Of a stretch of 64,000 bases of DNA, positions 1 through 64,000 are shown piece by piece. The notes under the pieces are model-generated. The model did not search any database, was not told the DNA's origin, and saw only the letters and a program-made list of their open reading frames with translations. Both the position numbers and the translations under genes were made by a program. This DNA is from Candidatus Bathyarchaeota archaeon. Its GTDB lineage: Archaea; Thermoproteota; Bathyarchaeia; Bathyarchaeales; Bathycorpusculaceae. Numbering within the stretch: the first letter of the stretch is position 1; every line of letters begins with the position of its first letter. The DNA lies in contig OY970280.1 of NCBI GenBank assembly GCA_963715865.1, forward strand, positions 2,208,001 to 2,272,000, written 5' to 3'.

Positions 1-2
1 AC

Positions 3-383
3 TTGCTAGCAACTGGGCCACAGTTGATTATGAACGGTATCAACGCTTTTTCACCCAACTCACAAATCTCATGGACGCTTCAATCCTTCTCGATTTTGTT
101 GACGCTTGCAGCAACCCTTGCTTTCTCAGCTTATATGCTAAACAAGAACAGTTTGCTTTCTTTATCAGCGCTTTTTATGCTGTTGCCTAGTTTTATGCTA
201 CCTTACTTTCAGAATTGGTACTTACCTTTCATTTTTATATATGTGCTGATTCCTCAGCAGAAAAAAGAGTTAGAGGTCACTATGGTATGGTTACTCTTTA
301 TGATTGTGGTGCTCTCTTTTGGTGGGGTTTCCTTTAATCCTCTGCAGATTTTTGGCGGTCTTAAGAGTTTGCTTAACCTTTGA
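3..383 (+). CDS. C-terminal part of a multi-pass membrane protein (truncated by window start)
   Basis: Open frame from the window edge with several hydrophobic helices; no diagnostic motif seen. Confidence 0.55.
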   Translation: MLATGPQLIMNGINAFSPNSQISWTLQSFSILLTLAATLAFSAYMLNKNSLLSLSALFMLLPSFMLPYFQNWYLPFIFIYVLIPQQKKELEVTMVWLLFMIVVLSFGGVSFNPLQIFGGLKSLLNL

Positions 384-472
384 TGTAAATATACGATTTG
401 ACTGGGCAGGCGTACATAGATAAATTTAGGAAGAGTAATCATTATATTCACTAGCAAAAGGGGTAAGGGAAC

Positions 473-1696
473 ATGGAGGCTTCTCGAGACTTTGTTTATC
501 AAAAATTCTGTGAATACTATCGAGATCCTTCTACGGTGATTCCTGCACCGGTTTTGCTTGGCCAAAGAGAATTCGCCTATCTACTCTTCAAGGAACGGTT
601 TATGGTTAGGCACAGAAGGTTTGACGGAATCAACAACCTAAAGTTAGTGCTTAGCGAAACTGTTCCGTCGGATGTTTATCATTCTTGCGCTTACTATGAA
701 AACCCAGACTTTGACATGGACAAAAAAGGTTGGTTAGGCGCTGACTTAGTCTTCGATATAGACGCTGACCACATTCCAACATCTTGCAATAAAATCCACG
801 ATGAATTCACATGCAGCAAATGCGGGTTTAGCGGTAGGGGAATAACTCCAGAAACTTGCCCTGCCTGCGAAGGAACAAAATTTGAAACCAAAACTTGGTC
901 TTGCGAGCTTTGCATAAAATCCGCTCGAGAAGAGACCGCCAAGCTGATTGACATGTTGGAGAATGATTTAGGTTTTTCTTTAGATGAGTTGCATGTGTTT
1001 TTTTCTGGTCACCGAGGATACCACGTACATGTCGAGAACGAAGCCGTACGGTCATTAGATGCTATGGCAAGGAAGGAAATCGTTGATTACGTTACCGGAT
1101 TAGGCTTAGCCATATTGGATAAAGATGCTAAAGAGAAACGTGGAAAGCATGCCGCTAAAAAATTTAGCTTGCACAATTTTGGCTGGAATAAGCGATTAAA
1201 ATTGGGAATGCAAAATTTTCTCCTCACTGCAACCAAGGAAGATTTTAAAAACATTGGTTTAAAGAATAATGTACTCTTGAAAAACAAGGAAGCTATCATT
1301 AAACGTTGCATAAATGATGGTCGATGGGAGAGCATTAACGGGGTCAGCGTTCAAACATGGCTAAAACTGGCTGAGCATGTGAGGGATTTGCAGTCGGCAA
1401 AGATCGATACGGTTGTCACTACTGATGTTCACCGTTTAATCAGGATGAACGGTACCTTGCATGGCAAAACAGGATTAAAAAAAATCGAGTTTCCAGCTAA
1501 AAACCTGCAGGATTTTGATCCGTTTACTGAAGCGGTAGCTTTTAAAAAGGGAGAGGTTAAAGTGTTGGTCTCTAATGTGCCAGAGTTTAGGTTGGGTGGA
1601 GAAACTTTGGGTCCATACAAGAATGAAACGAAAGAGTTGCCTGTCGCAGCGGCAGTGATGCTTATCTGCAAGGGAAGGGCTAAGGTGGCAAACTAA
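473..1696 (+). CDS. priS: DNA primase small (catalytic) subunit PriS
   Basis: LVFDIDAD catalytic DxD, FSGHRGYHVH, and IDTVVTTDVHRLIRMNGTLHGKTG motifs. Confidence 0.95.
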   Translation: MEASRDFVYQKFCEYYRDPSTVIPAPVLLGQREFAYLLFKERFMVRHRRFDGINNLKLVLSETVPSDVYHSCAYYENPDFDMDKKGWLGADLVFDIDADHIPTSCNKIHDEFTCSKCGFSGRGITPETCPACEGTKFETKTWSCELCIKSAREETAKLIDMLENDLGFSLDELHVFFSGHRGYHVHVENEAVRSLDAMARKEIVDYVTGLGLAILDKDAKEKRGKHAAKKFSLHNFGWNKRLKLGMQNFLLTATKEDFKNIGLKNNVLLKNKEAIIKRCINDGRWESINGVSVQTWLKLAEHVRDLQSAKIDTVVTTDVHRLIRMNGTLHGKTGLKKIEFPAKNLQDFDPFTEAVAFKKGEVKVLVSNVPEFRLGGETLGPYKNETKELPVAAAVMLICKGRAKVAN

Positions 1697-2245
1697 ATGT
1701 ACAATGAACTTTATGCAGCATGGCTAAGAGAAATTGAAGAAGCTTCGCTTGGGGGTTTACCGCCTGACTTCTACGCTAGAATAGCAGATTACCTGAGGCG
1801 TATAAGAGAAGAGAACAGGATGCTTGATAAAAAATCCGTCAAAGTAAACCTGCTAGACCGTGAAGCGCAGAACGTGAAGCGGATGCTTGAGGAACTGCTT
1901 TGGGCAAGATACAAAAAATTAGTCAAAACAATCACCCAAAGCCAAAAGTTGCCGTCTGAATTGTTAACGATTGAAGAAGCTAAGACATGTGAGAGTTTTG
2001 TCGTTTTCACGGACGCATACCAAAAATTCGCTAAAGACCTCATGCAAGGTCAAACTGCTAAAGTGGATACCGAAGTTAGTAATAAACGAATGACCTTAAG
2101 ATTCACAAAAACTATTCCAGCCATTATCGGCGCAGACATGAAGACTTATGGGCCCTTTATGGTTGAGGATGTTGCTTCTTTGCCTGTTGAGAACGCTAAA
2201 ATTTTGGTTAAACAGGGCTTAGCTGTGTTGGTTGAGGTTTCCTAG
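1697..2245 (+). CDS. gins15: GINS complex subunit Gins15 (Gins51)
   Basis: Abuts priS; helical A domain followed by C-terminal B domain (YGPFMVEDVASLPVENAKILVKQG). Confidence 0.85.
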   Translation: MYNELYAAWLREIEEASLGGLPPDFYARIADYLRRIREENRMLDKKSVKVNLLDREAQNVKRMLEELLWARYKKLVKTITQSQKLPSELLTIEEAKTCESFVVFTDAYQKFAKDLMQGQTAKVDTEVSNKRMTLRFTKTIPAIIGADMKTYGPFMVEDVASLPVENAKILVKQGLAVLVEVS

Positions 2246-3307
2246 GTTTTCTGCGGTTAGAGCTGATTTTCCACTTTTAATTTTTCTCCACAAACCTTGG
2301 CTTGCAAGAATAATCAGTGGATAAGAAACAATCCATGCAATCGAGTATAATGGGCCATAGTAGAAGTGGAACATTTGCACTTGATTTGAGTTAACGCCAA
2401 ACTCCATGCCAATAGTGAAGATTGTGGCTATTCGCAGGACATTTATGAAGTAGGTGACGGCTACGCCGACGATGAAGTATCCTGTTTTGGCTTTCCAAGA
2501 GATTGACATCTGCTGCAAAAAAAGCAAAGCAACAGCCGTGAAAATTAGGAGGCTTTCAATGCCTGCACAAGGCCAAGCTATCGAGAATTTAGCTGTTCCC
2601 AAAGGTCCTGTAGCTTGCATGGTTGGCATTCCGTTTTCTGTTCCAAGCAAAGTCGTGTATCCCATGAAGCCAAGGACACCAGCGGCGAGCATGGCGGTTG
2701 TCGGAACCAATAGTTGGAACGGTGTAAATTCCCCATAAGGAAAAACGTTATCGATAGTGTATAGAACTCCAACTAACCCGACAAACAAAGCTGGTAAAGC
2801 AAAACCAGCTAAACCTTTTTTCCCAAAATAAAGAAAAACGGTAAAGCAAAAGAGAACAGAGAAAACAAGGTACTCAATTGCAAGCGGCATTGAACCGGAA
2901 AAAGCAACACCGCTTTGCAGGGCCGAGTTTGCAATGGCACCGTTTAACCCAAAATAATTCTCAAAAACCACGTACATTGTAGGAAGCAACAAGGCTATGG
3001 CGACAGCGAGTAGCCTTGCCTTATTCTGCTTGCTTATTTTTGGCTTGATGGTTTCCCAGCTGAGGATAAACTCCAGCGCTATTAACCAAATGAAGAACAA
3101 TTGGAAGGTTCTGCCCTTCCACATTAACTCAAACGAATCTCGAGCACTAAGGTTTAGGTATGGATCCAGCGGATTCAACACATATAGCAGAGCTAACGGA
3201 GCTATGAACGCAAATAGCGGCAGTAGTTTAATCACGGTATCTGAGTGGCTCTTAATTTTTGGAAGAATATTTAACATGAATGAATTCATACCCGAAGACT
3301 GATACAA
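2219..3307 (-). CDS. Exosortase/archaeosortase family transpeptidase
   Basis: Multi-TM protein with Cys (WPCAGIESL), Arg (INVLRIATI) and His (MFHFYYG) triad motifs. Confidence 0.8.
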   Translation of the reverse strand: MYQSSGMNSFMLNILPKIKSHSDTVIKLLPLFAFIAPLALLYVLNPLDPYLNLSARDSFELMWKGRTFQLFFIWLIALEFILSWETIKPKISKQNKARLLAVAIALLLPTMYVVFENYFGLNGAIANSALQSGVAFSGSMPLAIEYLVFSVLFCFTVFLYFGKKGLAGFALPALFVGLVGVLYTIDNVFPYGEFTPFQLLVPTTAMLAAGVLGFMGYTTLLGTENGMPTMQATGPLGTAKFSIAWPCAGIESLLIFTAVALLFLQQMSISWKAKTGYFIVGVAVTYFINVLRIATIFTIGMEFGVNSNQVQMFHFYYGPLYSIAWIVSYPLIILASQGLWRKIKSGKSALTAENLGNLNQHS

Positions 3308-3574
3308 TGTAACGGTATCTTCAATTTAAAAAAGGATGCGTCTTTACACCAGTACTCCTATTGCCAGAATTAAGAACAGAATAAGCTACAAACGCTTCCG
3401 TTTTCTTAAGTAGAAACTTGAAGACATAGAGAGCACTAGGCGTCTTATTGATTGCTTTAAATAAGGGGCTGTAGAATTTTCCGCCGCTAGTTCAATTGGC
3501 TGGAAGTCCCAAGTTTTTGGCAGATAGGTGAAAAAGTATAAGAATGCGTATGTTTCTTTTATGCAAAGCTGGTA

Positions 3575-3859
3575 GTGAGTAACGTGAACGTTCCTAAAGA
3601 AGTTAAAACTTATTGCCCAAAATGTAAAACTCATCAAATTCACAGTGTAACCCTCTACAAGGCTGGAAAGCGAAGAGCCTTAGCTCATGGCGAACGCCAC
3701 CACGAAAGAGAAAAGAAGGGTTACGGTGGACAAAAATATCCACTTCAAAGAGAATTCGCAAAAACAACCAAAAAACAAACCCTGCGCCTTAAATGCAAAG
3801 TTTGCAATTATATGAGGCACAAAGACGGCATTCGCCTCAGAAAACTAGTTATACAATAA
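3575..3859 (+). CDS. rpl44e: 50S ribosomal protein L44e
   Basis: PKEVKTYCPKC...HEREKKGYGGQKYP...LRLKCKVC zinc-ribbon signature. Confidence 0.95.
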   Translation: MSNVNVPKEVKTYCPKCKTHQIHSVTLYKAGKRRALAHGERHHEREKKGYGGQKYPLQREFAKTTKKQTLRLKCKVCNYMRHKDGIRLRKLVIQ

Positions 3860-3876
3860 TAATGGAGAAAAAAGTC

Positions 3877-4074
3877 ATGTCTGAATGGAGCAAACTTATA
3901 CCAAAACCAAGAAGCGTCTTCCTCAGAGTCAAATGCACAAAATGCGGCAACGAACAATTACTCTTCAGCAATGCTGTTAACAAGATAACCTGCAACGTAT
4001 GTGGAGAAACATTAGCTGAGCCATCTGGCGGAAGAGCAAAAATCAAAGGCGAAGTACAAGCCGTTCTTGAATAA
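3877..4074 (+). CDS. rps27e: 30S ribosomal protein S27e (start probably ATG 3877; alternative 3862)
   Basis: PKPRSVFLRVKCTKCGNEQLLF...CNVCGETLAEPSGGRAKI. Confidence 0.93.
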   Translation: MSEWSKLIPKPRSVFLRVKCTKCGNEQLLFSNAVNKITCNVCGETLAEPSGGRAKIKGEVQAVLE

Positions 4075-4088
4075 GGGATGAACCTTGA

Positions 4089-4874
4089 ATGGAGGAGCGT
4101 AAGCCCGAATGGCCAGAAGCTGGCGACCTAGTAATCGCTACGATAGAAACCGTCACGGATTATGGTGCTTACGCTAAACTTGACGAATACGACAAAAGAG
4201 GATTACTTCACGTCTCAGAGATTTCATCATCCTGGATAAGAAACATCCGCGACTTCGTCCGTGAAGGACAAAAAATGGTTCTAAAAGTTCTAAGAGTAGA
4301 CTTAGAAAAAGGGCACATCGACCTATCCTTAAGACGAGTTACTAAAAGGGAAAGAATAGAAAAAGTACTCTCATGGAAAAAAGAAAGAAAAGCCGAAGCA
4401 TTACTTCGTGAAGTCGCAGAAAAAGTCGGCTTAACCGACGATGAAGTTTACGAAAAAGCAGGCGCAATAATAGAAGAAAAATTCGGTTTATACGAAGGCT
4501 TCGAAAAAGCAGTAATCGAAGGACCAGAAGAACTAGTGAAAATAGGCGTACCAGAAAACCTCGCCAAAGTCTTCGCTGAAGTAGCAAAAGAACGCATCCA
4601 CGTAAAAATGGTAAAAGTAAAAGGCGTCCTCGAAATCCGCTGCATGAAACCCAATGGAGTAAAAATAATCAAAGAAGCCTTCCAAGCAGCCAAAGCTGAG
4701 AAAACAAAAGATGCAGACATAAAATTCTACGTTATCGCGGCACCAAAATACAGCATCGAAGCATTAGCTGAAAACTACAAGCGAGCCGAAGATATCCTGC
4801 AAAAAACAGCACAAAGTGTCATCTCAAACATCACAAAAGCAGGCGGGCAAGGCACTTTTAGAAGGGAAAAATAG
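4089..4874 (+). CDS. eif2a: Translation initiation factor 2 alpha subunit
   Basis: N-terminal S1 domain with GLLHVSEISSSWIRNIRD and KGHIDLSLRRV. Confidence 0.95.
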   Translation: MEERKPEWPEAGDLVIATIETVTDYGAYAKLDEYDKRGLLHVSEISSSWIRNIRDFVREGQKMVLKVLRVDLEKGHIDLSLRRVTKRERIEKVLSWKKERKAEALLREVAEKVGLTDDEVYEKAGAIIEEKFGLYEGFEKAVIEGPEELVKIGVPENLAKVFAEVAKERIHVKMVKVKGVLEIRCMKPNGVKIIKEAFQAAKAEKTKDADIKFYVIAAPKYSIEALAENYKRAEDILQKTAQSVISNITKAGGQGTFRREK

Positions 4875-5045
4875 TTGGTTTGGCAATTACGCAAATGCGT
4901 AAACTGCGAAAAATACACACTAAATAAAAACAGTTGCCCTTACTGTGGTGGGCCAGTCAGAATTCCGCATCCACCCAAATTCTCCCCAGACGATAAATAC
5001 CTAAAATACCGAATGGCAATGAAAAGGAGTAGCACAACACAATGA
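4875..5045 (+). CDS. nop10: H/ACA RNP protein Nop10 (56 aa, TTG start; not in ORF track)
   Basis: Hand translation MVWQLRKCVNCEKYTLNKNSCPYCGGPVRIPHPPKFSPDDKYLKYRMAMKRSSTTQ; CxxC..YTL..CPxCG..HPPKFSPDDKY motif; usual position after aIF2-alpha. Confidence 0.93.
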   Translation: MVWQLRKCVNCEKYTLNKNSCPYCGGPVRIPHPPKFSPDDKYLKYRMAMKRSSTTQ

Positions 5046-5815
5046 AAGAAACCTACATCAAAGAATTCTTACAAATCGAACCAAACAATCCCATTCTCAT
5101 CGAAGGCCTTCCAGGTTTAGGACTTGTAGGCAAAATCGCCCTTCGCTACATGATCAAACAGTTAAAAGCCAAAAAAATTGCTTATCTCTACTCACCTCAC
5201 TTTCCATACTTTGTCCTAGTCAACAAAAAAGGCAACGTTCGCCTCTTAAGAGGCGCATTCTACTACTACAAAAACCCAAACGGACCAAACGACATAATCC
5301 TATTCACTGGCGATAGCCAATCCCAAACAATCGAAGGCCAATACGAAATCGCTGATCAAATTCTTGCCTTCTCAGAAAAATACAACATAAAAACAATAGC
5401 AACAATCGGCGGCTACCGAATGGAACCAAAAGAAAAACCCAAAGTCTTCATAGCAGCAACCTCGCAGGAAATCCTAGACAAAGCACTACAAGCAGGCGCA
5501 ACCCTGAGCACTTCAGGAAGCCCCATTGTTGGAACTGCAGGATTAATACTTGGTCTAGCAAGATTCAAAAAAATCAATGCACTCTGCCTGCTTGGCGAAA
5601 CACGCGGTTACCTGCCTGATCCTCTTGCGGCAAAAAGCGTTTTAGAAGTTTTAAAATCAACCTTCAACTTCGACTTAGACTTAACGGGAATGAACGAGGA
5701 AATTGCCCGAGCAGAAACAATGGTGACTCGCCTGCAGCAAATTGAAGAAAAACGAGCCTTGCAAGCTGAACAAACACGAAAAGAAGAAGATAAAAAGACC
5801 ACTTACATATCTTAA
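5042..5815 (+). CDS. Proteasome assembly chaperone (PAC2 family)
   Basis: LIEGLPGLGLVGKI, ATIGGY, GETRGYLPDPLAAK motifs; conserved location after nop10. Confidence 0.88.
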   Translation: MKETYIKEFLQIEPNNPILIEGLPGLGLVGKIALRYMIKQLKAKKIAYLYSPHFPYFVLVNKKGNVRLLRGAFYYYKNPNGPNDIILFTGDSQSQTIEGQYEIADQILAFSEKYNIKTIATIGGYRMEPKEKPKVFIAATSQEILDKALQAGATLSTSGSPIVGTAGLILGLARFKKINALCLLGETRGYLPDPLAAKSVLEVLKSTFNFDLDLTGMNEEIARAETMVTRLQQIEEKRALQAEQTRKEEDKKTTYIS

Positions 5816-6903
5816 GCAAAGTTTTTCTTTAATATATCAACAGTTTTTTGGGCTGCTGTGCCATCGCCGAAAGGTGACGCACAGGGCAACTCAACTTCCT
5901 TTTTAACCGTTTCTTCCATGGCTGCCAAAATATTTTTCTTGTCAGTTCCAACTACCTTGGCGAATCCTGCTTCCACTGCTTCCTGCCTCTCAGTTGACAA
6001 ACGGATTACCAACACTGGTTTTCTTATGCTTGGAGTAGTGGCTTCCTCTTGAATACCACCTGAATCAGTAATTATCAGTTTACAATTTTTCATTAAAATC
6101 AAAAAGTCCAAGTATCCCAAGGGTGGAAGAATCAACACATGCCTTAATGCTTCCATTTGAGCAAGCATCTTATTTTCCTGCAGTCTCTTTTTTGTTCGCG
6201 GGTGCATCGGATAAACGATTGGAATTGGGGATTCTGAGAAAACATCCATAAAAGACTCAAGAACCGACACGTCATCAACGTTTTCCGCCCTGTGAGCCGT
6301 TACTAAAGCGAAAGTGTCGAAAGGAATTTTTTCCATTATAGCTGATTTTTTTTCGGCAATTGGCAAGTGCTGAATTACAGCGTCTATAGCCGTGTTTCCT
6401 GTCAGGTAGATTTTGCCCCAAACATTCTCTTTCAAAAGATTTGCTTTCGCTCTCTCTGTTGGTGCGAACAAGTATTCAGATATGTGGTCAGTTAAACGTC
6501 GGTTATGTTCTTCAGGCATGCGAAGATCAAAACTTCGCAGACCTGCTTCCACGTGCCCGATAGGAATCACCCGCTTATTAGCTGCTAAAGCTGCTGCCAA
6601 AACACTGTTTGTGTCACCTTCAACCAAAACAATTGAAGGCTCAATCTTCTCCAGCAACTTGTCCATTTGCGTCATTATTTCTGCTGTTTGTGCTCCAGGT
6701 GAAGAGGTTTCAATTTTGAAAGAGTAGTCTGGTGTTGGCAGCTCGAGGTTTTCGATGAATTGCTGAGCCATGTTGTAATCGTAGTGTTGGCCGCAATGGA
6801 CAAATGCTGATGGGATTTTGGTTTTGTTTAAGGCTCTGATTATTGGAGCCATTTTGATTATTTCAGGTCTGGTTCCTGCAACAACTACTACAGGCTTCAT
6901 CAA
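5812..6903 (-). CDS. wecB: UDP-N-acetylglucosamine 2-epimerase (non-hydrolysing)
   Basis: GTRPEIIKMAP, GQHYD, GDTNS, HVEAGLRS, TDSGGIQEEA motifs. Confidence 0.95.
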   Translation of the reverse strand: MMKPVVVVAGTRPEIIKMAPIIRALNKTKIPSAFVHCGQHYDYNMAQQFIENLELPTPDYSFKIETSSPGAQTAEIMTQMDKLLEKIEPSIVLVEGDTNSVLAAALAANKRVIPIGHVEAGLRSFDLRMPEEHNRRLTDHISEYLFAPTERAKANLLKENVWGKIYLTGNTAIDAVIQHLPIAEKKSAIMEKIPFDTFALVTAHRAENVDDVSVLESFMDVFSESPIPIVYPMHPRTKKRLQENKMLAQMEALRHVLILPPLGYLDFLILMKNCKLIITDSGGIQEEATTPSIRKPVLVIRLSTERQEAVEAGFAKVVGTDKKNILAAMEETVKKEVELPCASPFGDGTAAQKTVDILKKNFA

Positions 6904-6921
6904 GCTTTGTCTCGTTTTTGT

Positions 6922-8976
6922 TTAGGTTTTCTTTAGGCATCCTTCTCTGGGTTCATAAATTGTGCCTTCACGTAGCAATTGGCTTATCATGCGTTCAATT
7001 TCGCCTCTCGGAATCTGATGCTTGGTTTCCAGTTCGTTGACAAGTGCGTTTTTCTCAACTATGCCTGTTACTTTCTCCATGTCCATTAGCACTGAAAGTA
7101 TAACGTGGAGTCTGTCTCGGATGCTTTTAGGTCTTCCAGTCATTATTAAGTCAATATCCACTTTGTATGAGGACAAGTCGATTCCAACTTCTTCCAAAGA
7201 CCTCTTCATAATGGCTATGGCTGCCTCTGCATCTTCACCTGTCACTTCCTTGCGCAATGCAACGCGTGCTCTGGCTTCTGAGATGCGGACAAGTGATTCT
7301 AGTTGGCGTGCAGTTATTGCCACTGGTGAACCTTCCGTTTCACTCGCAGAGCGCATAGCCAAGTAAAAGTCGCTTAGCCGCTTTAGTGCTTCATTGCTAA
7401 GTACTGGCTTAATCCCTCTAGCATAGCTAACATATTTCCGCAGCAATTCCGGGCCCACCTGTGCTTCTACAGGGCTTGCTCCTCTTCTGTGAATTTCCAA
7501 GATGTGGTGAGACATTTTTCCATCTGCTTCTTTATCGGGCACATCTCGTAGCACGAAAATCAAGTCAAAACGTGACAAGATAGTGACTGGCAGTGAAATG
7601 TTTTCGGCAACTGTCCTGTTGGGTTCGTATCTACCTAAGGATGGGTTAGCTGCTGCAAGTATTGCAGTTCTAGCGTTTAATGTGGCGACAATACCTCCTT
7701 TTGCAACTGAAACCGTGTGCTGTTCCATGGCTTCGTGTATTGCGACTCGGTCTTCTGGCCGCATTTTGTCCATTTCGTCGATGCACGCGATTCCTTTGTC
7801 AGCTAGGACGAGCGCGCCTGCTTCAAGGGTCATGCTTCCGCCTTTTTCTCTTACTACTGCAGCGGTTAAGCCAGCGGCGGTTGTTCCTCTTCCAGAAGTG
7901 TAGAGTCCCCTTGGCGCTATTCTGGCAACGTACTGGAGCAGCTGCGATTTTGCAGTTCCAGGGTCCCCAATCAGTAAAGCATTCATTTCTCCTCTAATGT
8001 TTATGTCTGGGAGGCTTTTTGATACTCCGCCGAAGAGCAAATACATTATTGCTTCTTTTATGTGCTCGTAGCCGAAGATTGATGGCGCTATTGACTGTAT
8101 GATTTTCCTGTGTACCCATGGGTCTTGTGAGAGTGCGTGGATTTTTTCTTCTTCTTCAGGTGTGGGCGGTGATGTTTCTGGTTCTTTACCAAGCACTTCT
8201 ACTGAGTTAGCATCAAGTTGAAGGATGAATGTTCTGAGTTTTCCCATTCCCATCAGTGAAGGCGCAAAAGCGCGAACGATGCCAACTATGGAAATGTGGT
8301 CTCCTGGTCTTGCAACATCAACTATGTCGTCTCCGACAAGTTTGACGCTTAATGTCCGTGGTAATTGCCCTGGAGGTAAATCTTCAGGCTTTTCCTGTAG
8401 CCGAAGGTCTTGTGAGTCTATGAATGTTGATTCTTCTTGGACAAATTCGAATGGCCCATCTCTTCCACAGTCAGGAGCTTGGCATATGGCTGGTGCTTTT
8501 AGGAATTGTCCTGTTTGTTCAACTTGGTTCATGGTCCCGCAGCGTTTGCATTTGAAGGCTGCTTGCAGGACCATCGGTCGAACTGATGTGGCTCTGACAA
8601 TTATGCCTTCAACCATGACTAGTTTTGCCATTTGTCTTGAGCCGAGTTTTCTTAGTTGTTCTTTGCCGAGGAGCTGTACGATTCTGACATTGACTTTTTC
8701 TATTTTTTCCGCGTATTCTGAGTCCTCAATGCGGAGTTGTTCGTATGCTCCTTTGCCTGCATGCTGCAAGTATTCTTCTGGCTTGTTGAGTAATAGTTCA
8801 GCGAGTGCTTGGTCGAATCCGTAAAGTTCCTCAAAATCGATTGTTATTGATCCTTTTCCTGTGATGGCTAACTGAGCGATTCTTTGGCGATACTTTTCTT
8901 TCTTAAAAAACTCTTGAAAACGCTGCTGTGGATCTACTGTTTCTAGTTCGTTAGCCATCTTACTTTTCTCCTTCAT
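6922..8976 (-). CDS. mcm: Replicative helicase MCM (start may be ATG at 8958)
   Basis: Zn finger CKRC..CQAPDC, Walker A GDPGTAKSQ, IDEMDKM, arginine finger SRFD, C-terminal wHTH; no intein. Confidence 0.97.
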   Translation of the reverse strand: MKEKSKMANELETVDPQQRFQEFFKKEKYRQRIAQLAITGKGSITIDFEELYGFDQALAELLLNKPEEYLQHAGKGAYEQLRIEDSEYAEKIEKVNVRIVQLLGKEQLRKLGSRQMAKLVMVEGIIVRATSVRPMVLQAAFKCKRCGTMNQVEQTGQFLKAPAICQAPDCGRDGPFEFVQEESTFIDSQDLRLQEKPEDLPPGQLPRTLSVKLVGDDIVDVARPGDHISIVGIVRAFAPSLMGMGKLRTFILQLDANSVEVLGKEPETSPPTPEEEEKIHALSQDPWVHRKIIQSIAPSIFGYEHIKEAIMYLLFGGVSKSLPDINIRGEMNALLIGDPGTAKSQLLQYVARIAPRGLYTSGRGTTAAGLTAAVVREKGGSMTLEAGALVLADKGIACIDEMDKMRPEDRVAIHEAMEQHTVSVAKGGIVATLNARTAILAAANPSLGRYEPNRTVAENISLPVTILSRFDLIFVLRDVPDKEADGKMSHHILEIHRRGASPVEAQVGPELLRKYVSYARGIKPVLSNEALKRLSDFYLAMRSASETEGSPVAITARQLESLVRISEARARVALRKEVTGEDAEAAIAIMKRSLEEVGIDLSSYKVDIDLIMTGRPKSIRDRLHVILSVLMDMEKVTGIVEKNALVNELETKHQIPRGEIERMISQLLREGTIYEPREGCLKKT

Positions 8977-9565
8977 TTTCTAGGATTTTTGTTTTCCACT
9001 CGGAGATTATTTTGCCCAGTTGGTCGTAAATGAGTTTTTCTTCGTTTGTGAATTTTTTTAGAACTTGCTCGGTTTGGGTGGGAGCGGAAGATAGGGCAAC
9101 TATTTTCTTCAACCGAGAATTTACAATGTCGCGTGCTAGTTGTTTTGCTCTGTGGTATTCTTGGTATTTTTCCGATTGCTTTGAGGCTTGATCTTTCAAG
9201 TCGGAAATGAACCTGCGAAGTTTAGGGTAAAAATCGTCTGGAAGCTCAGATATTTGTCCTGGGATTTGTACGCCTTCTTTCCATTGCACCTTAAACAGTT
9301 TGGTTGCATCCAAAACATCGTCTTCTCGGAAATGAACCATTCCTGAATTCGCTAACTCTTTTGCCACCCAAAAATAAACTTCATACTCGTTTCCCTCATC
9401 AAAGGGGCCAACCGTTAATCCAGCAAGCTTGATCTCAGGGCAGTTCCTGTTAGCCACAATCTTAACCAATGAGTTTTCAAAGCAGAAATCTAAAGTGCAA
9501 ATTTTCGCTGTCAAATCCCTTTTCCCTCTCAAGCCCCGATTGTTTTCCCCTTTTGCGGGATTCAA
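8960..9565 (-). CDS. gins23: GINS complex subunit Gins23
   Basis: Immediately upstream of mcm; N-terminal B domain (GPFDEGNEYEVYFWVAKEL) followed by helical domain with ELPDDFY. Confidence 0.8.
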   Translation of the reverse strand: MNPAKGENNRGLRGKRDLTAKICTLDFCFENSLVKIVANRNCPEIKLAGLTVGPFDEGNEYEVYFWVAKELANSGMVHFREDDVLDATKLFKVQWKEGVQIPGQISELPDDFYPKLRRFISDLKDQASKQSEKYQEYHRAKQLARDIVNSRLKKIVALSSAPTQTEQVLKKFTNEEKLIYDQLGKIISEWKTKILENEGEK

Positions 9566-9767
9566 CAGATAATAACAAGAACAGTTTTAAGCGTTTGCAC
9601 TAGAAAAAACAATCCTAAAGACTGCTTACACCTCTAGCGCTCAAATAAGACTATATCCCCCTTTATGTAATCTCGATGCTTGTTGATTTTTCTTAATTAC
9701 ATGTTATTACGTGGGAGAGTTAAGATTGAAAAAATTGTTCTGTGAGGGAACATGGAAGTTTTTGTGT

Positions 9768-11018
9768 TTATGGCCAGAGTCCTAGTGTTTTTATGGCATT
9801 AGCAACTCTTCCCACACCCAGCATTAACGCTCCAGTGCGCATGTCACTCTCTTCCTTCTCAGCAATAGCGACTACATCGTTGAATGCTTTGGTCATTTTG
9901 GCTTCAAGTTTTCTGTTGACTTTTTCCAGTGGCCATTGCTCGCGGGTTAAGTTTTGTACCCATTCAAAGTAGCTTACTGTTACGCCGCCTGAATTGGCGA
10001 GGATGTCTGGAATTAAGCAAATGTCTTTTTCGTACAATGCTTTATCGGCTTCAGGCGTGGTTGGTCCGTTTGCTGCTTCAGCGACCATTTTTGCTTTGAT
10101 TTTGTCGACGTTCTTGCAGGTGATTTGGTTCTCCAGCGCTGCAGGAATAAGCACGTCGCAAGTTAATTCAAGTAGTTCCTCGTTAGTTATGTTCTTGCAG
10201 CCCTTGTAGTTCTGAACAGATTTGGTTTTTTCTTTATGCGCTAAAACATCCGCTGGGTTTAAGCCGTCTGCGCAGTAGATTCCTCCTGTGGAATCGCTAA
10301 CGGCTATTATTTTGCAGCCTACTTCTTGCGCTGCCACTGTTGCATGGTAGCCGACATTGCCGAAGCCTTGAATGGCCACGGTGGCGTTTTTGAGTTTCAG
10401 ATGGTTGTTTTCTGCGGCTTGTTTTACGCAGTGAATTACTCCTCTACCCGTGGCTTCCGTTCTACCCCAAGAACCTCCGATTTCGACTGGTTTGCCAGTG
10501 ACGCTTTCAGGTATGCTGTAGCCTTTCATTTGGCTGTAAGTATCCATTATCCATGCCATGGTTTGTGCGTCAGTGTACATGTCTGGCGCAGGAATATCAC
10601 GGTGTGGCCCCAAATACTCAAAGATTAGACTGACGTACCTTCTTGTTAATCGTTCAAGCTCGTGTTTGCTCATTTTTTTAGTGTCAACGCATACTCCGCC
10701 TTTTGCTCCACCAAACGGTATGTCAGCGATGGCGCATTTCCAAGTCATCAACATTGCCAATGCGGTAACTTCGTCGAGAGTAATGTTCGGGTAGTAGCGG
10801 ATTCCGCCCTTGAATGGTCCACGTGCATCCCAATGTTGAACTCGGACGCCGCTGAATACGCCCACGGTTCCGTTATCCATGCGGATGTCGATGCTTACAA
10901 TGATAGAGCGTTTTGGCAAGCTTAGCATCTTATGCATGCCAGAATCCAACTGTAACTTTTTGCAAGCCAGTTTTAATTGAGAAAGAGCGACAGTTAACGG
11001 CGTGTGTTCTTCAGCCAT
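9768..11018 (-). CDS. gdhA: Glutamate dehydrogenase
   Basis: RGPFKGGIRY, PFGGAKGG, DIPAPD, GRTEATGRG, QGFGNVG, EAANGP motifs. Confidence 0.96.
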   Translation of the reverse strand: MAEEHTPLTVALSQLKLACKKLQLDSGMHKMLSLPKRSIIVSIDIRMDNGTVGVFSGVRVQHWDARGPFKGGIRYYPNITLDEVTALAMLMTWKCAIADIPFGGAKGGVCVDTKKMSKHELERLTRRYVSLIFEYLGPHRDIPAPDMYTDAQTMAWIMDTYSQMKGYSIPESVTGKPVEIGGSWGRTEATGRGVIHCVKQAAENNHLKLKNATVAIQGFGNVGYHATVAAQEVGCKIIAVSDSTGGIYCADGLNPADVLAHKEKTKSVQNYKGCKNITNEELLELTCDVLIPAALENQITCKNVDKIKAKMVAEAANGPTTPEADKALYEKDICLIPDILANSGGVTVSYFEWVQNLTREQWPLEKVNRKLEAKMTKAFNDVVAIAEKEESDMRTGALMLGVGRVANAIKTLGLWP

Positions 11019-11257
11019 AAGATTTCCTTCTTAATAAGATTGTTAATTAGGAGTAGCTAGATAAGAATTGCCTTTGCCAGTTTGTTGTGTGTTTGGTTGA
11101 TGCTTTTGTATACAGAAGTTCGCCAGTAGTGCTCGGAGAGATCGGTCCTCCATTATATGGATAATTGGTATTCAACTATTGGTTAATTTTGGATTAAACA
11201 AGCTAAAAATTAGTTATAATTAAATCAAATCAAAAAAATATGAAAAAGAAAAGAAGT

Positions 11258-12868
11258 TTAATAGTCTAGGATTTTCTCGACTGCGTCTTTTTCAACTTCG
11301 TCGGCTAACGGGATGCCTGTAACTTTGGTGGCTATTTCGCTTAGGCTCATCAGGTCGTTCCTGCTAAGCAGGTTAAGTTTCCATTTTCTGTTGCCAGCCA
11401 TCAGCTGTTTCAATCCAACGCCAATTCTATCATTCAGATATGTGTATACGCCTATGCTTTCTGCTGGGATTTCGCTGAAGCGTTTGCTGTATTTTGATTT
11501 TAGTTCTGGTGTGGCTATGAAGAATTTCTCTGGCGTCGTGCCAAAGCGCTCTGCAAAGGTTTTGGGTAGTTTGCCTTCTTGTGAAAGTTGCTTGAAGTAG
11601 CTTGCTTTCATGGCTGCAGTGATTGGTGAGCGCCCCATCAAGACAGCCTTAACAAGTGGACCTTGCCCGAAGTTGCTCATGGCAATGGTTTTGAATATGG
11701 ATGTTTCCTCTATGAAGCCGCCTGCCATGACAAGGTCTGGAACGTACTTGCCTTTCTTCTTCAGTATCTGTGCACAACGGAGCACGATGGCTTGGAGGTA
11801 GATGGTTGGGATGCTCATTTCATCCATCATTGGCACTGGACTCATGCCTGTTCCGCCGCCTGCGCCGTCAAAGCTTAAAGCGTCGATTTTTGCTTCTGAA
11901 GCGAACTTCATGGTGTATGCTACTGCTGATGGCCTGTATGCGCCTGTTTTGAGGAATACTTTTTTTGCTCCTTGCTTGCGTAGCCATTCGATGTCCTCGA
12001 TGAACGGTTTCTCTTTTGGTATGCCTACCCTGCTGTGGCGCTCGAATGTTTGGAAGACGCCTTCTTTGAATGCTTGCTGTGCCACTGGGTCTTCTGGGTC
12101 TGGAATGACGATGTAGCCTCGTTTCTTTAGCAGAATAGCTTTTTGCAGGTCTTTGAGGCGTACTTCGCCGCCGATGGCTTTGGCTCCTTGACCCCATTTG
12201 CGCTCAATAATATTCACTTCTAGCTTGGATAGGGCATAAGCGTCTATGCCTAGCTTTTGGTCTTCAACGTTAGTTTGAACGATTACGTCGCCGTATTTTC
12301 CATCCCAAAACTTCCTAAAAGAATCGACTCTGCGCTTGAGTTCTTTTGATTCTGTTACTTTCCCGTTAGTTATTTTGGCGTCAACATCCATTCCGCAGAC
12401 ATTTTCTCCGACAGTTATTGACACACCTGATAAGGCTGCGCCGATTGCTAGGGCGTCCCAGTTTAAGCGTGCAACGTCTGTTGAGCCGAAGGCGCCTGTC
12501 AGGATTGGTAGTTTAAGTGGCATTCCGCCGACGGTTGTTTCGATGTTAACGTTTGGGAATATGGCGACTTCTGAGCTTTCTTTGATTCCTTGTGCATCGA
12601 AGAGTCCTGCTTGGATACTGAATTGCGACCAGTCTAAGCCAAAGTTTTTGAGAGCTCCAGCGGTGCTTGTTCCGAATTGTGCTGGTTCTGGGTAGAGTGC
12701 TTCTCGTCCTCTGAAGGCTGAAAGGCCGATTTCGCACATGATTGGGCAGTCGCGGATGCATATGGGGCACATGCCGCTGATAGTGCTTGTGTCTTTAACT
12801 CGTGTGGTTGTTCCAACTGTTGATTTTCCGTTTAGGTATGAACCGTTTTTTTGTACACGTTCACTCAT
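11258..12868 (-). CDS. Stand-alone FMN-binding glutamate synthase family protein
   Basis: N-terminal CPICIRDC Fe-S motif, KWGQGAKAIGGE, FDGAGGGTGMSP, MAGG and MGRS FMN-barrel motifs. Confidence 0.85.
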   Translation of the reverse strand: MSERVQKNGSYLNGKSTVGTTTRVKDTSTISGMCPICIRDCPIMCEIGLSAFRGREALYPEPAQFGTSTAGALKNFGLDWSQFSIQAGLFDAQGIKESSEVAIFPNVNIETTVGGMPLKLPILTGAFGSTDVARLNWDALAIGAALSGVSITVGENVCGMDVDAKITNGKVTESKELKRRVDSFRKFWDGKYGDVIVQTNVEDQKLGIDAYALSKLEVNIIERKWGQGAKAIGGEVRLKDLQKAILLKKRGYIVIPDPEDPVAQQAFKEGVFQTFERHSRVGIPKEKPFIEDIEWLRKQGAKKVFLKTGAYRPSAVAYTMKFASEAKIDALSFDGAGGGTGMSPVPMMDEMSIPTIYLQAIVLRCAQILKKKGKYVPDLVMAGGFIEETSIFKTIAMSNFGQGPLVKAVLMGRSPITAAMKASYFKQLSQEGKLPKTFAERFGTTPEKFFIATPELKSKYSKRFSEIPAESIGVYTYLNDRIGVGLKQLMAGNRKWKLNLLSRNDLMSLSEIATKVTGIPLADEVEKDAVEKILDY

Positions 12869-13061
12869 TTTCTCACTCTTCCTAGTTCCCGCTAAATGCT
12901 AAATTGTACACAGTACGATTGTTCAGTATTTAACATTATGCAACAGCATCTATATGCAAAAAAACGCTAATTATACGAAATAAATGTAACAACCGTTCAA
13001 CGATATACGTGGTTAAAAAAACAAAAAACACAACATTTAATTAATTATCAAAAGAAAGATT

Positions 13062-13400
13062 TTAGAATTTTTCAAGGTACTCTTCAAACTGCTTCCTATC
13101 CCTCAAGCATTGGGAGCAAACACAGCTGAGGGGCAGATTCTTAGTGGTGCATAACTCGTTATATTTGCAGTCACCGCATGAAAAGTCTTTTCCACAGCGA
13201 GTGCAGTTTTGAAGAAAAACAACTTCAGTATTTAAAATGCCACCGATTGTATCCATAAGCTTTTCAATGTTATTATAATTTTTAATGGAAAAGGCGCTTT
13301 GCTCCCGGTTATACTCCAACCCCAGATGCAATAATAGGATAAACTTTTCTTTTTCAACCCGTGGAAGCTTGAAAGCATTCTTGTTCAAAACCGTCACCAT
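13062..13400 (-). CDS. Hypothetical protein with Cys-rich C-terminus
   Basis: CTRC..CGDC..C..CVCSQC; starts 7 nt after the rfcL stop, same strand. Confidence 0.65.
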   Translation of the reverse strand: MVTVLNKNAFKLPRVEKEKFILLLHLGLEYNREQSAFSIKNYNNIEKLMDTIGGILNTEVVFLQNCTRCGKDFSCGDCKYNELCTTKNLPLSCVCSQCLRDRKQFEEYLEKF

Positions 13401-13407
13401 TTCCGTC

Positions 13408-14637
13408 TCAGAACCTGTTCATTTGAATTAGAAAATCAACCTCTTCAGGCGTAAGCTTAAACCAAGAAGCTATAGGGCTTGATTTTTGTTTTTGCAGCAT
13501 GCTCTTGATGAATGGAACAAAATCATGTTTAGCTGTTTCACGGGAAACATGGCATTTGGCTCCAATTTTTCCGCAGATGGCGTCTAGCATTGTTCTTTTG
13601 CCTTTAGTCCAAAACAAAGTAATAATTCTGATAGGCGGCGAAATAAACTCAAAGGGCTTGTATGATTCAGGATCGACCGCTGCTGCTTTTGATAAGGAAT
13701 TGTAAAAGTACTTTAAAAGATGCCAGTTCTCAGTTCCAATCCTTCCTCGGAAGACGTCGGCTTGTGAAACGAAATCGTAGGCAGCGGCAAGCTCTGCTGG
13801 GTCAGTGTATCGTCTTGGGAGATTGTCGCTTACTGAAAGCAGAAAATCGTCATAGTCGACGCTTGAGCGGCTAAGTAGAGTTGAGACTTCTGCAATTGAT
13901 TTTGCTGAGAAAAATCCTCTCAGTGTTTCATCCATGCTTATGTCTTTGTTTCTTGAACTCAAAGCCATGGTATCTTGAAGTGTAAGCACTCGGTTTTCTT
14001 CACTTAGGCTTTGAAGGTCGTTTATGGCTGACCGCACGTCACCTCTGCTGTTTTGGGCAATACGCTCAAGCGCTTCAAACTCTGCTTTCACGTGCTCTAG
14101 CAAACAAATCTTCGCCAATAAAGCAATGATAAGTGGTATCCTGATTTGGTGAAAACGTATGAGCAAGCAGACTTTCTTTAGTGGTCTTAGCTTATCCAAG
14201 TCAGGGTCGTTTGCTGCCATTATTACTGGCACAAGGGAGTCCTCAACAATTTTTAATATGGCGCTTACGCCGCCTCTGTCCTCGTTTCCCGCGATGCCGT
14301 CAACCTCATCGAGGAAAAGAAGGTTACCTTTGCTTTCAGCTGAGAATGTGTCTAAAGCAACAAAGGAAGTGGCAGGTCCAGCAACCTTGTTTATTGCTTT
14401 TTCTGACCTTGTGTCGCTTGCGTTCATTTCAATAATGGTAAACCCAGACTCTTTTGCGGCGGCATTAGCCAGTGCCGTTTTTCCCACGCCAGGCGGTCCA
14501 TAAAGCAAAACTGCCTTCTTACTCCGCCGCTTGCTTTTCAGCCATTCGACAAAAGTAGCTTTCGCTTCTTCATTACCGATTATGTCTTCTATCTTTTTTG
14601 GGCGGTACTTTTCAACCCATAAAAGATCATTTCTCAA
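13408..14637 (-). CDS. rfcL: Replication factor C large subunit
   Basis: WVEKYRP, GPPGVGKT, EMNASD, LDEVDG, GDVRSAINDLQ. Confidence 0.93.
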   Translation of the reverse strand: MRNDLLWVEKYRPKKIEDIIGNEEAKATFVEWLKSKRRSKKAVLLYGPPGVGKTALANAAAKESGFTIIEMNASDTRSEKAINKVAGPATSFVALDTFSAESKGNLLFLDEVDGIAGNEDRGGVSAILKIVEDSLVPVIMAANDPDLDKLRPLKKVCLLIRFHQIRIPLIIALLAKICLLEHVKAEFEALERIAQNSRGDVRSAINDLQSLSEENRVLTLQDTMALSSRNKDISMDETLRGFFSAKSIAEVSTLLSRSSVDYDDFLLSVSDNLPRRYTDPAELAAAYDFVSQADVFRGRIGTENWHLLKYFYNSLSKAAAVDPESYKPFEFISPPIRIITLFWTKGKRTMLDAICGKIGAKCHVSRETAKHDFVPFIKSMLQKQKSSPIASWFKLTPEEVDFLIQMNRF

Positions 14638-15662
14638 TAGGTTTCCCCTATGTTTTTACCAAATTTTGCGAATTGAGCAAGCAACGCGCTTAACTGGATG
14701 TCGCTGTTGGCGCCTTGTGTTAAGCGGTAATCATACTCGCCGATTATGTTTGATAGGTCTGCTTTTTGTTCAGGCGTAAGATCCGACATTTTGAAAATCT
14801 CCCGCTGTATCTGGCGCACTATTTCGGAACCTGAAAACCCGTAAGAACCCATTATTTCATACATTGTTTTCCTTGCTTCCATAAAGTCGCCGTATAATGC
14901 TTTTCTAATCATTTTTTGAACTTGCATTGGGCTGGCTTCCCCGATAACAAGCGAAACTGTCTTCTCATCTACTACTCCTTCCTTGTACGCTGAAGCTGTC
15001 TGTAACGCGTTTATAGCGTGCCTAAGATCGCCTTCTGAGTAATCCACTATTCTTTCAGCCGCTTCAGGCAACAGTTTAACGTTTTCTTTCTCGGCTATGT
15101 ATTGTAGGTGCTCTTTCATTGCTTGCTTATCTATTCTTGAAAATCGGAATACGGCGCAACGGCTCTGTATTGGTTCAATTATCTTGCTTGATTGGTTGCA
15201 TATCAGGATGAACCTGGATGTGCGAGAGCTGGTTTCCATTATTCTTCTCAGCGCTGTCTGGGCAGGACCAGTCATCTGATCACTCTCATCCAGAATAATC
15301 AAAGCAAACGGAACATCACCAAAACCTGAACGGCTATAACGTGAGAAATCTTTAACTCTTTCACGCACAGTGTCGATGCCTCTTTCATCAGACGCATTGA
15401 GCTCAAGTGTGAAGCTTTTCCAGTTTGGACCAAAAAGTTCATGAGCAATACAGAGGGCAGCAGTCGTTTTTCCAGTGCCCGGTATCCCTGCGAACATCAG
15501 GTGAGGCATCGTTTTTGGTTTTCTCATGAAAGCTTTAAGGCTTTCAACGATGTCGTGTAAGTCTACGACCTCGTTTAGGTTTTTTGGGCGGTACTTTTCG
15601 ACCCACATAAGTGCTTCTTCATTAACTGCCATTAAGTTAACCTTCCACAATAAATTATACAA
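14634..15662 (-). CDS. rfcS: Replication factor C small subunit
   Basis: WVEKYRP, GIPGTGKT, ELNASDERG, ALRRIME, SRC motif; no intein. Confidence 0.95.
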   Translation of the reverse strand: MYNLLWKVNLMAVNEEALMWVEKYRPKNLNEVVDLHDIVESLKAFMRKPKTMPHLMFAGIPGTGKTTAALCIAHELFGPNWKSFTLELNASDERGIDTVRERVKDFSRYSRSGFGDVPFALIILDESDQMTGPAQTALRRIMETSSRTSRFILICNQSSKIIEPIQSRCAVFRFSRIDKQAMKEHLQYIAEKENVKLLPEAAERIVDYSEGDLRHAINALQTASAYKEGVVDEKTVSLVIGEASPMQVQKMIRKALYGDFMEARKTMYEIMGSYGFSGSEIVRQIQREIFKMSDLTPEQKADLSNIIGEYDYRLTQGANSDIQLSALLAQFAKFGKNIGETY

Positions 15663-15743
15663 TAACGTGTTTCAATTACTAATTTACTTTTCCGTAACAA
15701 TATAAGCATATTCTGGCAGAAAAATAACTAAATCCTTTGTTAG

Positions 15744-16085
15744 TTAGCCTATTTTGCTTCCTTCAGCAATATCCTTCTCAGGCTGTAGCACAGTAACGTT
15801 TCCTTCACTGTCTTCAGCAGCTAAAATCATGCATTGCGATTCCACACCGGCCAACACACGCCTTTGGAGATTTAACAGGAAAACGCATTTTTTGCCAACC
15901 AATTCCTCAGGCTTATACCACTTAAGCAGACCTGCAACCGCCTGCCTTTTCTCCGACCCAAAATCAACAGTTATTTTAATTAGCTTTTTTGAGTTTGGAA
16001 TTGGGGTTGCTTCAACTATTTTTCCTATGCACAAGTCAAGTTTTTGGAACTCAGCGAATGATATTTCTTCAGCCAAGCAATTCAC
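15744..16085 (-). CDS. Stand-alone tRNA-binding OB-fold protein (MetRS C-terminal/Trbp111/CsaA type)
   Basis: ISFAEFQKLDLCIGKI..RQAVAG..NL..GVESQCMILAA. Confidence 0.88.
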   Translation of the reverse strand: MNCLAEEISFAEFQKLDLCIGKIVEATPIPNSKKLIKITVDFGSEKRQAVAGLLKWYKPEELVGKKCVFLLNLQRRVLAGVESQCMILAAEDSEGNVTVLQPEKDIAEGSKIG

Positions 16086-16099
16086 GCTCTAGCGATAGT

Positions 16100-16780
16100 T
16101 TAATTTTCATTGATATTTACTTTGCTTTCCTTTGCCAGTCTGATTCTTTCTTTAGTTGCTAACTTGTGGGCTTGCAGCAGCGGCTCCGGAATTCGACTTC
16201 TAGCGCAGTGCTTAACGATTTTGATGGCTGTTTCAAGGGACACCATGTGACCGATGCTCACATAAATGGGCTTGGCACCCTGCTTTGTTGTCACTACGGC
16301 ACCGATGATTTCGCCTTTATCAACCAAAAAGGTTTCCCCATCCATCTCAACTGGCGTGCCAATCAACCTGCTTTTTGCAGCGCCAATAGAGGGTTTTCCA
16401 ATCGCAAGACCAAGATGGCTGGCGAATCCACACCTATAGGGATGTGCTATTCCCTGTGCATCAACAAGGAACACATCAGGTTGAATCTTCAACTCTTTTA
16501 TTGCTGCCATCGCAGGCGGAATTTCTCTAAAGGACAGCAAAGTTGGAATATAGGGAATCTTAACTTGACGTGTTGCAACTTGAGTTTCCAAAAGCTTCAA
16601 AGACTCATAATCCAAAACTGATATGGCGCCGACGCCTAAACTCCCCAGATATGAAACGTCAACGCCGGCCACGGTTCTAATTTTTTGCCGTAACCTATCT
16701 TCCAAAATAATCTTCTTTGATAAACAAACCTGTGTCTCATGTGCTTTTTTTACTGAAAAATTCTTCGTTAACTTAGGCAA
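16100..16780 (-). CDS. nfi: Endonuclease V (start probably TTG at 16780)
   Basis: AGVDVSY, PYIPTLLSFRE, VDAQGIAHP, GFASHLG, IGAAKS, PIYVSIGH, PEPL motifs. Confidence 0.92.
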   Translation of the reverse strand: MPKLTKNFSVKKAHETQVCLSKKIILEDRLRQKIRTVAGVDVSYLGSLGVGAISVLDYESLKLLETQVATRQVKIPYIPTLLSFREIPPAMAAIKELKIQPDVFLVDAQGIAHPYRCGFASHLGLAIGKPSIGAAKSRLIGTPVEMDGETFLVDKGEIIGAVVTTKQGAKPIYVSIGHMVSLETAIKIVKHCARSRIPEPLLQAHKLATKERIRLAKESKVNINEN

Positions 16781-16781
16781 T

Positions 16782-17444
16782 TCAAATGTTACCCTTTTCT
16801 GGCTTGCGCTTAGCTGTGCGTTTTGCTGGTTCAAACCGCTTCAATTGATCCTCAAGGGATTTTCTACGAATTTCCAACGTGATGTCGCCGCGTGTAGTTT
16901 CGATTATTCTTCTTGCAATGTCAGATTTATGCCTGAGTCCTGGAACAAGCATGTAAGCCTCATCAAGAGCCAATAACTGAATGAAAACTTGATCCATGAT
17001 TTCCAAGCATTCTTCGCCTTTTTTAACTTTTCCTTCACGTAAATTATCTAGTGCTAAGCGCCTGTATTCACCTATTACATCTGCTAAACCAAGCACGTAA
17101 TCAACCGAAGGCACTTTAACCTCAGCTGGCGTTACAAAACGCGATTCCTTAAATAGCGTCGAAAATATGCGTGCTTCCGAATATTCCTGAAGTGCTGCAC
17201 TAAACATGCCGCCATAAACAATCTCAGGATACTCCTTAGCTAAATCCTGAAGGCTTGAAATTTTCTCTTTAGCACTCTCAATAAGTTTTTCAGCATCAAC
17301 ATATTTTTTTTGATGAATCAGAAGTATCGCTTGTTTGGAGAGGCTTGTTGCTTTCCGCATGCTTTCGTGGGTTTCTTCGCGAATCTTATTTTTTTGCATG
17401 AGTTCGTTTTTTACTTCTTGAAGAACAGTTTCTAAAGAGGACAA
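16782..17444 (-). CDS. Archaeal translin/TRAX-like protein
   Basis: All-helical; LQEYSEA and YVLGLADVIGEYRR motifs typical of the translin/TRAX family. Confidence 0.85.
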   Translation of the reverse strand: MSSLETVLQEVKNELMQKNKIREETHESMRKATSLSKQAILLIHQKKYVDAEKLIESAKEKISSLQDLAKEYPEIVYGGMFSAALQEYSEARIFSTLFKESRFVTPAEVKVPSVDYVLGLADVIGEYRRLALDNLREGKVKKGEECLEIMDQVFIQLLALDEAYMLVPGLRHKSDIARRIIETTRGDITLEIRRKSLEDQLKRFEPAKRTAKRKPEKGNI

Positions 17445-17522
17445 AATTACACCATATAATAGAATGATTGCTTAGTTATTTATTTCAATTTCTTAATAAA
17501 AGAAGTTTAGCTTTGCCTATGT

Positions 17523-17714
17523 TTATGGCTGTTCTGATCCAGTCCATTTCTCGATGAGAAGTTTACTATCTCCTAAGACGAAGCTTACTTTGACGAACTT
17601 TGAATCTGTTACTTTAAATGGAAACATGCTGTCTTCCGCTAAGTCTTTGGGAAGGTAGACAAGGTATTTACCATCCTTTCTTCTGAACAAGCGCCCTCTT
17701 CCTTCGCTTACCAT
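17523..17714 (-). CDS. Small AbrB/MazE-like swapped-hairpin DNA-binding protein
   Basis: GRGRLFRRKDGKYLVYLPKDL beta-hairpin pattern, 63 aa. Confidence 0.55.
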   Translation of the reverse strand: MVSEGRGRLFRRKDGKYLVYLPKDLAEDSMFPFKVTDSKFVKVSFVLGDSKLLIEKWTGSEQP

Positions 17715-17804
17715 AGTAACAACCGCTTGATTGAACAGTTAAAGCATAAGGGCAAAAAATAAGTATTTAAATTTATCCGACCCGCAAATTCTCAAAATAC
17801 GGCT

Positions 17805-18767
17805 TCAGTTGGTTCCAACCTGAATAGGCTTCTCCAGCTTGCTCAATAATACCACTCTGCTCTCTGGAGCTTCATCAATAATCTTGTACCCAGTCTTCTC
17901 CGCTAACTGCCCAGCAAAATCCCTGACTTCGCTGTGCAAAGGCATGTTTTCAAAGCCCAAGCGGAGATTTGAAAAACCAATATGCATGTACGCTTTTGCT
18001 TCAATGTACGTGGGATTGGCTTTTTCGACAAGTTTAGCATATTCATCTACATGGTTCATGTTGTGCTCTTTAACCAGCGTCATGCGAATTACCGTGGGAC
18101 AACGGAAACTCTGCAATAAACCAAGCGTGTCGTTTAATTTTGCCCAAGCGCTGGGAAATTGAGGACGGCAAACCCGCTTGTATACCTGCTCGTTTGGTGC
18201 ACATACTGAAATATAGAGTTGCGTGGGTTCTTGGCTTAGTTTTGAAAGTTTAGCTGGCAAAGTGCCATTGGATACGAGAAAAGTGGTGAAGCCTTTTTGG
18301 TGAAATGTTTGAATTAACTCTCCGAGCGGCTCGTAAAGCGTTGGTTCCCCAGTCAAACTTATCGCAACATGCTTAGGCGTTAGGGCTTCTTGAAATTTGT
18401 GCCAGTTTGTTTTTGGGTTTCCTTTGTATCCGGTTAAAATTTTCTCTTGTGCCCTCAGGCTTCCCTGAATAATTTCCTCTGGTGAGTCTACTCTTGGAAT
18501 TTTCATCTCATCCCAAGTAACCTGCAAGTCTCCGCTTTGGGCTCTCCAACAAAACAAGCATTGCTGTGTGCAATAGTAAAGTGAAGGCGACATTTGAATG
18601 CACCTATGCGATTTTATGCCATAAAACTTCTGTTTATAACACGGTCTATCATTAACTATAGATTCGTAAAGCCACTTACACCTTTTAACCGCTGAATGAT
18701 TGCCTACCAAATGGTATTTTTGCTTCTTTAAAGCCCCCGAAAGCGTGGCCGCAGTGTTTTTTTCCAA
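17805..18767 (-). CDS. taw1: 4-demethylwyosine synthase (radical SAM, TYW1/Taw1)
   Basis: HSAVKRCKW, CYKQKFYGIKSHRCIQM, CTQQCLFC radical SAM motif, EAKAYMHIGFS. Confidence 0.95.
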   Translation of the reverse strand: MEKNTAATLSGALKKQKYHLVGNHSAVKRCKWLYESIVNDRPCYKQKFYGIKSHRCIQMSPSLYYCTQQCLFCWRAQSGDLQVTWDEMKIPRVDSPEEIIQGSLRAQEKILTGYKGNPKTNWHKFQEALTPKHVAISLTGEPTLYEPLGELIQTFHQKGFTTFLVSNGTLPAKLSKLSQEPTQLYISVCAPNEQVYKRVCRPQFPSAWAKLNDTLGLLQSFRCPTVIRMTLVKEHNMNHVDEYAKLVEKANPTYIEAKAYMHIGFSNLRLGFENMPLHSEVRDFAGQLAEKTGYKIIDEAPESRVVLLSKLEKPIQVGTN

Positions 18768-18981
18768 GTTTCCACCGAAATTGATTAAACTTTAGAATCT
18801 TCCGTCTTTTAAAAATCCTGCGCTAAAATGAATTTTTAGCATGAAATCAATTTTGTTTCAGTTGTTTTAGCCTGTTTAGGTCTTCTATCCAACGGTTAAA
18901 TGGCAAAGTTTAAAATCATCTCTTAGTTAAATCATCAGTCATTACAGATGTTAATAGCTATCTATCGGAGAGCAAAGTGGT

Positions 18982-19581
18982 TTGAATAAAAAAATTGTTG
19001 CGGTCACCCTCTTAGTCTTAATGTCATTTGCTGTTGCGCTTACACCTTCCGACCATGTCTTTGGGCAAAATACCAACCTTGGCGTAAGCATTTTGCAGGT
19101 TTCTCCAGCAGGCTCATATATAAGCAACGGAACAAGCACATTAACTGGACCAGTAGGTTACGCGTTAAATCTTCAAGGAACCATTTACACGTCCAATGGT
19201 GCCTACCAAGTGATATTTGCTAACCAAGTTGTTGCCAGCGGCACTTCTGAGGGATATTACGTTAATGCGAACTTTAGTGTGCCTGAGGTTCCAAGCGGCA
19301 CTTATGCATTAAGGCTTAGAGACGTCCCAGCCAATGTAAACTCGACTGAAGACGATTTCCAAGTTACAATTGTCTACTCCATAAACGCGGTACCTTCACA
19401 AGTGCAGGAAGGTGGCAGTGTAGTGTTTAATGTTGCTGTCACTGGAGGAGACCCAGGCACGGCCTACAATGCGAACGTTTCTGTAACACTTCCAAGCCCA
19501 CTTAACACAGAATATTCAAAAATACTATCACTAGGGGCTACCAGCCAAAAAGGAACTGCAAATGCTCAAGTCACTTTCTAG
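18982..19581 (+). CDS. 5' part of a frameshifted large secreted surface protein
   Basis: Signal peptide followed by Ig-like S/T/N-rich sequence; ends at TAG 19579-19581 while coding-like sequence continues in the -1 frame. Confidence 0.7.
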   Translation: MNKKIVAVTLLVLMSFAVALTPSDHVFGQNTNLGVSILQVSPAGSYISNGTSTLTGPVGYALNLQGTIYTSNGAYQVIFANQVVASGTSEGYYVNANFSVPEVPSGTYALRLRDVPANVNSTEDDFQVTIVYSINAVPSQVQEGGSVVFNVAVTGGDPGTAYNANVSVTLPSPLNTEYSKILSLGATSQKGTANAQVTF

Positions 19582-19637
19582 ATTCACTCACCAATTATAC
19601 GGGCTCATACACTGTCTACTTTAACCAGTCTGTTCCT

Positions 19638-21083
19638 TTGGCGCAAAGCCAATTTTCCGTAGGCTTCTTGGATTCAACCACATACCACAGAGGCCAAACA
19701 GCGACAATAAACGCGATAGGTTACCAACCGAACCAAGCTGCAACACTGAGCATCACCAGCTCAAGCGGTACCAGTCTCGACTCTGAATCACTAACAGCAT
19801 CGGATGCTGGCGTAATCAGTACAACATGGGTAGTTCCCTCTAACGCTGCGACTGGAGCTTATACTGTAAAAATAACTCCTCAAGGCACCCAGAAATCGAT
19901 ACAAGACTCACAGAGTTTTTCGATTATCGGATATGCCGTCACAATTAAAACGGTAAACCTAGCAGGTGAAGTTGTTCCTCAAATACAAATTCAAGCCACA
20001 GATCAAGCAACCAACACAGTTTATAACAGTACCAGCGGATCAGACGGCGTAGCCAACTTCAATCTTGAAACAGGCACTCTGTCTTTGACTGCATTTCGGA
20101 ACGGTGTTAACGTAGGGCAAAGCAACATAACAGTCACCGGTAACGGCGCTTTCAATTTGCAATGCCAATTAACTGATCTTAAAATAATAGTTCAAAATGA
20201 AAACGGTGTTCCAATTCCGTTTGTGAACTTAGCCATTACATATCAATATCAATTGACAAACGGTGGCTCTTCTCAAACAGGAAATGCTTCTGGCCAGACA
20301 GATCCTTCAGGAGCCTTCATGTTAAACTCTACCCTAACCGGAATAAGCTATACTATCAACGCTTTATTATACAATCAAGTTTTCAACTCAGGCAATAACA
20401 CCGCTAATAATGTTCCAGCACAGGCGATCTCAGAAATAGTGATAACATGTCCAAATGAACCATTAAGCATTAATGTAGTTGGTTATAACCAAGCTGCAAT
20501 CCCTGGTGCACGCATAGAACTTGTTGAATTAACAAGTGGCTTGTTCTATACTGCTTCAACTGACAGCTCCGGCTCAGTCACCAGCCAAGTTACCTTTGGA
20601 ATGTACAGAGCAAGAATTTACAAAGATAACATTCTGATTAATGAAACAAACATCCAAGTCTTCAGCAGCACGCAAAAACAAATACAGTGCACTCTCTACG
20701 GCATCCAAGTATCAGTATCAGTCGTGGACTTTTTCGGTCGGCCAATTCCAAATGCTAATGTTACATTAAATGGACCGGAAACAGAGCGCTTCTCCGCTAT
20801 AACTAAAGGCGATGGAACTGCAACCTTCAGTAATGTTATTGGTGGCGATATGCAAATTGTAGCGTTTGCTTCAGGAGCACAGAATGGTTATCAAGCCGTA
20901 ACCCTCACTGTTGTTCAGCCAACTTCAGTTCAGATAAAAATTGATAGGTATATTGCTCTCGGGTCACTCTTGATACAAACAAGTTCCCTGATCACCATAG
21001 CCGTAATATTGGTAGCCGTAATCCTGTTCGCTGCCGTGGAAATTTACAGGCGAAAAAGAGTTAAACATACCCTTGAAAGCTAA
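19638..21083 (+). CDS. 3' part of the same surface protein (carboxypeptidase-regulatory-like/Ig domains, C-terminal TM and basic tail)
   Basis: Frame is open upstream to 19506 (DSLTNYTGSYTVYFNQSVP precedes the TTG); no signal peptide of its own; ends in TM helix plus YRRKRVK. Confidence 0.75.
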   Translation: MAQSQFSVGFLDSTTYHRGQTATINAIGYQPNQAATLSITSSSGTSLDSESLTASDAGVISTTWVVPSNAATGAYTVKITPQGTQKSIQDSQSFSIIGYAVTIKTVNLAGEVVPQIQIQATDQATNTVYNSTSGSDGVANFNLETGTLSLTAFRNGVNVGQSNITVTGNGAFNLQCQLTDLKIIVQNENGVPIPFVNLAITYQYQLTNGGSSQTGNASGQTDPSGAFMLNSTLTGISYTINALLYNQVFNSGNNTANNVPAQAISEIVITCPNEPLSINVVGYNQAAIPGARIELVELTSGLFYTASTDSSGSVTSQVTFGMYRARIYKDNILINETNIQVFSSTQKQIQCTLYGIQVSVSVVDFFGRPIPNANVTLNGPETERFSAITKGDGTATFSNVIGGDMQIVAFASGAQNGYQAVTLTVVQPTSVQIKIDRYIALGSLLIQTSSLITIAVILVAVILFAAVEIYRRKRVKHTLES

Positions 21084-21184
21084 ATATGCAATTTCACCCT
21101 TGACAAGAAAAAAGTTTATATTGCTTCCAATAAACATAAAGAAAATACAAGGATAAAACATCAACAATTTGATTTTGATTTGAG

Positions 21185-21484
21185 GTGTATCTATTGGCTC
21201 AATCAAAAGCTTGTTCTCCAACATGCCCATCTTTTAAGTGCGCCAAAAAATCTACCTTCTACCGACGAGACACCGTTTGGTGTAGATTGACCGAAGAAAT
21301 GTGCAACGTCGCAAACTGCACCTACTCTATGTGCATAAAAAGGCGGCTGCTACCACGAGGAATATGCGGCGAAACCGTCAAACGCAAAACCGTTGAAAAA
21401 GACCTTGACGATGATTTCTTGGGTGAATCAATAAAACTTAAAGGAAAAGCATTGCGCAAACTCGGAGACAAAGAAATCTTTTAA
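21185..21484 (+). CDS. Small Cys-rich hypothetical protein
   Basis: CSPTCPSFKC..WC..C..C..C..IC followed by a charged tail. Confidence 0.65.
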   Translation: MYLLAQSKACSPTCPSFKCAKKSTFYRRDTVWCRLTEEMCNVANCTYSMCIKRRLLPRGICGETVKRKTVEKDLDDDFLGESIKLKGKALRKLGDKEIF

Positions 21485-21540
21485 ATATGAACTGAAAACT
21501 AAAACTGAGAACTCGTGCTAAAAGTACGAGTTTCCCCTTC

Positions 21541-21702
21541 TTATTTTGATTGAACACGTTTAACTACTGGCGGTTTAACTTTCTTTAGAATCCTGTAACC
21601 ACAGATGATACATTTAGTTTCTCCACCACGTAGCTCTAATTCTTCAGATGGCACTTTTGCCCCGCATCTCGTGCATTCGTAAACAATTCCTGACTTTTCC
21701 AT
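21541..21702 (-). CDS. rpoP: DNA-directed RNA polymerase subunit P (Rpo12), 53 aa; not in ORF track
   Basis: Hand translation MEKSGIVYECTRCGAKVPSEELELRGGETKCIICGYRILKKVKPPVVKRVQSK. Confidence 0.93.
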   Translation of the reverse strand: MEKSGIVYECTRCGAKVPSEELELRGGETKCIICGYRILKKVKPPVVKRVQSK

Positions 21703-21781
21703 AAGAAACGCCTCTTCCTACAAAGGAAAGTATTTTGCTTTTAAACATTTCCAATACTTTATCACTAATGAGGATGCGCAG

Positions 21782-22648
21782 TTGAGAAAACGACTTCGAA
21801 AAAAACTCTCCGCCGCTTTCTCTTCGGAAGAGTTAAACCAAATTTACAATTCCTTCGATATAATAGGCGACATCGCAATCATCAAAATGCCAAACGCCAA
21901 TCCAGTTAACGCTGAAACAGTAGCAAACCACATAATGGCTGTACATAGAAACGTGAAAACAGTTTTTGCCCAAACTAGTCCCATCTTGGGCGATTTTAGA
22001 GTTAGAGAGTTAAGGTTGTTGGCGGGCGAAGACAAAACAAGCACCAAATATAGAGAATCAGGTTGCGTGTTCGCTGTTGATGTTGAGAAATGTTATTTTT
22101 CACCCAGGCTTTCGCACGAGAGATTACGGGTCGCAAGCATGGTTAAGCCTGGCGAGACAGTTGTTAACATGTTTGCAGGCGTAGGCTGCTTTAGCATAAT
22201 AATCGCCAAGACCGTAGGCCAAACCAAAGTGTTCTCAATCGACGTTAACCCAACCGCAGTCAAATACATGGAGGAGAACGTTAGAATCAACAGGGTCTAC
22301 GGTAAAGTAATCCCATTGCTTGGTGACTCAAAAGAAATTATCGATGCTCAACTGCAGGGGAAGGCTGACCGTGTCTTGATGCCTTTGCCTGAAAAAGCCC
22401 TCGAATATTTGCCCTACGCAGTTTCAGCGCTCAAAAAACCTGGCGGTTGGATCCACTACTATGATTTCCAACATGCAACGGGCAACGAAAAACCAGTTGA
22501 GAAAACCAAGCTGAAAGCAGCCCAAAAACTTGATAGCCTCGGCGTAGGTTACAATTTTGCTTTTTCTCGTGTGGTTCGAAGTACTGGTCCTAACTGGTAC
22601 CAAACCGTTTTGGATATACTGGTCGTTTCTTTGCCAAGCAAGTTTTAA
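21782..22648 (+). CDS. trm5: Trm5/Taw2-family tRNA methyltransferase (Trm5a/Taw22-like)
   Basis: FDIIGDIAII, YFSPRLSHER, NMFAGVG, DVNP, DRVLMPLP motifs. Confidence 0.85.
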   Translation: MRKRLRKKLSAAFSSEELNQIYNSFDIIGDIAIIKMPNANPVNAETVANHIMAVHRNVKTVFAQTSPILGDFRVRELRLLAGEDKTSTKYRESGCVFAVDVEKCYFSPRLSHERLRVASMVKPGETVVNMFAGVGCFSIIIAKTVGQTKVFSIDVNPTAVKYMEENVRINRVYGKVIPLLGDSKEIIDAQLQGKADRVLMPLPEKALEYLPYAVSALKKPGGWIHYYDFQHATGNEKPVEKTKLKAAQKLDSLGVGYNFAFSRVVRSTGPNWYQTVLDILVVSLPSKF

Positions 22649-22684
22649 TAACTCAGCCGTTAACTAATTATTTTGTGAAGTAAA

Positions 22685-22954
22685 TTGAAGCGAAAACTAA
22701 TGGAAATCTTAGCCTGCCCCATAGACAAGTACCATCCACTTGAACTTCATGTTTTCGAAGAAAAAGACGAAATAGTGGAAGGATTAATCGTCTGCCCCAA
22801 ATGTTTACGCTGGTACCCGATAAGAGACGAAATTCCAGAAATGTTACCTGATGAGCTGCGGAAAGAAGCTGAAGACCTGCCTTTCTTGAAGAAATGGAAG
22901 GCAAAAATCCCTGAAAAAATAGTGTCCGAAGGAAAACCCTTCAACTTAAAATAA
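22685..22954 (+). CDS. trm112: Trm112-like methyltransferase activator
   Basis: LMEILACP..L..EGLIVCPKCLRWYPIRDEIPEML; directly follows the methyltransferase. Confidence 0.9.
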   Translation: MKRKLMEILACPIDKYHPLELHVFEEKDEIVEGLIVCPKCLRWYPIRDEIPEMLPDELRKEAEDLPFLKKWKAKIPEKIVSEGKPFNLK

Positions 22955-22956
22955 GT

Positions 22957-23907
22957 TTATCTTTTTAGTTTTATTGCCCTGTTTTTAATCGAGGATTGCA
23001 TGGCGGCTTGAGCGATTTCTAGGGCTTTTACGCCGTCATCTCCTGTTATGAGTTGCTTTTTCTTTTCAAGTATGCATTCTGCAAAGTGTTGAAGTTCAAG
23101 TTTTAAAGGTTCTTGGAATGGGTATCTTGGCTGCACGGACTCTTTTTGCTGTTCAATCCATAGGTCTTGAGTTATGTAATCCAGTCTCATTATGGCGTCG
23201 CTTCCAGTGACCGTTAACGTTCGTGTTTTATAGGGTGTTAACCAGTTGGATTCTATGAAAGCGCTTTCTCTATCCTTGTATGTGAGCATTATGTGGGCGT
23301 AGTCTTCGAATTTTAGGTGCCTCATGCTTCCCATTTTTGCGTAAACAGTAACGGGGTCCTGCTTGGATATGAATCGCATGACATCTATGTCATGTATGGC
23401 TGTGTCTTTAACTACTCCAACATCGCCTATTCTTTCAGGCCATTGGGAAACTCGTTTGGCGTTAGCACAGACTAATTCGCCGATTTTTTTGCTCTCCACC
23501 GCTTCACGAATGCTCTGCAGTCCAGGAATAAACCTCATCAAAAAACCTACGGTTAAGATTAGACCGTTTTGCTCTGCAGTTTCACAAAGCTTTTCCGCTT
23601 GCTTTGTGTTTGTGGCCATGGGTTTCTCAACCAGAACATGCTTTCCGGCTCTAAGGGCTTTGAGCGCTTCTTTTGCAAGGTGTGTTGACCATGTGCAAAC
23701 GCTTACGGCTTCGATTTCTTTATTCTTCAGCATTCGCGTGCTGTTTGTGTAGGCTTTTACGCCGTACTGGTTAGCCATGGTTTTGGCTCTTTCTGGGTTC
23801 ACATCACAAATTGCAATGAGTTCGGTTGAGGGCAGTTCTTTGTAGACTCTTATGTGATTTTTTCCCCAAGCACCTGTGCCGATTACTGCTACTCCAAGCT
23901 TCTTCAT
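22957..23907 (-). CDS. Gfo/Idh/MocA family oxidoreductase (WbpB/WlbA-like nucleotide-sugar dehydrogenase)
   Basis: GTGAWG Rossmann motif, EKPM, DTAIHDID. Confidence 0.88.
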   Translation of the reverse strand: MKKLGVAVIGTGAWGKNHIRVYKELPSTELIAICDVNPERAKTMANQYGVKAYTNSTRMLKNKEIEAVSVCTWSTHLAKEALKALRAGKHVLVEKPMATNTKQAEKLCETAEQNGLILTVGFLMRFIPGLQSIREAVESKKIGELVCANAKRVSQWPERIGDVGVVKDTAIHDIDVMRFISKQDPVTVYAKMGSMRHLKFEDYAHIMLTYKDRESAFIESNWLTPYKTRTLTVTGSDAIMRLDYITQDLWIEQQKESVQPRYPFQEPLKLELQHFAECILEKKKQLITGDDGVKALEIAQAAMQSSIKNRAIKLKR

Positions 23908-23909
23908 TT

Positions 23910-25244
23910 TTATCCAATTCCTCTTCCCAGTCCACGGTATATGAAGCCTTCTGTTTCCACTTTTTGAGGCTCCAATGCACCTGCTAAATCTACGATTACT
24001 GAGGGTGCTTTCGTTAATGGTTTAAGTTTCTTTAGGTTTAAGTGTTTAAACTGTTCCTCCCTCGTGAGTATCACTATGCAGTCCGTGTCTTCCACTGCTT
24101 CATTTAAGCTAGTCTTCACTACCCGCGAATCTAGTGGCTCTTTCTTTGCTGCAGGGTCGTAGAGGCTGGCTTTGGCGCCTTTCAACTCCAACATTTTAAC
24201 AAAAACGCTCGTAGCTGTACTCGGGTTAACTGTGCCTAAAACGGCAACCCTTGCTCTTCTCAGCGTTTTGCCGCAGCTTCTCAGGGCACTTTGTGTTAAA
24301 TTAACCGCGTGTTTAACCATGTCTTCGTTTATTTGCCTTGCCAAAGCTGGAAGCCTAAGTTTAGCATTAAGATTCTCTGCGCTTTCAAGCAAAAGATATG
24401 CTTCGTTCTTATTTTCTTCCTCGACAATTGTCGGCCAAAAACTCTGGTCATTGAAATCCAACAATTTTGAAACCTCAAAGTAGTCTATGTTTGCGTTTTC
24501 GCAGAAAACCGCCAACTCGTTAGCTAAGGCTGTGTTTGTGTCTTGTTTTGCAACTGTGAAAAGCGTTGCTATTTCTGCTGTTTTGACATCGCTTATTTGT
24601 TTAACGTTTTTCGTTATTGTTTTCAGAATGTTTGTTGCTGCGTCTAGGCTGGTTTTTTCAATTCCAGCAACCTTCAACTCCAAGTTGGCCATCGGCTTGA
24701 TGAGTTTTGCGTCTGAGTTGCGTATCGGAATATAAGCTAAACCGAAACCCTGCCCCACCTTGAGACCTGATGTGTTCTCCAATGTTTCCTTCATTATTCC
24801 TTCAATGAAACCGAAACCTGCGACATCACCATAAATAACCAGTGCACTCGGGCGGAGTACGGCTCCAACTTGCTTGCAAGCGTTTACTGCTTCTGAGTAA
24901 TCAATTTTTTTCTTATCGTCAACTTTTGCTGGTACAGTTATAATTATTATATCGCCTTGTGAAACAGCCTTTTTTATGTCGCTCATGACGGTTAATTGCC
25001 CTGAGTTGATTAGACTTTTTAGCCTGCCTTCAACTTCTTGTTCTGGAAAGGATGTTTTTCCTTTTGCAACTTTTTTTATCACGCTTGGGTCGGCATCTGA
25101 GCATACAACTTTGAAGCCTGCGTCAGCGAAGGCGTTAGCGAAAAGGATTCCTTTTTGTCCGCATCCAATAACGCTCACAGTGTATTTTGAGCGTTTCTCG
25201 CTCGTGTCTATCTCGTCTGGTTTTAGGTTTAGAACTGCGGGCAT
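23910..25244 (-). CDS. UDP-glucose/GDP-mannose dehydrogenase family homologue with degenerate active site
   Basis: Three-domain layout recognisable (VIGCGQKG, NTALANELA, VAVLG) but catalytic Lys and GGHC Cys motifs are absent. Confidence 0.75.
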   Translation of the reverse strand: MPAVLNLKPDEIDTSEKRSKYTVSVIGCGQKGILFANAFADAGFKVVCSDADPSVIKKVAKGKTSFPEQEVEGRLKSLINSGQLTVMSDIKKAVSQGDIIIITVPAKVDDKKKIDYSEAVNACKQVGAVLRPSALVIYGDVAGFGFIEGIMKETLENTSGLKVGQGFGLAYIPIRNSDAKLIKPMANLELKVAGIEKTSLDAATNILKTITKNVKQISDVKTAEIATLFTVAKQDTNTALANELAVFCENANIDYFEVSKLLDFNDQSFWPTIVEEENKNEAYLLLESAENLNAKLRLPALARQINEDMVKHAVNLTQSALRSCGKTLRRARVAVLGTVNPSTATSVFVKMLELKGAKASLYDPAAKKEPLDSRVVKTSLNEAVEDTDCIVILTREEQFKHLNLKKLKPLTKAPSVIVDLAGALEPQKVETEGFIYRGLGRGIG

Positions 25245-25276
25245 TAACTGGTTTCTCCAATTTGCAATGGGGCTTG

Positions 25277-26644
25277 CTATACACTTTCGAGGATTTTTTT
25301 AAGCCTTGAACTGTAGTCTTCAACTAGCTTTAATGCTTTTTCTTGGCTTTTCGCCTCAGCATACAACCTGAAAACCGGTTCCGTCCCGCTTGGTCTAATC
25401 AAGATGGCGCTGTTGTCGCTGAACCAAATTTTTACTCCATCTATTGTGCTAATGTTTTCGCCTTTTACTTGTCCAAACAGTTTCTGCAACAAAACTTCTT
25501 TCTTTTCATCAGGGCACTCGATTTTTCCTTTTTCAAGGAAATATTGCGGTTGTTCAGCAACAAGTTTAGATAGCTTCTCTCCAGTTTCAGCCATTATGTT
25601 AAGCAGCAATGCGGTTGTCATTGCTCCATCACGGACTGCTTGATGTGGACCATAGAAAACTCCGCCGTTTTCTTCTCCGCCCAATTTAACGTTTAATTCT
25701 TTCATTTTCTGGGAAACCGTAACGCTTCCAACTTTGGTCCAAATTAACTCGCCTTTGTACGCTTGTACCGTGTCTTTGATAAGCGTAGAAGAGCTTACTG
25801 GCGTAACTATTTTTGCGCCCAGGTTTTTAATGAGGAACTGTTTTATAATTACTGCAAAGGTTTTGTCTCCCCAGTAAATTACACCATTTTCATCGACAAA
25901 TATTGAGCGGTCTGCATCACCGTCAAAAGCTACACCCAAGTCTGCACCGATTGCTTTCACAGTTGAAGCCAAATCAGTGAGGCTCTCGGGTCTAGGCTCT
26001 GGCAATCTTCCCGGAAAAGTGCCGTCAATATTAGCGTTGATGCTGGTTACTTTACAGCCAAGTTCCCTCAGCAATGGCGGTGCTGTGAGGCCACCCACGC
26101 TATTAGCTGCGTCTACAACAACGTGGAAGTGCCTTTCTGCTATTTTTGCAGGGTTAACCTGTTTTTCTATGGCTTGGATGTATTCATCGTTAATTCCAGG
26201 CAACTCACGCAATGTCCCAAGCTTGTCCCATTCTGCAAACACTATTTTGTTATCAAAGTAAATGTTTTCTATTTCGACTTCTTGCTCATGTGAAGTTTCG
26301 ATGCCGTCGCTCCAAATGACTTTAATACCGTTATATTCAGGCGGATTATGGGAAGCGGTTATTATTACTCCGCCATCCATCTGGTGGTTTTTAACGGCGT
26401 ATTGCAGTGCAGGCGTTGGCGCCATCCCAGCGAAAAACACGTTGCATCCAGTAGCGGTTAAACCAGAAATCACTGCTTTAGCAAACATTGGACCGCTGGT
26501 TCTAGCATCGTGTCCTAATAGTAAATTTTTTCTTCCAAAAAAAGTTCCAATGGAACAGCCAACTTTTATGGCCATTTCAGGCGTCAATTCTACATTTACT
26601 AAGCCTCGAATACCGTTTGTTCCAAAAAGTTTTCTTGCACTCAT
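25277..26644 (-). CDS. glmM: Phosphoglucosamine mutase / phosphomannomutase
   Basis: LFGTNGIRG, TASHNP phosphoserine loop, FDGDADR, GEENGG, RPSGTEP. Confidence 0.93.
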   Translation of the reverse strand: MSARKLFGTNGIRGLVNVELTPEMAIKVGCSIGTFFGRKNLLLGHDARTSGPMFAKAVISGLTATGCNVFFAGMAPTPALQYAVKNHQMDGGVIITASHNPPEYNGIKVIWSDGIETSHEQEVEIENIYFDNKIVFAEWDKLGTLRELPGINDEYIQAIEKQVNPAKIAERHFHVVVDAANSVGGLTAPPLLRELGCKVTSINANIDGTFPGRLPEPRPESLTDLASTVKAIGADLGVAFDGDADRSIFVDENGVIYWGDKTFAVIIKQFLIKNLGAKIVTPVSSSTLIKDTVQAYKGELIWTKVGSVTVSQKMKELNVKLGGEENGGVFYGPHQAVRDGAMTTALLLNIMAETGEKLSKLVAEQPQYFLEKGKIECPDEKKEVLLQKLFGQVKGENISTIDGVKIWFSDNSAILIRPSGTEPVFRLYAEAKSQEKALKLVEDYSSRLKKILESV

Positions 26645-26665
26645 AAATTTTCATCTCATTCTTAA

Positions 26666-27763
26666 TTAACAGTTAATCTTAGGTTTTAAAATGTTTTCAG
26701 AGACTTCATTCGCTGGGCAAACAGCCAACTTTCCCGAAAGGTGAAGGTTATCTTTGATTTTTGCTTGGTCCCCAATTATGCAACCGCTGCTGATTTTAAC
26801 ATGTTTTCCAATTTGTGCTCCTTCGCCGATTATTGCTCCGTTAACTGAGGCAAAATCACCAATTTCTACGTCTGGAAAAACTATGGAGTTGCTTATTTGC
26901 ACATTTTTACCGACGTTTACGTTTTTTCCCAAAATGGCGTATGGACCGATAACTGATTTTTCCGCTATAAAAACGCCCTTGTCAAAGGCAACAGGATTCT
27001 TTACCTCAAAGTTTTTTGCGCTTTCCTGTTTGAGAGTTTTGCCTATGGAATCAAGTATTATTTTGTTTGCTTCCAGATACTCTTCTGGTTTGCCTATATC
27101 CATCCATAAGCCATTAACCAAATGACCGCAAAGTTTCCCTTCCTCAGCTAGTTTGGGAAAAACCTCTCGCTCAATCGAAACTGCCCTTCCTGAAGGAATA
27201 TAATCGAAGATTTTGGGGCTTAGAACGTAGACTCCGGCGTTTATGAGATTGCTTGGCGCTTTATCCTTCGATGGTTTTTCAATGAACCTTTTTATGTAGT
27301 TGCCATTTGCTATTTCAGCCACGCCGTACCTGCATGGGTCGTCAGCTTTGACGAGTGCAATTGTTGCTAACGCATTCGTTTTCATGTGTGTGCCAAGCAG
27401 TTCTCTGTAGCTTATATCCGCAAAAATGTCACCGTTCAAAACAATGAACGGCTCATCATGACCAATCAGTTTTTCGGCTTTTTTTATTGGTCCTGCTGTT
27501 CCAAGAGGCATTTTCGGTGGGTCGATGGAAAACTTTGCTTTTAAACCGTATTTGAGCGGCCGTTGTTGTTTTATGTAAAATTGGGTTAATGCGTTAACTG
27601 CCAATATGGCTTCTTCAACACCGTTGTTGGCTAGTCTTTCAAAAATCCATTGCAGTAAGGGCTTGTTAACTATTGGAAAAAGAGTTTTAGGTCTAGCGCA
27701 ACTTAACGGTCGAAGCCTTGTTGCGAAGCCGCCTGCTAAAATCAACGCTTTCAGGGGTGTCAC
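26666..27763 (-). CDS. NDP-sugar synthase (mannose-1-phosphate guanylyltransferase-like) with C-terminal beta-helix
   Basis: ILAGGFATRLRPL, PK, LGTAGP, NGDI, EKP, WMDIG. Confidence 0.9.
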   Translation of the reverse strand: MTPLKALILAGGFATRLRPLSCARPKTLFPIVNKPLLQWIFERLANNGVEEAILAVNALTQFYIKQQRPLKYGLKAKFSIDPPKMPLGTAGPIKKAEKLIGHDEPFIVLNGDIFADISYRELLGTHMKTNALATIALVKADDPCRYGVAEIANGNYIKRFIEKPSKDKAPSNLINAGVYVLSPKIFDYIPSGRAVSIEREVFPKLAEEGKLCGHLVNGLWMDIGKPEEYLEANKIILDSIGKTLKQESAKNFEVKNPVAFDKGVFIAEKSVIGPYAILGKNVNVGKNVQISNSIVFPDVEIGDFASVNGAIIGEGAQIGKHVKISSGCIIGDQAKIKDNLHLSGKLAVCPANEVSENILKPKINC

Positions 27764-27818
27764 CTTATTATGCTGTAATGTATTTACTCGTTTTTATATA
27801 AACAATTTTGGCGCTGTT

Positions 27819-29369
27819 TTATTCCCATTCGATGGTTGCGGGGGGCTTATGAGTAATGTCATAAACTACGCGGGTGACCTGTGGTATCTCATTTGTTATT
27901 CTAGTGGAAATTTTCTCTAGAACGGGATAGGGGATTTTGGCGAAGCTGGCAGTCATGGCTTCGCGGCTCTCAGCGATTCTGACGGCAACCACGTAACCGT
28001 ATGCTCGGGCATCACCTTTCACGCCAGTGGCTTTAGTGTCTGTTAACACGGCAAAGTACTGCCAGAGGTTCTCAGCTAAGCCATTCTTCTCAATCTCTTC
28101 GCGGACAATTTTGTCTGCTTTCTTGGCGATTCTAACTTTCTCCTCAGTTAATTCGCCAATTATCCTAACTGCTAAGCCGGGTCCAGGAAACGGCTGCCTT
28201 GTAACTATTTCTTTGGGCAAATCAAGCATTCTAGCTACTTTACGCACTTCATCCTTGTATAAATCGCGGAGGGGCTCGAGGATTTTTTTGAATTTTATTT
28301 TTTCTGGCAGCCCTGCAACGTTATGGTGAGTTTTTATTTTGTTAGAATTTTTTCTGAATCCAGACTCAATCCTGTCGGGATAAATGGTTCCTTGGATTAG
28401 GTATTCGGCGCCTGAGTCATTAGCAATTTCCTCGAAAACTCGGATAAACTCTTCCCCGATTACTTTCCGCTTCATTTCTGGGTCAACGACGCCTTTCAGT
28501 TTCTGCATGAACCGCTCTTGCGCGTTAGCTATTATGAAGTTGATTGGGAACTTTTGGAACGCTTCTCTGATAGCTTCAGGTTCGCCTTCCCGCATGAACC
28601 CATGATCCACAAAAACCGCTGTTAACTTATCGCCAAGTGCTTTCGCTGCGAGTGTGGTGGCGACGCTTGAGTCTATGCCTCCGCTTAAGCCAATTATGGC
28701 TCTGCTTCCGCCTACTTCTAATTTTAATTCTCCAACCATCTTTCCTATTAGGTCTTCCATTTGCCAGTTAGCTTGGCACTTACAAACTTGAAAGATGAAA
28801 TTGCGGAGCATGAGCATGCCGTTTTCCGTGTGAATAACTTCAGGATGCCATTGCAGACCGTAAATTGGTTTTTGTTTATGTCTGAAGGCTGCAACTGGGC
28901 AGTTTTCCGTGTGAGCTAACACCTCAAAATCTGGTGGCAGAGCAAAAACTGTGTCACCGTGGCTCATCCAAACTTTCTCTTTCTCACTTAACCCTTCCAG
29001 CAAGCCTACGGGCTTGTCGATGGCTACTTGCGCGATTCCGTATTCTTTGCAGGCTGCCGGCTCAACCTTGCCATTGGTTAATTGTGCTAAAAGCTGGTGT
29101 CCATAGCATAAACCTAGAATCGGCAAGTTCATATCTAAAATACGTGGGTCAAGTTTAGGCGCGTTCGGTTCGTAGACGCTTGCGGGTCCACCTGAAAGAA
29201 TTAAGCCTTTAACGTTGAATTTTTCATTCAGAGCCTTAACTTCTTCAGGCGATATGTCGTGGGCAACAATTTCTGAGTAGACACCGTGTTCTCTGACTCT
29301 TCTTCCTATGAGATGGCAGTATTGCCCCCCAAAGTCCAGTACCAGTATCGTGTCGTATTTTGCTTGCAT
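27819..29369 (-). CDS. guaA: GMP synthase (fused glutaminase and synthetase)
   Basis: DFGGQY, GLCYGHQ, QWHPEV triad; SGGIDS; QGTIYPD; PFPGPGLAVR; KPPATIEWE. Confidence 0.97.
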   Translation of the reverse strand: MQAKYDTILVLDFGGQYCHLIGRRVREHGVYSEIVAHDISPEEVKALNEKFNVKGLILSGGPASVYEPNAPKLDPRILDMNLPILGLCYGHQLLAQLTNGKVEPAACKEYGIAQVAIDKPVGLLEGLSEKEKVWMSHGDTVFALPPDFEVLAHTENCPVAAFRHKQKPIYGLQWHPEVIHTENGMLMLRNFIFQVCKCQANWQMEDLIGKMVGELKLEVGGSRAIIGLSGGIDSSVATTLAAKALGDKLTAVFVDHGFMREGEPEAIREAFQKFPINFIIANAQERFMQKLKGVVDPEMKRKVIGEEFIRVFEEIANDSGAEYLIQGTIYPDRIESGFRKNSNKIKTHHNVAGLPEKIKFKKILEPLRDLYKDEVRKVARMLDLPKEIVTRQPFPGPGLAVRIIGELTEEKVRIAKKADKIVREEIEKNGLAENLWQYFAVLTDTKATGVKGDARAYGYVVAVRIAESREAMTASFAKIPYPVLEKISTRITNEIPQVTRVVYDITHKPPATIEWE

Positions 29370-29565
29370 TTTAGTAGACTCAAATTATTGGGGTTTAAGC
29401 TAGTAATTTAAGATTACTATCCGTTTCTCGTCAAAGTCAAAGCAGTTTTAAAGCTTAAATGGTTTTTCCTTGCTTGTAGCATTCATTGGTCGGCAGAAAA
29501 AAACTAAACTTTTATTAATACAATCATCTGATAATTAGAATTATGTTTCAAAAAGGCTGGTTTAG

Positions 29566-30036
29566 TTGAAAGAACGTGCAGGAAGTATGTTTATGGAGTT
29601 AAATGAAACGGACATAAAAATTCTCAAAGGTCTTTTAGAGGATGCAAGGTTTTCAAGCAGGCAAATAGCCAAAAATGTAGGCGTTTCAGTTGGAACTGTT
29701 TTGTCTCGAATCAAAAAGATGGAGGATGAGGGTCTCATCAAGGGCTATTCGGTTTTGCTAGATCATGAAAAACTTGGTTACCAATTGACGGTAGTAACTG
29801 AGATTACAGTTTCAAAGGGCAAGCTTGTGGAAACTGAAAATGAAATTGCTAAAATTCCCAACGTGTGCAGCGTCTACGACGTAACAGGCTTGACAGACGC
29901 CATTATTGTTGCTAAGTTTAAGAGTCGAGAGGAACTGGGGCAGTTTACTAAGCGATTGCTATCTTTGCCATATATTGAGCGAACAAACACTCACGTAGTT
30001 TTGACCACTGTGAAAGAAAACTTCCGCCTACTATAG
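29566..30036 (+). CDS. Lrp/AsnC family transcriptional regulator (start likely ATG 29593)
   Basis: N-terminal HTH (DIKIL..DARFSSRQIA) and RAM domain (VYDVTG.TD). Confidence 0.92.
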   Translation: MKERAGSMFMELNETDIKILKGLLEDARFSSRQIAKNVGVSVGTVLSRIKKMEDEGLIKGYSVLLDHEKLGYQLTVVTEITVSKGKLVETENEIAKIPNVCSVYDVTGLTDAIIVAKFKSREELGQFTKRLLSLPYIERTNTHVVLTTVKENFRLL

Positions 30037-30037
30037 T

Positions 30038-31096
30038 TTAAACTATTTTTTCAGTATGATTTTCTTTTTTATATTTAAGTTCCCGTGCAGCAACGGTTAT
30101 TTTTGTTCCTGATGCGACTGGCGAGGTTATCCAGACGTTTCCACCGATGACAACGTTATCACCGATTATCGCGTCTGGTCCGAGAAGGGTTGCGCCTGAA
30201 TAGATAACTACGTTGCTTCCGACTGTCGGATGTCTTTTTCTTCCTTTTATAATGTTTCCTTTTTCATCTTTTGGAAAACTCAGTGCGCCTAAGGTTACGC
30301 CTTGGTAAAGTTTGACGTTGTCGCCTATTTCTGTGGTTTCTCCGATGACTACTCCTGTGCCGTGGTCGATGAAGAAGTTTTTGCCGATTTTTGCGCCCGG
30401 ATGGATATCTATGCCTGTTAAGGAATGGATGTGTTCGCTCATTATTCTCGGAATTAACGGTATACCACGCAGGTAAAGTTCGTGGGCTATCCTGTAAGTT
30501 GTTATCGCCAATACGCATGGGTAGCTTAGGATGACTTCTTCTGTGCTTACGGCTGCTGGGTCTCCTGCGTAAGCGGCTTGGATGTCTTCGCTTAGCATTG
30601 ATCTTATTTCAGGCAGCTTTTCCAGAAGTTCTTTCACTACAACGTGGGCTCTTTTTTGGCATACGTCTTGTGGGCACTCGCTGACTTTTCTGCAGATGTA
30701 TTTTAGGCTTTTTTCCACTTCATCTGTGAGTCTTGTATAAACTGAGGTTAAGGTGGTGCCGAGGTGGTATTTTATGTTGGCTTTGGTGATTTCTGCCTTG
30801 CCCAAGTAGCCTGGGAAAAGAATTGTGAATAAATCTTCTAACACTTCGGTAACTACTTTTTTTGATGGAAGATCTCGTCCTTCAAGGTGATCCATGCCGC
30901 CGAAGGTTTGATAATTAGCCATCATGCTGTCTACTAGTTTTGGTAAGCCTTTTTCAACCCAGTTCTGCTCCACTTTATCATGGTTGCGCATAAGCGCTTC
31001 CAGCATTTTCTCTGGGTTCCAGCATTCAACTTCCAAGTTCTTGTCATCGCATTTTTCGCATTCTTTTGGACGGGGCTGATTAGATTTTGTGGTCAT
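30038..31096 (-). CDS. cysE: Serine O-acetyltransferase
   Basis: [45 protein letters not shown]. Confidence 0.93.
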
Positions 31097-31162
31097 TTTT
31101 GCTTTCCCTTTCTTGATTATGTGGAAAGGGTGAATATAAGAGAAGCGTCTTTTTGACGCGGT

Positions 31163-32125
31163 TTAGATGGTTGTTGTTGAATTTGTTGATGGTTCTTGGA
31201 ACAGTACTGTGCTGAGGTAGCGTTCGCCCGTGTCTGGGAGAATGACGACTATGAGTTTGCCTTTGTTTTCCGGTCTTTTAGCGATTTCTAACGCTGCGTA
31301 TGTTGCTGCGCCTGATGATATGCCCACGAGTAAGCCTTCTTTTAACGCTAGTTGCCGTGCGGTTTGGATTGCGTCATCGTCTTTTACCTTGAATATTTCA
31401 TCTACCAATTCGAGATTTAGTACGTCAGGTTTGAAGCCTGCGCCTATTCCTTGGATTTTGTGTGGCCCTTTCTGGCCGCCGCTTAAGACTGGTGACGCGG
31501 CTGGTTCCACAGCAACGGCTTTGAACTCTGGTTTGAGCGGTTTGATGTATTGTGCTATGCCTGTTATTGTTCCGCCTGTGCCTACACCGGCGACTACAAT
31601 GTCTACTTTTCCGTCTGTATCATTCCAGATTTCTGGCCCGGTTGTTTCTCTGTGAACTTTGGGGTTGGCTAAGTTCTTGAATTGCTGTGGCACGAAACTG
31701 TTTGGCGTTTTTGCAGCTATTTCTTCAGCTTTTTTGATGGCTCCTCCCATGCCGTCTGGTCCTGGCGTGAGGACGAGTTGTGCGCCGTAGGCTTTGAGTA
31801 AGTTACGTCTTTCGATGCTCATGGTTTCTGGCATGGTTAAGATTAATTTGTAGCCTTTCACGGCTGCTACCATGGCTAAGCCGATGCCTGTGTTGCCGCT
31901 TGTCGGCTCGATTATGGTGGTGTCTGGTTTGATTAAGCCTTGTTTTTCCGCTTCCACTATCATGCTTAGGCAGATGCGGTCTTTGACGCTTCCGCCCGGA
32001 TTTCTGGACTCAAGTTTAGCTACCACGGTGGCATTTGTGCCTTGGGTTAACCGGTTTAGTTTTATTAACGGTGTTTTTCCTATGGTTTCTAAAACGTTGC
32101 TGTAAATTTTTGTCATATTAATCAC
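31163..32125 (-). CDS. cysK: Cysteine synthase A (O-acetylserine sulfhydrylase)
   Basis: [17 protein letters not shown] lysine, [31 protein letters not shown]. Confidence 0.96.
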
Positions 32126-32290
32126 CTATTTTTCAGGGAAATAAACCTTATTGCTCACTCCAAAGGTATTCAGAAACTTCATAGTTATAAACAAATCTAA
32201 CACTGAATGTGCCATCCTGTAAAGTAAAGCCTTTAAATGTCATGACTAATTCTATATTTCGCGCCAGCCTCAAACAACAAAAGCATGCTC

Positions 32291-32375
32291 GCGGAGGTCG
32301 CCCAGCATGGCCAAAGGCGTAGGACTGAGGCTCCTATCCCGCAGGGGTTCGTGGGTTCAAATCCCACCCTCCGCA
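32291..32375 (+). tRNA. tRNA-Leu(GAG), intronless, CCA not encoded
   Basis: Acceptor GCGGAGG/CCTCCGC, anticodon arm TAGGA-CTGAGGC-TCCTA, long variable arm, T arm GTGGG-TTCAAAT-CCCAC, discriminator A. Confidence 0.95.
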
Positions 32376-32599
32376 CTTTGCCCCTTTTGCCAAATAAAGC
32401 CTAATTATCGGCTATTTGTGTGAATACTGGCAAAAAAAGCTTTTAATTAACAGGATTCGTCGCCTAATCGTACAAAATCGCTCACTATCTAAAGGCACGC
32501 AAGAGGTATTGGAGGAGTCTTACATTAAAGTTCGAAGATTTTTCTATATTCAGGGTTCAAATCCTACCAGACCATTTACGAGTTTAAAGCGCGTGCGCT

Positions 32600-32770
32600 A
32601 TGGTACATTGTCATGATATGAAATTAGGTCAGGTTTATGTTTGCGAAGAATGCGGACTCGAGCTAAAGGTTGCGAAGAGCTGTACTGAAAAGGGTAATCA
32701 CCCCAAAGGAGTATCTTGCACTCGTTGCGTTCACGTGTGCTGCAATAGAGATATGAAATTGAGAGAGTAG
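32600..32770 (+). CDS. 56-aa Cys/His-rich desulforedoxin-like or metallothionein-like protein; not in ORF track
   Basis: Hand translation MVHCHDMKLGQVYVCEECGLELKVAKSCTEKGNHPKGVSCTRCVHVCCNRDMKLRE; CxxC...CC pattern, 8 Cys, 4 His. Confidence 0.7.
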   Translation: MVHCHDMKLGQVYVCEECGLELKVAKSCTEKGNHPKGVSCTRCVHVCCNRDMKLRE

Positions 32771-32895
32771 ACGTAAATGCTCTCTAAACAGTAAACGCTC
32801 TGTAGAGCCCGCGCTTAGACTAGAAATCAATGTTACTTAATGTTAACAGGAAAGTATTATAGATGGAAAACGAAGAATTACGTAAGGAATAAAGA

Positions 32896-33483
32896 ATGAC
32901 AGTTGTAGACAGACTCGCGCCTGATTTTGAGGGAACAGCGTATTTCAACGGCAAGGTGACAAAGGTTAAGCTCTCGGATTACAAGGGAAAGTGGGTTTTG
33001 GTGTGCTTCTATCCAGGAGACTTTACTTATGTGTGTGCAACTGAAGTCGCTGGCATAATAAGGAACTACGAGAACCTCCAGCAGTTTGGTGGCGTAGGCA
33101 TCGCTATAAGCGCAGATTCAGTTCACTCTCACAAGGTTTGGGCAGAGACAAGTCCAGCGATAACATCTGCTTTGAAGGAAACGGGAAGAAAATTCCCTCC
33201 TATGCCTATGGTAGCCGACCCAACTTTTGAAATCGGTAGGAAGTACGGGGTAGTTGATGAAAAAGAGGGTGTCGAAACGAGAGGAAGATTCATTGTTGAC
33301 CCTGATGGAATTGTGCGAGGATATGAAGTGTTGAACGCCACGGTGGGGAGAAACCTAGAAGAGACATTCAGGCAACTCCAAGCATTCAAATTCGTAAGGG
33401 ACACCGGAAAAGTCACACCAGCAGGATGGAAACCCGGCGAGGAAGGAATTGAACCAAAAATAGAAAACGCTGGAAGAATATAG
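32896..33483 (+). CDS. ahpC: AhpC/Prx1-type peroxiredoxin
   Basis: FYPGDFTYVCATE peroxidatic motif, RGRFIVDPDG, VGRN. Confidence 0.92.
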   Translation: MTVVDRLAPDFEGTAYFNGKVTKVKLSDYKGKWVLVCFYPGDFTYVCATEVAGIIRNYENLQQFGGVGIAISADSVHSHKVWAETSPAITSALKETGRKFPPMPMVADPTFEIGRKYGVVDEKEGVETRGRFIVDPDGIVRGYEVLNATVGRNLEETFRQLQAFKFVRDTGKVTPAGWKPGEEGIEPKIENAGRI

Positions 33484-33852
33484 CCACTATAATCGAAAAA
33501 TTAATTTTTCCTTTTTCTATATTCGAGAGTCAAAAATGGGTACGGAAAGTTGAAGAACTCTTCCTATGAAAGGACAGCGACTGGTTTAAAAACGACAAAT
33601 AGAAAATCAAGAAAATCAGTACCATGGGAGTTACCATTCCTAGACTGTAATTTCTACCAAGAATTACGTTTTTTATAACAAAAAGGCTTTAGAGCCTTAT
33701 GTTCAGCTGAACATACCTTAGCTGGCGATATCCCCCGTGCACCCCCACTTTTTCTTTGTTTTTTGAAGGCTTCGCGCGTGTCACCGACTTCAACACATAA
33801 TATTGGGAAAGGTAGCGCGGCTTATCATATTGTCATCGCTAGCTACCTCTTG

Positions 33853-36141
<2,289 letters not shown>

Positions 36142-36155
36142 TTATTATCTAATAA
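36142..36155. promoter_or_regulatory. Possible Fur/PerR-type operator (TTATTA-TC-TAATAA dyad)
   Basis: Perfect 6-bp inverted repeat in the divergent katG/fur intergenic region; AT-rich, so it could be chance. Confidence 0.3.
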
Positions 36156-36160
36156 TTTAT

Positions 36161-36598
36161 ATGACGGCTTCTCTTAAATCAGACGCCTCTGCAATTGAAG
36201 CTCTGCGAAGCAAAGGATACAAGGCAACCCCGCAGAGAATAGCCATCTGCCGAATCGCGCTCAACAGCAGAGCCCACCCTTCAGCTCAACAAGTGTACGA
36301 TGAGGTTAAGAAAATTTATCCGACTGTTAGTCTAGCAACGGTCTACAAGACTTTGGAAGTACTTAGGAATTTAGAGTTGGTACAGGAGATTAATTTTCCC
36401 AAGGGGCAGGCGAGGTTTGATTCTTACATGAGTCCTCACATAAACCTGATTTGCTTGAAATGCGGTAAAATCATAGACTTAGACGATACGGCTGTAAAAG
36501 AAATAACAAGGAAAGTTGCAGCAGCGACAAAATTCAAGCCAACCGGGCAACGCATGGATGTATACGGGATTTGTCAAAAATGCAGTGACACCAAATAG
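36161..36598 (+). CDS. perR: Fur/PerR family transcriptional regulator
   Basis: TPQR, HPSA..VY, SLATVYKTL, H.NLICLKCG and GICQKC zinc sites; divergent from katG. Confidence 0.9.
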   Translation: MTASLKSDASAIEALRSKGYKATPQRIAICRIALNSRAHPSAQQVYDEVKKIYPTVSLATVYKTLEVLRNLELVQEINFPKGQARFDSYMSPHINLICLKCGKIIDLDDTAVKEITRKVAAATKFKPTGQRMDVYGICQKCSDTK

Positions 36599-36609
36599 CA
36601 AGGGCGCAC

Positions 36610-37050
36610 GCATTTGACAGATAAAAGGAATCAGCCTCTTGGTTCTTTTCATGTATTGAAGGTACTCGGATCCAAACTTTTCGACTAGGATTTTTTCTTC
36701 AATTCCTATCCTGTAAAGGAAAAGCGGAATAATCCCCAGCATTACAAGAAAACCGCAAACGCTTCAAAACACCAGCGGAATAGCTGGCGTGTAGATCAGA
36801 GCAGTCAGCGTAATGGGGTGCCGAATATGCTTGTAGACTCCTTATTGTATGAGCTTCCGGTCCTTCAGCGTTCTCAAACCGTACGAATAGTTCTTCCCAA
36901 ATGCGCGCTTTCTTACTTGCCGAAGAATGGTTCCGCCAATAAACATCGCCAACCCCACAGTATTGAGCAATCCTAAACTCCAAACAGCTTTCTGCAGCCG
37001 TACAAAATCCCATACTGCCACAAGCGTTCCAATAACAAAAACAAACTAAA
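36610..37050 (-). pseudogene. Isoprenylcysteine carboxyl methyltransferase (ICMT/STE14) family pseudogene
   Basis: One frame reads ..KLIQ*GVYKHIRHP..PLVF*SV..RIGIEEKILVEKFGSEYLQYMKRTKRLIPF with in-frame TAA (36844-36842) and TGA (36766-36764); boundaries approximate. Confidence 0.8.
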
Positions 37051-37112
37051 CTCACACAAAACTTATCTCGTCTTGAACCATTATGTAAACCACTATCTGT
37101 GGTGAACCAAGA

Positions 37113-37418
37113 ATGGGATTTGTTAAGGTTGCTCCAAAAGAAGAAGTACCCGCAGGCAAAATGAAGCTGGTCGAAGCAAACGGAACGCAAGTTTTGCTCG
37201 CAAACATCGCAGGGGAATACTATGCTATCGGCAACAAGTGTACTCACAGGGGCTGCAAGCTTTCCAGTGGGACATTAGATGGGGAAATCGTGGAGTGTCC
37301 CTGCCACGGCTCGAAGTTTAGTGTGAAGACTGGCGAAGCGGTACATGGACCTGCAACCAAGCCGGAACCCAAATATGCCGTGAAGGTGGAAGAAGACCAG
37401 ATTTTAATCAACGCCTAA
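37113..37418 (+). CDS. Rieske-type [2Fe-2S] ferredoxin
   Basis: CTH and CPCHGSKF Rieske boxes. Confidence 0.92.
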   Translation: MGFVKVAPKEEVPAGKMKLVEANGTQVLLANIAGEYYAIGNKCTHRGCKLSSGTLDGEIVECPCHGSKFSVKTGEAVHGPATKPEPKYAVKVEEDQILINA

Positions 37419-37504
37419 TACCACCATAATCCTCGTTTTTTTCTATAGGTAGTGCAATTATGAGCGAAATGAATCAAGTGCAAAAGTCAATTTCCTGCCC
37501 TTTT

Positions 37505-38629
37505 GCGCGCGCCAGTGCGTTGCTAAATTGTTTGGATTGACATTTTCATGCTAAACGGACTTGTATTTGATCAATTCGTAAGTCTGGTATGGAGAAAAAT
37601 GGAAGTTCCTGCTCCATTTTGCGCAGTTTAAACATGGACGACATAGAAGAGGTTCTATCCGAAGCCTACCACAAAGAAGGCGCAGGCAGGCCTCCGAGAA
37701 AGCCGATAGGCATATTCAAAGCGTTAATAATTAAACGGGTCAAGCAAATTCCAAGCGACAGAGAACTGTACCGCCGATTATGGCAAGACGAAGACATGAG
37801 ACGAGTCTGCGACATAGAAGAACAGGAAAAACCATACCGTCCCTCACAGGTGACGCGTTTCAGGCATCGCGTCGGCGTTGAAAGGCTCGAGAAAATCCTG
37901 AATACCCTGCTTGATGAGCTACGCAAGCGCAAAGTCATAGTCGGCAAGAAGGTGGTCATGGATGCCACGTTTGTCAAGGCTTACAGCAGGCGAGATCCAC
38001 ATGACAACAGCCGTGGAAAGTCGGATCCACAAGCCAGAGTGGGTAGAGACGGCAAAACCTACGAGCTTGGCTACAAGCTGCATTTAGCGGTGGACGCGAA
38101 GTCTGAGCTGCCTCTGGCTGTCGTTGTGGCTCCGGCTAACGATAACGAGAAGAAGCATGCTCCAGCCCTGTTCAAGAAAGCTTGGAAGGCTGCGGGTGGA
38201 AGGACGAGGTTTATGATCGGTGACTCGCAGTTTTCAAGCAAGCGTTTTCGCGAGAAAGTGTCTGATCTGGGTGTTAGGGCGGTGATTCCTTATCCCACGA
38301 ATCAGGTGCGAGGCAAGAAGGGAGTGCTCAGGGTTGATCATTTCTTTAGGGTTCATGGGCCTACGGGGGAGAAAAGGCTTTACAGGTCAAGGTACTCGAT
38401 TGAGCGGGTCAATTCTAGACTCAAAGAGCAGGTGTGTCTGGAGAATCATCGGGTTAGGGGTTTGGAGAGAATGACGTTTCATGCCTTGTTCTGTTTGATT
38501 GCGATGCTTCTGAACGCGGTTGCTGCTGTCCGATTGGGCAAACGGGAAAAGGTTCGGTCCATGTCTTTTCTGGCAGAATGAGCAGAAATTAACATGAAAA
38601 ATTCAATTTAGCAACGAACTGGCGCGCTC
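37505..38629. mobile_element. Insertion sequence (IS5/IS1182/IS4-like DDE family)
   Basis: Terminal inverted repeats GCGCGCCAGTGCGTTGCTAAATTG (37507-37530) and its near complement (38604-38627), 23 of 24 identical, enclosing a transposase; no target duplication seen. Confidence 0.85.
37589..38581 (+). CDS. DDE transposase
   Basis: GRPP N-terminal domain, MDATFV, GYKLHLAVD, IGDSQF and IERVNSRLK (D-D-E) motifs. Confidence 0.92.
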   Translation: MEKNGSSCSILRSLNMDDIEEVLSEAYHKEGAGRPPRKPIGIFKALIIKRVKQIPSDRELYRRLWQDEDMRRVCDIEEQEKPYRPSQVTRFRHRVGVERLEKILNTLLDELRKRKVIVGKKVVMDATFVKAYSRRDPHDNSRGKSDPQARVGRDGKTYELGYKLHLAVDAKSELPLAVVVAPANDNEKKHAPALFKKAWKAAGGRTRFMIGDSQFSSKRFREKVSDLGVRAVIPYPTNQVRGKKGVLRVDHFFRVHGPTGEKRLYRSRYSIERVNSRLKEQVCLENHRVRGLERMTFHALFCLIAMLLNAVAAVRLGKREKVRSMSFLAE

Positions 38630-38837
38630 ATAAAATGGCATGAGCGCCCACCACGTTTAACACTTCTCATACCATCGCGCTACTTACGCGTGGTGATGAA
38701 TTATCTGTTTCGCATTTTTTGTTGTGAGAATTCGTTTGGTAGATTGTTGAAACGACCTTTGAGGTCACCTATGAAGTTACCAGAACCATAAGAAAAAGTT
38801 TATAGCGAGGAAACTATTCAAAATATCTGGTTGTCAC

Positions 38838-39239
38838 ATGGCAACTATTCCTAAAGAGATTGTTGATATTCTTAATGCGCAAGATTCAATTAAAATCTTA
38901 GCTTCAGCTGATGAAAACGGAATGCCTAATGCGGTACCTGTCTACAGTATAACACCTATTAGTAATGACACATTAGCTTTTGCGGAAATGATGATTATAC
39001 ATACAAAGCATAACCTAGAAAAAACCAAGAAAGCTTCTGTAACAGTTTTTAAGCTTCCTGCCACTGCTTATCAACTAAAGGGCACATTTCTCGGTTTCCA
39101 AACGTCAGGTCAACTGTTTGATAATTTTGCAAAAAGGATGGCTGAACATAAATTGCCTCCTATCAAAAGTGTTGGCATCATAAAAGTCGAGGAAGTTTAT
39201 GCTGCTTCTCCTGGGGCAGGTAGCAAAAAGTTAGCGTAA
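38838..39239 (+). CDS. Pyridoxamine 5'-phosphate oxidase-like FMN-binding protein
   Basis: LASADENGMPNAVP..HTKHNLE..YQLKG split-barrel pattern. Confidence 0.85.
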   Translation: MATIPKEIVDILNAQDSIKILASADENGMPNAVPVYSITPISNDTLAFAEMMIIHTKHNLEKTKKASVTVFKLPATAYQLKGTFLGFQTSGQLFDNFAKRMAEHKLPPIKSVGIIKVEEVYAASPGAGSKKLA

Positions 39240-39414
39240 AAACTTCAAGTTTTTGACTCAGTTTTTGTCTTTTTCTTATTGTTTCCAAATGCATGCGTGA
39301 AATTTAAACGTGAATGTAAACCTAACCCTCCGCACCAATGTTAAAGGCTTGTTTCTTTACGGGTTATAATAATCTTAAAATCTTTCTTTGCCATATATGT
39401 TTATGGTGATGTTT

Positions 39415-39609
39415 ATGTCTAAGAAAACAACGGTAATCTTGCGTGACGATGTTTACCAAACGCTAAAAGAGAAAGCAGGCGCCCGAAACATTTCCAACGA
39501 AATAAACAAAATCCTCATTGAGCACTTTGCAAAAACAGAAAGCATGTTTGGCACCATGAAAAAAACTGACACTGCTGACCTAAGAGACCACAAGGACCGC
39601 TGCTTATGA
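39415..39609 (+). CDS. vapB: VapB-type antitoxin
   Basis: Small basic protein (MSKKTTVILRDDVYQTL..) overlapping the vapC start by 4 nt. Confidence 0.75.
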   Translation: MSKKTTVILRDDVYQTLKEKAGARNISNEINKILIEHFAKTESMFGTMKKTDTADLRDHKDRCL

Positions 39610-39995
39610 GATATGTTATCGACTCCTATGCTTGGATTGAATATTTCATGAGGACAAAAGCAGGTGAGAACGCCAAGGCTATAATTGAAAATTCTGAAGA
39701 AAAAATAACCCCTACCATTTGTTTAGCGGAAGTTTATGCCAAGACCCTCAAGGTTGAAAGTCAAGAACTTGCCGAAAAGCAAAAGACTTTCGTGAAAGAA
39801 AAAAGTGCGCTTGTATATCTGGACGAGTCAATCGCCGTAGAATCCGCTAAAGTGCAAGTCCGTATGAAAAAAGAAATTGATGGATGGGGACTAGCTGACT
39901 CAATAGTTTACGCAACTGCAATCGTTAAGAAAGCAGAAGTAGTAACAGGAGACGAACACTTTAAAAAACTCAAAAATGTGCTGTTTATAAAATAA
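39606..39995 (+). CDS. vapC: PIN-domain toxin VapC
   Basis: VIDSYAWIE, LAEV, LADSIVYATA, VTGDEHF acidic PIN motifs. Confidence 0.92.
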   Translation: MRYVIDSYAWIEYFMRTKAGENAKAIIENSEEKITPTICLAEVYAKTLKVESQELAEKQKTFVKEKSALVYLDESIAVESAKVQVRMKKEIDGWGLADSIVYATAIVKKAEVVTGDEHFKKLKNVLFIK

Positions 39996-40014
39996 CCAAC
40001 CTTGGTTTAATTAA

Positions 40015-40073
40015 GCGTAGGACTGAGGCTCCTATCCCGCAGGGGTTCGTGGGTTCAAATCTCACCCTCCGCA
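40015..40073 (+). repeat. 3' fragment of tRNA-Leu(GAG) (att site), followed by CCA
   Basis: 58/59 identical to 32317-32375; lacks the acceptor 5' strand and D arm. Confidence 0.93.
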
Positions 40074-40168
40074 CCAAATTGCAAAGAAACTTTTCCATCA
40101 AAAAACCATTTTTCATAAGTAACGGTTAAAAGCCAATGATGCACACAAATATTTAGCATCCAAAAGGT

Positions 40169-40798
40169 TTGGTTACAAAAATGCAATCCGCTAAAACCGA
40201 ACAAAGAAAATTCGTATTTGTTGACCCAGGCAAGTGTACTGGTTGCGGAATCTGCGAGTACGCTTGCACACTAGAAAAAGGCGAAGCCATCTGGAACCCA
40301 ATCAGGTCCAGAATCCGCGTTATCCGCATGACACCACTCTTCAACTTCGCCCTTGCCTGTCGCGCATGCAAAGACGCCAAATGCGTAAAAGCATGCCCAG
40401 AAAAAGCTCTTTCACAAGCAGAAAACACAGGCTTACTGATAATCGATGAGAAGAAATGTAAAGGCTGCGATTGGTGCGTTCAAGCCTGCGAATACGGCGG
40501 AATCACCATACACTCCGACACAGGAAAAGCCATCGCCTGTGACCTTTGCCAAGGTGAACCCAAATGCATCGAAGCATGCCCAGAAGAAGCCTTAGAACTT
40601 GTTGATTCTGACGAAGCAGCAGAAAAACGTTTCAACGACGCGCTAGAAAAGTTGCCTGCAGAAACCGAGCAGTTAACCACCGCAGTCAAGAACAAGGATT
40701 GGAAACCACTGCTAGCCATTGCAGAGAAGCGATCCGAAAAAGTCACAGAGAAGCTTGAAGCGTTAAACAAGAAGGCAGTTGCACAAAAACAAAAGTAA
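40169..40798 (+). CDS. 4Fe-4S dicluster electron-transfer protein (HydN/CooF-like) with helical tail
   Basis: CTGCGICEYAC, CRAC..C..ACP, CKGCDWC..ACEY, CDLC..C..ACP. Confidence 0.9.
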   Translation: MVTKMQSAKTEQRKFVFVDPGKCTGCGICEYACTLEKGEAIWNPIRSRIRVIRMTPLFNFALACRACKDAKCVKACPEKALSQAENTGLLIIDEKKCKGCDWCVQACEYGGITIHSDTGKAIACDLCQGEPKCIEACPEEALELVDSDEAAEKRFNDALEKLPAETEQLTTAVKNKDWKPLLAIAEKRSEKVTEKLEALNKKAVAQKQK

Positions 40799-40811
40799 CT
40801 CTTTTTCTGAA

Positions 40812-41672
40812 TTATGGGTTTTCTTCATAACCCCTCAATAAATTGTCAATATCCAAACCAACCTGTTCACCCACATAACCACCTTCCAAAACAAAAAACA
40901 CAGACTTTTTCAATAAAGCAACTCTTTTGCCAATCTCCCAATAATCCTTTTCAATCAAGTCTAAAGACACTAAATCACCAAGATGAGTATCAAAACCACA
41001 AGAAACAGCAACCGCCTCAACCCAGCCTAAATCAACCATGCGTAACGCTTTATCAAGCGTCTCCAAATACCGTTGTCCACCGCAATCCGCTGGCAAAGCA
41101 AAATTAATACAGTTCCCTTCGGTGAAATCACCGGTTCCCGGATAATTTGGCGATTGATGTAGCGAAACATAAATCACCTTATCATCGCCTTGAAAAATCT
41201 CCTGAGTACCATTCCCATGGTGCCCATCAATATCCAAAATCAACGTTCTTTTACCTAACTCCTTAACAGCTATCGCAATGTTGTTGAGGTAGCAAAATCC
41301 ACGCGTAGAAACGCCTAAAGCAGCGCCGTTTCTGCCAACATGGTGTCCTGGTGGACGCATAAGCGAAAACCCTTTAATTTTACTAGCTAAAAGTGCACCA
41401 CCAACTGAAAGCCTTGCGTACTCGTAGATGTTATCGTATGCAGGCGTATCCGGATCTTCAACCAAACCTTTCTTGAGTTTCCAAATGTAATCGGCATCAT
41501 GAACAGTTAACAGTTCCTCTTCACTTGCAGGTGTGGGCTCCAAAAACTCGTAACCTTTCGCTCTCAAAATTTCAGATGCAATTTTTACTCGTTGTGGCCC
41601 CTCAATGTGCCAAGCGCCATAGCCTAAACATTTTTCTGAATAAACTACCTTTGTTTTCATCGTTATCTGCAT
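40812..41672 (-). CDS. Histone deacetylase family (acetylpolyamine amidohydrolase-like) protein
   Basis: RPPGHH, GFCYLNN, DIDGHHGNGTQ, GFD.H, EGGY. Confidence 0.92.
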   Translation of the reverse strand: MQITMKTKVVYSEKCLGYGAWHIEGPQRVKIASEILRAKGYEFLEPTPASEEELLTVHDADYIWKLKKGLVEDPDTPAYDNIYEYARLSVGGALLASKIKGFSLMRPPGHHVGRNGAALGVSTRGFCYLNNIAIAVKELGKRTLILDIDGHHGNGTQEIFQGDDKVIYVSLHQSPNYPGTGDFTEGNCINFALPADCGGQRYLETLDKALRMVDLGWVEAVAVSCGFDTHLGDLVSLDLIEKDYWEIGKRVALLKKSVFFVLEGGYVGEQVGLDIDNLLRGYEENP

Positions 41673-41759
41673 CCATTAGACAGATAAGAGACGCTTTCAC
41701 TTTAAAATATAACTTAACCTAAATTTAGCGTCCCAAAGCAATCGGGGAAAAAGCATAAA

Positions 41760-43709
41760 ATGATTTCAGAAAATCCATTCGATCAATTCCGCCAAGAGTG
41801 CCAAACCGCACTGGCAAACGCTTTGAAGAAGGCTTTGCCAGAAATAAAAACACCAATCATAACGCTAAGTAAAACACCAAACATTGAGTTAGGGCAATTA
41901 GCTTCATCACTATGTTTTGAATTGGCAAAGAAACTAAACCAGAAACCACTAAGCCTTGCAGAGCACCTTGTTGGCGCAATCGACAAATCCAGCTTTAAAC
42001 TGATTGAGAAGGTTTCATGCGCAGGTGCAGGATACATAAACTTCCACGTAAACTTCGCCAAGTTTTCAGCCTTAACCCTCGAGTCGGTTAAGCAGTTAAA
42101 GTTTGATTATGGCTTCGTCAAAACTGCTAAGCCAAACAAAATTATCGTTGAGCACACAAGCGTTAATCCGCTTCATCCAATCCACATTGGACAAGCCAGA
42201 AATCCCCTGCTGGGTGATGCTTTAGCACGGATTCTAGAATGCAGGGGATATAAGGTTTCACGCCATTACTACATTGATGATGTTGGTAGACAATCATCCG
42301 TTGTCGCTTACGGGTACGATAAGCTTGGCAGACCTAAACCCACTGAAAAAGCCGACCACTTCGTTGGTAAAATTTACACTGTTACCAGCTGCCTTGTAGA
42401 AATTAATCGTCTAAAGAAAGCGCGCGAACTCGCTATTGCTGTCAATTCAGCTGACGATTTGGTTAAGGTGAATAAGGAAATTGATGAGTGGATGTCAATT
42501 GCTGCTGAACTCAAAGAAAAATACCCAGTGCTTTTTGAATCGTTGATGGCTAAAATCGGTGAAGACGAAAATCCAGAGGAAGAAATAAACCGACTGAACC
42601 GTGCTTACGAGGATGGAGAACCTAAGGCTAAACAGCTTATTCGTGAAGTCAGCGACTTATGCCTTGAAGGTTTCAGAGAAACCATGAAGCGCGTTGAAGT
42701 CACTTATGACTCGTGGGATTGGGAAAGCGATTTCGTGTGGAGCATCCAAGTTAGTGAGGTTTTGCAGAAGCTGAAGACTTCACCGTTTGTTTACAGTGAA
42801 AAAGGGGTTTTGGAGTTTGATGCTGAAAAAGTTGTCCAAGTCCTGAACTTGAAGGGCACGTTGGGTTTGGGTGAGAATTATGAGGTTTCACCGTTGACGC
42901 TTGTGCGTGCTGACGGCACCACATTGTACACTACTCGTGACATAGCTTATACACTGTGGAAGTTCAAGCATGCACAAAAAGTCATCAACGTTATTGGTAT
43001 GGAGCAGTCGCTGGCTCAGTTGCAGTTGAAACTTGCACTTTACGCACTGGGTTACGGCGAATACGCGGAGAATTTTGTGCATTTCGCTTACAATCTGGTA
43101 ACTTTGCCAGGTTACAAGATGAGCAGTCGCAGGGGGCACTACATCACTTTTGACGAAGTACTCGGCGAAGCGGTTGAACGAGCATACGAAGAAGTTTCGA
43201 AGCGTTCACCACAACTTTCCGAGGAAGAAAAACGCAAAATCGCCAACTTTGTCGGTTTAGGTGCAGTGCGCTACGCTCTTGTCGATGTTGATTCGTCAAA
43301 GCCAGTCATCTTCACTTGGGAGCGCGTGCTGAACTTCGAAACCAACAGTGCACCATACGTGCAGTACACTCATGCAAGAGCATGCAGTATCTTGCGCAAG
43401 GCTGCAAGAGAACCAGAAAAACCGGCATTTGAGCTCCTATCCGAAAAACTTGAGCGCGAGCTTATCTTAAACCTTGCAAGTTTCCCTGACACCTTCATTG
43501 AAGCCACAGAATACCTAAAACCCAACCTAATCGCTGATTACGCAAACGCGTTAGCAGACAAATTCAACACCTTCTACAATGCACTACCAGTCATAAAAGC
43601 AGAATCACAGGCACTCAGCGATGCACGCATAACCCTGACGCAAGCCATACAAATCGTAATGCATAACGCTTTAACTCTAATTGGTGTTGTGGCACCAGAA
43701 AAAATGTAA
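41760..43709 (+). CDS. argS: Arginine--tRNA ligase
   Basis: VEHTSVNPLHPIHIGQARN (HIGH), Y..RDIAY, KMSSRRG, APYVQYTHAR, DALR domain. Confidence 0.96.
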   Translation: MISENPFDQFRQECQTALANALKKALPEIKTPIITLSKTPNIELGQLASSLCFELAKKLNQKPLSLAEHLVGAIDKSSFKLIEKVSCAGAGYINFHVNFAKFSALTLESVKQLKFDYGFVKTAKPNKIIVEHTSVNPLHPIHIGQARNPLLGDALARILECRGYKVSRHYYIDDVGRQSSVVAYGYDKLGRPKPTEKADHFVGKIYTVTSCLVEINRLKKARELAIAVNSADDLVKVNKEIDEWMSIAAELKEKYPVLFESLMAKIGEDENPEEEINRLNRAYEDGEPKAKQLIREVSDLCLEGFRETMKRVEVTYDSWDWESDFVWSIQVSEVLQKLKTSPFVYSEKGVLEFDAEKVVQVLNLKGTLGLGENYEVSPLTLVRADGTTLYTTRDIAYTLWKFKHAQKVINVIGMEQSLAQLQLKLALYALGYGEYAENFVHFAYNLVTLPGYKMSSRRGHYITFDEVLGEAVERAYEEVSKRSPQLSEEEKRKIANFVGLGAVRYALVDVDSSKPVIFTWERVLNFETNSAPYVQYTHARACSILRKAAREPEKPAFELLSEKLERELILNLASFPDTFIEATEYLKPNLIADYANALADKFNTFYNALPVIKAESQALSDARITLTQAIQIVMHNALTLIGVVAPEKM

Positions 43710-43953
43710 TTACGCAAATGGGGATGCGTTAGAACTCAAGTGCTCGGAAAATTTTATAGCCTCCTGATATAAATCCGTACATGCTGCTGCTCTCTTTGAC
43801 CTATCCCTCCCTTTTACACAGCTTATTTCTCGTGAAATTTTTAGTTAAATTGATTGTGTATTTTATTTAGGGTTGTCCTTTATGTGGTAGGTTTGTTTTG
43901 TTATGACAAATTTCATATACAAGCCTATTAATTTTACAACGAGGTGCACACTA

Positions 43954-45018
43954 ATGAGCGATTCATACTTCAAAAAGAAACTTGAACCAATCAAAGTTAA
44001 ACGAAAGAGCATTTCGCAACTTTTAGCTGAAATGAGCAGAACCGCTTATCAGGGAAGAAAGCTTGGTGAAGCCGTTGATGTTTGGGAAAACATGCTCAAA
44101 GAAAAAGACCTCACTATTGCTATGGGCTTTGCAGGTTCCATGAGCACAGCTGGGCAATGGACTATTATTAATTGGCTTATAGAAAACCGCTTCATCGATG
44201 TACTGGTCTCCACTGGCGCTAACGTTTCAGAGGACATAGTGGATGCTATGGGCTTGGGCTACTGGCAAGGAAGCCACATGGTTGATGACGAAGCACTCTT
44301 GAAAGCGGACGTTAACAGGTACTATGATGTGTTCGGTAAAGAGACTGATTACCGCAAAATGGAAGAAGTAGTAACAGACTTTGTCATGACTCTAAAAACC
44401 GATTACAATTACACATCCGCAGAATTCCTCTACTTACTCGGCAAGTACCTAGGCAAGAAAAAGATTCCCGCAATATCTGCAGTTGCGGCGGCGAATGGTG
44501 TTCCAATCTTTAGCCCAGCCATGGTTGACAGTGCTTATGGCGAAACTTTCCTTATGGCTAAAAACCAAGGCCACAACGTCACCATCGATTCTGTTAAGGA
44601 ATTTGACCAGTTCGTGAGCATAGGTACAAAAACCAAGGATGTCGGCGTAGTCTACATCGGCGGCGGAGTCCCCAAAGACCTAACACAACTCATCGCCATA
44701 TCCGTCTCACCACTAACCTGCGACCAAGGCGTAAAAGGAAGAAAAGGCGGCTTACGCAAAAGCTTACAAGAATACTATTACCCCCACAAATACGCCATAC
44801 AAATAACCACAGACTCACCCCAATGGGGCGGCTTATCTGGCTGCACACTGGAAGAGGCAATAAGCTGGGGCAAAATCAACAGCCAAGCAGGAACACGAGC
44901 AGTATGCTACTGCGACGCCACAATCGCACTGCCACTAATAGCCCACGCATTATGCGAGCGCATGCCAGAAAAACGCAAAGGGCCAGACATGAGCTGGCTA
45001 TTCAAAGGCGTCCAATAA
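43954..45018 (+). CDS. Deoxyhypusine synthase-like protein, paralogue 1 (ORF opens at 43903)
   Basis: VSTGAN, GGGVPKD, TDSPQWGGLSG, EAISWGK catalytic Lys. Confidence 0.88.
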   Translation: MSDSYFKKKLEPIKVKRKSISQLLAEMSRTAYQGRKLGEAVDVWENMLKEKDLTIAMGFAGSMSTAGQWTIINWLIENRFIDVLVSTGANVSEDIVDAMGLGYWQGSHMVDDEALLKADVNRYYDVFGKETDYRKMEEVVTDFVMTLKTDYNYTSAEFLYLLGKYLGKKKIPAISAVAAANGVPIFSPAMVDSAYGETFLMAKNQGHNVTIDSVKEFDQFVSIGTKTKDVGVVYIGGGVPKDLTQLIAISVSPLTCDQGVKGRKGGLRKSLQEYYYPHKYAIQITTDSPQWGGLSGCTLEEAISWGKINSQAGTRAVCYCDATIALPLIAHALCERMPEKRKGPDMSWLFKGVQ

Positions 45019-45118
45019 ACGCCATTTTACTTTTACTTTTTTGTTTTGGCTGATTTTTTTAGTAAATTAAAACGGCAATTAAAGAAGAGTTTAATGTACC
45101 CTGAATCGTAGAAAACAA

Positions 45119-45163
45119 AGCTCAAGCTTTGGAACATTCTGTTCCATGAGTAGAACTAAAAGT
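45119..45163. promoter_or_regulatory. Tandem dyad operator, copy 1
   Basis: AGCTCAA-gctt-TGGAACA followed 21 bp later by TGTTCCA-tgag-TAGAACT. Confidence 0.65.
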
Positions 45164-45201
45164 GAGTTATTATACATATTAGCCTATGATGGGGGCAGGG
45201 A

Positions 45202-46083
45202 ATGGTAAGCTGTGGTAAAACTCTTATTCTAATGCTTGTTGCCCTCTTCTTAACATTGGCACTCTTAGTCCCGTCAATGACTAACGGACAAATTACAAGC
45301 TCCTATAGTAACAACACCTACATCAACACTACCGCCTTTACTCTAACAATCTACAGCCCAGACAACCAAACATACAAGAGCACAATGCCTCTTAACTTCA
45401 CCATAGAATGGACGGAATATCCCGACTTTGCCCCGCTTCCCTCACCTCCAGCACCAATAATGAACGGAGTCTACTCTTACACTATAGACAACAACCCAGC
45501 CGTGACTGTTACTTCAAATCAATCCTCAAGTGACGTCCTTGACCCCAGGGGTTTTAAAGTTAACCCAACATTCTCATACTTAGTGAACGTTTCCAACTTA
45601 GCAAACGGTTACCATAAAATTGTGATAACAGCGAGTCTGTCCGGTCTGTCAGGTGGGAGCTTTTCTTTCACTGCGTCCTCTTCTCCTGTTCTATTCTTAG
45701 TTCAGCACCCGCCAAACATTACCATCTTCTCGCCTCAAAACAAAAGCTACGCGGTAGCTAACGTATCTTCAAGTTCTATACCTTTAAACTTCACCGTTGA
45801 TAAGCCAACCTCATGGATAGGCTACAGCTTAGACAACCAAAATAATATGACAGTAGCTGGAAACTCTACATTAACAGGATTAACATATGGTTTGCACACT
45901 TTAGCTATCTACGCTAATGATACATACGGTAATACAGGCAGTCAAACAATCAATTTCACCGTTGAAAAGCCACAAATTGAAATCTTTGGAAGCACAATGA
46001 CGGTTGCAATTATAGTTATTCCAATAGCTATAGTTTGCATAGCTGTAGGTCTACTGGTATATCGCAAAAAGCATAAGCACTAG
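45202..46083 (+). CDS. Secreted Ig-like surface protein with C-terminal membrane anchor
   Basis: Signal peptide, two Ig-like repeats (YSLDNQ..G.HTL.IYAND..GN), TM plus RKKHKH tail. Confidence 0.8.
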   Translation: MVSCGKTLILMLVALFLTLALLVPSMTNGQITSSYSNNTYINTTAFTLTIYSPDNQTYKSTMPLNFTIEWTEYPDFAPLPSPPAPIMNGVYSYTIDNNPAVTVTSNQSSSDVLDPRGFKVNPTFSYLVNVSNLANGYHKIVITASLSGLSGGSFSFTASSSPVLFLVQHPPNITIFSPQNKSYAVANVSSSSIPLNFTVDKPTSWIGYSLDNQNNMTVAGNSTLTGLTYGLHTLAIYANDTYGNTGSQTINFTVEKPQIEIFGSTMTVAIIVIPIAIVCIAVGLLVYRKKHKH

Positions 46084-46138
46084 ATTGAAACCTTTCCCCA
46101 AGAAAATGTGTTTTTGCCATTAGCTAAGTCAAGAAATA

Positions 46139-46669
46139 TTGAATAACCTCAAACTTAAAAAAGAGTTTTTTGAAGTGTTTATGACTTGCCTTTTTAAGGC
46201 AGACCACGCTAGATGGTTCAAGGGTGTTGCTAGCTTGGAGCCAAGCGAAGAACTTAACGCATCAACTTTCCAAACTTATATGTATCTTGTTAAGGTTGGA
46301 AAGCCTGTTGGCCCCAGAGACGTTATGCGTGGAGCCAACCTGAGCAGCCCAAGCGTCGCGTACAGGAACCTTCAGAAACTTATGGATTTAGGCTTGGTTG
46401 TTAAAGATGAGTATAACAATTACGTGGTCAAGGAAAAAGTGAGCAAGAGGGGTTACGTTTGGGTTGGAAAGACGCTAATGCCCAGCTTTATCCTTGTCGG
46501 CTTTATTTTCGTAGGCATGTTAATCGCTGAAATTGGTTTCCTGATTCCTCATTTGATTGTAGGAGCTCCGATTGAGGAGGCGTTTTGGTTCTGGATCGTT
46601 ACCACTATTGTTGCTGCCTCGCTTTTCCTAGTTGAAGCAATTCGGTTCAGGATGAAACCTAAGGATTAG
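46139..46669 (+). CDS. Winged-HTH regulator with two C-terminal TM helices
   Basis: YMYLVKVGKPVGPRDVMRGANLSSPSVAYRNLQKL..GLV.KD HTH followed by two hydrophobic helices. Confidence 0.8.
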   Translation: MNNLKLKKEFFEVFMTCLFKADHARWFKGVASLEPSEELNASTFQTYMYLVKVGKPVGPRDVMRGANLSSPSVAYRNLQKLMDLGLVVKDEYNNYVVKEKVSKRGYVWVGKTLMPSFILVGFIFVGMLIAEIGFLIPHLIVGAPIEEAFWFWIVTTIVAASLFLVEAIRFRMKPKD

Positions 46670-46802
46670 CTATAGATGGAAGTTTTCCGGCCTCTGCAAA
46701 CATTCTGTTGGTTAGTAGAGACTATAGCTGCAAAACGCAAAGTGTTAAAAATGAAATTTCAATATAGTTGGTGAATGTTTACTTTGTAAAGGGAAAGAAA
46801 CC

Positions 46803-48032
46803 TTGAAGGGCTCATTAGCGATTATGTTTATTGCCATCTTGTTCTTATCCATTTTTTCAGCAGTCCCTTCCATGTCGACAACTCAACAAGCTTCTGCAGA
46901 TTGGCCAATGTTCCGCACTGACCCATCTCACAGCGGCGTAGGCACAGGAAGTCCCGTGTTAACTGCCAAGCTGCTCTGGAACCATACTATCGGCGGCCAA
47001 ATTTACTCGTCTCCGGCTGTGGTGAACGATGTGGTTTACATAGGCTCCTTAAACGGCAACATTTATGCGTTGAAGGCTAATAGTGGAGAAGAGCTGTGGA
47101 ATTACGCTACCAGCGGTCAGGTTTATTCGTGTCCTGCTGTTGCTAGCGGGGTCGTTTATGTGGGCTCAGCTGACGGCAAAGTGTACGCTTTAAACGCTAC
47201 CAGCGGTAGCAAGCTGTGGAGTTTCACCACTGGCGACCAGGTTGATTGTTCTCCAGCCGTTGTAAACGGCGTTGTCTACGTAGGATCATACGACAACAAC
47301 GTTTATGCCTTAAATGCCACTGACGGCGCAAGGCTATGGACTTACGGCACCTCTGCCCCGATTTGGTCCTCTCCCGCTGTCGTTGCAGGTGTTGTCTACA
47401 TAGGCTCTACTGACGGCAATACTTATGCGTTGAATGCATCTAGCGGCACCAAACTCTGGAATTACACTAACGGCTACCCAACCGAGTCGTCGCCTACAAT
47501 CATAGGCGGATTCGTTTACACCGGCTACGATAACGGTAGCGTTTATGCTTTAGATGCAACTAACGGCTCACAAGTCTGGGGCTTCGCCACTCGTAACATT
47601 ATTAAATCCTCTCCCGCCGTTGCGGGTGGCGTTGTCTACATAGGCTCCTTGGACCGCAACATTTACGCGTTGAACGCTACTAGTGGGGCGAAACTTTGGA
47701 ATTATACCACTGGCGGTACAGTTTATTCGTCTGCTGCAGTCGTCGATGGCGCAGTTTATGTGGGTTCTGAGGATGGAAACATTTACGCGTTAAACGCCAC
47801 TAGTGGCGCTAAACTTTGGAGCTACGGCACTAACGGCTTTGTTGAGTCGTCTCCTGCAGTTGTCGGCGGCGTAGTCTACCTGGGCTCCCTAGACGGCAAC
47901 ATTTACGCGTTGACTAACCCAGTCAAGTCGTCTAATTCATCATTCGTTATTATTTTAATAGTGGGCATTATCGTTATTGTCGCCTCGGTAGCAACAGTTG
48001 TGATTCTCAAAACAAGGCAGAGAACCAACTGA
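46803..48032 (+). CDS. PQQ-like (BamB-type) 8-bladed beta-propeller, signal peptide and C-terminal anchor
   Basis: Eight SSPAV..GVVY.GS.DG..YAL.A..G..LW repeats. Confidence 0.9.
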   Translation: MKGSLAIMFIAILFLSIFSAVPSMSTTQQASADWPMFRTDPSHSGVGTGSPVLTAKLLWNHTIGGQIYSSPAVVNDVVYIGSLNGNIYALKANSGEELWNYATSGQVYSCPAVASGVVYVGSADGKVYALNATSGSKLWSFTTGDQVDCSPAVVNGVVYVGSYDNNVYALNATDGARLWTYGTSAPIWSSPAVVAGVVYIGSTDGNTYALNASSGTKLWNYTNGYPTESSPTIIGGFVYTGYDNGSVYALDATNGSQVWGFATRNIIKSSPAVAGGVVYIGSLDRNIYALNATSGAKLWNYTTGGTVYSSAAVVDGAVYVGSEDGNIYALNATSGAKLWSYGTNGFVESSPAVVGGVVYLGSLDGNIYALTNPVKSSNSSFVIILIVGIIVIVASVATVVILKTRQRTN

Positions 48033-48061
48033 AAAATTCCAGCTTCTATTTCGCAATCAAG

Positions 48062-48106
48062 TGTTCCAGCTATGGAACATAGTGTTCCATGTGTAGAACT
48101 AAAAGT
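48062..48106. promoter_or_regulatory. Tandem dyad operator, copy 2
   Basis: Perfect TGTTCCA-gcta-TGGAACA followed 21 bp later by TGTTCCA-tgtg-TAGAACT. Confidence 0.7.
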
Positions 48107-48142
48107 TGCCTGTTGACATTTATTATTGGTAAGGTGTCATGG

Positions 48143-48877
48143 GTGCAAAAGGGACAATTATCCGAGCAAACAAAGGGCAAAATTAAGGTTGCTTTGCTAG
48201 TTGCCGTAGTTACCGTGGTTATCGGGTTTTTCATGTACTACTTCACTTTTACCTCGGTTGGCTATAACAATTGGCAATTCGTTATCATGAATATTGTGCT
48301 CTTCAGCGTTTTCTTTTTGCTCTCGTCCTTCCGAAAGAAACTCAACCGCCTGCCCAATAGTGTCTACGTAGCTTTCATCGTTGCCCTTTTCGCAGAAATG
48401 TATGGCATACCGTTGACAATGTACTTTTTCATGGGCTTCTTCGGCTACAATAAAATCTTCAGCATTGAATTCCTTCTCACCCAGGTGACGGGGCAACAGC
48501 CGTTCTACATCGTATACCACTATTGGGTCTTTCCCGCCTCAAAAGTAATAATCGGCGCAGGCATGCTCTTGGTTATCTTCGGCTGGTACCAAATCTTCCA
48601 AGCCAAAGGCAAACTGGTGACCACAGGACTCTACAAGTACACTCGCAACCCGCAATACCTCGGATTTCTAATGATAACCGGCGGCTTAAACGTCCAATGG
48701 TTGACAATTATTACAACGGCGATTTGGCCCGTTCTAGCCATCTTGTATTATCGGCTGTCAAAGATTGAGGAAAAAGAAGCCGAGGCAAAATACGGCGCAG
48801 AATTCAGCCAATACAAGCGCACGACACCCAGGTTTATTCCTCGTCTAAGAAGGAAGCAGCAAAAGAAAGAGGGGTAA
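48143..48877 (+). CDS. ICMT/PEMT family membrane methyltransferase (ORF opens at 48089; GTG 48143 is the likelier start)
   Basis: ALFAEMYG.P, LVTTGLYKYTRNPQYLG, EEKE..YG.EF..YK..TPRF. Confidence 0.85.
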   Translation: MQKGQLSEQTKGKIKVALLVAVVTVVIGFFMYYFTFTSVGYNNWQFVIMNIVLFSVFFLLSSFRKKLNRLPNSVYVAFIVALFAEMYGIPLTMYFFMGFFGYNKIFSIEFLLTQVTGQQPFYIVYHYWVFPASKVIIGAGMLLVIFGWYQIFQAKGKLVTTGLYKYTRNPQYLGFLMITGGLNVQWLTIITTAIWPVLAILYYRLSKIEEKEAEAKYGAEFSQYKRTTPRFIPRLRRKQQKKEG

Positions 48878-48928
48878 ATTCTGACTCAATCTTCAAAAAA
48901 ACAAAGGGATATCATAATTGCCTACATA

Positions 48929-50188
48929 GTGATATCAGTGCTTTTGGCTTCTTCAATTGTCGCATTAGCTATCTCTTACCAAGCACCAGCAGCCAAGCCG
49001 ACGCCTACACAACTTACCAATGCGGTCCATGCCCTAGGAGTAATTGACAGAATAACTTTGGAAACTCCGGGAGGCTATTATGGCGCTGCTTATGATTCGG
49101 ATAAAGGAGAGATATTTGTAACTAATGCGGATTACGGTTCGGTTTCCGTGATATCGGATAGTAATAACACTGTGGTTGCAAACATACCCGTAGGAAGCCT
49201 ACCCCTTGGTGTAGTTTATGATTCTTGTAAAGGAGAGGTATTCGTGGCCAACTATGCTTCCGATTCGGTCTCGGTGATACCGGATAGAACTAATGCTGTA
49301 GTTGCAAACATAACCGTAGGAGGCCAACCCTCTGGCTTGGCTTATGATTCTGGAAAAGGGGAAATTTTTGTAGCCAATATACTTGACAATACGGTTTCGG
49401 TGATATCTGACAGTACTGACAGTGTCATTGCAACTGTAAGTGTGGGAAATAGTCCCTATAATCTAGTGTATGATTTTGCTAAGAGCGAGATCTTTGTTAT
49501 TAATTATGGCGATAATACGGTTTCAATTATTTCGGATAGCACAAACAGCGTCGTTGCAACCGTGACTGTGGGAAATAACCCATATTGTGCAGCTTATGAT
49601 TCGGGCATGGGTGAAATTTTCGTAACTAATTATAATTCCAGTTCAGTCTCCGTGATATCGGATGGCAACAACACTGTAGTTGCTAACATAACTTCATTAG
49701 ACCAACCCTTTGGCTGTGTATATGATTCTGGTAAGGGAGAGATATTCGTAGTCAACTATGATTCGGTCTCAGTGATATCGGATAGCACCAACACTATAGT
49801 TGCAAACATACCCTCAAAAATCCAATCCCAAAGCATAGCTTATGATTATGGCAAAGGAGAGATATTCGTACCCAATTCTGAACACGGCATTGTATCGGTG
49901 ATTTCAGATACGGACATGGCATCAACGTCTTTGACGCCGAGTGCCTTGCAAACCCCTGCCCTTACTGTTACGCCCTTGCAATCTCCGCAATCAATGCCTT
50001 CGCCGACTTCAACGTCCGCCTTATCCGTTCAACCCAAAAACGGCAAAACAGGCAGTCTTACAACCGATTACTTGATTTTGGTTGTTGCCATAGCTGTTCT
50101 TGTACTAGTTGTGGCTGTCATAATCACGACGCTTAGACGCCCCAATGTTTGGGGCTCCACCGCTTTAATGAGGAAAGGCGGACGATGA
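48929..50188 (+). CDS. YncE/YVTN-type 7-bladed beta-propeller surface protein with membrane anchor
   Basis: Seven YDS.KGEIFV.N..VSVISD repeats, S/T/P linker, C-terminal TM. Confidence 0.88.
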   Translation: MISVLLASSIVALAISYQAPAAKPTPTQLTNAVHALGVIDRITLETPGGYYGAAYDSDKGEIFVTNADYGSVSVISDSNNTVVANIPVGSLPLGVVYDSCKGEVFVANYASDSVSVIPDRTNAVVANITVGGQPSGLAYDSGKGEIFVANILDNTVSVISDSTDSVIATVSVGNSPYNLVYDFAKSEIFVINYGDNTVSIISDSTNSVVATVTVGNNPYCAAYDSGMGEIFVTNYNSSSVSVISDGNNTVVANITSLDQPFGCVYDSGKGEIFVVNYDSVSVISDSTNTIVANIPSKIQSQSIAYDYGKGEIFVPNSEHGIVSVISDTDMASTSLTPSALQTPALTVTPLQSPQSMPSPTSTSALSVQPKNGKTGSLTTDYLILVVAIAVLVLVVAVIITTLRRPNVWGSTALMRKGGR

Positions 50189-50796
50189 GAAGTGTGATTA
50201 AATTCTTAACGGTGCTGGGTGTGCTGGCTGTACTTTTCGCAAGCGTAATTGCGGGAACGATAGTGTACTATAACGGTGTAGTGAAGGACAGAGACGCCAA
50301 AATAAGTTCGTTGAATTCCCAAATAGTCGATCTAAACAATGAATTAACGAATTTAAGTGGCAAAATAGGGGTCTTTGGTCAAGCAAATCTGACTTCCCCA
50401 AATCTTGTGACTGCATTAGGGGTAACTGAAATAGCAAGTAGTTCTTCAGCTACCATGCAAGGTACTATTGAGTATAATCGCCTTTGGATTTCTGGATCAG
50501 TAAACAACACAGGAGAAGGCACAGCGTTTAACGCAGGGTTGCATGTTGTTGCTTACGCTGCGAATGGCACAGCAGAAGTAGACTTGACTGTTCCTTTGAA
50601 CAATAATGACGTCGTAACTTACGCAACTGATGCTGCAACGGCTGCTTGGGCTTATGGTGCCAACGGTGATAATAATCCGTCTTATTTCCTTCCATCTTTA
50701 GGCGGCGGTGGGACTGCGATAGTTGGCATAAATATCTTTCATGAAGGCACTGTTATCAATTGGACTGTAACTCCAGTGTGGACAAATACCCCATAG
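50185..50796 (+). CDS. N-terminally anchored exported protein with coiled coil and beta-sandwich domain
   Basis: TM helix, heptad segment (KDRDAKISSLNSQIVDLNNEL), then beta-rich domain; ATG 50185 overlaps the upstream stop. Confidence 0.7.
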   Translation: MRSVIKFLTVLGVLAVLFASVIAGTIVYYNGVVKDRDAKISSLNSQIVDLNNELTNLSGKIGVFGQANLTSPNLVTALGVTEIASSSSATMQGTIEYNRLWISGSVNNTGEGTAFNAGLHVVAYAANGTAEVDLTVPLNNNDVVTYATDAATAAWAYGANGDNNPSYFLPSLGGGGTAIVGINIFHEGTVINWTVTPVWTNTP

Positions 50797-50874
50797 TCAG
50801 TAGTCCAAACAATCACTGGATTGCTTCTATGTACCTCTTGATTAACACTAGGGTAAAAATACTCCGATTATTAG

Positions 50875-50919
50875 TGTTCCAAGATAGGAACGCTTTGTTC
50901 CATGAATAGAACTAAATGT
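50875..50919. promoter_or_regulatory. Tandem dyad operator, copy 3
   Basis: TGTTCCA-agat-AGGAACG followed 21 bp later by TGTTCCA-tgaa-TAGAACT. Confidence 0.7.
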
Positions 50920-50951
50920 ACTTATTGTCTAGGTATTTAGGGGCAATTGGA

Positions 50952-53120
50952 ATGAAGAGACCAGTAAGATTAGGGAAGGCTAAACTACTTGTATCGAAGA
51001 TTCCGAAGAAAGCCTTTCTTGTCTCAGTTTTAATCGCTATAATTCTTGCTTTGTCAGTTGCCAGTGCAGTCCACGCCATTGGATTAATTGGCTCAATAAC
51101 GTCGGTTGGCTCTCCTTCGAGCATAGCTTATGATTCTGGTAGAAGCGAACTTTTTGTTGTTGATAGCAACAGTCATAACACAATCGACGTCATATCAGAT
51201 AGCAGCAACAGTTTAGTTGCCAGTATCCCTGTGGACGGGCCAACGGCTATAGCTTACGATTCTGGTAAAGGCGAAGTCTTCGTGGTTAACGCGTCCTTCG
51301 GAAGTTCTGCCACTGTTTCAGTCATATCAGACAGCAGCAATACAGTAGTCGCCACTATTCCTATTGGAGGCAACCCTGGCGGCCTCATTCACGGAATGAT
51401 TTATGATGCTGGCAAAGGCGAAATTTTCCTCCTCAACAACGGAGTCCAGGTAATATCCGACGAAACCAACACCATCATAGCGACCATACCCTCTTCAGCC
51501 AACTTCGAACCCTCTTGTCTTGCTTACGATTCTGGGAAGGGCGAGATTTTCGCGGTAAACAGCGGCAGTTCTGGCATGATCTCAATTATTTCAGATGCCA
51601 GCAACTCGGTAGTTAAGACTTTTTCGGTAGGGGGCTTTCCAAGCGATTTAGTCTATGACTCAGGCAAAGGAGAAATCTTTGTCCTAAACGAAGATGTAAT
51701 TCAAGTAGTATCGGACAAAAATAACGCTGTAATCGCAACCTTGAATCTTAGTAGCCAAGGATTAGTTTATGACTCTGGCAGAGGCGAAATCTTTACCATG
51801 GGCGCACACAACGGAATACTCTACGCCATATCCGACATCAACAATAATGTGGTTGAGTCCTTGACTGTGGGGGCCTACCTTCCCTTTGGCTTAACTTATG
51901 ATTCTGGTAAAGGTGAAATTTTGCTGGTTGGCTTCGGCACCATAACCGTCATATCTGATGCGCCCAGCTCCAATACCGCTTCTGTTCCAACCTCTGCTCT
52001 GCCCACAAGCACGACTCCGTCTGCCTCTCCAATCCCAACAACAACCGTTAAGGTAACCGCAACTATACCTGTTGGAACCAATCCTGAAGGGGTAGCTTAT
52101 GATTCAGGCAAGGGTGAAATGTTCATAGCCAACTATGGCTCCAACACAGTCTCTGTTATATCGGACCACAGCAACACCGTTGTGGCAACTGTGCCAGTGG
52201 GAGTCCAACCTGCAGGAGTTGCCTATGATTCCGGTAAGAGTGAAGTTTTTGTAACCAACGATGGCTCGGGCACTGTATCTGTCATATCGGACCAGACAAA
52301 CGCCGTTGTCGCGACCGTAACGGTGGGAACCAATCCTAACGGCATTGCTTACGACTCCGCCAAAAGCGAAATGTTTGTGGCAAATTGGGGATCCAACACT
52401 GTTTCGGTCATATCAGATGACAGTAATACCGTAGTGGCAACTGTACCCATGGGAACCAATGTCATGAGCGCAGCCCATCCCATAGGCGTAACGTATGATT
52501 CCGCTAAAGGCGAAATCTATGTAGTAAATTCCTACCCAAATACTAGCGGCTATGGCACGGTCTCTGTCATATCCGACAGCAACAACACCGTCCTTGAAAG
52601 CATAACCGTAGGAGGCTACCCCATCTACGCGGCTTATGATTCTGCAAAAGGCGAAATATTCGTAACTAACAGCCAGGACAATTTTATCTCGGTAATCTCA
52701 GACAGCACCCACGCCGTTGTTGCCAGCGTGACTTTTCCTTTTAACGAAGCCTACGCCTCTTGGGGCATAGCATATGATTCTGCCGATGGTCAGATATTTG
52801 TAGCTAATCAGCGAGGAACAGTCTACGTCTTATCAGACAGCTCAAACGCTTTAGTTGAGACTGCACCGTTGGGAAGCAATTTTAATTCCCACTGCATAGC
52901 CTATGATGTTGCCAAAAAAGAAATGTTTGTAACCAATAATGGTAACGGCGCGGTCTCAGTCCTATCTGTGTCCCCGATCACATCCCATCCAACCGCGCTG
53001 GGGCTCAGCAGTTTAGGTCTCATTTTAGTGGTGGTGGCAGTGGTGGCTGTAATCTTGTGTGCGGCTGCATTAGCAATAAGAAAATCAACCCGATCTCGCT
53101 CCGCTTCCAAGCAAATATAG
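50952..53120 (+). CDS. Double YncE/YVTN beta-propeller surface protein (2 x 7 blades) with anchor (ORF opens at 50916)
   Basis: Fourteen YD..K.E-type repeats in two blocks separated by a S/T/P linker; C-terminal TM and basic tail. Confidence 0.88.
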   Translation: MKRPVRLGKAKLLVSKIPKKAFLVSVLIAIILALSVASAVHAIGLIGSITSVGSPSSIAYDSGRSELFVVDSNSHNTIDVISDSSNSLVASIPVDGPTAIAYDSGKGEVFVVNASFGSSATVSVISDSSNTVVATIPIGGNPGGLIHGMIYDAGKGEIFLLNNGVQVISDETNTIIATIPSSANFEPSCLAYDSGKGEIFAVNSGSSGMISIISDASNSVVKTFSVGGFPSDLVYDSGKGEIFVLNEDVIQVVSDKNNAVIATLNLSSQGLVYDSGRGEIFTMGAHNGILYAISDINNNVVESLTVGAYLPFGLTYDSGKGEILLVGFGTITVISDAPSSNTASVPTSALPTSTTPSASPIPTTTVKVTATIPVGTNPEGVAYDSGKGEMFIANYGSNTVSVISDHSNTVVATVPVGVQPAGVAYDSGKSEVFVTNDGSGTVSVISDQTNAVVATVTVGTNPNGIAYDSAKSEMFVANWGSNTVSVISDDSNTVVATVPMGTNVMSAAHPIGVTYDSAKGEIYVVNSYPNTSGYGTVSVISDSNNTVLESITVGGYPIYAAYDSAKGEIFVTNSQDNFISVISDSTHAVVASVTFPFNEAYASWGIAYDSADGQIFVANQRGTVYVLSDSSNALVETAPLGSNFNSHCIAYDVAKKEMFVTNNGNGAVSVLSVSPITSHPTALGLSSLGLILVVVAVVAVILCAAALAIRKSTRSRSASKQI

Positions 53121-53153
53121 AGCTTTGGCTTGAAGCATAATTGCGATGGATGA

Positions 53154-54113
53154 TTATTTTCTTTTTCCAAGCCTATCGAGCAGTGCGCTTGTCATTATGG
53201 GCATGATTACGGTGGCGTCGCCTTCTATCATGATGCGTTTGGCTTTTTCGTTGATTTTTCCCCAGGAAACGGCTTCTCGGGGTCTTGCGCCGCTGAGGCT
53301 TCCGTCCCACTCATCTGCGGTGCTTATGTAAACCACGTAATCTAAGCCATCCTTGAACTGATTCCACCAGATGGTGTGGTGTTTTGAGATTCCTCCGCCA
53401 ACAATTAAGGCGCCGCTTTTCTTAGCGTCAAAAATGATATTGTTAAGTTCGCCTGAGTCTTTAAGCAAGTTAAGCTTGAAATCATGGTCCTGACTGAAGA
53501 ACCATGTTTGATATCCTACTGCGCCATCGGTTATGCCTGGCACAAAGACTGGAATGTTGTTTTTGGCTGCCCAATAAAGAATTGAGCTGTCATTACAGCA
53601 GCGTAAGCCGATTTCGCGGACTAATTCGCTGGCTGAAACCTCACGTTTGCCTTCTTTGTATAAATCCTGTAGCAATGCTTGAATTTTCTGCTCTATAATT
53701 ATGCCATAACTGTCATTGGGGACAAGCACGTTTCCCAAACGGTTTACGCCTTCCTGATGGAGTTTAGAATCGTTCATTATGAAGCTGCCACGATAGTAGT
53801 CTCTCCAACAGCGTGCCATGTCATGGTCAAGTGTCCCGCAAGTGGTGATGACGACATCAACGAGTTTGCGTTTCACAAGCTCCCTCATCACGCCGCGTGT
53901 GCCTGTAGCGACGAGGTTGCCTGTAAAAGAGAGAAACTTTACGCAGCCTTTTGTGTTAATCATGCTTTCAAGGATGTTTACGCCTGTGGCAAGTTTGCCA
54001 GCGGTAAAACCCCAAGCTTTCTCCATCTGGTTAACAAGTTCATTTACGCTCATTTTATCATTGAATTCGTAGTCTTTGACTGCTTCTTTCAAGGACTTTC
54101 CCTTCCGTTTCAA
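53154..54113 (-). CDS. dys: Deoxyhypusine synthase (canonical archaeal type)
   Basis: SFTGNL, TTCGTLDHD, RLGNV, GGGISKHH, DGSLSGARPREAVSWGK. Confidence 0.93.
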   Translation of the reverse strand: MKRKGKSLKEAVKDYEFNDKMSVNELVNQMEKAWGFTAGKLATGVNILESMINTKGCVKFLSFTGNLVATGTRGVMRELVKRKLVDVVITTCGTLDHDMARCWRDYYRGSFIMNDSKLHQEGVNRLGNVLVPNDSYGIIIEQKIQALLQDLYKEGKREVSASELVREIGLRCCNDSSILYWAAKNNIPVFVPGITDGAVGYQTWFFSQDHDFKLNLLKDSGELNNIIFDAKKSGALIVGGGISKHHTIWWNQFKDGLDYVVYISTADEWDGSLSGARPREAVSWGKINEKAKRIMIEGDATVIMPIMTSALLDRLGKRK

Positions 54114-54198
54114 TATTCCAACAACCTAAGCGAAATAAATATGTTCGTCTCCTACCGTAGCAGTCGAAAGATTTTTCCTAAACAAACTCTAAGGTATA

Positions 54199-54699
54199 GT
54201 GAAGTTGACCGCGGTGGAAAGAAAGAAAACTTCTATAATTCGTCGGGCAAACGCTCACGACATCGGAGTTATCTCTGAAATTGAAAAGAAATGCTTCCCA
54301 GGATTAACTGCTTATTCTAAGCGACAGCTGGCATATTTAATCCTGAAAGCTAACAGTACAGTTCTTGTCGAAACTGAAAACTGCATATTACGAGGGTTCA
54401 TAATCGTAACCTACCGTAAGGGAAGTCGAATCGGCAGCATCGAAACGTTCGATGTCGACCCACGTTTTCGAAACCTAAGTGTGGGCATCAGCCTTCTGGC
54501 AGCAGCAGAAGAGGACATGAAGCAGCGGGGGATGAAATTCGCGCAACTCGAAGTTTCTGAAAGAAATGAACCTGCAATCAACCTCTATCAAAAAGCAGGT
54601 TACACAATCAAGCAGAGACTTGTAGGCTTTTACCGATTTGAACACAACGGAACACGCGATGCCATCCGCATGGTCAAACCTCTCTTTAAGGCTCCGTAG
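54199..54699 (+). CDS. GNAT (RimI-like) N-acetyltransferase
   Basis: FDVDPRFRNLSVG..LEVSERNEPAINLYQKAGY. Confidence 0.88.
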   Translation: MKLTAVERKKTSIIRRANAHDIGVISEIEKKCFPGLTAYSKRQLAYLILKANSTVLVETENCILRGFIIVTYRKGSRIGSIETFDVDPRFRNLSVGISLLAAAEEDMKQRGMKFAQLEVSERNEPAINLYQKAGYTIKQRLVGFYRFEHNGTRDAIRMVKPLFKAP

Positions 54700-56125
54700 T
54701 TGGAACCCAAACGTCGTTATACAATTTTGTAAAGCCGTTCGTATATTCTGTTATTATCTTAAGCAGAGGAGCACGATAACGCTTTGGCACCAACTGCATG
54801 TCACCCGTGCTTTTGTGAAGATGAATAGTTTCAACATGAGCATGTTCTGTTCCCTTTATTGAAGAGTCATATTTGTTGGCGAGAAAAGCGGCGTGCTCCC
54901 GTTCATCTTCATCCAGTCTGAGACCCCCCTTGGCTAGTCGAGCAGGAAATGCGGCGATTTCCTTTTTGCCATAGCCCATAATGGCGGGATTAACGTTGTT
55001 GGCGCGAAGGAACAACTGAATTCCGAGACACTTGCTGCAGTCGCCGCACGGCACCATGTCTCTGCCTTGGAAGTGGCAACTGTGGCAGGAGCGTTGAAAC
55101 TTAGCAAGTTCTGGATATCGTCGGGTTAATATCCTCTCCACAATGAGTCCTGACACTGGTCTAACGGCACTCCATTGGCGCATTCCAGGCATCCTCTTTT
55201 CGTACCATTTCTCCATTCTTAAGTCAAAGTCTTGCGTCTGGTCGTAGACGCCATAATAATGCTTTATTCCTTTGTAGAACGGAGAAATGCGGGGGTCGTC
55301 AAATTCGCTTCCGATTAATAAGTTGCCGATTTTTTGGGAAAAGAATATCGGTAGTAAATAGAAAACGTAGACTGGGAATATGCATAGCCTTATTGGGTAA
55401 GTGTCTGACCATACTTGCCTGTGATCAGGCCTAATGATTCTCATATGATCCAGCATGAAAGTGTAAAACCTGTCCACATTAATCCAAACTCTCCCCGTAT
55501 TGGGCTCGCTGGTTACGTGGTGACGGTAAGCTGGAAGTGCGGTTCGCCAGTGTCCACCGCTCTCGTTGACATACAAGGGATAAACCTTTGCCCCAACCTC
55601 CTTCAACATGGCATAAGTCAAAAGGCTCTCTTTTCCACCACTTGAAAGTACACCACACGAGTTTTCATCAAGTCCAGAGCAAAGCTGGGAATCTTCTACG
55701 ACAGAGGCAGGGACTAAGCTTGCTATTGGCTTAGCGTTCGCTTCAGTTGCGTCTTCATCTGATAATCTAAATTCAGGTAAAACATAGGGGTTTTTTCTAC
55801 GTATCAACTTGTTGATGAAAATGTCTCTGCTGAAAATATCCAAAAAATCCTTCAGCAGCGAAAAATCAGATTCGCTTATTGAATAGTTGAGTTTGATTTC
55901 CTTGGTGAAGAGGCCGTAGTTAAGAATAGGCATAGCTGACGCCAGCCTCAAAAAAGCCAAGTGCTCTGCTGATAGAGATTTCTCGTATTTGGAGAGAAGA
56001 ACGAAGCTGTGCCGTTCTCCATCAATACTCTCACACGTTATGCGTGTTCTTACAGTTTTTTCCTTAATTTCTGGGTCGTAGATTTCGATAGAATTGAAAC
56101 ACTGAATATTCGTTACATTAACCAT
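54686..56125 (-). CDS. Uncharacterised HUP/PP-loop ATP pyrophosphatase with C-terminal Cys cluster (MurL/QueC-like)
   Basis: SSGGKES PP-loop-like motif, IGSEF, SCHSCH and PCGDCSKC. Confidence 0.7.
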   Translation of the reverse strand: MVNVTNIQCFNSIEIYDPEIKEKTVRTRITCESIDGERHSFVLLSKYEKSLSAEHLAFLRLASAMPILNYGLFTKEIKLNYSISESDFSLLKDFLDIFSRDIFINKLIRRKNPYVLPEFRLSDEDATEANAKPIASLVPASVVEDSQLCSGLDENSCGVLSSGGKESLLTYAMLKEVGAKVYPLYVNESGGHWRTALPAYRHHVTSEPNTGRVWINVDRFYTFMLDHMRIIRPDHRQVWSDTYPIRLCIFPVYVFYLLPIFFSQKIGNLLIGSEFDDPRISPFYKGIKHYYGVYDQTQDFDLRMEKWYEKRMPGMRQWSAVRPVSGLIVERILTRRYPELAKFQRSCHSCHFQGRDMVPCGDCSKCLGIQLFLRANNVNPAIMGYGKKEIAAFPARLAKGGLRLDEDEREHAAFLANKYDSSIKGTEHAHVETIHLHKSTGDMQLVPKRYRAPLLKIITEYTNGFTKLYNDVWVPTTEP

Positions 56126-57167
56126 CCCTAAGTTTCTCGATGGCGTCAGCTATCTGTGTAACGCCGTCAATGACGGGATCTTCTACAGGCACCTTGAATC
56201 TTTTATGCAGCTTAGATTTGGCTTTTACAGCATCCTCGTTCGATAGGTGCTCATGATTGATGCTTATTCCGATGAGGGGACGTTGTGAAAGGAGCTTGGC
56301 TATCTTAACAACGCGGAGAGGATCAGGCATAGGGTAGCCGGGGAATCCATCAAGATATGGACGGCCAGGGGCATCTTGCAATGTGAAGCCGTGAACTTGT
56401 CCTGCAGCCAATATCTCAAATCCGCCTGGGAAAAATGGGTGCACCAAACTTCCTTGTCCTTCGATTATGATGAATTCGGGTTTTTCATCTCTCCAAGAGT
56501 CAAGTATTGCTCCTTCAATTCCACCTGAAACAAAGTCGTTTATCAATGCGTCAATGACTGCTCCATGTGGCCAACCTTGCATCCATCCAGTTTGTCCAGT
56601 GTAAATCATGTCAGCTTTGCGTTTGCGTTTCCTCAGTTCGTTGACTATCATGACTGCCGTGGTTCTCTTGCCAATAGCTGAATCTGTGCCTAAGGTGGCA
56701 ATTCTGGTTGAGCCTACTTTGCCAATTTCACCTGTGTAAAACCGTTTGTGGTCTCTGAACATCTTGCGGACGTCTGTGATTTTGCAACCGTTTTTGTTAG
56801 CTATTGAAGTAAACCGCTCCTCGTCTGAGATGAATTGATGAAGCCCTGAAACAACATTTAGGCCTTGCTGCAAAGCATAAATGACCGCTTTGTCGTAACC
56901 TTGCGGCAAAATGCCTCCTTCGGAAACTGCTCCGATTATAAATGTGTCTGGTTTAGTTTTTTCGCGGGCTTCTTCTAAGTCGTGGAATAGTGGGATTCCT
57001 CTTTTTTTTCCGTCTAATATTTCCCCTGCGTCCCCCAGAGGAGCAGTTGAATCTACGACACCCACAATTTTGTATCTGGTTGTGTAACGTACAAGTCCGT
57101 GAGCTGTTTTGCCGTTTGCATTCAGGTATTCTCTTTCGCAGTAGACTAATGCTTTTTCTTCTGACAT
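56118..57167 (-). CDS. DUF1611 family protein (DgcN-like)
   Basis: GKTAHGLVRY, VVSGLHQF, GTDSAIGKRTT, TGQTG, IEGQGSLVHP. Confidence 0.9.
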   Translation of the reverse strand: MSEEKALVYCEREYLNANGKTAHGLVRYTTRYKIVGVVDSTAPLGDAGEILDGKKRGIPLFHDLEEAREKTKPDTFIIGAVSEGGILPQGYDKAVIYALQQGLNVVSGLHQFISDEERFTSIANKNGCKITDVRKMFRDHKRFYTGEIGKVGSTRIATLGTDSAIGKRTTAVMIVNELRKRKRKADMIYTGQTGWMQGWPHGAVIDALINDFVSGGIEGAILDSWRDEKPEFIIIEGQGSLVHPFFPGGFEILAAGQVHGFTLQDAPGRPYLDGFPGYPMPDPLRVVKIAKLLSQRPLIGISINHEHLSNEDAVKAKSKLHKRFKVPVEDPVIDGVTQIADAIEKLRDG

Positions 57168-57174
57168 ATGTTGC

Positions 57175-58311
57175 TCACGCTTTGCGCCCAGTAAGAATTA
57201 CCACATATCGGTCGCCAGGGTAAGGTTCCTTTTTATGCCTGTCCAGAAGCGCTATTAGCCCGGCTGTGGACGCTGGAAGGACACTTAAACCTTCCTTTTC
57301 TCTTATTAAGCGCGCGTAATCCATCATGCTCTTGTCCGTTGCGTATGCAGCCCATCCATGGGTTTGTCTGATGGCGGATAGTGCGTAGTCGCCGTCGATT
57401 GAACGCCAGTTGATTAAAGGCTCGTTGATCGTGGTGTTTCTGATTTTTTCTGGTTTTAAGTCGCAACAGTGGGGCATGTTTTTGATGAATGCGTTTATTA
57501 TGGGATTCATGCCGTAGGATGAGCCTGCGATGAAGCGGGGTATGCGGGATGTTTTTCCTCGGTTGTATAGACTTAGGAAGCCTCTGTATATTCCTGCTAT
57601 TGTGGAGCCATTTGAGGCTGGTACGGCCACGGCGGCAGGTGCGTCTCTGAGTTCGTCGTAGATTTCGTAGGCTATTTCGCCGTATGCTTTGAATTGGAGG
57701 TTGGTGTTGCTTCCGCCTGGATTTGCATCGTAGTATCCGTTTTCTTCAGCTTGTTCTCGGGAAATTGTCACTGACTCTTCATAATCTCCGGGAGTTTTGA
57801 TTATTTCCGCGCCCCATTGTTTGATTTCTTTGATTCTGTTAGCGTGGTACTCTTCAGGGATGTAGATTAGGCAACGTAATCCAGCTAGGGATGCGGCTAG
57901 CGCGATTGCTGCGCCGTAGTTGCCGCATGAGGCGACTGTTATCTCGTTGTATCCTCTGCGGAGTGCGTCGAGGGCTTGTGCGAAGGCGATGCGGTCTTTT
58001 TGTGTTCCGGTTGGGTTTCCGCCTTCGAATTTTAAGTATATTTGTCGGAGTCCCACTTCTCTTTCGATGTTTCTTGCGCGGGTTAGGTTTGTGTCGCCCA
58101 CTTCTGAGTCAAGTATTATTTCGAAGCATTCGAGCCGTTCTTCTAGCGATTTGCTTCGATCTCGGGCTGTTTTGCTTTCAAAATACAGTTCGGGTGTTAT
58201 TGACGGAACTTGGGCGGTTGCGCCGTCCAAAAGTGAGAAGGGGCTGCGACTTTTTAGATCCTCGTCGTTTTCATGGTTATGTTGAGGAGGTTCTTCTTTG
58301 GTCTCTTCCAT
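57175..58311 (-). CDS. Fold-type II PLP enzyme, threonine-synthase-like
   Basis: LKFEGGNPTGTQKDR PLP lysine, ASCGNYG, PASNGST, PASTAG, ILTG. Confidence 0.88.
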   Translation of the reverse strand: MEETKEEPPQHNHENDEDLKSRSPFSLLDGATAQVPSITPELYFESKTARDRSKSLEERLECFEIILDSEVGDTNLTRARNIEREVGLRQIYLKFEGGNPTGTQKDRIAFAQALDALRRGYNEITVASCGNYGAAIALAASLAGLRCLIYIPEEYHANRIKEIKQWGAEIIKTPGDYEESVTISREQAEENGYYDANPGGSNTNLQFKAYGEIAYEIYDELRDAPAAVAVPASNGSTIAGIYRGFLSLYNRGKTSRIPRFIAGSSYGMNPIINAFIKNMPHCCDLKPEKIRNTTINEPLINWRSIDGDYALSAIRQTHGWAAYATDKSMMDYARLIREKEGLSVLPASTAGLIALLDRHKKEPYPGDRYVVILTGRKA

Positions 58312-58803
58312 AATTATTTCTCTTCCATGATTATTCCTTGTTTAGGATTGCTTTGTGTTTTGAGATAGTACTTATTTCTAACTATACAATTCTTGGATAA
58401 CGCCAAGTGAAGCTTCGATTCGATTGATGAATCTAGAAACGTTGAAGGCTTTAACAGATACGAATCAGTTGCTAGGTCGATGTTTGAGACGACCAACACT
58501 CATTAGACACCAGTAATTAAAAGGCGATATTAGTGCAGTTATATTTAAAATTAACTATAATTAATTCGTTGATTATGTCCACATCCAAAATTAACGCTAA
58601 ATAAAAAGAAGCATAATCACCTTTACAATTTGAAGAGACAAAGACAATGCAAAACGCCGTCTCAACGCTAAACCAAATCGTAAAGGAAACATGGTGGCCT
58701 GCTTCTTGGAACAGGAAATGCGTCCTCTTCTGGCACAGACATTCAAAATTGGCGAGGACGACTTGCCTTTAGAAGTTGTTCGAAAGCTTGGCTTAAAATA
58801 ATC

Positions 58804-59154
58804 TTATAGAAAGCCTGCGTCCTTTAATTTTAACGCCAAGCTAAGGTTGCCTTTGAAATGGATTTTTCCTGTGAAAAAAGCTTTCTCAGTGCTTAACTTT
58901 CCGTTTACTATGTTCATAAAATCGCTTACAGCGATCTTCAGTGTCAATGCTGGTGATGGCTGGGTTCCCTTTGTTACCTGCAATTTTTGATCTTTTATAA
59001 TGACCACCCAGTCACCTCCGTCTGAACCGGTTAAGTTTAATTGAGCTATAACGTCAATGCCTGCCGCTTTATCAGGTTTGAATCTGGCGGGTAACGCTTT
59101 TTCGAAAAACTCGTTTGGCGTTTTAGCTTCCATCATTTTCAACTCATAGTTTCC
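58804..59154 (-). CDS. SCP2 sterol/lipid-binding domain protein
   Basis: FKPDKAAG..QLNLTG..W..G.L..AF.TGK..KGNL.LALKL; start codon uncertain. Confidence 0.85.
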   Translation of the reverse strand, partial: GNYELKMMEAKTPNEFFEKALPARFKPDKAAGIDVIAQLNLTGSDGGDWVVIIKDQKLQVTKGTQPSPALTLKIAVSDFMNIVNGKLSTEKAFFTGKIHFKGNLSLALKLKDAGFL

Positions 59155-59196
59155 TCCTATTGTACACAATTAGGTTATTGAACTTTATTGAATGGT

Positions 59197-59955
59197 TTAT
59201 CTGAAAAGGTCTTTTTCTTTTGGTCTAGTGAGTTCTGTTGCTGAGGCATTTTCGGCAGTTTGGTAATTGTACCCTCGGATGATAGCGGCTGGTATTCCCT
59301 CATTCGCTTGACCAATGACAAGTTCCGCTGCCGAAGATAATTCGTCCGCGATGGCGGTTTGTTTTATTCTCAGAACATATCCGAATAGGTCTTTTTCGCC
59401 TCGTCTGTCTCTTATAGGCTTGATTCCTGCTACGCCTACTGCAACGTTTATTTCGCCCATGCGGAAGGGTCTTCCATGCGTGTCAGAAACGATTACTGCA
59501 ACGTTAGCCCCTGTTAACCGTTTTATTTCTTGCCTTATGTTTTGTGCAGAAGCATTAGGGTTTTTTGGCAGTGGCACAACATTTCTGTCGCCTGAAACGT
59601 TGGATCGGTCTACTCCAGCGTTGGCACAAATCACGCCACTCTTGGTTTCTGTAATGATGCTGTTTTGACCAATTCGAATAATGTCTTTGGTTTCTTGAAG
59701 AATAACTTCAACCATAGCAGGGTCTTTGTTTGTTTTTTGCGCTATTTCCTTTGCCCTTTTCGAAGGCGGTACTTCGTCAAGGTTAATGACGTTTCCTTCA
59801 GCTTTCGAAACAGCAACATGCGTAACCACAATGACGTCTTTTTCTTGGATTGGTGTGTTCTGTTTTTTTGTCGCTTCAACGATAAGCTGACCCAAGTTGT
59901 CTCCTTTCTTTATTAACGGTAAATTTTCAACAGCGATTACTTGAACAGTGTTCAC
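59197..59955 (-). CDS. cofE: Coenzyme F420-0:L-glutamate ligase
   Basis: VSKAEG, ANAGVDRSN, VSDTHGRPFRMG, ADEL..AA.LVIGQ..EGIP. Confidence 0.95.
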   Translation of the reverse strand: MNTVQVIAVENLPLIKKGDNLGQLIVEATKKQNTPIQEKDVIVVTHVAVSKAEGNVINLDEVPPSKRAKEIAQKTNKDPAMVEVILQETKDIIRIGQNSIITETKSGVICANAGVDRSNVSGDRNVVPLPKNPNASAQNIRQEIKRLTGANVAVIVSDTHGRPFRMGEINVAVGVAGIKPIRDRRGEKDLFGYVLRIKQTAIADELSSAAELVIGQANEGIPAAIIRGYNYQTAENASATELTRPKEKDLFR

Positions 59956-60100
59956 ACAACATACCTCTACTGAATCATTAATTGCTAATTATTCAATAGA
60001 AACTTAAGGTTATCTCGATAAGAAAATTGAAAAAAAGTTGATTCGAAACCTGGAATAAGGGGGCAGATAAAGTGTCTCTTTTTTTGCGAGGCAAACTTGA

Positions 60101-60400
60101 CTCGCTGAGCTTAAGCAAGGTGGCAGGCAAATAATCGGCGCTATCAGGGTGATCGCTGAACCTGATGGAAAAAGTAGCGGGTTCGCTGTCTTGGTTGCCG
60201 ATCAATGGCAACTTAAAGGTCTTGGATTAATGCTAATGGATTACATAATAGCGGTTGCAAGAAACATGAGACTGGAGAGAATCTTTGCTACTGTTCTTCC
60301 AGATAACATTAAAATGATAAGGTTATGCGAGAAAAAGGGATTTAAGATAGAAACGTTGGATGAAGAGACTGTTAAAGCGTCTCTAGTCCTATCCTATTAG
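60101..60400 (+). pseudogene. Truncated GNAT domain resembling the C-terminus of acyl-CoA ligase/GNAT fusion proteins
   Basis: IGAIRVIAEPDGKSSGFAVLVADQWQLKGLG..VLPDNIKM..GF, preceded by an in-frame TGA with no convincing start; N-terminal half missing. Confidence 0.6.
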
Positions 60401-60409
60401 GGTCTTCTG

Positions 60410-61198
60410 TCACTTTCTGAACTTTTGCAGTTTTCTTAGCATCTCTTTGTCGCCTTCAGCGTCTCCAGCGCATGTGGCGATTATGCCGTCTACCAAGCCA
60501 TCCAGCTTTGCTGCCTTTTCTTCAACTGTATCCATGGTTGCGGCGACTGGCCACCCAATCATTTTCACTGTTTCTACATTTTTAGGTGTTCCCACTAGGA
60601 AGTATGAGTAGATGGGCTTGTTTAGGCGTTTGCACTCTTTAGCCACCTGCTCCAGTATTGGGAAGGATTTGTCTTCAAGCCTCATGAAGTAAATGAAGTC
60701 CCATGGCTCTCTCACTCGGGCAAGGGTTTCCTCTACAGATCGTCTTGCCGTTAGTAAGCAGCCAAGCTTGAGGTTTTTGGTCTTTACTGTGTTGCGTATG
60801 AAGTCTCGGGCTTCCTCGGAGGACGCCAACATTTTTATGGGCTCTCCGTACTTGGGGTCGTCGCCCATGGTAACTGCCAAGCCGTCGAGACCAACGATGT
60901 CTGCGGCTAAAGCTAAGCCTCCTACTTCGACTGGGCCTTTGTATTTTAGGATAAATATTGGTACGATTATTTTTTCAGGGTATTTAGTTTTGAGGATGCA
61001 ACTTACAACTGTGCCGCTGGCGGCTGGAAAACCGGCAGCGCTGTCAGTGACGTTCCATCCATCAACTAGATCTTTGATTTCGTCTGCAAGTTTTAGAAAT
61101 TTGCGTGTTGGAACAAACTCGTTTAGTATTTTCATAGAGAGTTCATCTCGGCTTAAGGCTAGATGTGTTTTCATTAAAAAATCTTTTGCATGTGGCAA
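60410..61198 (-). CDS. Divergent methylenetetrahydrofolate reductase (MetF)-like flavoprotein
   Basis: TIM-barrel pattern NEFVP, NVTDS..G, AVTMGDDP; canonical H-x-T-C-R-D motif absent. Confidence 0.6.
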   Translation of the reverse strand: MPHAKDFLMKTHLALSRDELSMKILNEFVPTRKFLKLADEIKDLVDGWNVTDSAAGFPAASGTVVSCILKTKYPEKIIVPIFILKYKGPVEVGGLALAADIVGLDGLAVTMGDDPKYGEPIKMLASSEEARDFIRNTVKTKNLKLGCLLTARRSVEETLARVREPWDFIYFMRLEDKSFPILEQVAKECKRLNKPIYSYFLVGTPKNVETVKMIGWPVAATMDTVEEKAAKLDGLVDGIIATCAGDAEGDKEMLRKLQKFRK

Positions 61199-61286
61199 AG
61201 CAGGCTTTAAAGCGGATGCCTAATTGAGAAGCAATTTATCATTGCCAAACATTCTCAGGGAAAAAAACAAGAAGTATAAAAAACAC

Positions 61287-62189
61287 TTAGCGCTGTCGGT
61301 TTCGTTTTCGGTTTTTAGGTTGTTGATGAGCGGCGAAGCTTTTTTCTGCTCGTTGTTTTTTGAATCTGGAAAGCTTTATGGTTTCTTCTTTATCTGTTTC
61401 TTCTTTGGCGATGTCTAGGTTTTTTAGCATTTTTTTCCCAGCCTCTGACCTTACAATGACTGTTGAGTATCCATTTTGGCTGCCTGCAGCGCCGACTGAG
61501 ATATCCGCAAGGCGGGCTGAGAAGTCATCGCAGTAATGGCATCCTTTTTCGACAGCTTTACCGAGGTCTCTTACTTTGCAACTGTATTCTTTTCCTTTAA
61601 GATGTAATATGAATTTTCCCTTTCGAATCTGGGTTTTTTCGACTTTGTCTATGTCGACGCCTAAACGTGTTTTTATTTCTTCTTTCAATTTGCCGTAGTT
61701 GAAGGCTTCGGAACAGAACAATCCTAAAATTGTGAGTTCTTGATTTGAAGAATTACGTTTGAGGGTTTGTTGTATTTTTCTTGCCGCCCTAACCTCGCAT
61801 GGTGTGCAAACGATTGCTATCTTCTTTTTCCCCTGGTCTGCTATTTCTCGTAGTTTGGGCGTAACTCTTACTCTGAGATATTTTGTTCCCCTTGCCGCCA
61901 TTACATCATTAACGTTATCTGCTACGACCGCTTCCGCGTTATATCCTTCTTTGCGTTGGACCACGATGGCTGAGTCGACCAATCCCTCCTTAATTCCTGA
62001 AACCAACAGTGCTGTAACTATTCCGCCGTCTTGCCCGTCGATACCGCTTTTTGCAGAAAATATGTCGCAGTAAACGCCAAGGTTTTCGTTCTTTGTTCCT
62101 TTCAGAAATTCTTGCTCTATTTTTGCTTCGTCTTGTGCTTTATAGTTTCGATATTTCTCTATGGTTTTTTCTGTGCGGCCATCAGCCAT
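61287..62189 (-). CDS. Coenzyme F420 hydrogenase/dehydrogenase beta subunit (FrhB) family protein
   Basis: GQDGGIVTALL, GTKY, CTPC, GLFC, GCHYCDDF..DISVG, GYSTVIVRS..G. Confidence 0.9.
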   Translation of the reverse strand: MADGRTEKTIEKYRNYKAQDEAKIEQEFLKGTKNENLGVYCDIFSAKSGIDGQDGGIVTALLVSGIKEGLVDSAIVVQRKEGYNAEAVVADNVNDVMAARGTKYLRVRVTPKLREIADQGKKKIAIVCTPCEVRAARKIQQTLKRNSSNQELTILGLFCSEAFNYGKLKEEIKTRLGVDIDKVEKTQIRKGKFILHLKGKEYSCKVRDLGKAVEKGCHYCDDFSARLADISVGAAGSQNGYSTVIVRSEAGKKMLKNLDIAKEETDKEETIKLSRFKKQRAEKSFAAHQQPKNRKRNRQR

Positions 62190-62302
62190 TAAAAGCGCAA
62201 CCAAACTGTTTTATTGAAAGTTAGTGAGCATTTTCGACCAAATAAAGCTTTAAAATCCTTGATATAGGCATAATGATATTTGCCTTAGTGTTCAGTTAAC
62301 AG

Positions 62303-62797
62303 GTGGGTTGCATGGGAGAGCATTTGGTGAATAAACCTAGACTTAAGTATGTCCATGGTGACGGAGGCATGCTTGATGAAATCAAGGTTTTATGGGAAAC
62401 CCTAAATAGACATCATCTGAGCGTGTCACCCTACTTCAAAGACTACTATCGAACTTTGACGTTTGAAGAAAGGAAGCGTGCTATTTTGCAGAGGGCTTCG
62501 GGCGGAGAAGTCAGGGTTGACCTTGCTTTGGATGCTTCAGGTGAGCTTATTGGTTATTGTGTAAGCAGCATTGACAGGTGGCTGACTGGTGAGATTGATT
62601 CCATTTTTGTCACTGCAAAATATAGAGGACAGGGCATCGGCAGAGCGTTAATGGAGAAAGCGCTGGCGTGGTTAAACGGTAAAGGGGCGAAAAAGAAGAT
62701 TGTTTCAGTGGCTGTCGGCAACGAGCAGGCTTACAGGTTCTATTCGCGGTTCGGCTTTCTTCCCAGAAGGACTTTGCTTGAACAGAAGAAACAGTAG
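62303..62797 (+). CDS. GNAT family N-acetyltransferase
   Basis: IFVTAKYRGQGIG, GNEQAYRFY.RFGF. Confidence 0.88.
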   Translation: MGCMGEHLVNKPRLKYVHGDGGMLDEIKVLWETLNRHHLSVSPYFKDYYRTLTFEERKRAILQRASGGEVRVDLALDASGELIGYCVSSIDRWLTGEIDSIFVTAKYRGQGIGRALMEKALAWLNGKGAKKKIVSVAVGNEQAYRFYSRFGFLPRRTLLEQKKQ

Positions 62798-62873
62798 AAT
62801 GCGTGTGTTTTATCTAACTTTGCGAGGAAACGTAAATTAACCTTAGAACGGAAATGTTTTTAGCTGTGAGATT

Positions 62874-63653
62874 ATGAAGGTTGCTGTTTCTGGTAAAGGC
62901 GGCGTCGGCAAAACCCTGATTGCTGGCGGTTTAGCTCGCGGTTTTGCTGAGCGTGGATTAAAGACGATGGCGATTGATGCAGATTCTTCTCCGAATCTCG
63001 GCTTGACGTTAGGCTTATCCGTTGAGGAAACTCGCAAAATCGTTCCTATTTCAGAGAACAAGGAGCTTGTGGAATCAAAAACTAGCACGGGTTACTCAGG
63101 AGTTTACCGCTTGCAATTCACCGTTGACGACATCGTCAAAGACTATTCAGTTAGCACTCCGCTTGGCGTGAACTTGATTGTTATGGGTACAGTGCGGTCG
63201 ATGGGTGCAGGCTGCATGTGTGCTCCAAACGCTGTTATCCGTGCTTTGCTTAGGCATCTTGTTGTTGAACGAAACGAAGCAGTTGTTTTGGATTTGGAAG
63301 CTGGCGTGGAGCATATCGGCAGAGGCACCGCCAGACATGTTGATGCATTACTCATCGTTGCCGACTCCAACCTGAAATCTCTGGAAATTGCCAAGCACAT
63401 TCACGATATGGCTGCTGCCGCCGGCATGAAGCAGCTTTATCTTGTTGGCAACAGAGTAATGAACGAAGCCCAGAAAGAGGCTATTCAAAACTTCGCAGAC
63501 AAAAACGGCTTATCCCTGCTTGCTTTTGTACCCTTTGACCAGAAAGTGATTGAAGCTGACATGGTTGGTGAAACGCCGCTTAAAAACAAGGAAATCTCAG
63601 CGGTTAAGACCATAGATAATATATGCGAGCTTTTGCTTAAGAAAACCGCATAA
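62874..63653 (+). CDS. cooC: CooC-type nickel-insertion ATPase
   Basis: GKGGVGKT, IDAD, GCMC nickel site, DLEAG.EH.GRG, GNRV. Confidence 0.92.
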   Translation: MKVAVSGKGGVGKTLIAGGLARGFAERGLKTMAIDADSSPNLGLTLGLSVEETRKIVPISENKELVESKTSTGYSGVYRLQFTVDDIVKDYSVSTPLGVNLIVMGTVRSMGAGCMCAPNAVIRALLRHLVVERNEAVVLDLEAGVEHIGRGTARHVDALLIVADSNLKSLEIAKHIHDMAAAAGMKQLYLVGNRVMNEAQKEAIQNFADKNGLSLLAFVPFDQKVIEADMVGETPLKNKEISAVKTIDNICELLLKKTA

Positions 63654-63674
63654 CAGTTTGAGGTTTATTTGAAA

Positions 63675-64000
63675 ATGAAAACTCTGGTAACGGTGGGTCG
63701 TGGCGGAACAGGAAAATCCAGTTTCACCGCTCTAATGACAAAATGCTTCATCGAAACTGGACAAGCACCCTTATTACTGGTTGACGCAGACCCAGACCAG
63801 AACCTTGCCGAAATGCTCGGAATAGACCTCAGAGAAGCTGGAAAATCAACCATCGCCGAATTGCTTGTCAGCACATTCATCGAGAAAGGAGGCACCACAG
63901 TAGGAATTCCTCCAACGGAACGAATAGAAAGTAGAATTTGGGAAAACGGCTTATACGAGAGCAAAAATTTCGACTTCCTTGCAATCGGCACTAAATGGGT
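63675..64000 (+). CDS. cooC: Second CooC/AcsF-type ATPase (runs off window end; not in ORF track)
   Basis: Hand translation MKTLVTVGRGGTGKSSF..LLVDADPDQNLAEMLG.. Confidence 0.85.
   Translation, partial: MKTLVTVGRGGTGKSSFTALMTKCFIETGQAPLLLVDADPDQNLAEMLGIDLREAGKSTIAELLVSTFIEKGGTTVGIPPTERIESRIWENGLYESKNFDFLAIGTKW

Follow-up and report, generated by a model that had tools for sequence, protein, structure and literature searches.

MurL requires ATP and Mg, produces AMP and converts L to D in one direction only; it works on an N-acyl peptide at the C-terminal Glu, in partnership with the ligase MurD2 (PMC5808125, PMC8788868), the mechanism itself being unresolved (PMC8788868). In the D-glutamate pathway of DgcN and DgcA, as cited in PMC10845958, a DUF1611 N-acetyltransferase is paired with an enolase-superfamily N-acetyl-D-Glu racemase. 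The locus described here lies in a 64,000-nucleotide stretch of Candidatus Bathyarchaeota DNA (the window) and contains four tightly packed genes encoding a PLP enzyme, a DUF1611 protein, a MurL-like protein of 479 aa and a GNAT. No description of a pathway with this enzyme combination was found in the literature. The four Bathyarchaeia genes constitute a self-contained, laterally mobile cassette with the MurL-like protein at its centre; its most likely task is to acylate an unusual amino acid, activate it with ATP and invert or amidate it.

The limits given to these four genes by a first-pass annotation of the window agree exactly with its ORF listing. The genes of the PLP enzyme (57175-58311, 378 aa), the DUF1611 protein (56118-57167, 349 aa) and the 479-aa protein (54686-56125) follow one another on the minus strand, and the GNAT gene (54199-54699, 166 aa) lies on the plus strand, convergent with the last of them. 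The junctions are also as that annotation had read them: a 7-nt gap, in which the TGA stop of the PLP gene is followed by GCAACAT and then by the DUF1611 ATG; an 8-nt overlap, the ATG of the 479-aa gene lying within the final DUF1611 codons (ATGGTTAA); and a 14-nt convergent overlap, in which the TAA of the 479-aa gene (54686-54688) falls within the 3'-terminal part of the GNAT gene, whose TAG is at 54697-54699. The candidate starts of the GNAT are GTG 54199, TTG 54205 and GTG 54214, and its homologues align only from residues 2-14. In the region upstream of the operon (58312-58560, minus strand), a TATA-like box (TTTAAATA, about 58543-58550) is followed by a conserved leader of about 45 nt, which begins at 58512, upstream of the PLP gene. 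This box and leader region is kept in the window and in loci L001, L002, L004, L009, L011 and L017, and is not conserved in the loci that have the cassette at another genomic position. The leader hairpin is weak, no compensatory changes were found in it, and an Rfam search of the upstream region gave no match.

The arrangement is far beyond chance, since order and orientation of the four genes are the same in all the Bathyarchaeia loci that span the entire block (12/12, only such loci being counted), their 479-aa proteins being 55-96% identical. The trio of minus-strand genes, whose joint conservation the first-pass annotation had proposed to verify by neighbourhood analysis, is kept together in all these loci and also in relatives of only 33-37% identity, bacterial contigs included. 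The cassette occupies two different genomic positions in Bathyarchaeia, half of the loci have different flanks, and in the same-genus genomes where it was not found the flanking CofE, SCP2 and DHS genes are contiguous. The convergent GNAT is present in all complete Bathyarchaeia loci and reappears in a lineage of only 35% identity (GNAT 33% identical, E 3e-24). Genomes with the 479-aa gene are the only ones to have close orthologues of it (54-57% identity), which adjoin that gene; the other matching genomes have GNATs of only 26-40% identity, and genome G000 additionally carries a 35% paralogue elsewhere. The GNAT is cassette-specific and travels with the other three genes. The 12/12 synteny, the differing flanks, the contiguity of CofE-SCP2-DHS in genomes without the cassette and the strict co-occurrence of the GNAT together show the four genes to be a single unit.

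The 479-aa protein (P0003) matches no Pfam model, NCBIfam model or PDB sequence, and thus did not turn out to be the known tRNA or cofactor enzyme that the first-pass annotation had kept in mind beside its own MurL/QueC-like assignment. The motifs named in support of that assignment are present (S161-GGKES, C347-HSC350, C360-GDC363-SKC366): the SGGKES loop is accompanied by a C-x12-C-x2-C-x2-C site spaced like the QueC zinc motif, three to four cysteines being conserved in the family. In the AF2 model (pLDDT 95), residues 1-150 fold into an alpha/beta domain, residues from about 153 to 380 make up a PP-loop core of QueC type, and the C-terminal domain is helical. Among solved structures, Cap9 (Z 13.3) and QueC (Z 12.8) are the closest and QatC is the top Foldseek match, followed by the weaker matches NcsA (Z 9.2), TtuA (Z 9.1), YcfA (Z 8.7) and LarE (Z 8.1). 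Over its full length, the model superposes on Atlas clusters of predicted structures (TM 0.73-0.74, 405-414 residues), all of them with the Pfam domains MurL_N and MurL_epimerase_C; Pfam MurL models are not common in the Atlas clusters of the protein itself. The nearest named cluster according to a language model is MurL (0.96). The family profile aligns with that of a MurL-like family, A2 (hhalign probability 100%, E 3.7e-40, columns 40-467), which matches the MurL HMM with E down to 6e-12. This HMM (NF041275) is the sole recurrent match in the 479-aa family (16 of 34 members, best E 1.8e-6), P0003 scoring 11 bits (E 0.09) for a cut-off of 700. Profile and structure searches, as the annotation had suggested, thus uphold its assignment by a MurL-like profile match, a QueC-type core and a MurL-like full-length fold: the protein is a divergent MurL-superfamily member with a QueC-type PP-loop core.

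The domains called for the three other proteins are found again in the Pfam search: PALP (E 7e-60), DUF1611_N (E 2e-23) with DUF1611_C (E 3e-54), and Acetyltransf_1 for the GNAT (E 3e-13). The PLP enzyme (P0001) is a fold-type II protein of the PRK06381 subfamily, with its PLP lysine K105 in NPTGTQKDR, and scores 437 bits on NF004996 (cut-off 266). Its identity with the housekeeping ThrC was rejected: it scores 99.6 bits on the thrC model TIGR00260, below the cut-off of 167, and two other loci of the same genome exceed that cut-off (372 and 197 bits), so that it is not the sole threonine synthase, a case foreseen in the first-pass annotation. Its signature motifs differ from those of ThrC and recur in the PLP genes that accompany the two MurL-like subfamilies, both of which the PRK06381 subfamily adjoins in the loci examined. 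Judged by its sequence, the enzyme is threonine-synthase-like and not ThrC. The DUF1611 protein combines a Rossmann-like N-terminal domain with a SIMIBI-type P-loop domain bearing an invariant GTDSAxGKRTT; its model (pLDDT 90) matches 2obn (Z 37), 2g0t (Z 34) and DgcN (7xrj, Z 30), followed at Z of about 14 by MinD/ParA-type ATPases and dethiobiotin synthetase. With 177 bits on the DgcN model NF041892 (cut-off 480), it is a relative of that D-glutamate N-acetyltransferase and not a DgcN equivalog. The MurL-like protein and DUF1611 always go together, and in P0142 of the bacterial relatives they are even fused.

The chemistry of the cassette would combine a PLP step, adenylation with epimerisation, and acylation. 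The reading we tentatively favour, quite possible though short of probable, is the tailoring of an amino acid, or of a peptide of very few residues, at its alpha-carboxylate: an N-acylation or ligation followed by carboxylate adenylation with epimerisation. As a matter of pure conjecture, the PLP enzyme would either consume the end product or, through beta- or gamma-replacement or elimination, furnish a non-standard amino acid. The DUF1611 protein would then add an acyl or aminoacyl group to the amine of this amino acid, a role suggested by that of DgcN and by the ligases (MurD2, Ddl-like ATP-grasp) that elsewhere neighbour MurL-type enzymes or form fusions with them. The MurL-like enzyme would use ATP to adenylate the C-terminal carboxylate, with release of AMP and PPi, and would, like MurL, invert the alpha-carbon unidirectionally, from L to D. 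The GNAT would cap a free amine. What results would be a small molecule that is N-acylated and contains a D-amino acid, possibly serving as compatible solute, signal or antimetabolite.

Such a ligase-then-epimerase logic is suggested by the DUF1611::MurL-like fusion of P0142, which parallels the Mur-ligase::MurL fusions existing in the Atlas, and by the DgcN fold of the DUF1611 protein, whose P-loop domain resembles that of MinD/ParA-type ATPases and of C-N bond formers such as dethiobiotin synthetase. It is further suggested by a sister module of other Bathyarchaeia and bacteria, in which a PRK06381 PLP enzyme and an A2-type MurL-like protein are accompanied by a Ddl-like ATP-grasp ligase in the slot of DUF1611; the variants of this module have the ligase with or without a fused GNAT (the fusion occurring twice), or with a KamA-family radical SAM enzyme. 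The bacterial relatives of the cassette add a dipeptide-epimerase-like enzyme (MR_MLE, nearest L-Ala-D/L-Glu epimerase and DgcA), a creatininase-family amidohydrolase (nearest the peptidase MftE) and an FGase-family amidohydrolase, with which a scheme of acylation, epimerisation and deacylation fits. The remoteness of the MurL similarity counts against the favoured reading, as does the absence of an amidohydrolase from the Bathyarchaeia cassette. If the MurL-like protein is an epimerase, the second, enolase-type epimerase of the bacterial versions seems redundant. A separate role for the GNAT is hard to account for beside a protein family, DUF1611, whose sole studied member itself works with acetyl-CoA.

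The closest solved folds, QueC, Cap9 and QatC, form amides or nitriles and not epimers, so that amidation or ligation has to be considered as well. The 479-aa enzyme would in that case hand its adenylated carboxylate to ammonia or an amine without any epimerisation, giving an N-acetylated amino-acid or dipeptide amide, for instance an osmolyte like N-acetylglutaminylglutamine amide (NAGGN). NAGGN is made by Ngg (GNAT and ATP-grasp) and AsnO, a PP-loop amidotransferase, a pair mirrored by the ATP-grasp::GNAT fusion and PP-loop enzyme of the sister module, and the retention of both the PP-loop and the zinc-spaced cysteine site would suit this chemistry. We nevertheless consider it somewhat unlikely, since the full-length fold with both extra domains is that of MurL and not of QueC, no glutamine amidotransferase domain or gene occurs in any cassette examined, and the weak match of the GNAT to the Ngg model TIGR03103 (E 5e-5, 22 bits, cut-off 569), a point in its favour, is limited to the generic GNAT core. 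The PP-loop enzyme could also adenylate a carbonyl or carboxylate for sulfur insertion, its cysteines holding an Fe-S cluster or a persulfide and the cysteine-synthase-fold PLP enzyme giving or removing sulfur, much as in thioguanine synthesis by YcfA/YcfC and in LarE, TtuA and NcsA. YcfA/YcfC likewise pairs a PLP enzyme with a PP-loop enzyme, and the conserved cysteines of the family and the structural matches to NcsA, TtuA, YcfA and LarE would fit; but these matches fall well short of those to QueC and Cap9 and are restricted to the shared Rossmann core, the spacing of the four cysteines is the QueC/QatC zinc pattern rather than a three-cysteine Fe-S pattern, and no sulfur-carrier or cysteine desulfurase gene was found in any cassette examined, which makes this explanation very improbable.

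The cassette could instead be catabolic, converting an environmental D-amino acid, such as D-glutamate from bacterial cell-wall debris, into its L form: DUF1611 or the GNAT would acylate it, epimerisation would be driven by ATP, the acyl group would be removed elsewhere, and the PLP enzyme would then break the product down. The kinship of DUF1611 with DgcN of the D-glutamate pathway (as cited in PMC10845958), the epimerase and amidohydrolases of the bacterial relatives, the patchy distribution befitting an optional nutrient trait and the origin of the host genomes from peat and sediment are in keeping with it. We hold it to be distinctly unlikely, however: the Ddl-like dipeptide ligase that replaces DUF1611 in the sister modules is a building enzyme and not a degrading one, the Bathyarchaeia cassette has neither a conserved transporter nor a conserved deacylase, and MurL works from L to D only (PMC5808125). 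A role in anti-phage defence, where a QueC-like protein would attach a nucleobase to a protein in the manner of QatABCD or type IV CBASS, is suggested by the structural proximity of QatC and Cap9 and by the patchy distribution and mobility of the cassette, but is close to excluded. None of the four proteins matches a PADLOC model (0/4), the cassette lacks any QatA, QatB, QatD, CD-NTase or TGT-like Cap10 partner, the genes conserved with it encode enzymes of metabolism, and there is no evident source of 7-carboxy-7-deazaguanine, QueD and canonical QueC genes not having been found in the genome searched.

In comparison with the known systems, QueC (7-cyano-7-deazaguanine synthase, PF06508) and Cap9, which like QatC is a QueC relative put to a new use, superpose on the core of the 479-aa protein, which shares with QueC the SGGxxS PP-loop and the CxxCxxC end of the four-cysteine motif; it differs from QueC by having no PF06508 match even at E 10, by SGGKES in place of SGGxDS, by a C-x12 instead of a C-x8 spacing, by its extra N- and C-terminal domains and by the lack of a queD/queE context. 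The cassette resembles the DgcN-DgcA pathway in its DUF1611 fold, in the DgcA/dipeptide-epimerase-like gene of the bacterial versions and probably in acylating first and inverting afterwards. It departs from it by the low DgcN score and by its ATP-dependent MurL-like and PLP enzymes, neither being part of the Dgc pathway; the absence of a DgcA-type racemase, stated in the first-pass annotation, holds for the window, the genome searched giving one weak MR_MLE_C match. MurL and the 479-aa protein share the three-domain fold over the full length and a remote, consistent sequence homology, both adjoin or fuse with an enzyme making an N-acyl bond, and ATP-dependent adenylation of a C-terminal carboxylate is predicted for the latter; the differences lie in the low MurL score, in a DUF1611 rather than a Mur ligase partner, and in the obligatory ThrC-like PLP partner and the GNAT. 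The host, as an archaeon, is not known to have murein, so that the substrate cannot be UDP-MurNAc-peptide. The sister module comes with a PLP enzyme 43-45% identical to P0001 (391 bits on NF004996), a MurL-like enzyme 24-29% identical to that of the cassette (profile E 4e-40) and, again, a GNAT function; it differs by the D-Ala-D-Ala-ligase-like enzyme that occupies the place of DUF1611.

The cassette consists of four genes, which an ORF scan of the window recovered exactly as the first-pass annotation had listed them and whose translations are all free of stops: a PLP enzyme (57175-58311, minus strand), a DUF1611 protein (56118-57167, minus strand), a 479-aa protein (54686-56125, minus strand) and a GNAT (54199-54699, plus strand). 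The reading of the junction sequences confirmed the compact arrangement previously described, with a 7-nt gap between the PLP and DUF1611 genes, an 8-nt overlap, ATGGTTAA, joining the DUF1611 gene to that of the 479-aa protein, and a 14-nt overlap between the latter and the convergent GNAT gene. The source genome is a single contig of 2.35 Mb from the Bathyarchaeia, with a completeness of 97.9%.

The order PLP, DUF1611, MurL-like (the 479-aa protein and its counterparts), convergent GNAT is kept in all 12 Bathyarchaeia loci spanning the whole block, across which the MurL-like protein shows 55 to 96% identity. A relative at 35% identity carries the four genes together with an inserted PAS gene, between DUF1611 and the MurL-like gene, and a small SpoIIAA-like gene before the convergent GNAT, the product of which is 33% identical to the GNAT of the window (E 3e-24). 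In relatives at 32-37% identity, at least one of which lies on a bacterial contig with dnaA, the PLP, DUF1611 and MurL-like genes are accompanied by an enolase-superfamily MR_MLE gene. The trio is therefore conserved together from the Bathyarchaeia to bacteria, and the neighbourhoods of the relatives supply extra partners: besides MR_MLE, a creatininase-family domain closest to the peptidase MftE (165 bits for a cut-off of 172) in some cases forms part of the MurL-like protein or is encoded alongside it, and one protein in which the MurL-like part is fused to a methyltransferase is followed by an N-formylglutamate-amidohydrolase-family gene. Another single protein is a fusion of DUF1611 with the MurL-like protein.

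Strong orthologues of the MurL-like gene occur in only 4 of 151 sampled Bathyarchaeia genomes and in one of five other sampled genomes of the same genus. In the window the cassette lies between SCP2 and deoxyhypusine synthase (DHS); CofE, SCP2 and DHS directly adjoin one another in two genomes of the same genus in which the cassette was not found, a third (G038) carries the complete cassette on a different contig from SCP2-DHS, and the flanks are unrelated in half of the loci that have the cassette. The four genes form a single mobile unit. A functional link to CofE, SCP2 and deoxyhypusine synthase was considered and rejected, since these flanks are missing at half of the loci and contiguous where the cassette was not found, and the CofE, FrhB and CODH neighbours are therefore placed outside the system. 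In G038, about 3.5 kb of other genes occupies the SCP2-DHS gap (positions 1195-4692 of locus L063, contig C29); the gap between these two genes is possibly a place of repeated insertion.

Upstream of the cassette, on the minus strand of the window (58470-58560), a TATA-like box, TTTAAATA, precedes a conserved leader, TGGTGTCNNATGRGTGYTGGTYGTYTCAA, which lies some 200 nt ahead of the PLP gene, starts at 58512 and overlaps a 61-aa ORF (58314-58499). Box and leader are common to the loci in which the cassette stands beside SCP2; the loci in which it stands elsewhere are without the leader and share a different element, AAAATTAATAATCC, about 50 nt before the ATG. Consensus folding yielded no more than a weak hairpin for the leader, with zero compensatory changes, and an Rfam search of positions 53000-60000 gave no match. 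No RNA dataset was listed for the whole operon. For the gene of the 479-aa protein, one peat metatranscriptome run gave one contig of 256 nt (55361-55616; depth 2.1, 3 differences), which does not suffice to establish transcription or co-transcription and may come from DNA carry-over.

The 479-aa protein is the central component of the cassette. At default thresholds it has no match in Pfam or NCBIfam; with E values up to 10, a marginal DUF6395 match across its cysteine motif (E 0.037) was all that these databases returned, and a search of PDB chain sequences gave nothing but chance matches to designed proteins. Its homologues number 1,244 among the 90%-identity clusters and fall into 252 clusters at 50% identity; all those that bear a name are called hypothetical, and the majority of the named ones come from Bathyarchaeota. 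An AlphaFold model built from 34 diverse homologues (pLDDT 95, pTM 0.93) predicts a PP-loop Rossmann domain at residues about 153-380, which among solved structures is closest to Cap9 (Z 13.3), QueC (Z 12.8) and QatC, the remaining PP-loop enzymes staying well below at Z 9 or less. The PP-loop itself is S161-GGKES, and the cysteines are spaced as C347-x12-C360-xx-C363-xx-C366, the first three being invariant in the alignment and C366 kept in at least 90% of the sequences. QueC is characterised by an SGGxDS PP-loop and a C-x8-CxxCxxC zinc motif (PMC13329287), from which the 479-aa protein differs by its SGGKES loop and by the C-x12 spacing of a putative variant of the zinc motif. The QueC family HMM, PF06508, does not match the protein at E up to 10.

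Over its whole length, the 479-aa protein resembles MurL. The Atlas feature search points to MurL with a score of 0.96, and the Atlas shape search aligns 405-414 of the 479 residues, with a TM of 0.73-0.74, to four clusters whose members all carry the Pfam domains MurL_N and MurL_epimerase_C (PF26298, PF26299), some of them as a Mur ligase fused to MurL. The weaker matches of an exhaustive search with the 479-aa protein form a second family, A2, which bridges the two: its members match the MurL HMM, NF041275, with E values from 1e-4 to 6e-12, and its profile aligns with that of the 479-aa protein family by hhalign over columns 40-467 (probability 100%, E 3.7e-40). NF041275 is also matched by 16 of the 34 members of the protein's own alignment (best E 1.8e-6), and no other family is matched by many of them. 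Because the feature, shape, HMM and profile results converge on MurL, the link resting on the MurL HMM of NCBIfam, on Atlas models and on the bridging family, we place the 479-aa protein within the MurL superfamily, as a divergent member whose core is predicted to be of QueC type, which bears out both halves of the earlier MurL/QueC-like guess. It is not a MurL equivalog, as it scores 11.2 bits (E 0.091) for a cut-off of 700 on NF041275; no locus examined has an adjacent or fused Mur ligase of the MurD2 type, and DUF1611 occupies that position.

The possibility that the 479-aa protein is the missing QueC of its genome was rejected, its architecture being that of MurL and not of QueC, and QueD also not being found. 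The whole-genome PF06508 search gave no canonical QueC and did not pick up the 479-aa gene, no PTPS/QueD match was obtained in this nearly complete genome, and none of the cassettes examined contains a que gene. Despite this, the genome encodes an archaeosine-type TGT (a 544-aa ORF) and a second TGT-like gene; its preQ0 might come from salvage or from unrecognised enzymes.

The PLP enzyme is of fold-type II and passes the test for PRK06381 (NF004996; 437 bits, cut-off 266), an NCBIfam family named threonine synthase, a name for which we found no experimental basis. It fails the ThrC test, TIGR00260, with 99 bits for a cut-off of 167, and two other loci of the genome exceed this cut-off with 372 and 197 bits, so that it is not the sole candidate threonine synthase of its host. 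Aligned with four threonine synthases of solved structure and with the ThrC of its own genome, the enzyme has NPTGTQKDRI, SCGNY, ANPGGSN and SNGST in place of the motifs NPTGSFKDRG, STGNT, NPxRxEGQK and GNAGN, and retains the PLP lysine, K105; the loops replaced are those which we take to bind the carboxylate and phosphate of the substrate. No PRK06381 member above the cut-off was found in 14 control genomes, and PRK06381 genes adjoin a MurL-like gene in every case examined. By all sequence indications, the PLP enzyme of the window is not ThrC. The second thrC-like gene of the genome (contig C1, 1642155-1643111; 462-aa ORF, 197 bits) aligns NPTNSYRDR to NPTGSFKDR of ThrC and thus shows arginine where ThrC has its PLP lysine, which could reflect a misalignment or a non-catalytic paralogue.

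The DUF1611 protein contains both Pfam domains of its family, PF07755 and PF17396 (184 and 83 bits). Its model (pLDDT 90) matches the crystal structures 2obn (Z 37.3) and 2g0t (Z 34.1), as well as 7xrj (Z 30), taken as DgcN by its PDB title, the DgcN pathway being cited in PMC10845958. In the model, the P-loop domain resembles the SIMIBI ATPases of the MinD/ParA type and also C-N bond formers, of which dethiobiotin synthetase is an example (Z about 14), the N-terminal domain is similar to Rossmann domains that bind NAD(P), and a deviant Walker A, GTDSAxGKRTT, is invariant in the alignment. With 176.6 bits for a cut-off of 480, the protein stays under the DgcN equivalog test, NF041892. The prediction of a complex with the 479-aa protein, with alignments as input, scored 0.00, which speaks neither for nor against binding.

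The GNAT belongs to the cassette. It scores 52.7 bits on the RimI model TIGR01575 (cut-off 86.4), and among 41 genomes of the family the three with the MurL-like gene are the only ones with a close GNAT orthologue, which adjoins it, the GNATs matched in most of the other genomes being only 26-40% identical. The cassette GNAT is a cassette-specific paralogue and not a housekeeping RimI; a paralogue 35% identical to it is encoded elsewhere in the genome. An 83-aa ORF of the window (60149-60400, plus strand) matches the C-terminal half of the GNAT domain only (Acetyltransf_1, E 2e-8) and is possibly a gene remnant.

A sister module is built on the A2 family. MurL-like genes of this type are present, often in two copies, in 16 of 27 sampled genomes of another Bathyarchaeia family, and in four of the six loci fetched the gene adjoins a PLP enzyme 43-45% identical to that of the window (391 bits on PRK06381 for the one scored) and is followed by an ATP-grasp enzyme resembling D-Ala-D-Ala ligase (Ddl). 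This ligase ends in a GNAT domain in two of these loci, L057 (module at 5193-9173) and L058 (module at 4186-8216), and is without it in the two others, L059 (module at 4726-8151) and L060 (module at 4954-8416). In bacterial A2 members the same kind of ligase follows, with a KamA-family radical SAM aminomutase; on one bacterial metagenome contig (L049, 3951-7398) the A2 gene is translationally coupled to the Ddl-like ligase and to a KamA-family, lysine-2,3-aminomutase-like radical SAM enzyme, which suggests a β-amino-acid dipeptide as the product in that lineage. From the contexts of the cassette and of the sister module, we conclude that the pair of PLP and MurL-like enzymes is the deepest link, that DUF1611 fills the slot of an amide-forming ligase, and that the GNAT is a recurrent function.

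The model we propose, to which we give somewhat less than even chances, combines four steps. The PLP enzyme would provide a non-standard amino acid, or would consume one later; this amino acid would be acylated or ligated by DUF1611; the MurL-like enzyme would adenylate the C-terminal carboxylate and invert the configuration; and the GNAT would cap an amine. When an N-acyl amino acid is adenylated at its carboxylate, its α-proton becomes labile and the molecule may cyclise to an oxazolone, and this lability would explain that MurL-type enzymes always stand beside a maker of N-acyl bonds, be it MurD2, a Ddl-like ligase or DUF1611 with a GNAT. An adenylation-labilised α-proton is the mechanism proposed for MurL (PMC8788868), an enzyme that requires ATP and Mg, epimerises in the L-to-D direction only and releases AMP (PMC5808125, PMC8788868).

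Other readings of the same proteins have to be weighed. An amidation in the style of QueC or of NAGGN seems to us rather unlikely, the 479-aa protein having the core of the former within an architecture of MurL type. Less probable again is a salvage route from D to L on the lines of DgcN and DgcA. The MR_MLE genes scored from the 32-37%-identity relatives are closest to L-Ala-D/L-Glu epimerase and DgcA, and the window has no MR_MLE gene, in agreement with the absence of DgcA reported earlier, the genome as a whole giving one weak MR_MLE_C match (36 bits, in a 427-aa ORF). A pathway of sulfur insertion we consider very improbable. Least credible of all is a defence module, of the QatABCD or type IV CBASS kind: QatC and Cap9 are among the best fold matches, but none of the four cassette proteins has a PADLOC match, the partners QatA, QatB and QatD, or a CD-NTase with Cap10, are missing, the genes around the cassette are metabolic or housekeeping ones, and the searches of the genome gave no QueD and no canonical QueC.

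On the whole, these results support the interpretation of the first-pass annotation. Our wider proposal, more tentative than the four-step model, is that PRK06381, DUF1611 and the MurL-like protein would form an undescribed pathway of archaea and bacteria which builds a non-proteinogenic amino acid, acylates or ligates it, and locks it in the D configuration at the expense of ATP. If so, its products would be small N-acyl D-amino-acid metabolites of a new class, and there would be an archaeal, ATP-driven route to D-amino acids involving neither a racemase nor murein. The solution of the product would give functions to DUF1611 beyond DgcN, correct the automatic name of a whole NCBIfam family and offer a second biochemical handle on MurL-type chemistry; a new archaeal D-amino-acid metabolite might emerge from it. 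Since the cassette is mobile, its heterologous expression as an intact 4.1-kb unit is realistic.

In the searchable literature on DUF1611, DgcN, MurL homologues and QueC-like proteins, we found no description of the operon, in keeping with the earlier statement that no characterised pathway has this combination. Of the superfamily of ATP-dependent peptide epimerases that act in one direction, MurL is the sole member to have been studied. Our observations reveal a large unannotated branch of this superfamily in archaea and bacteria, apparently tied to a PLP enzyme of its own and to an N-acylating partner that can be either DUF1611 or a Ddl-like ligase. Compared with MurL and MurD2, or with DgcN and DgcA, the system is made of known kinds of enzymes in a new combination.
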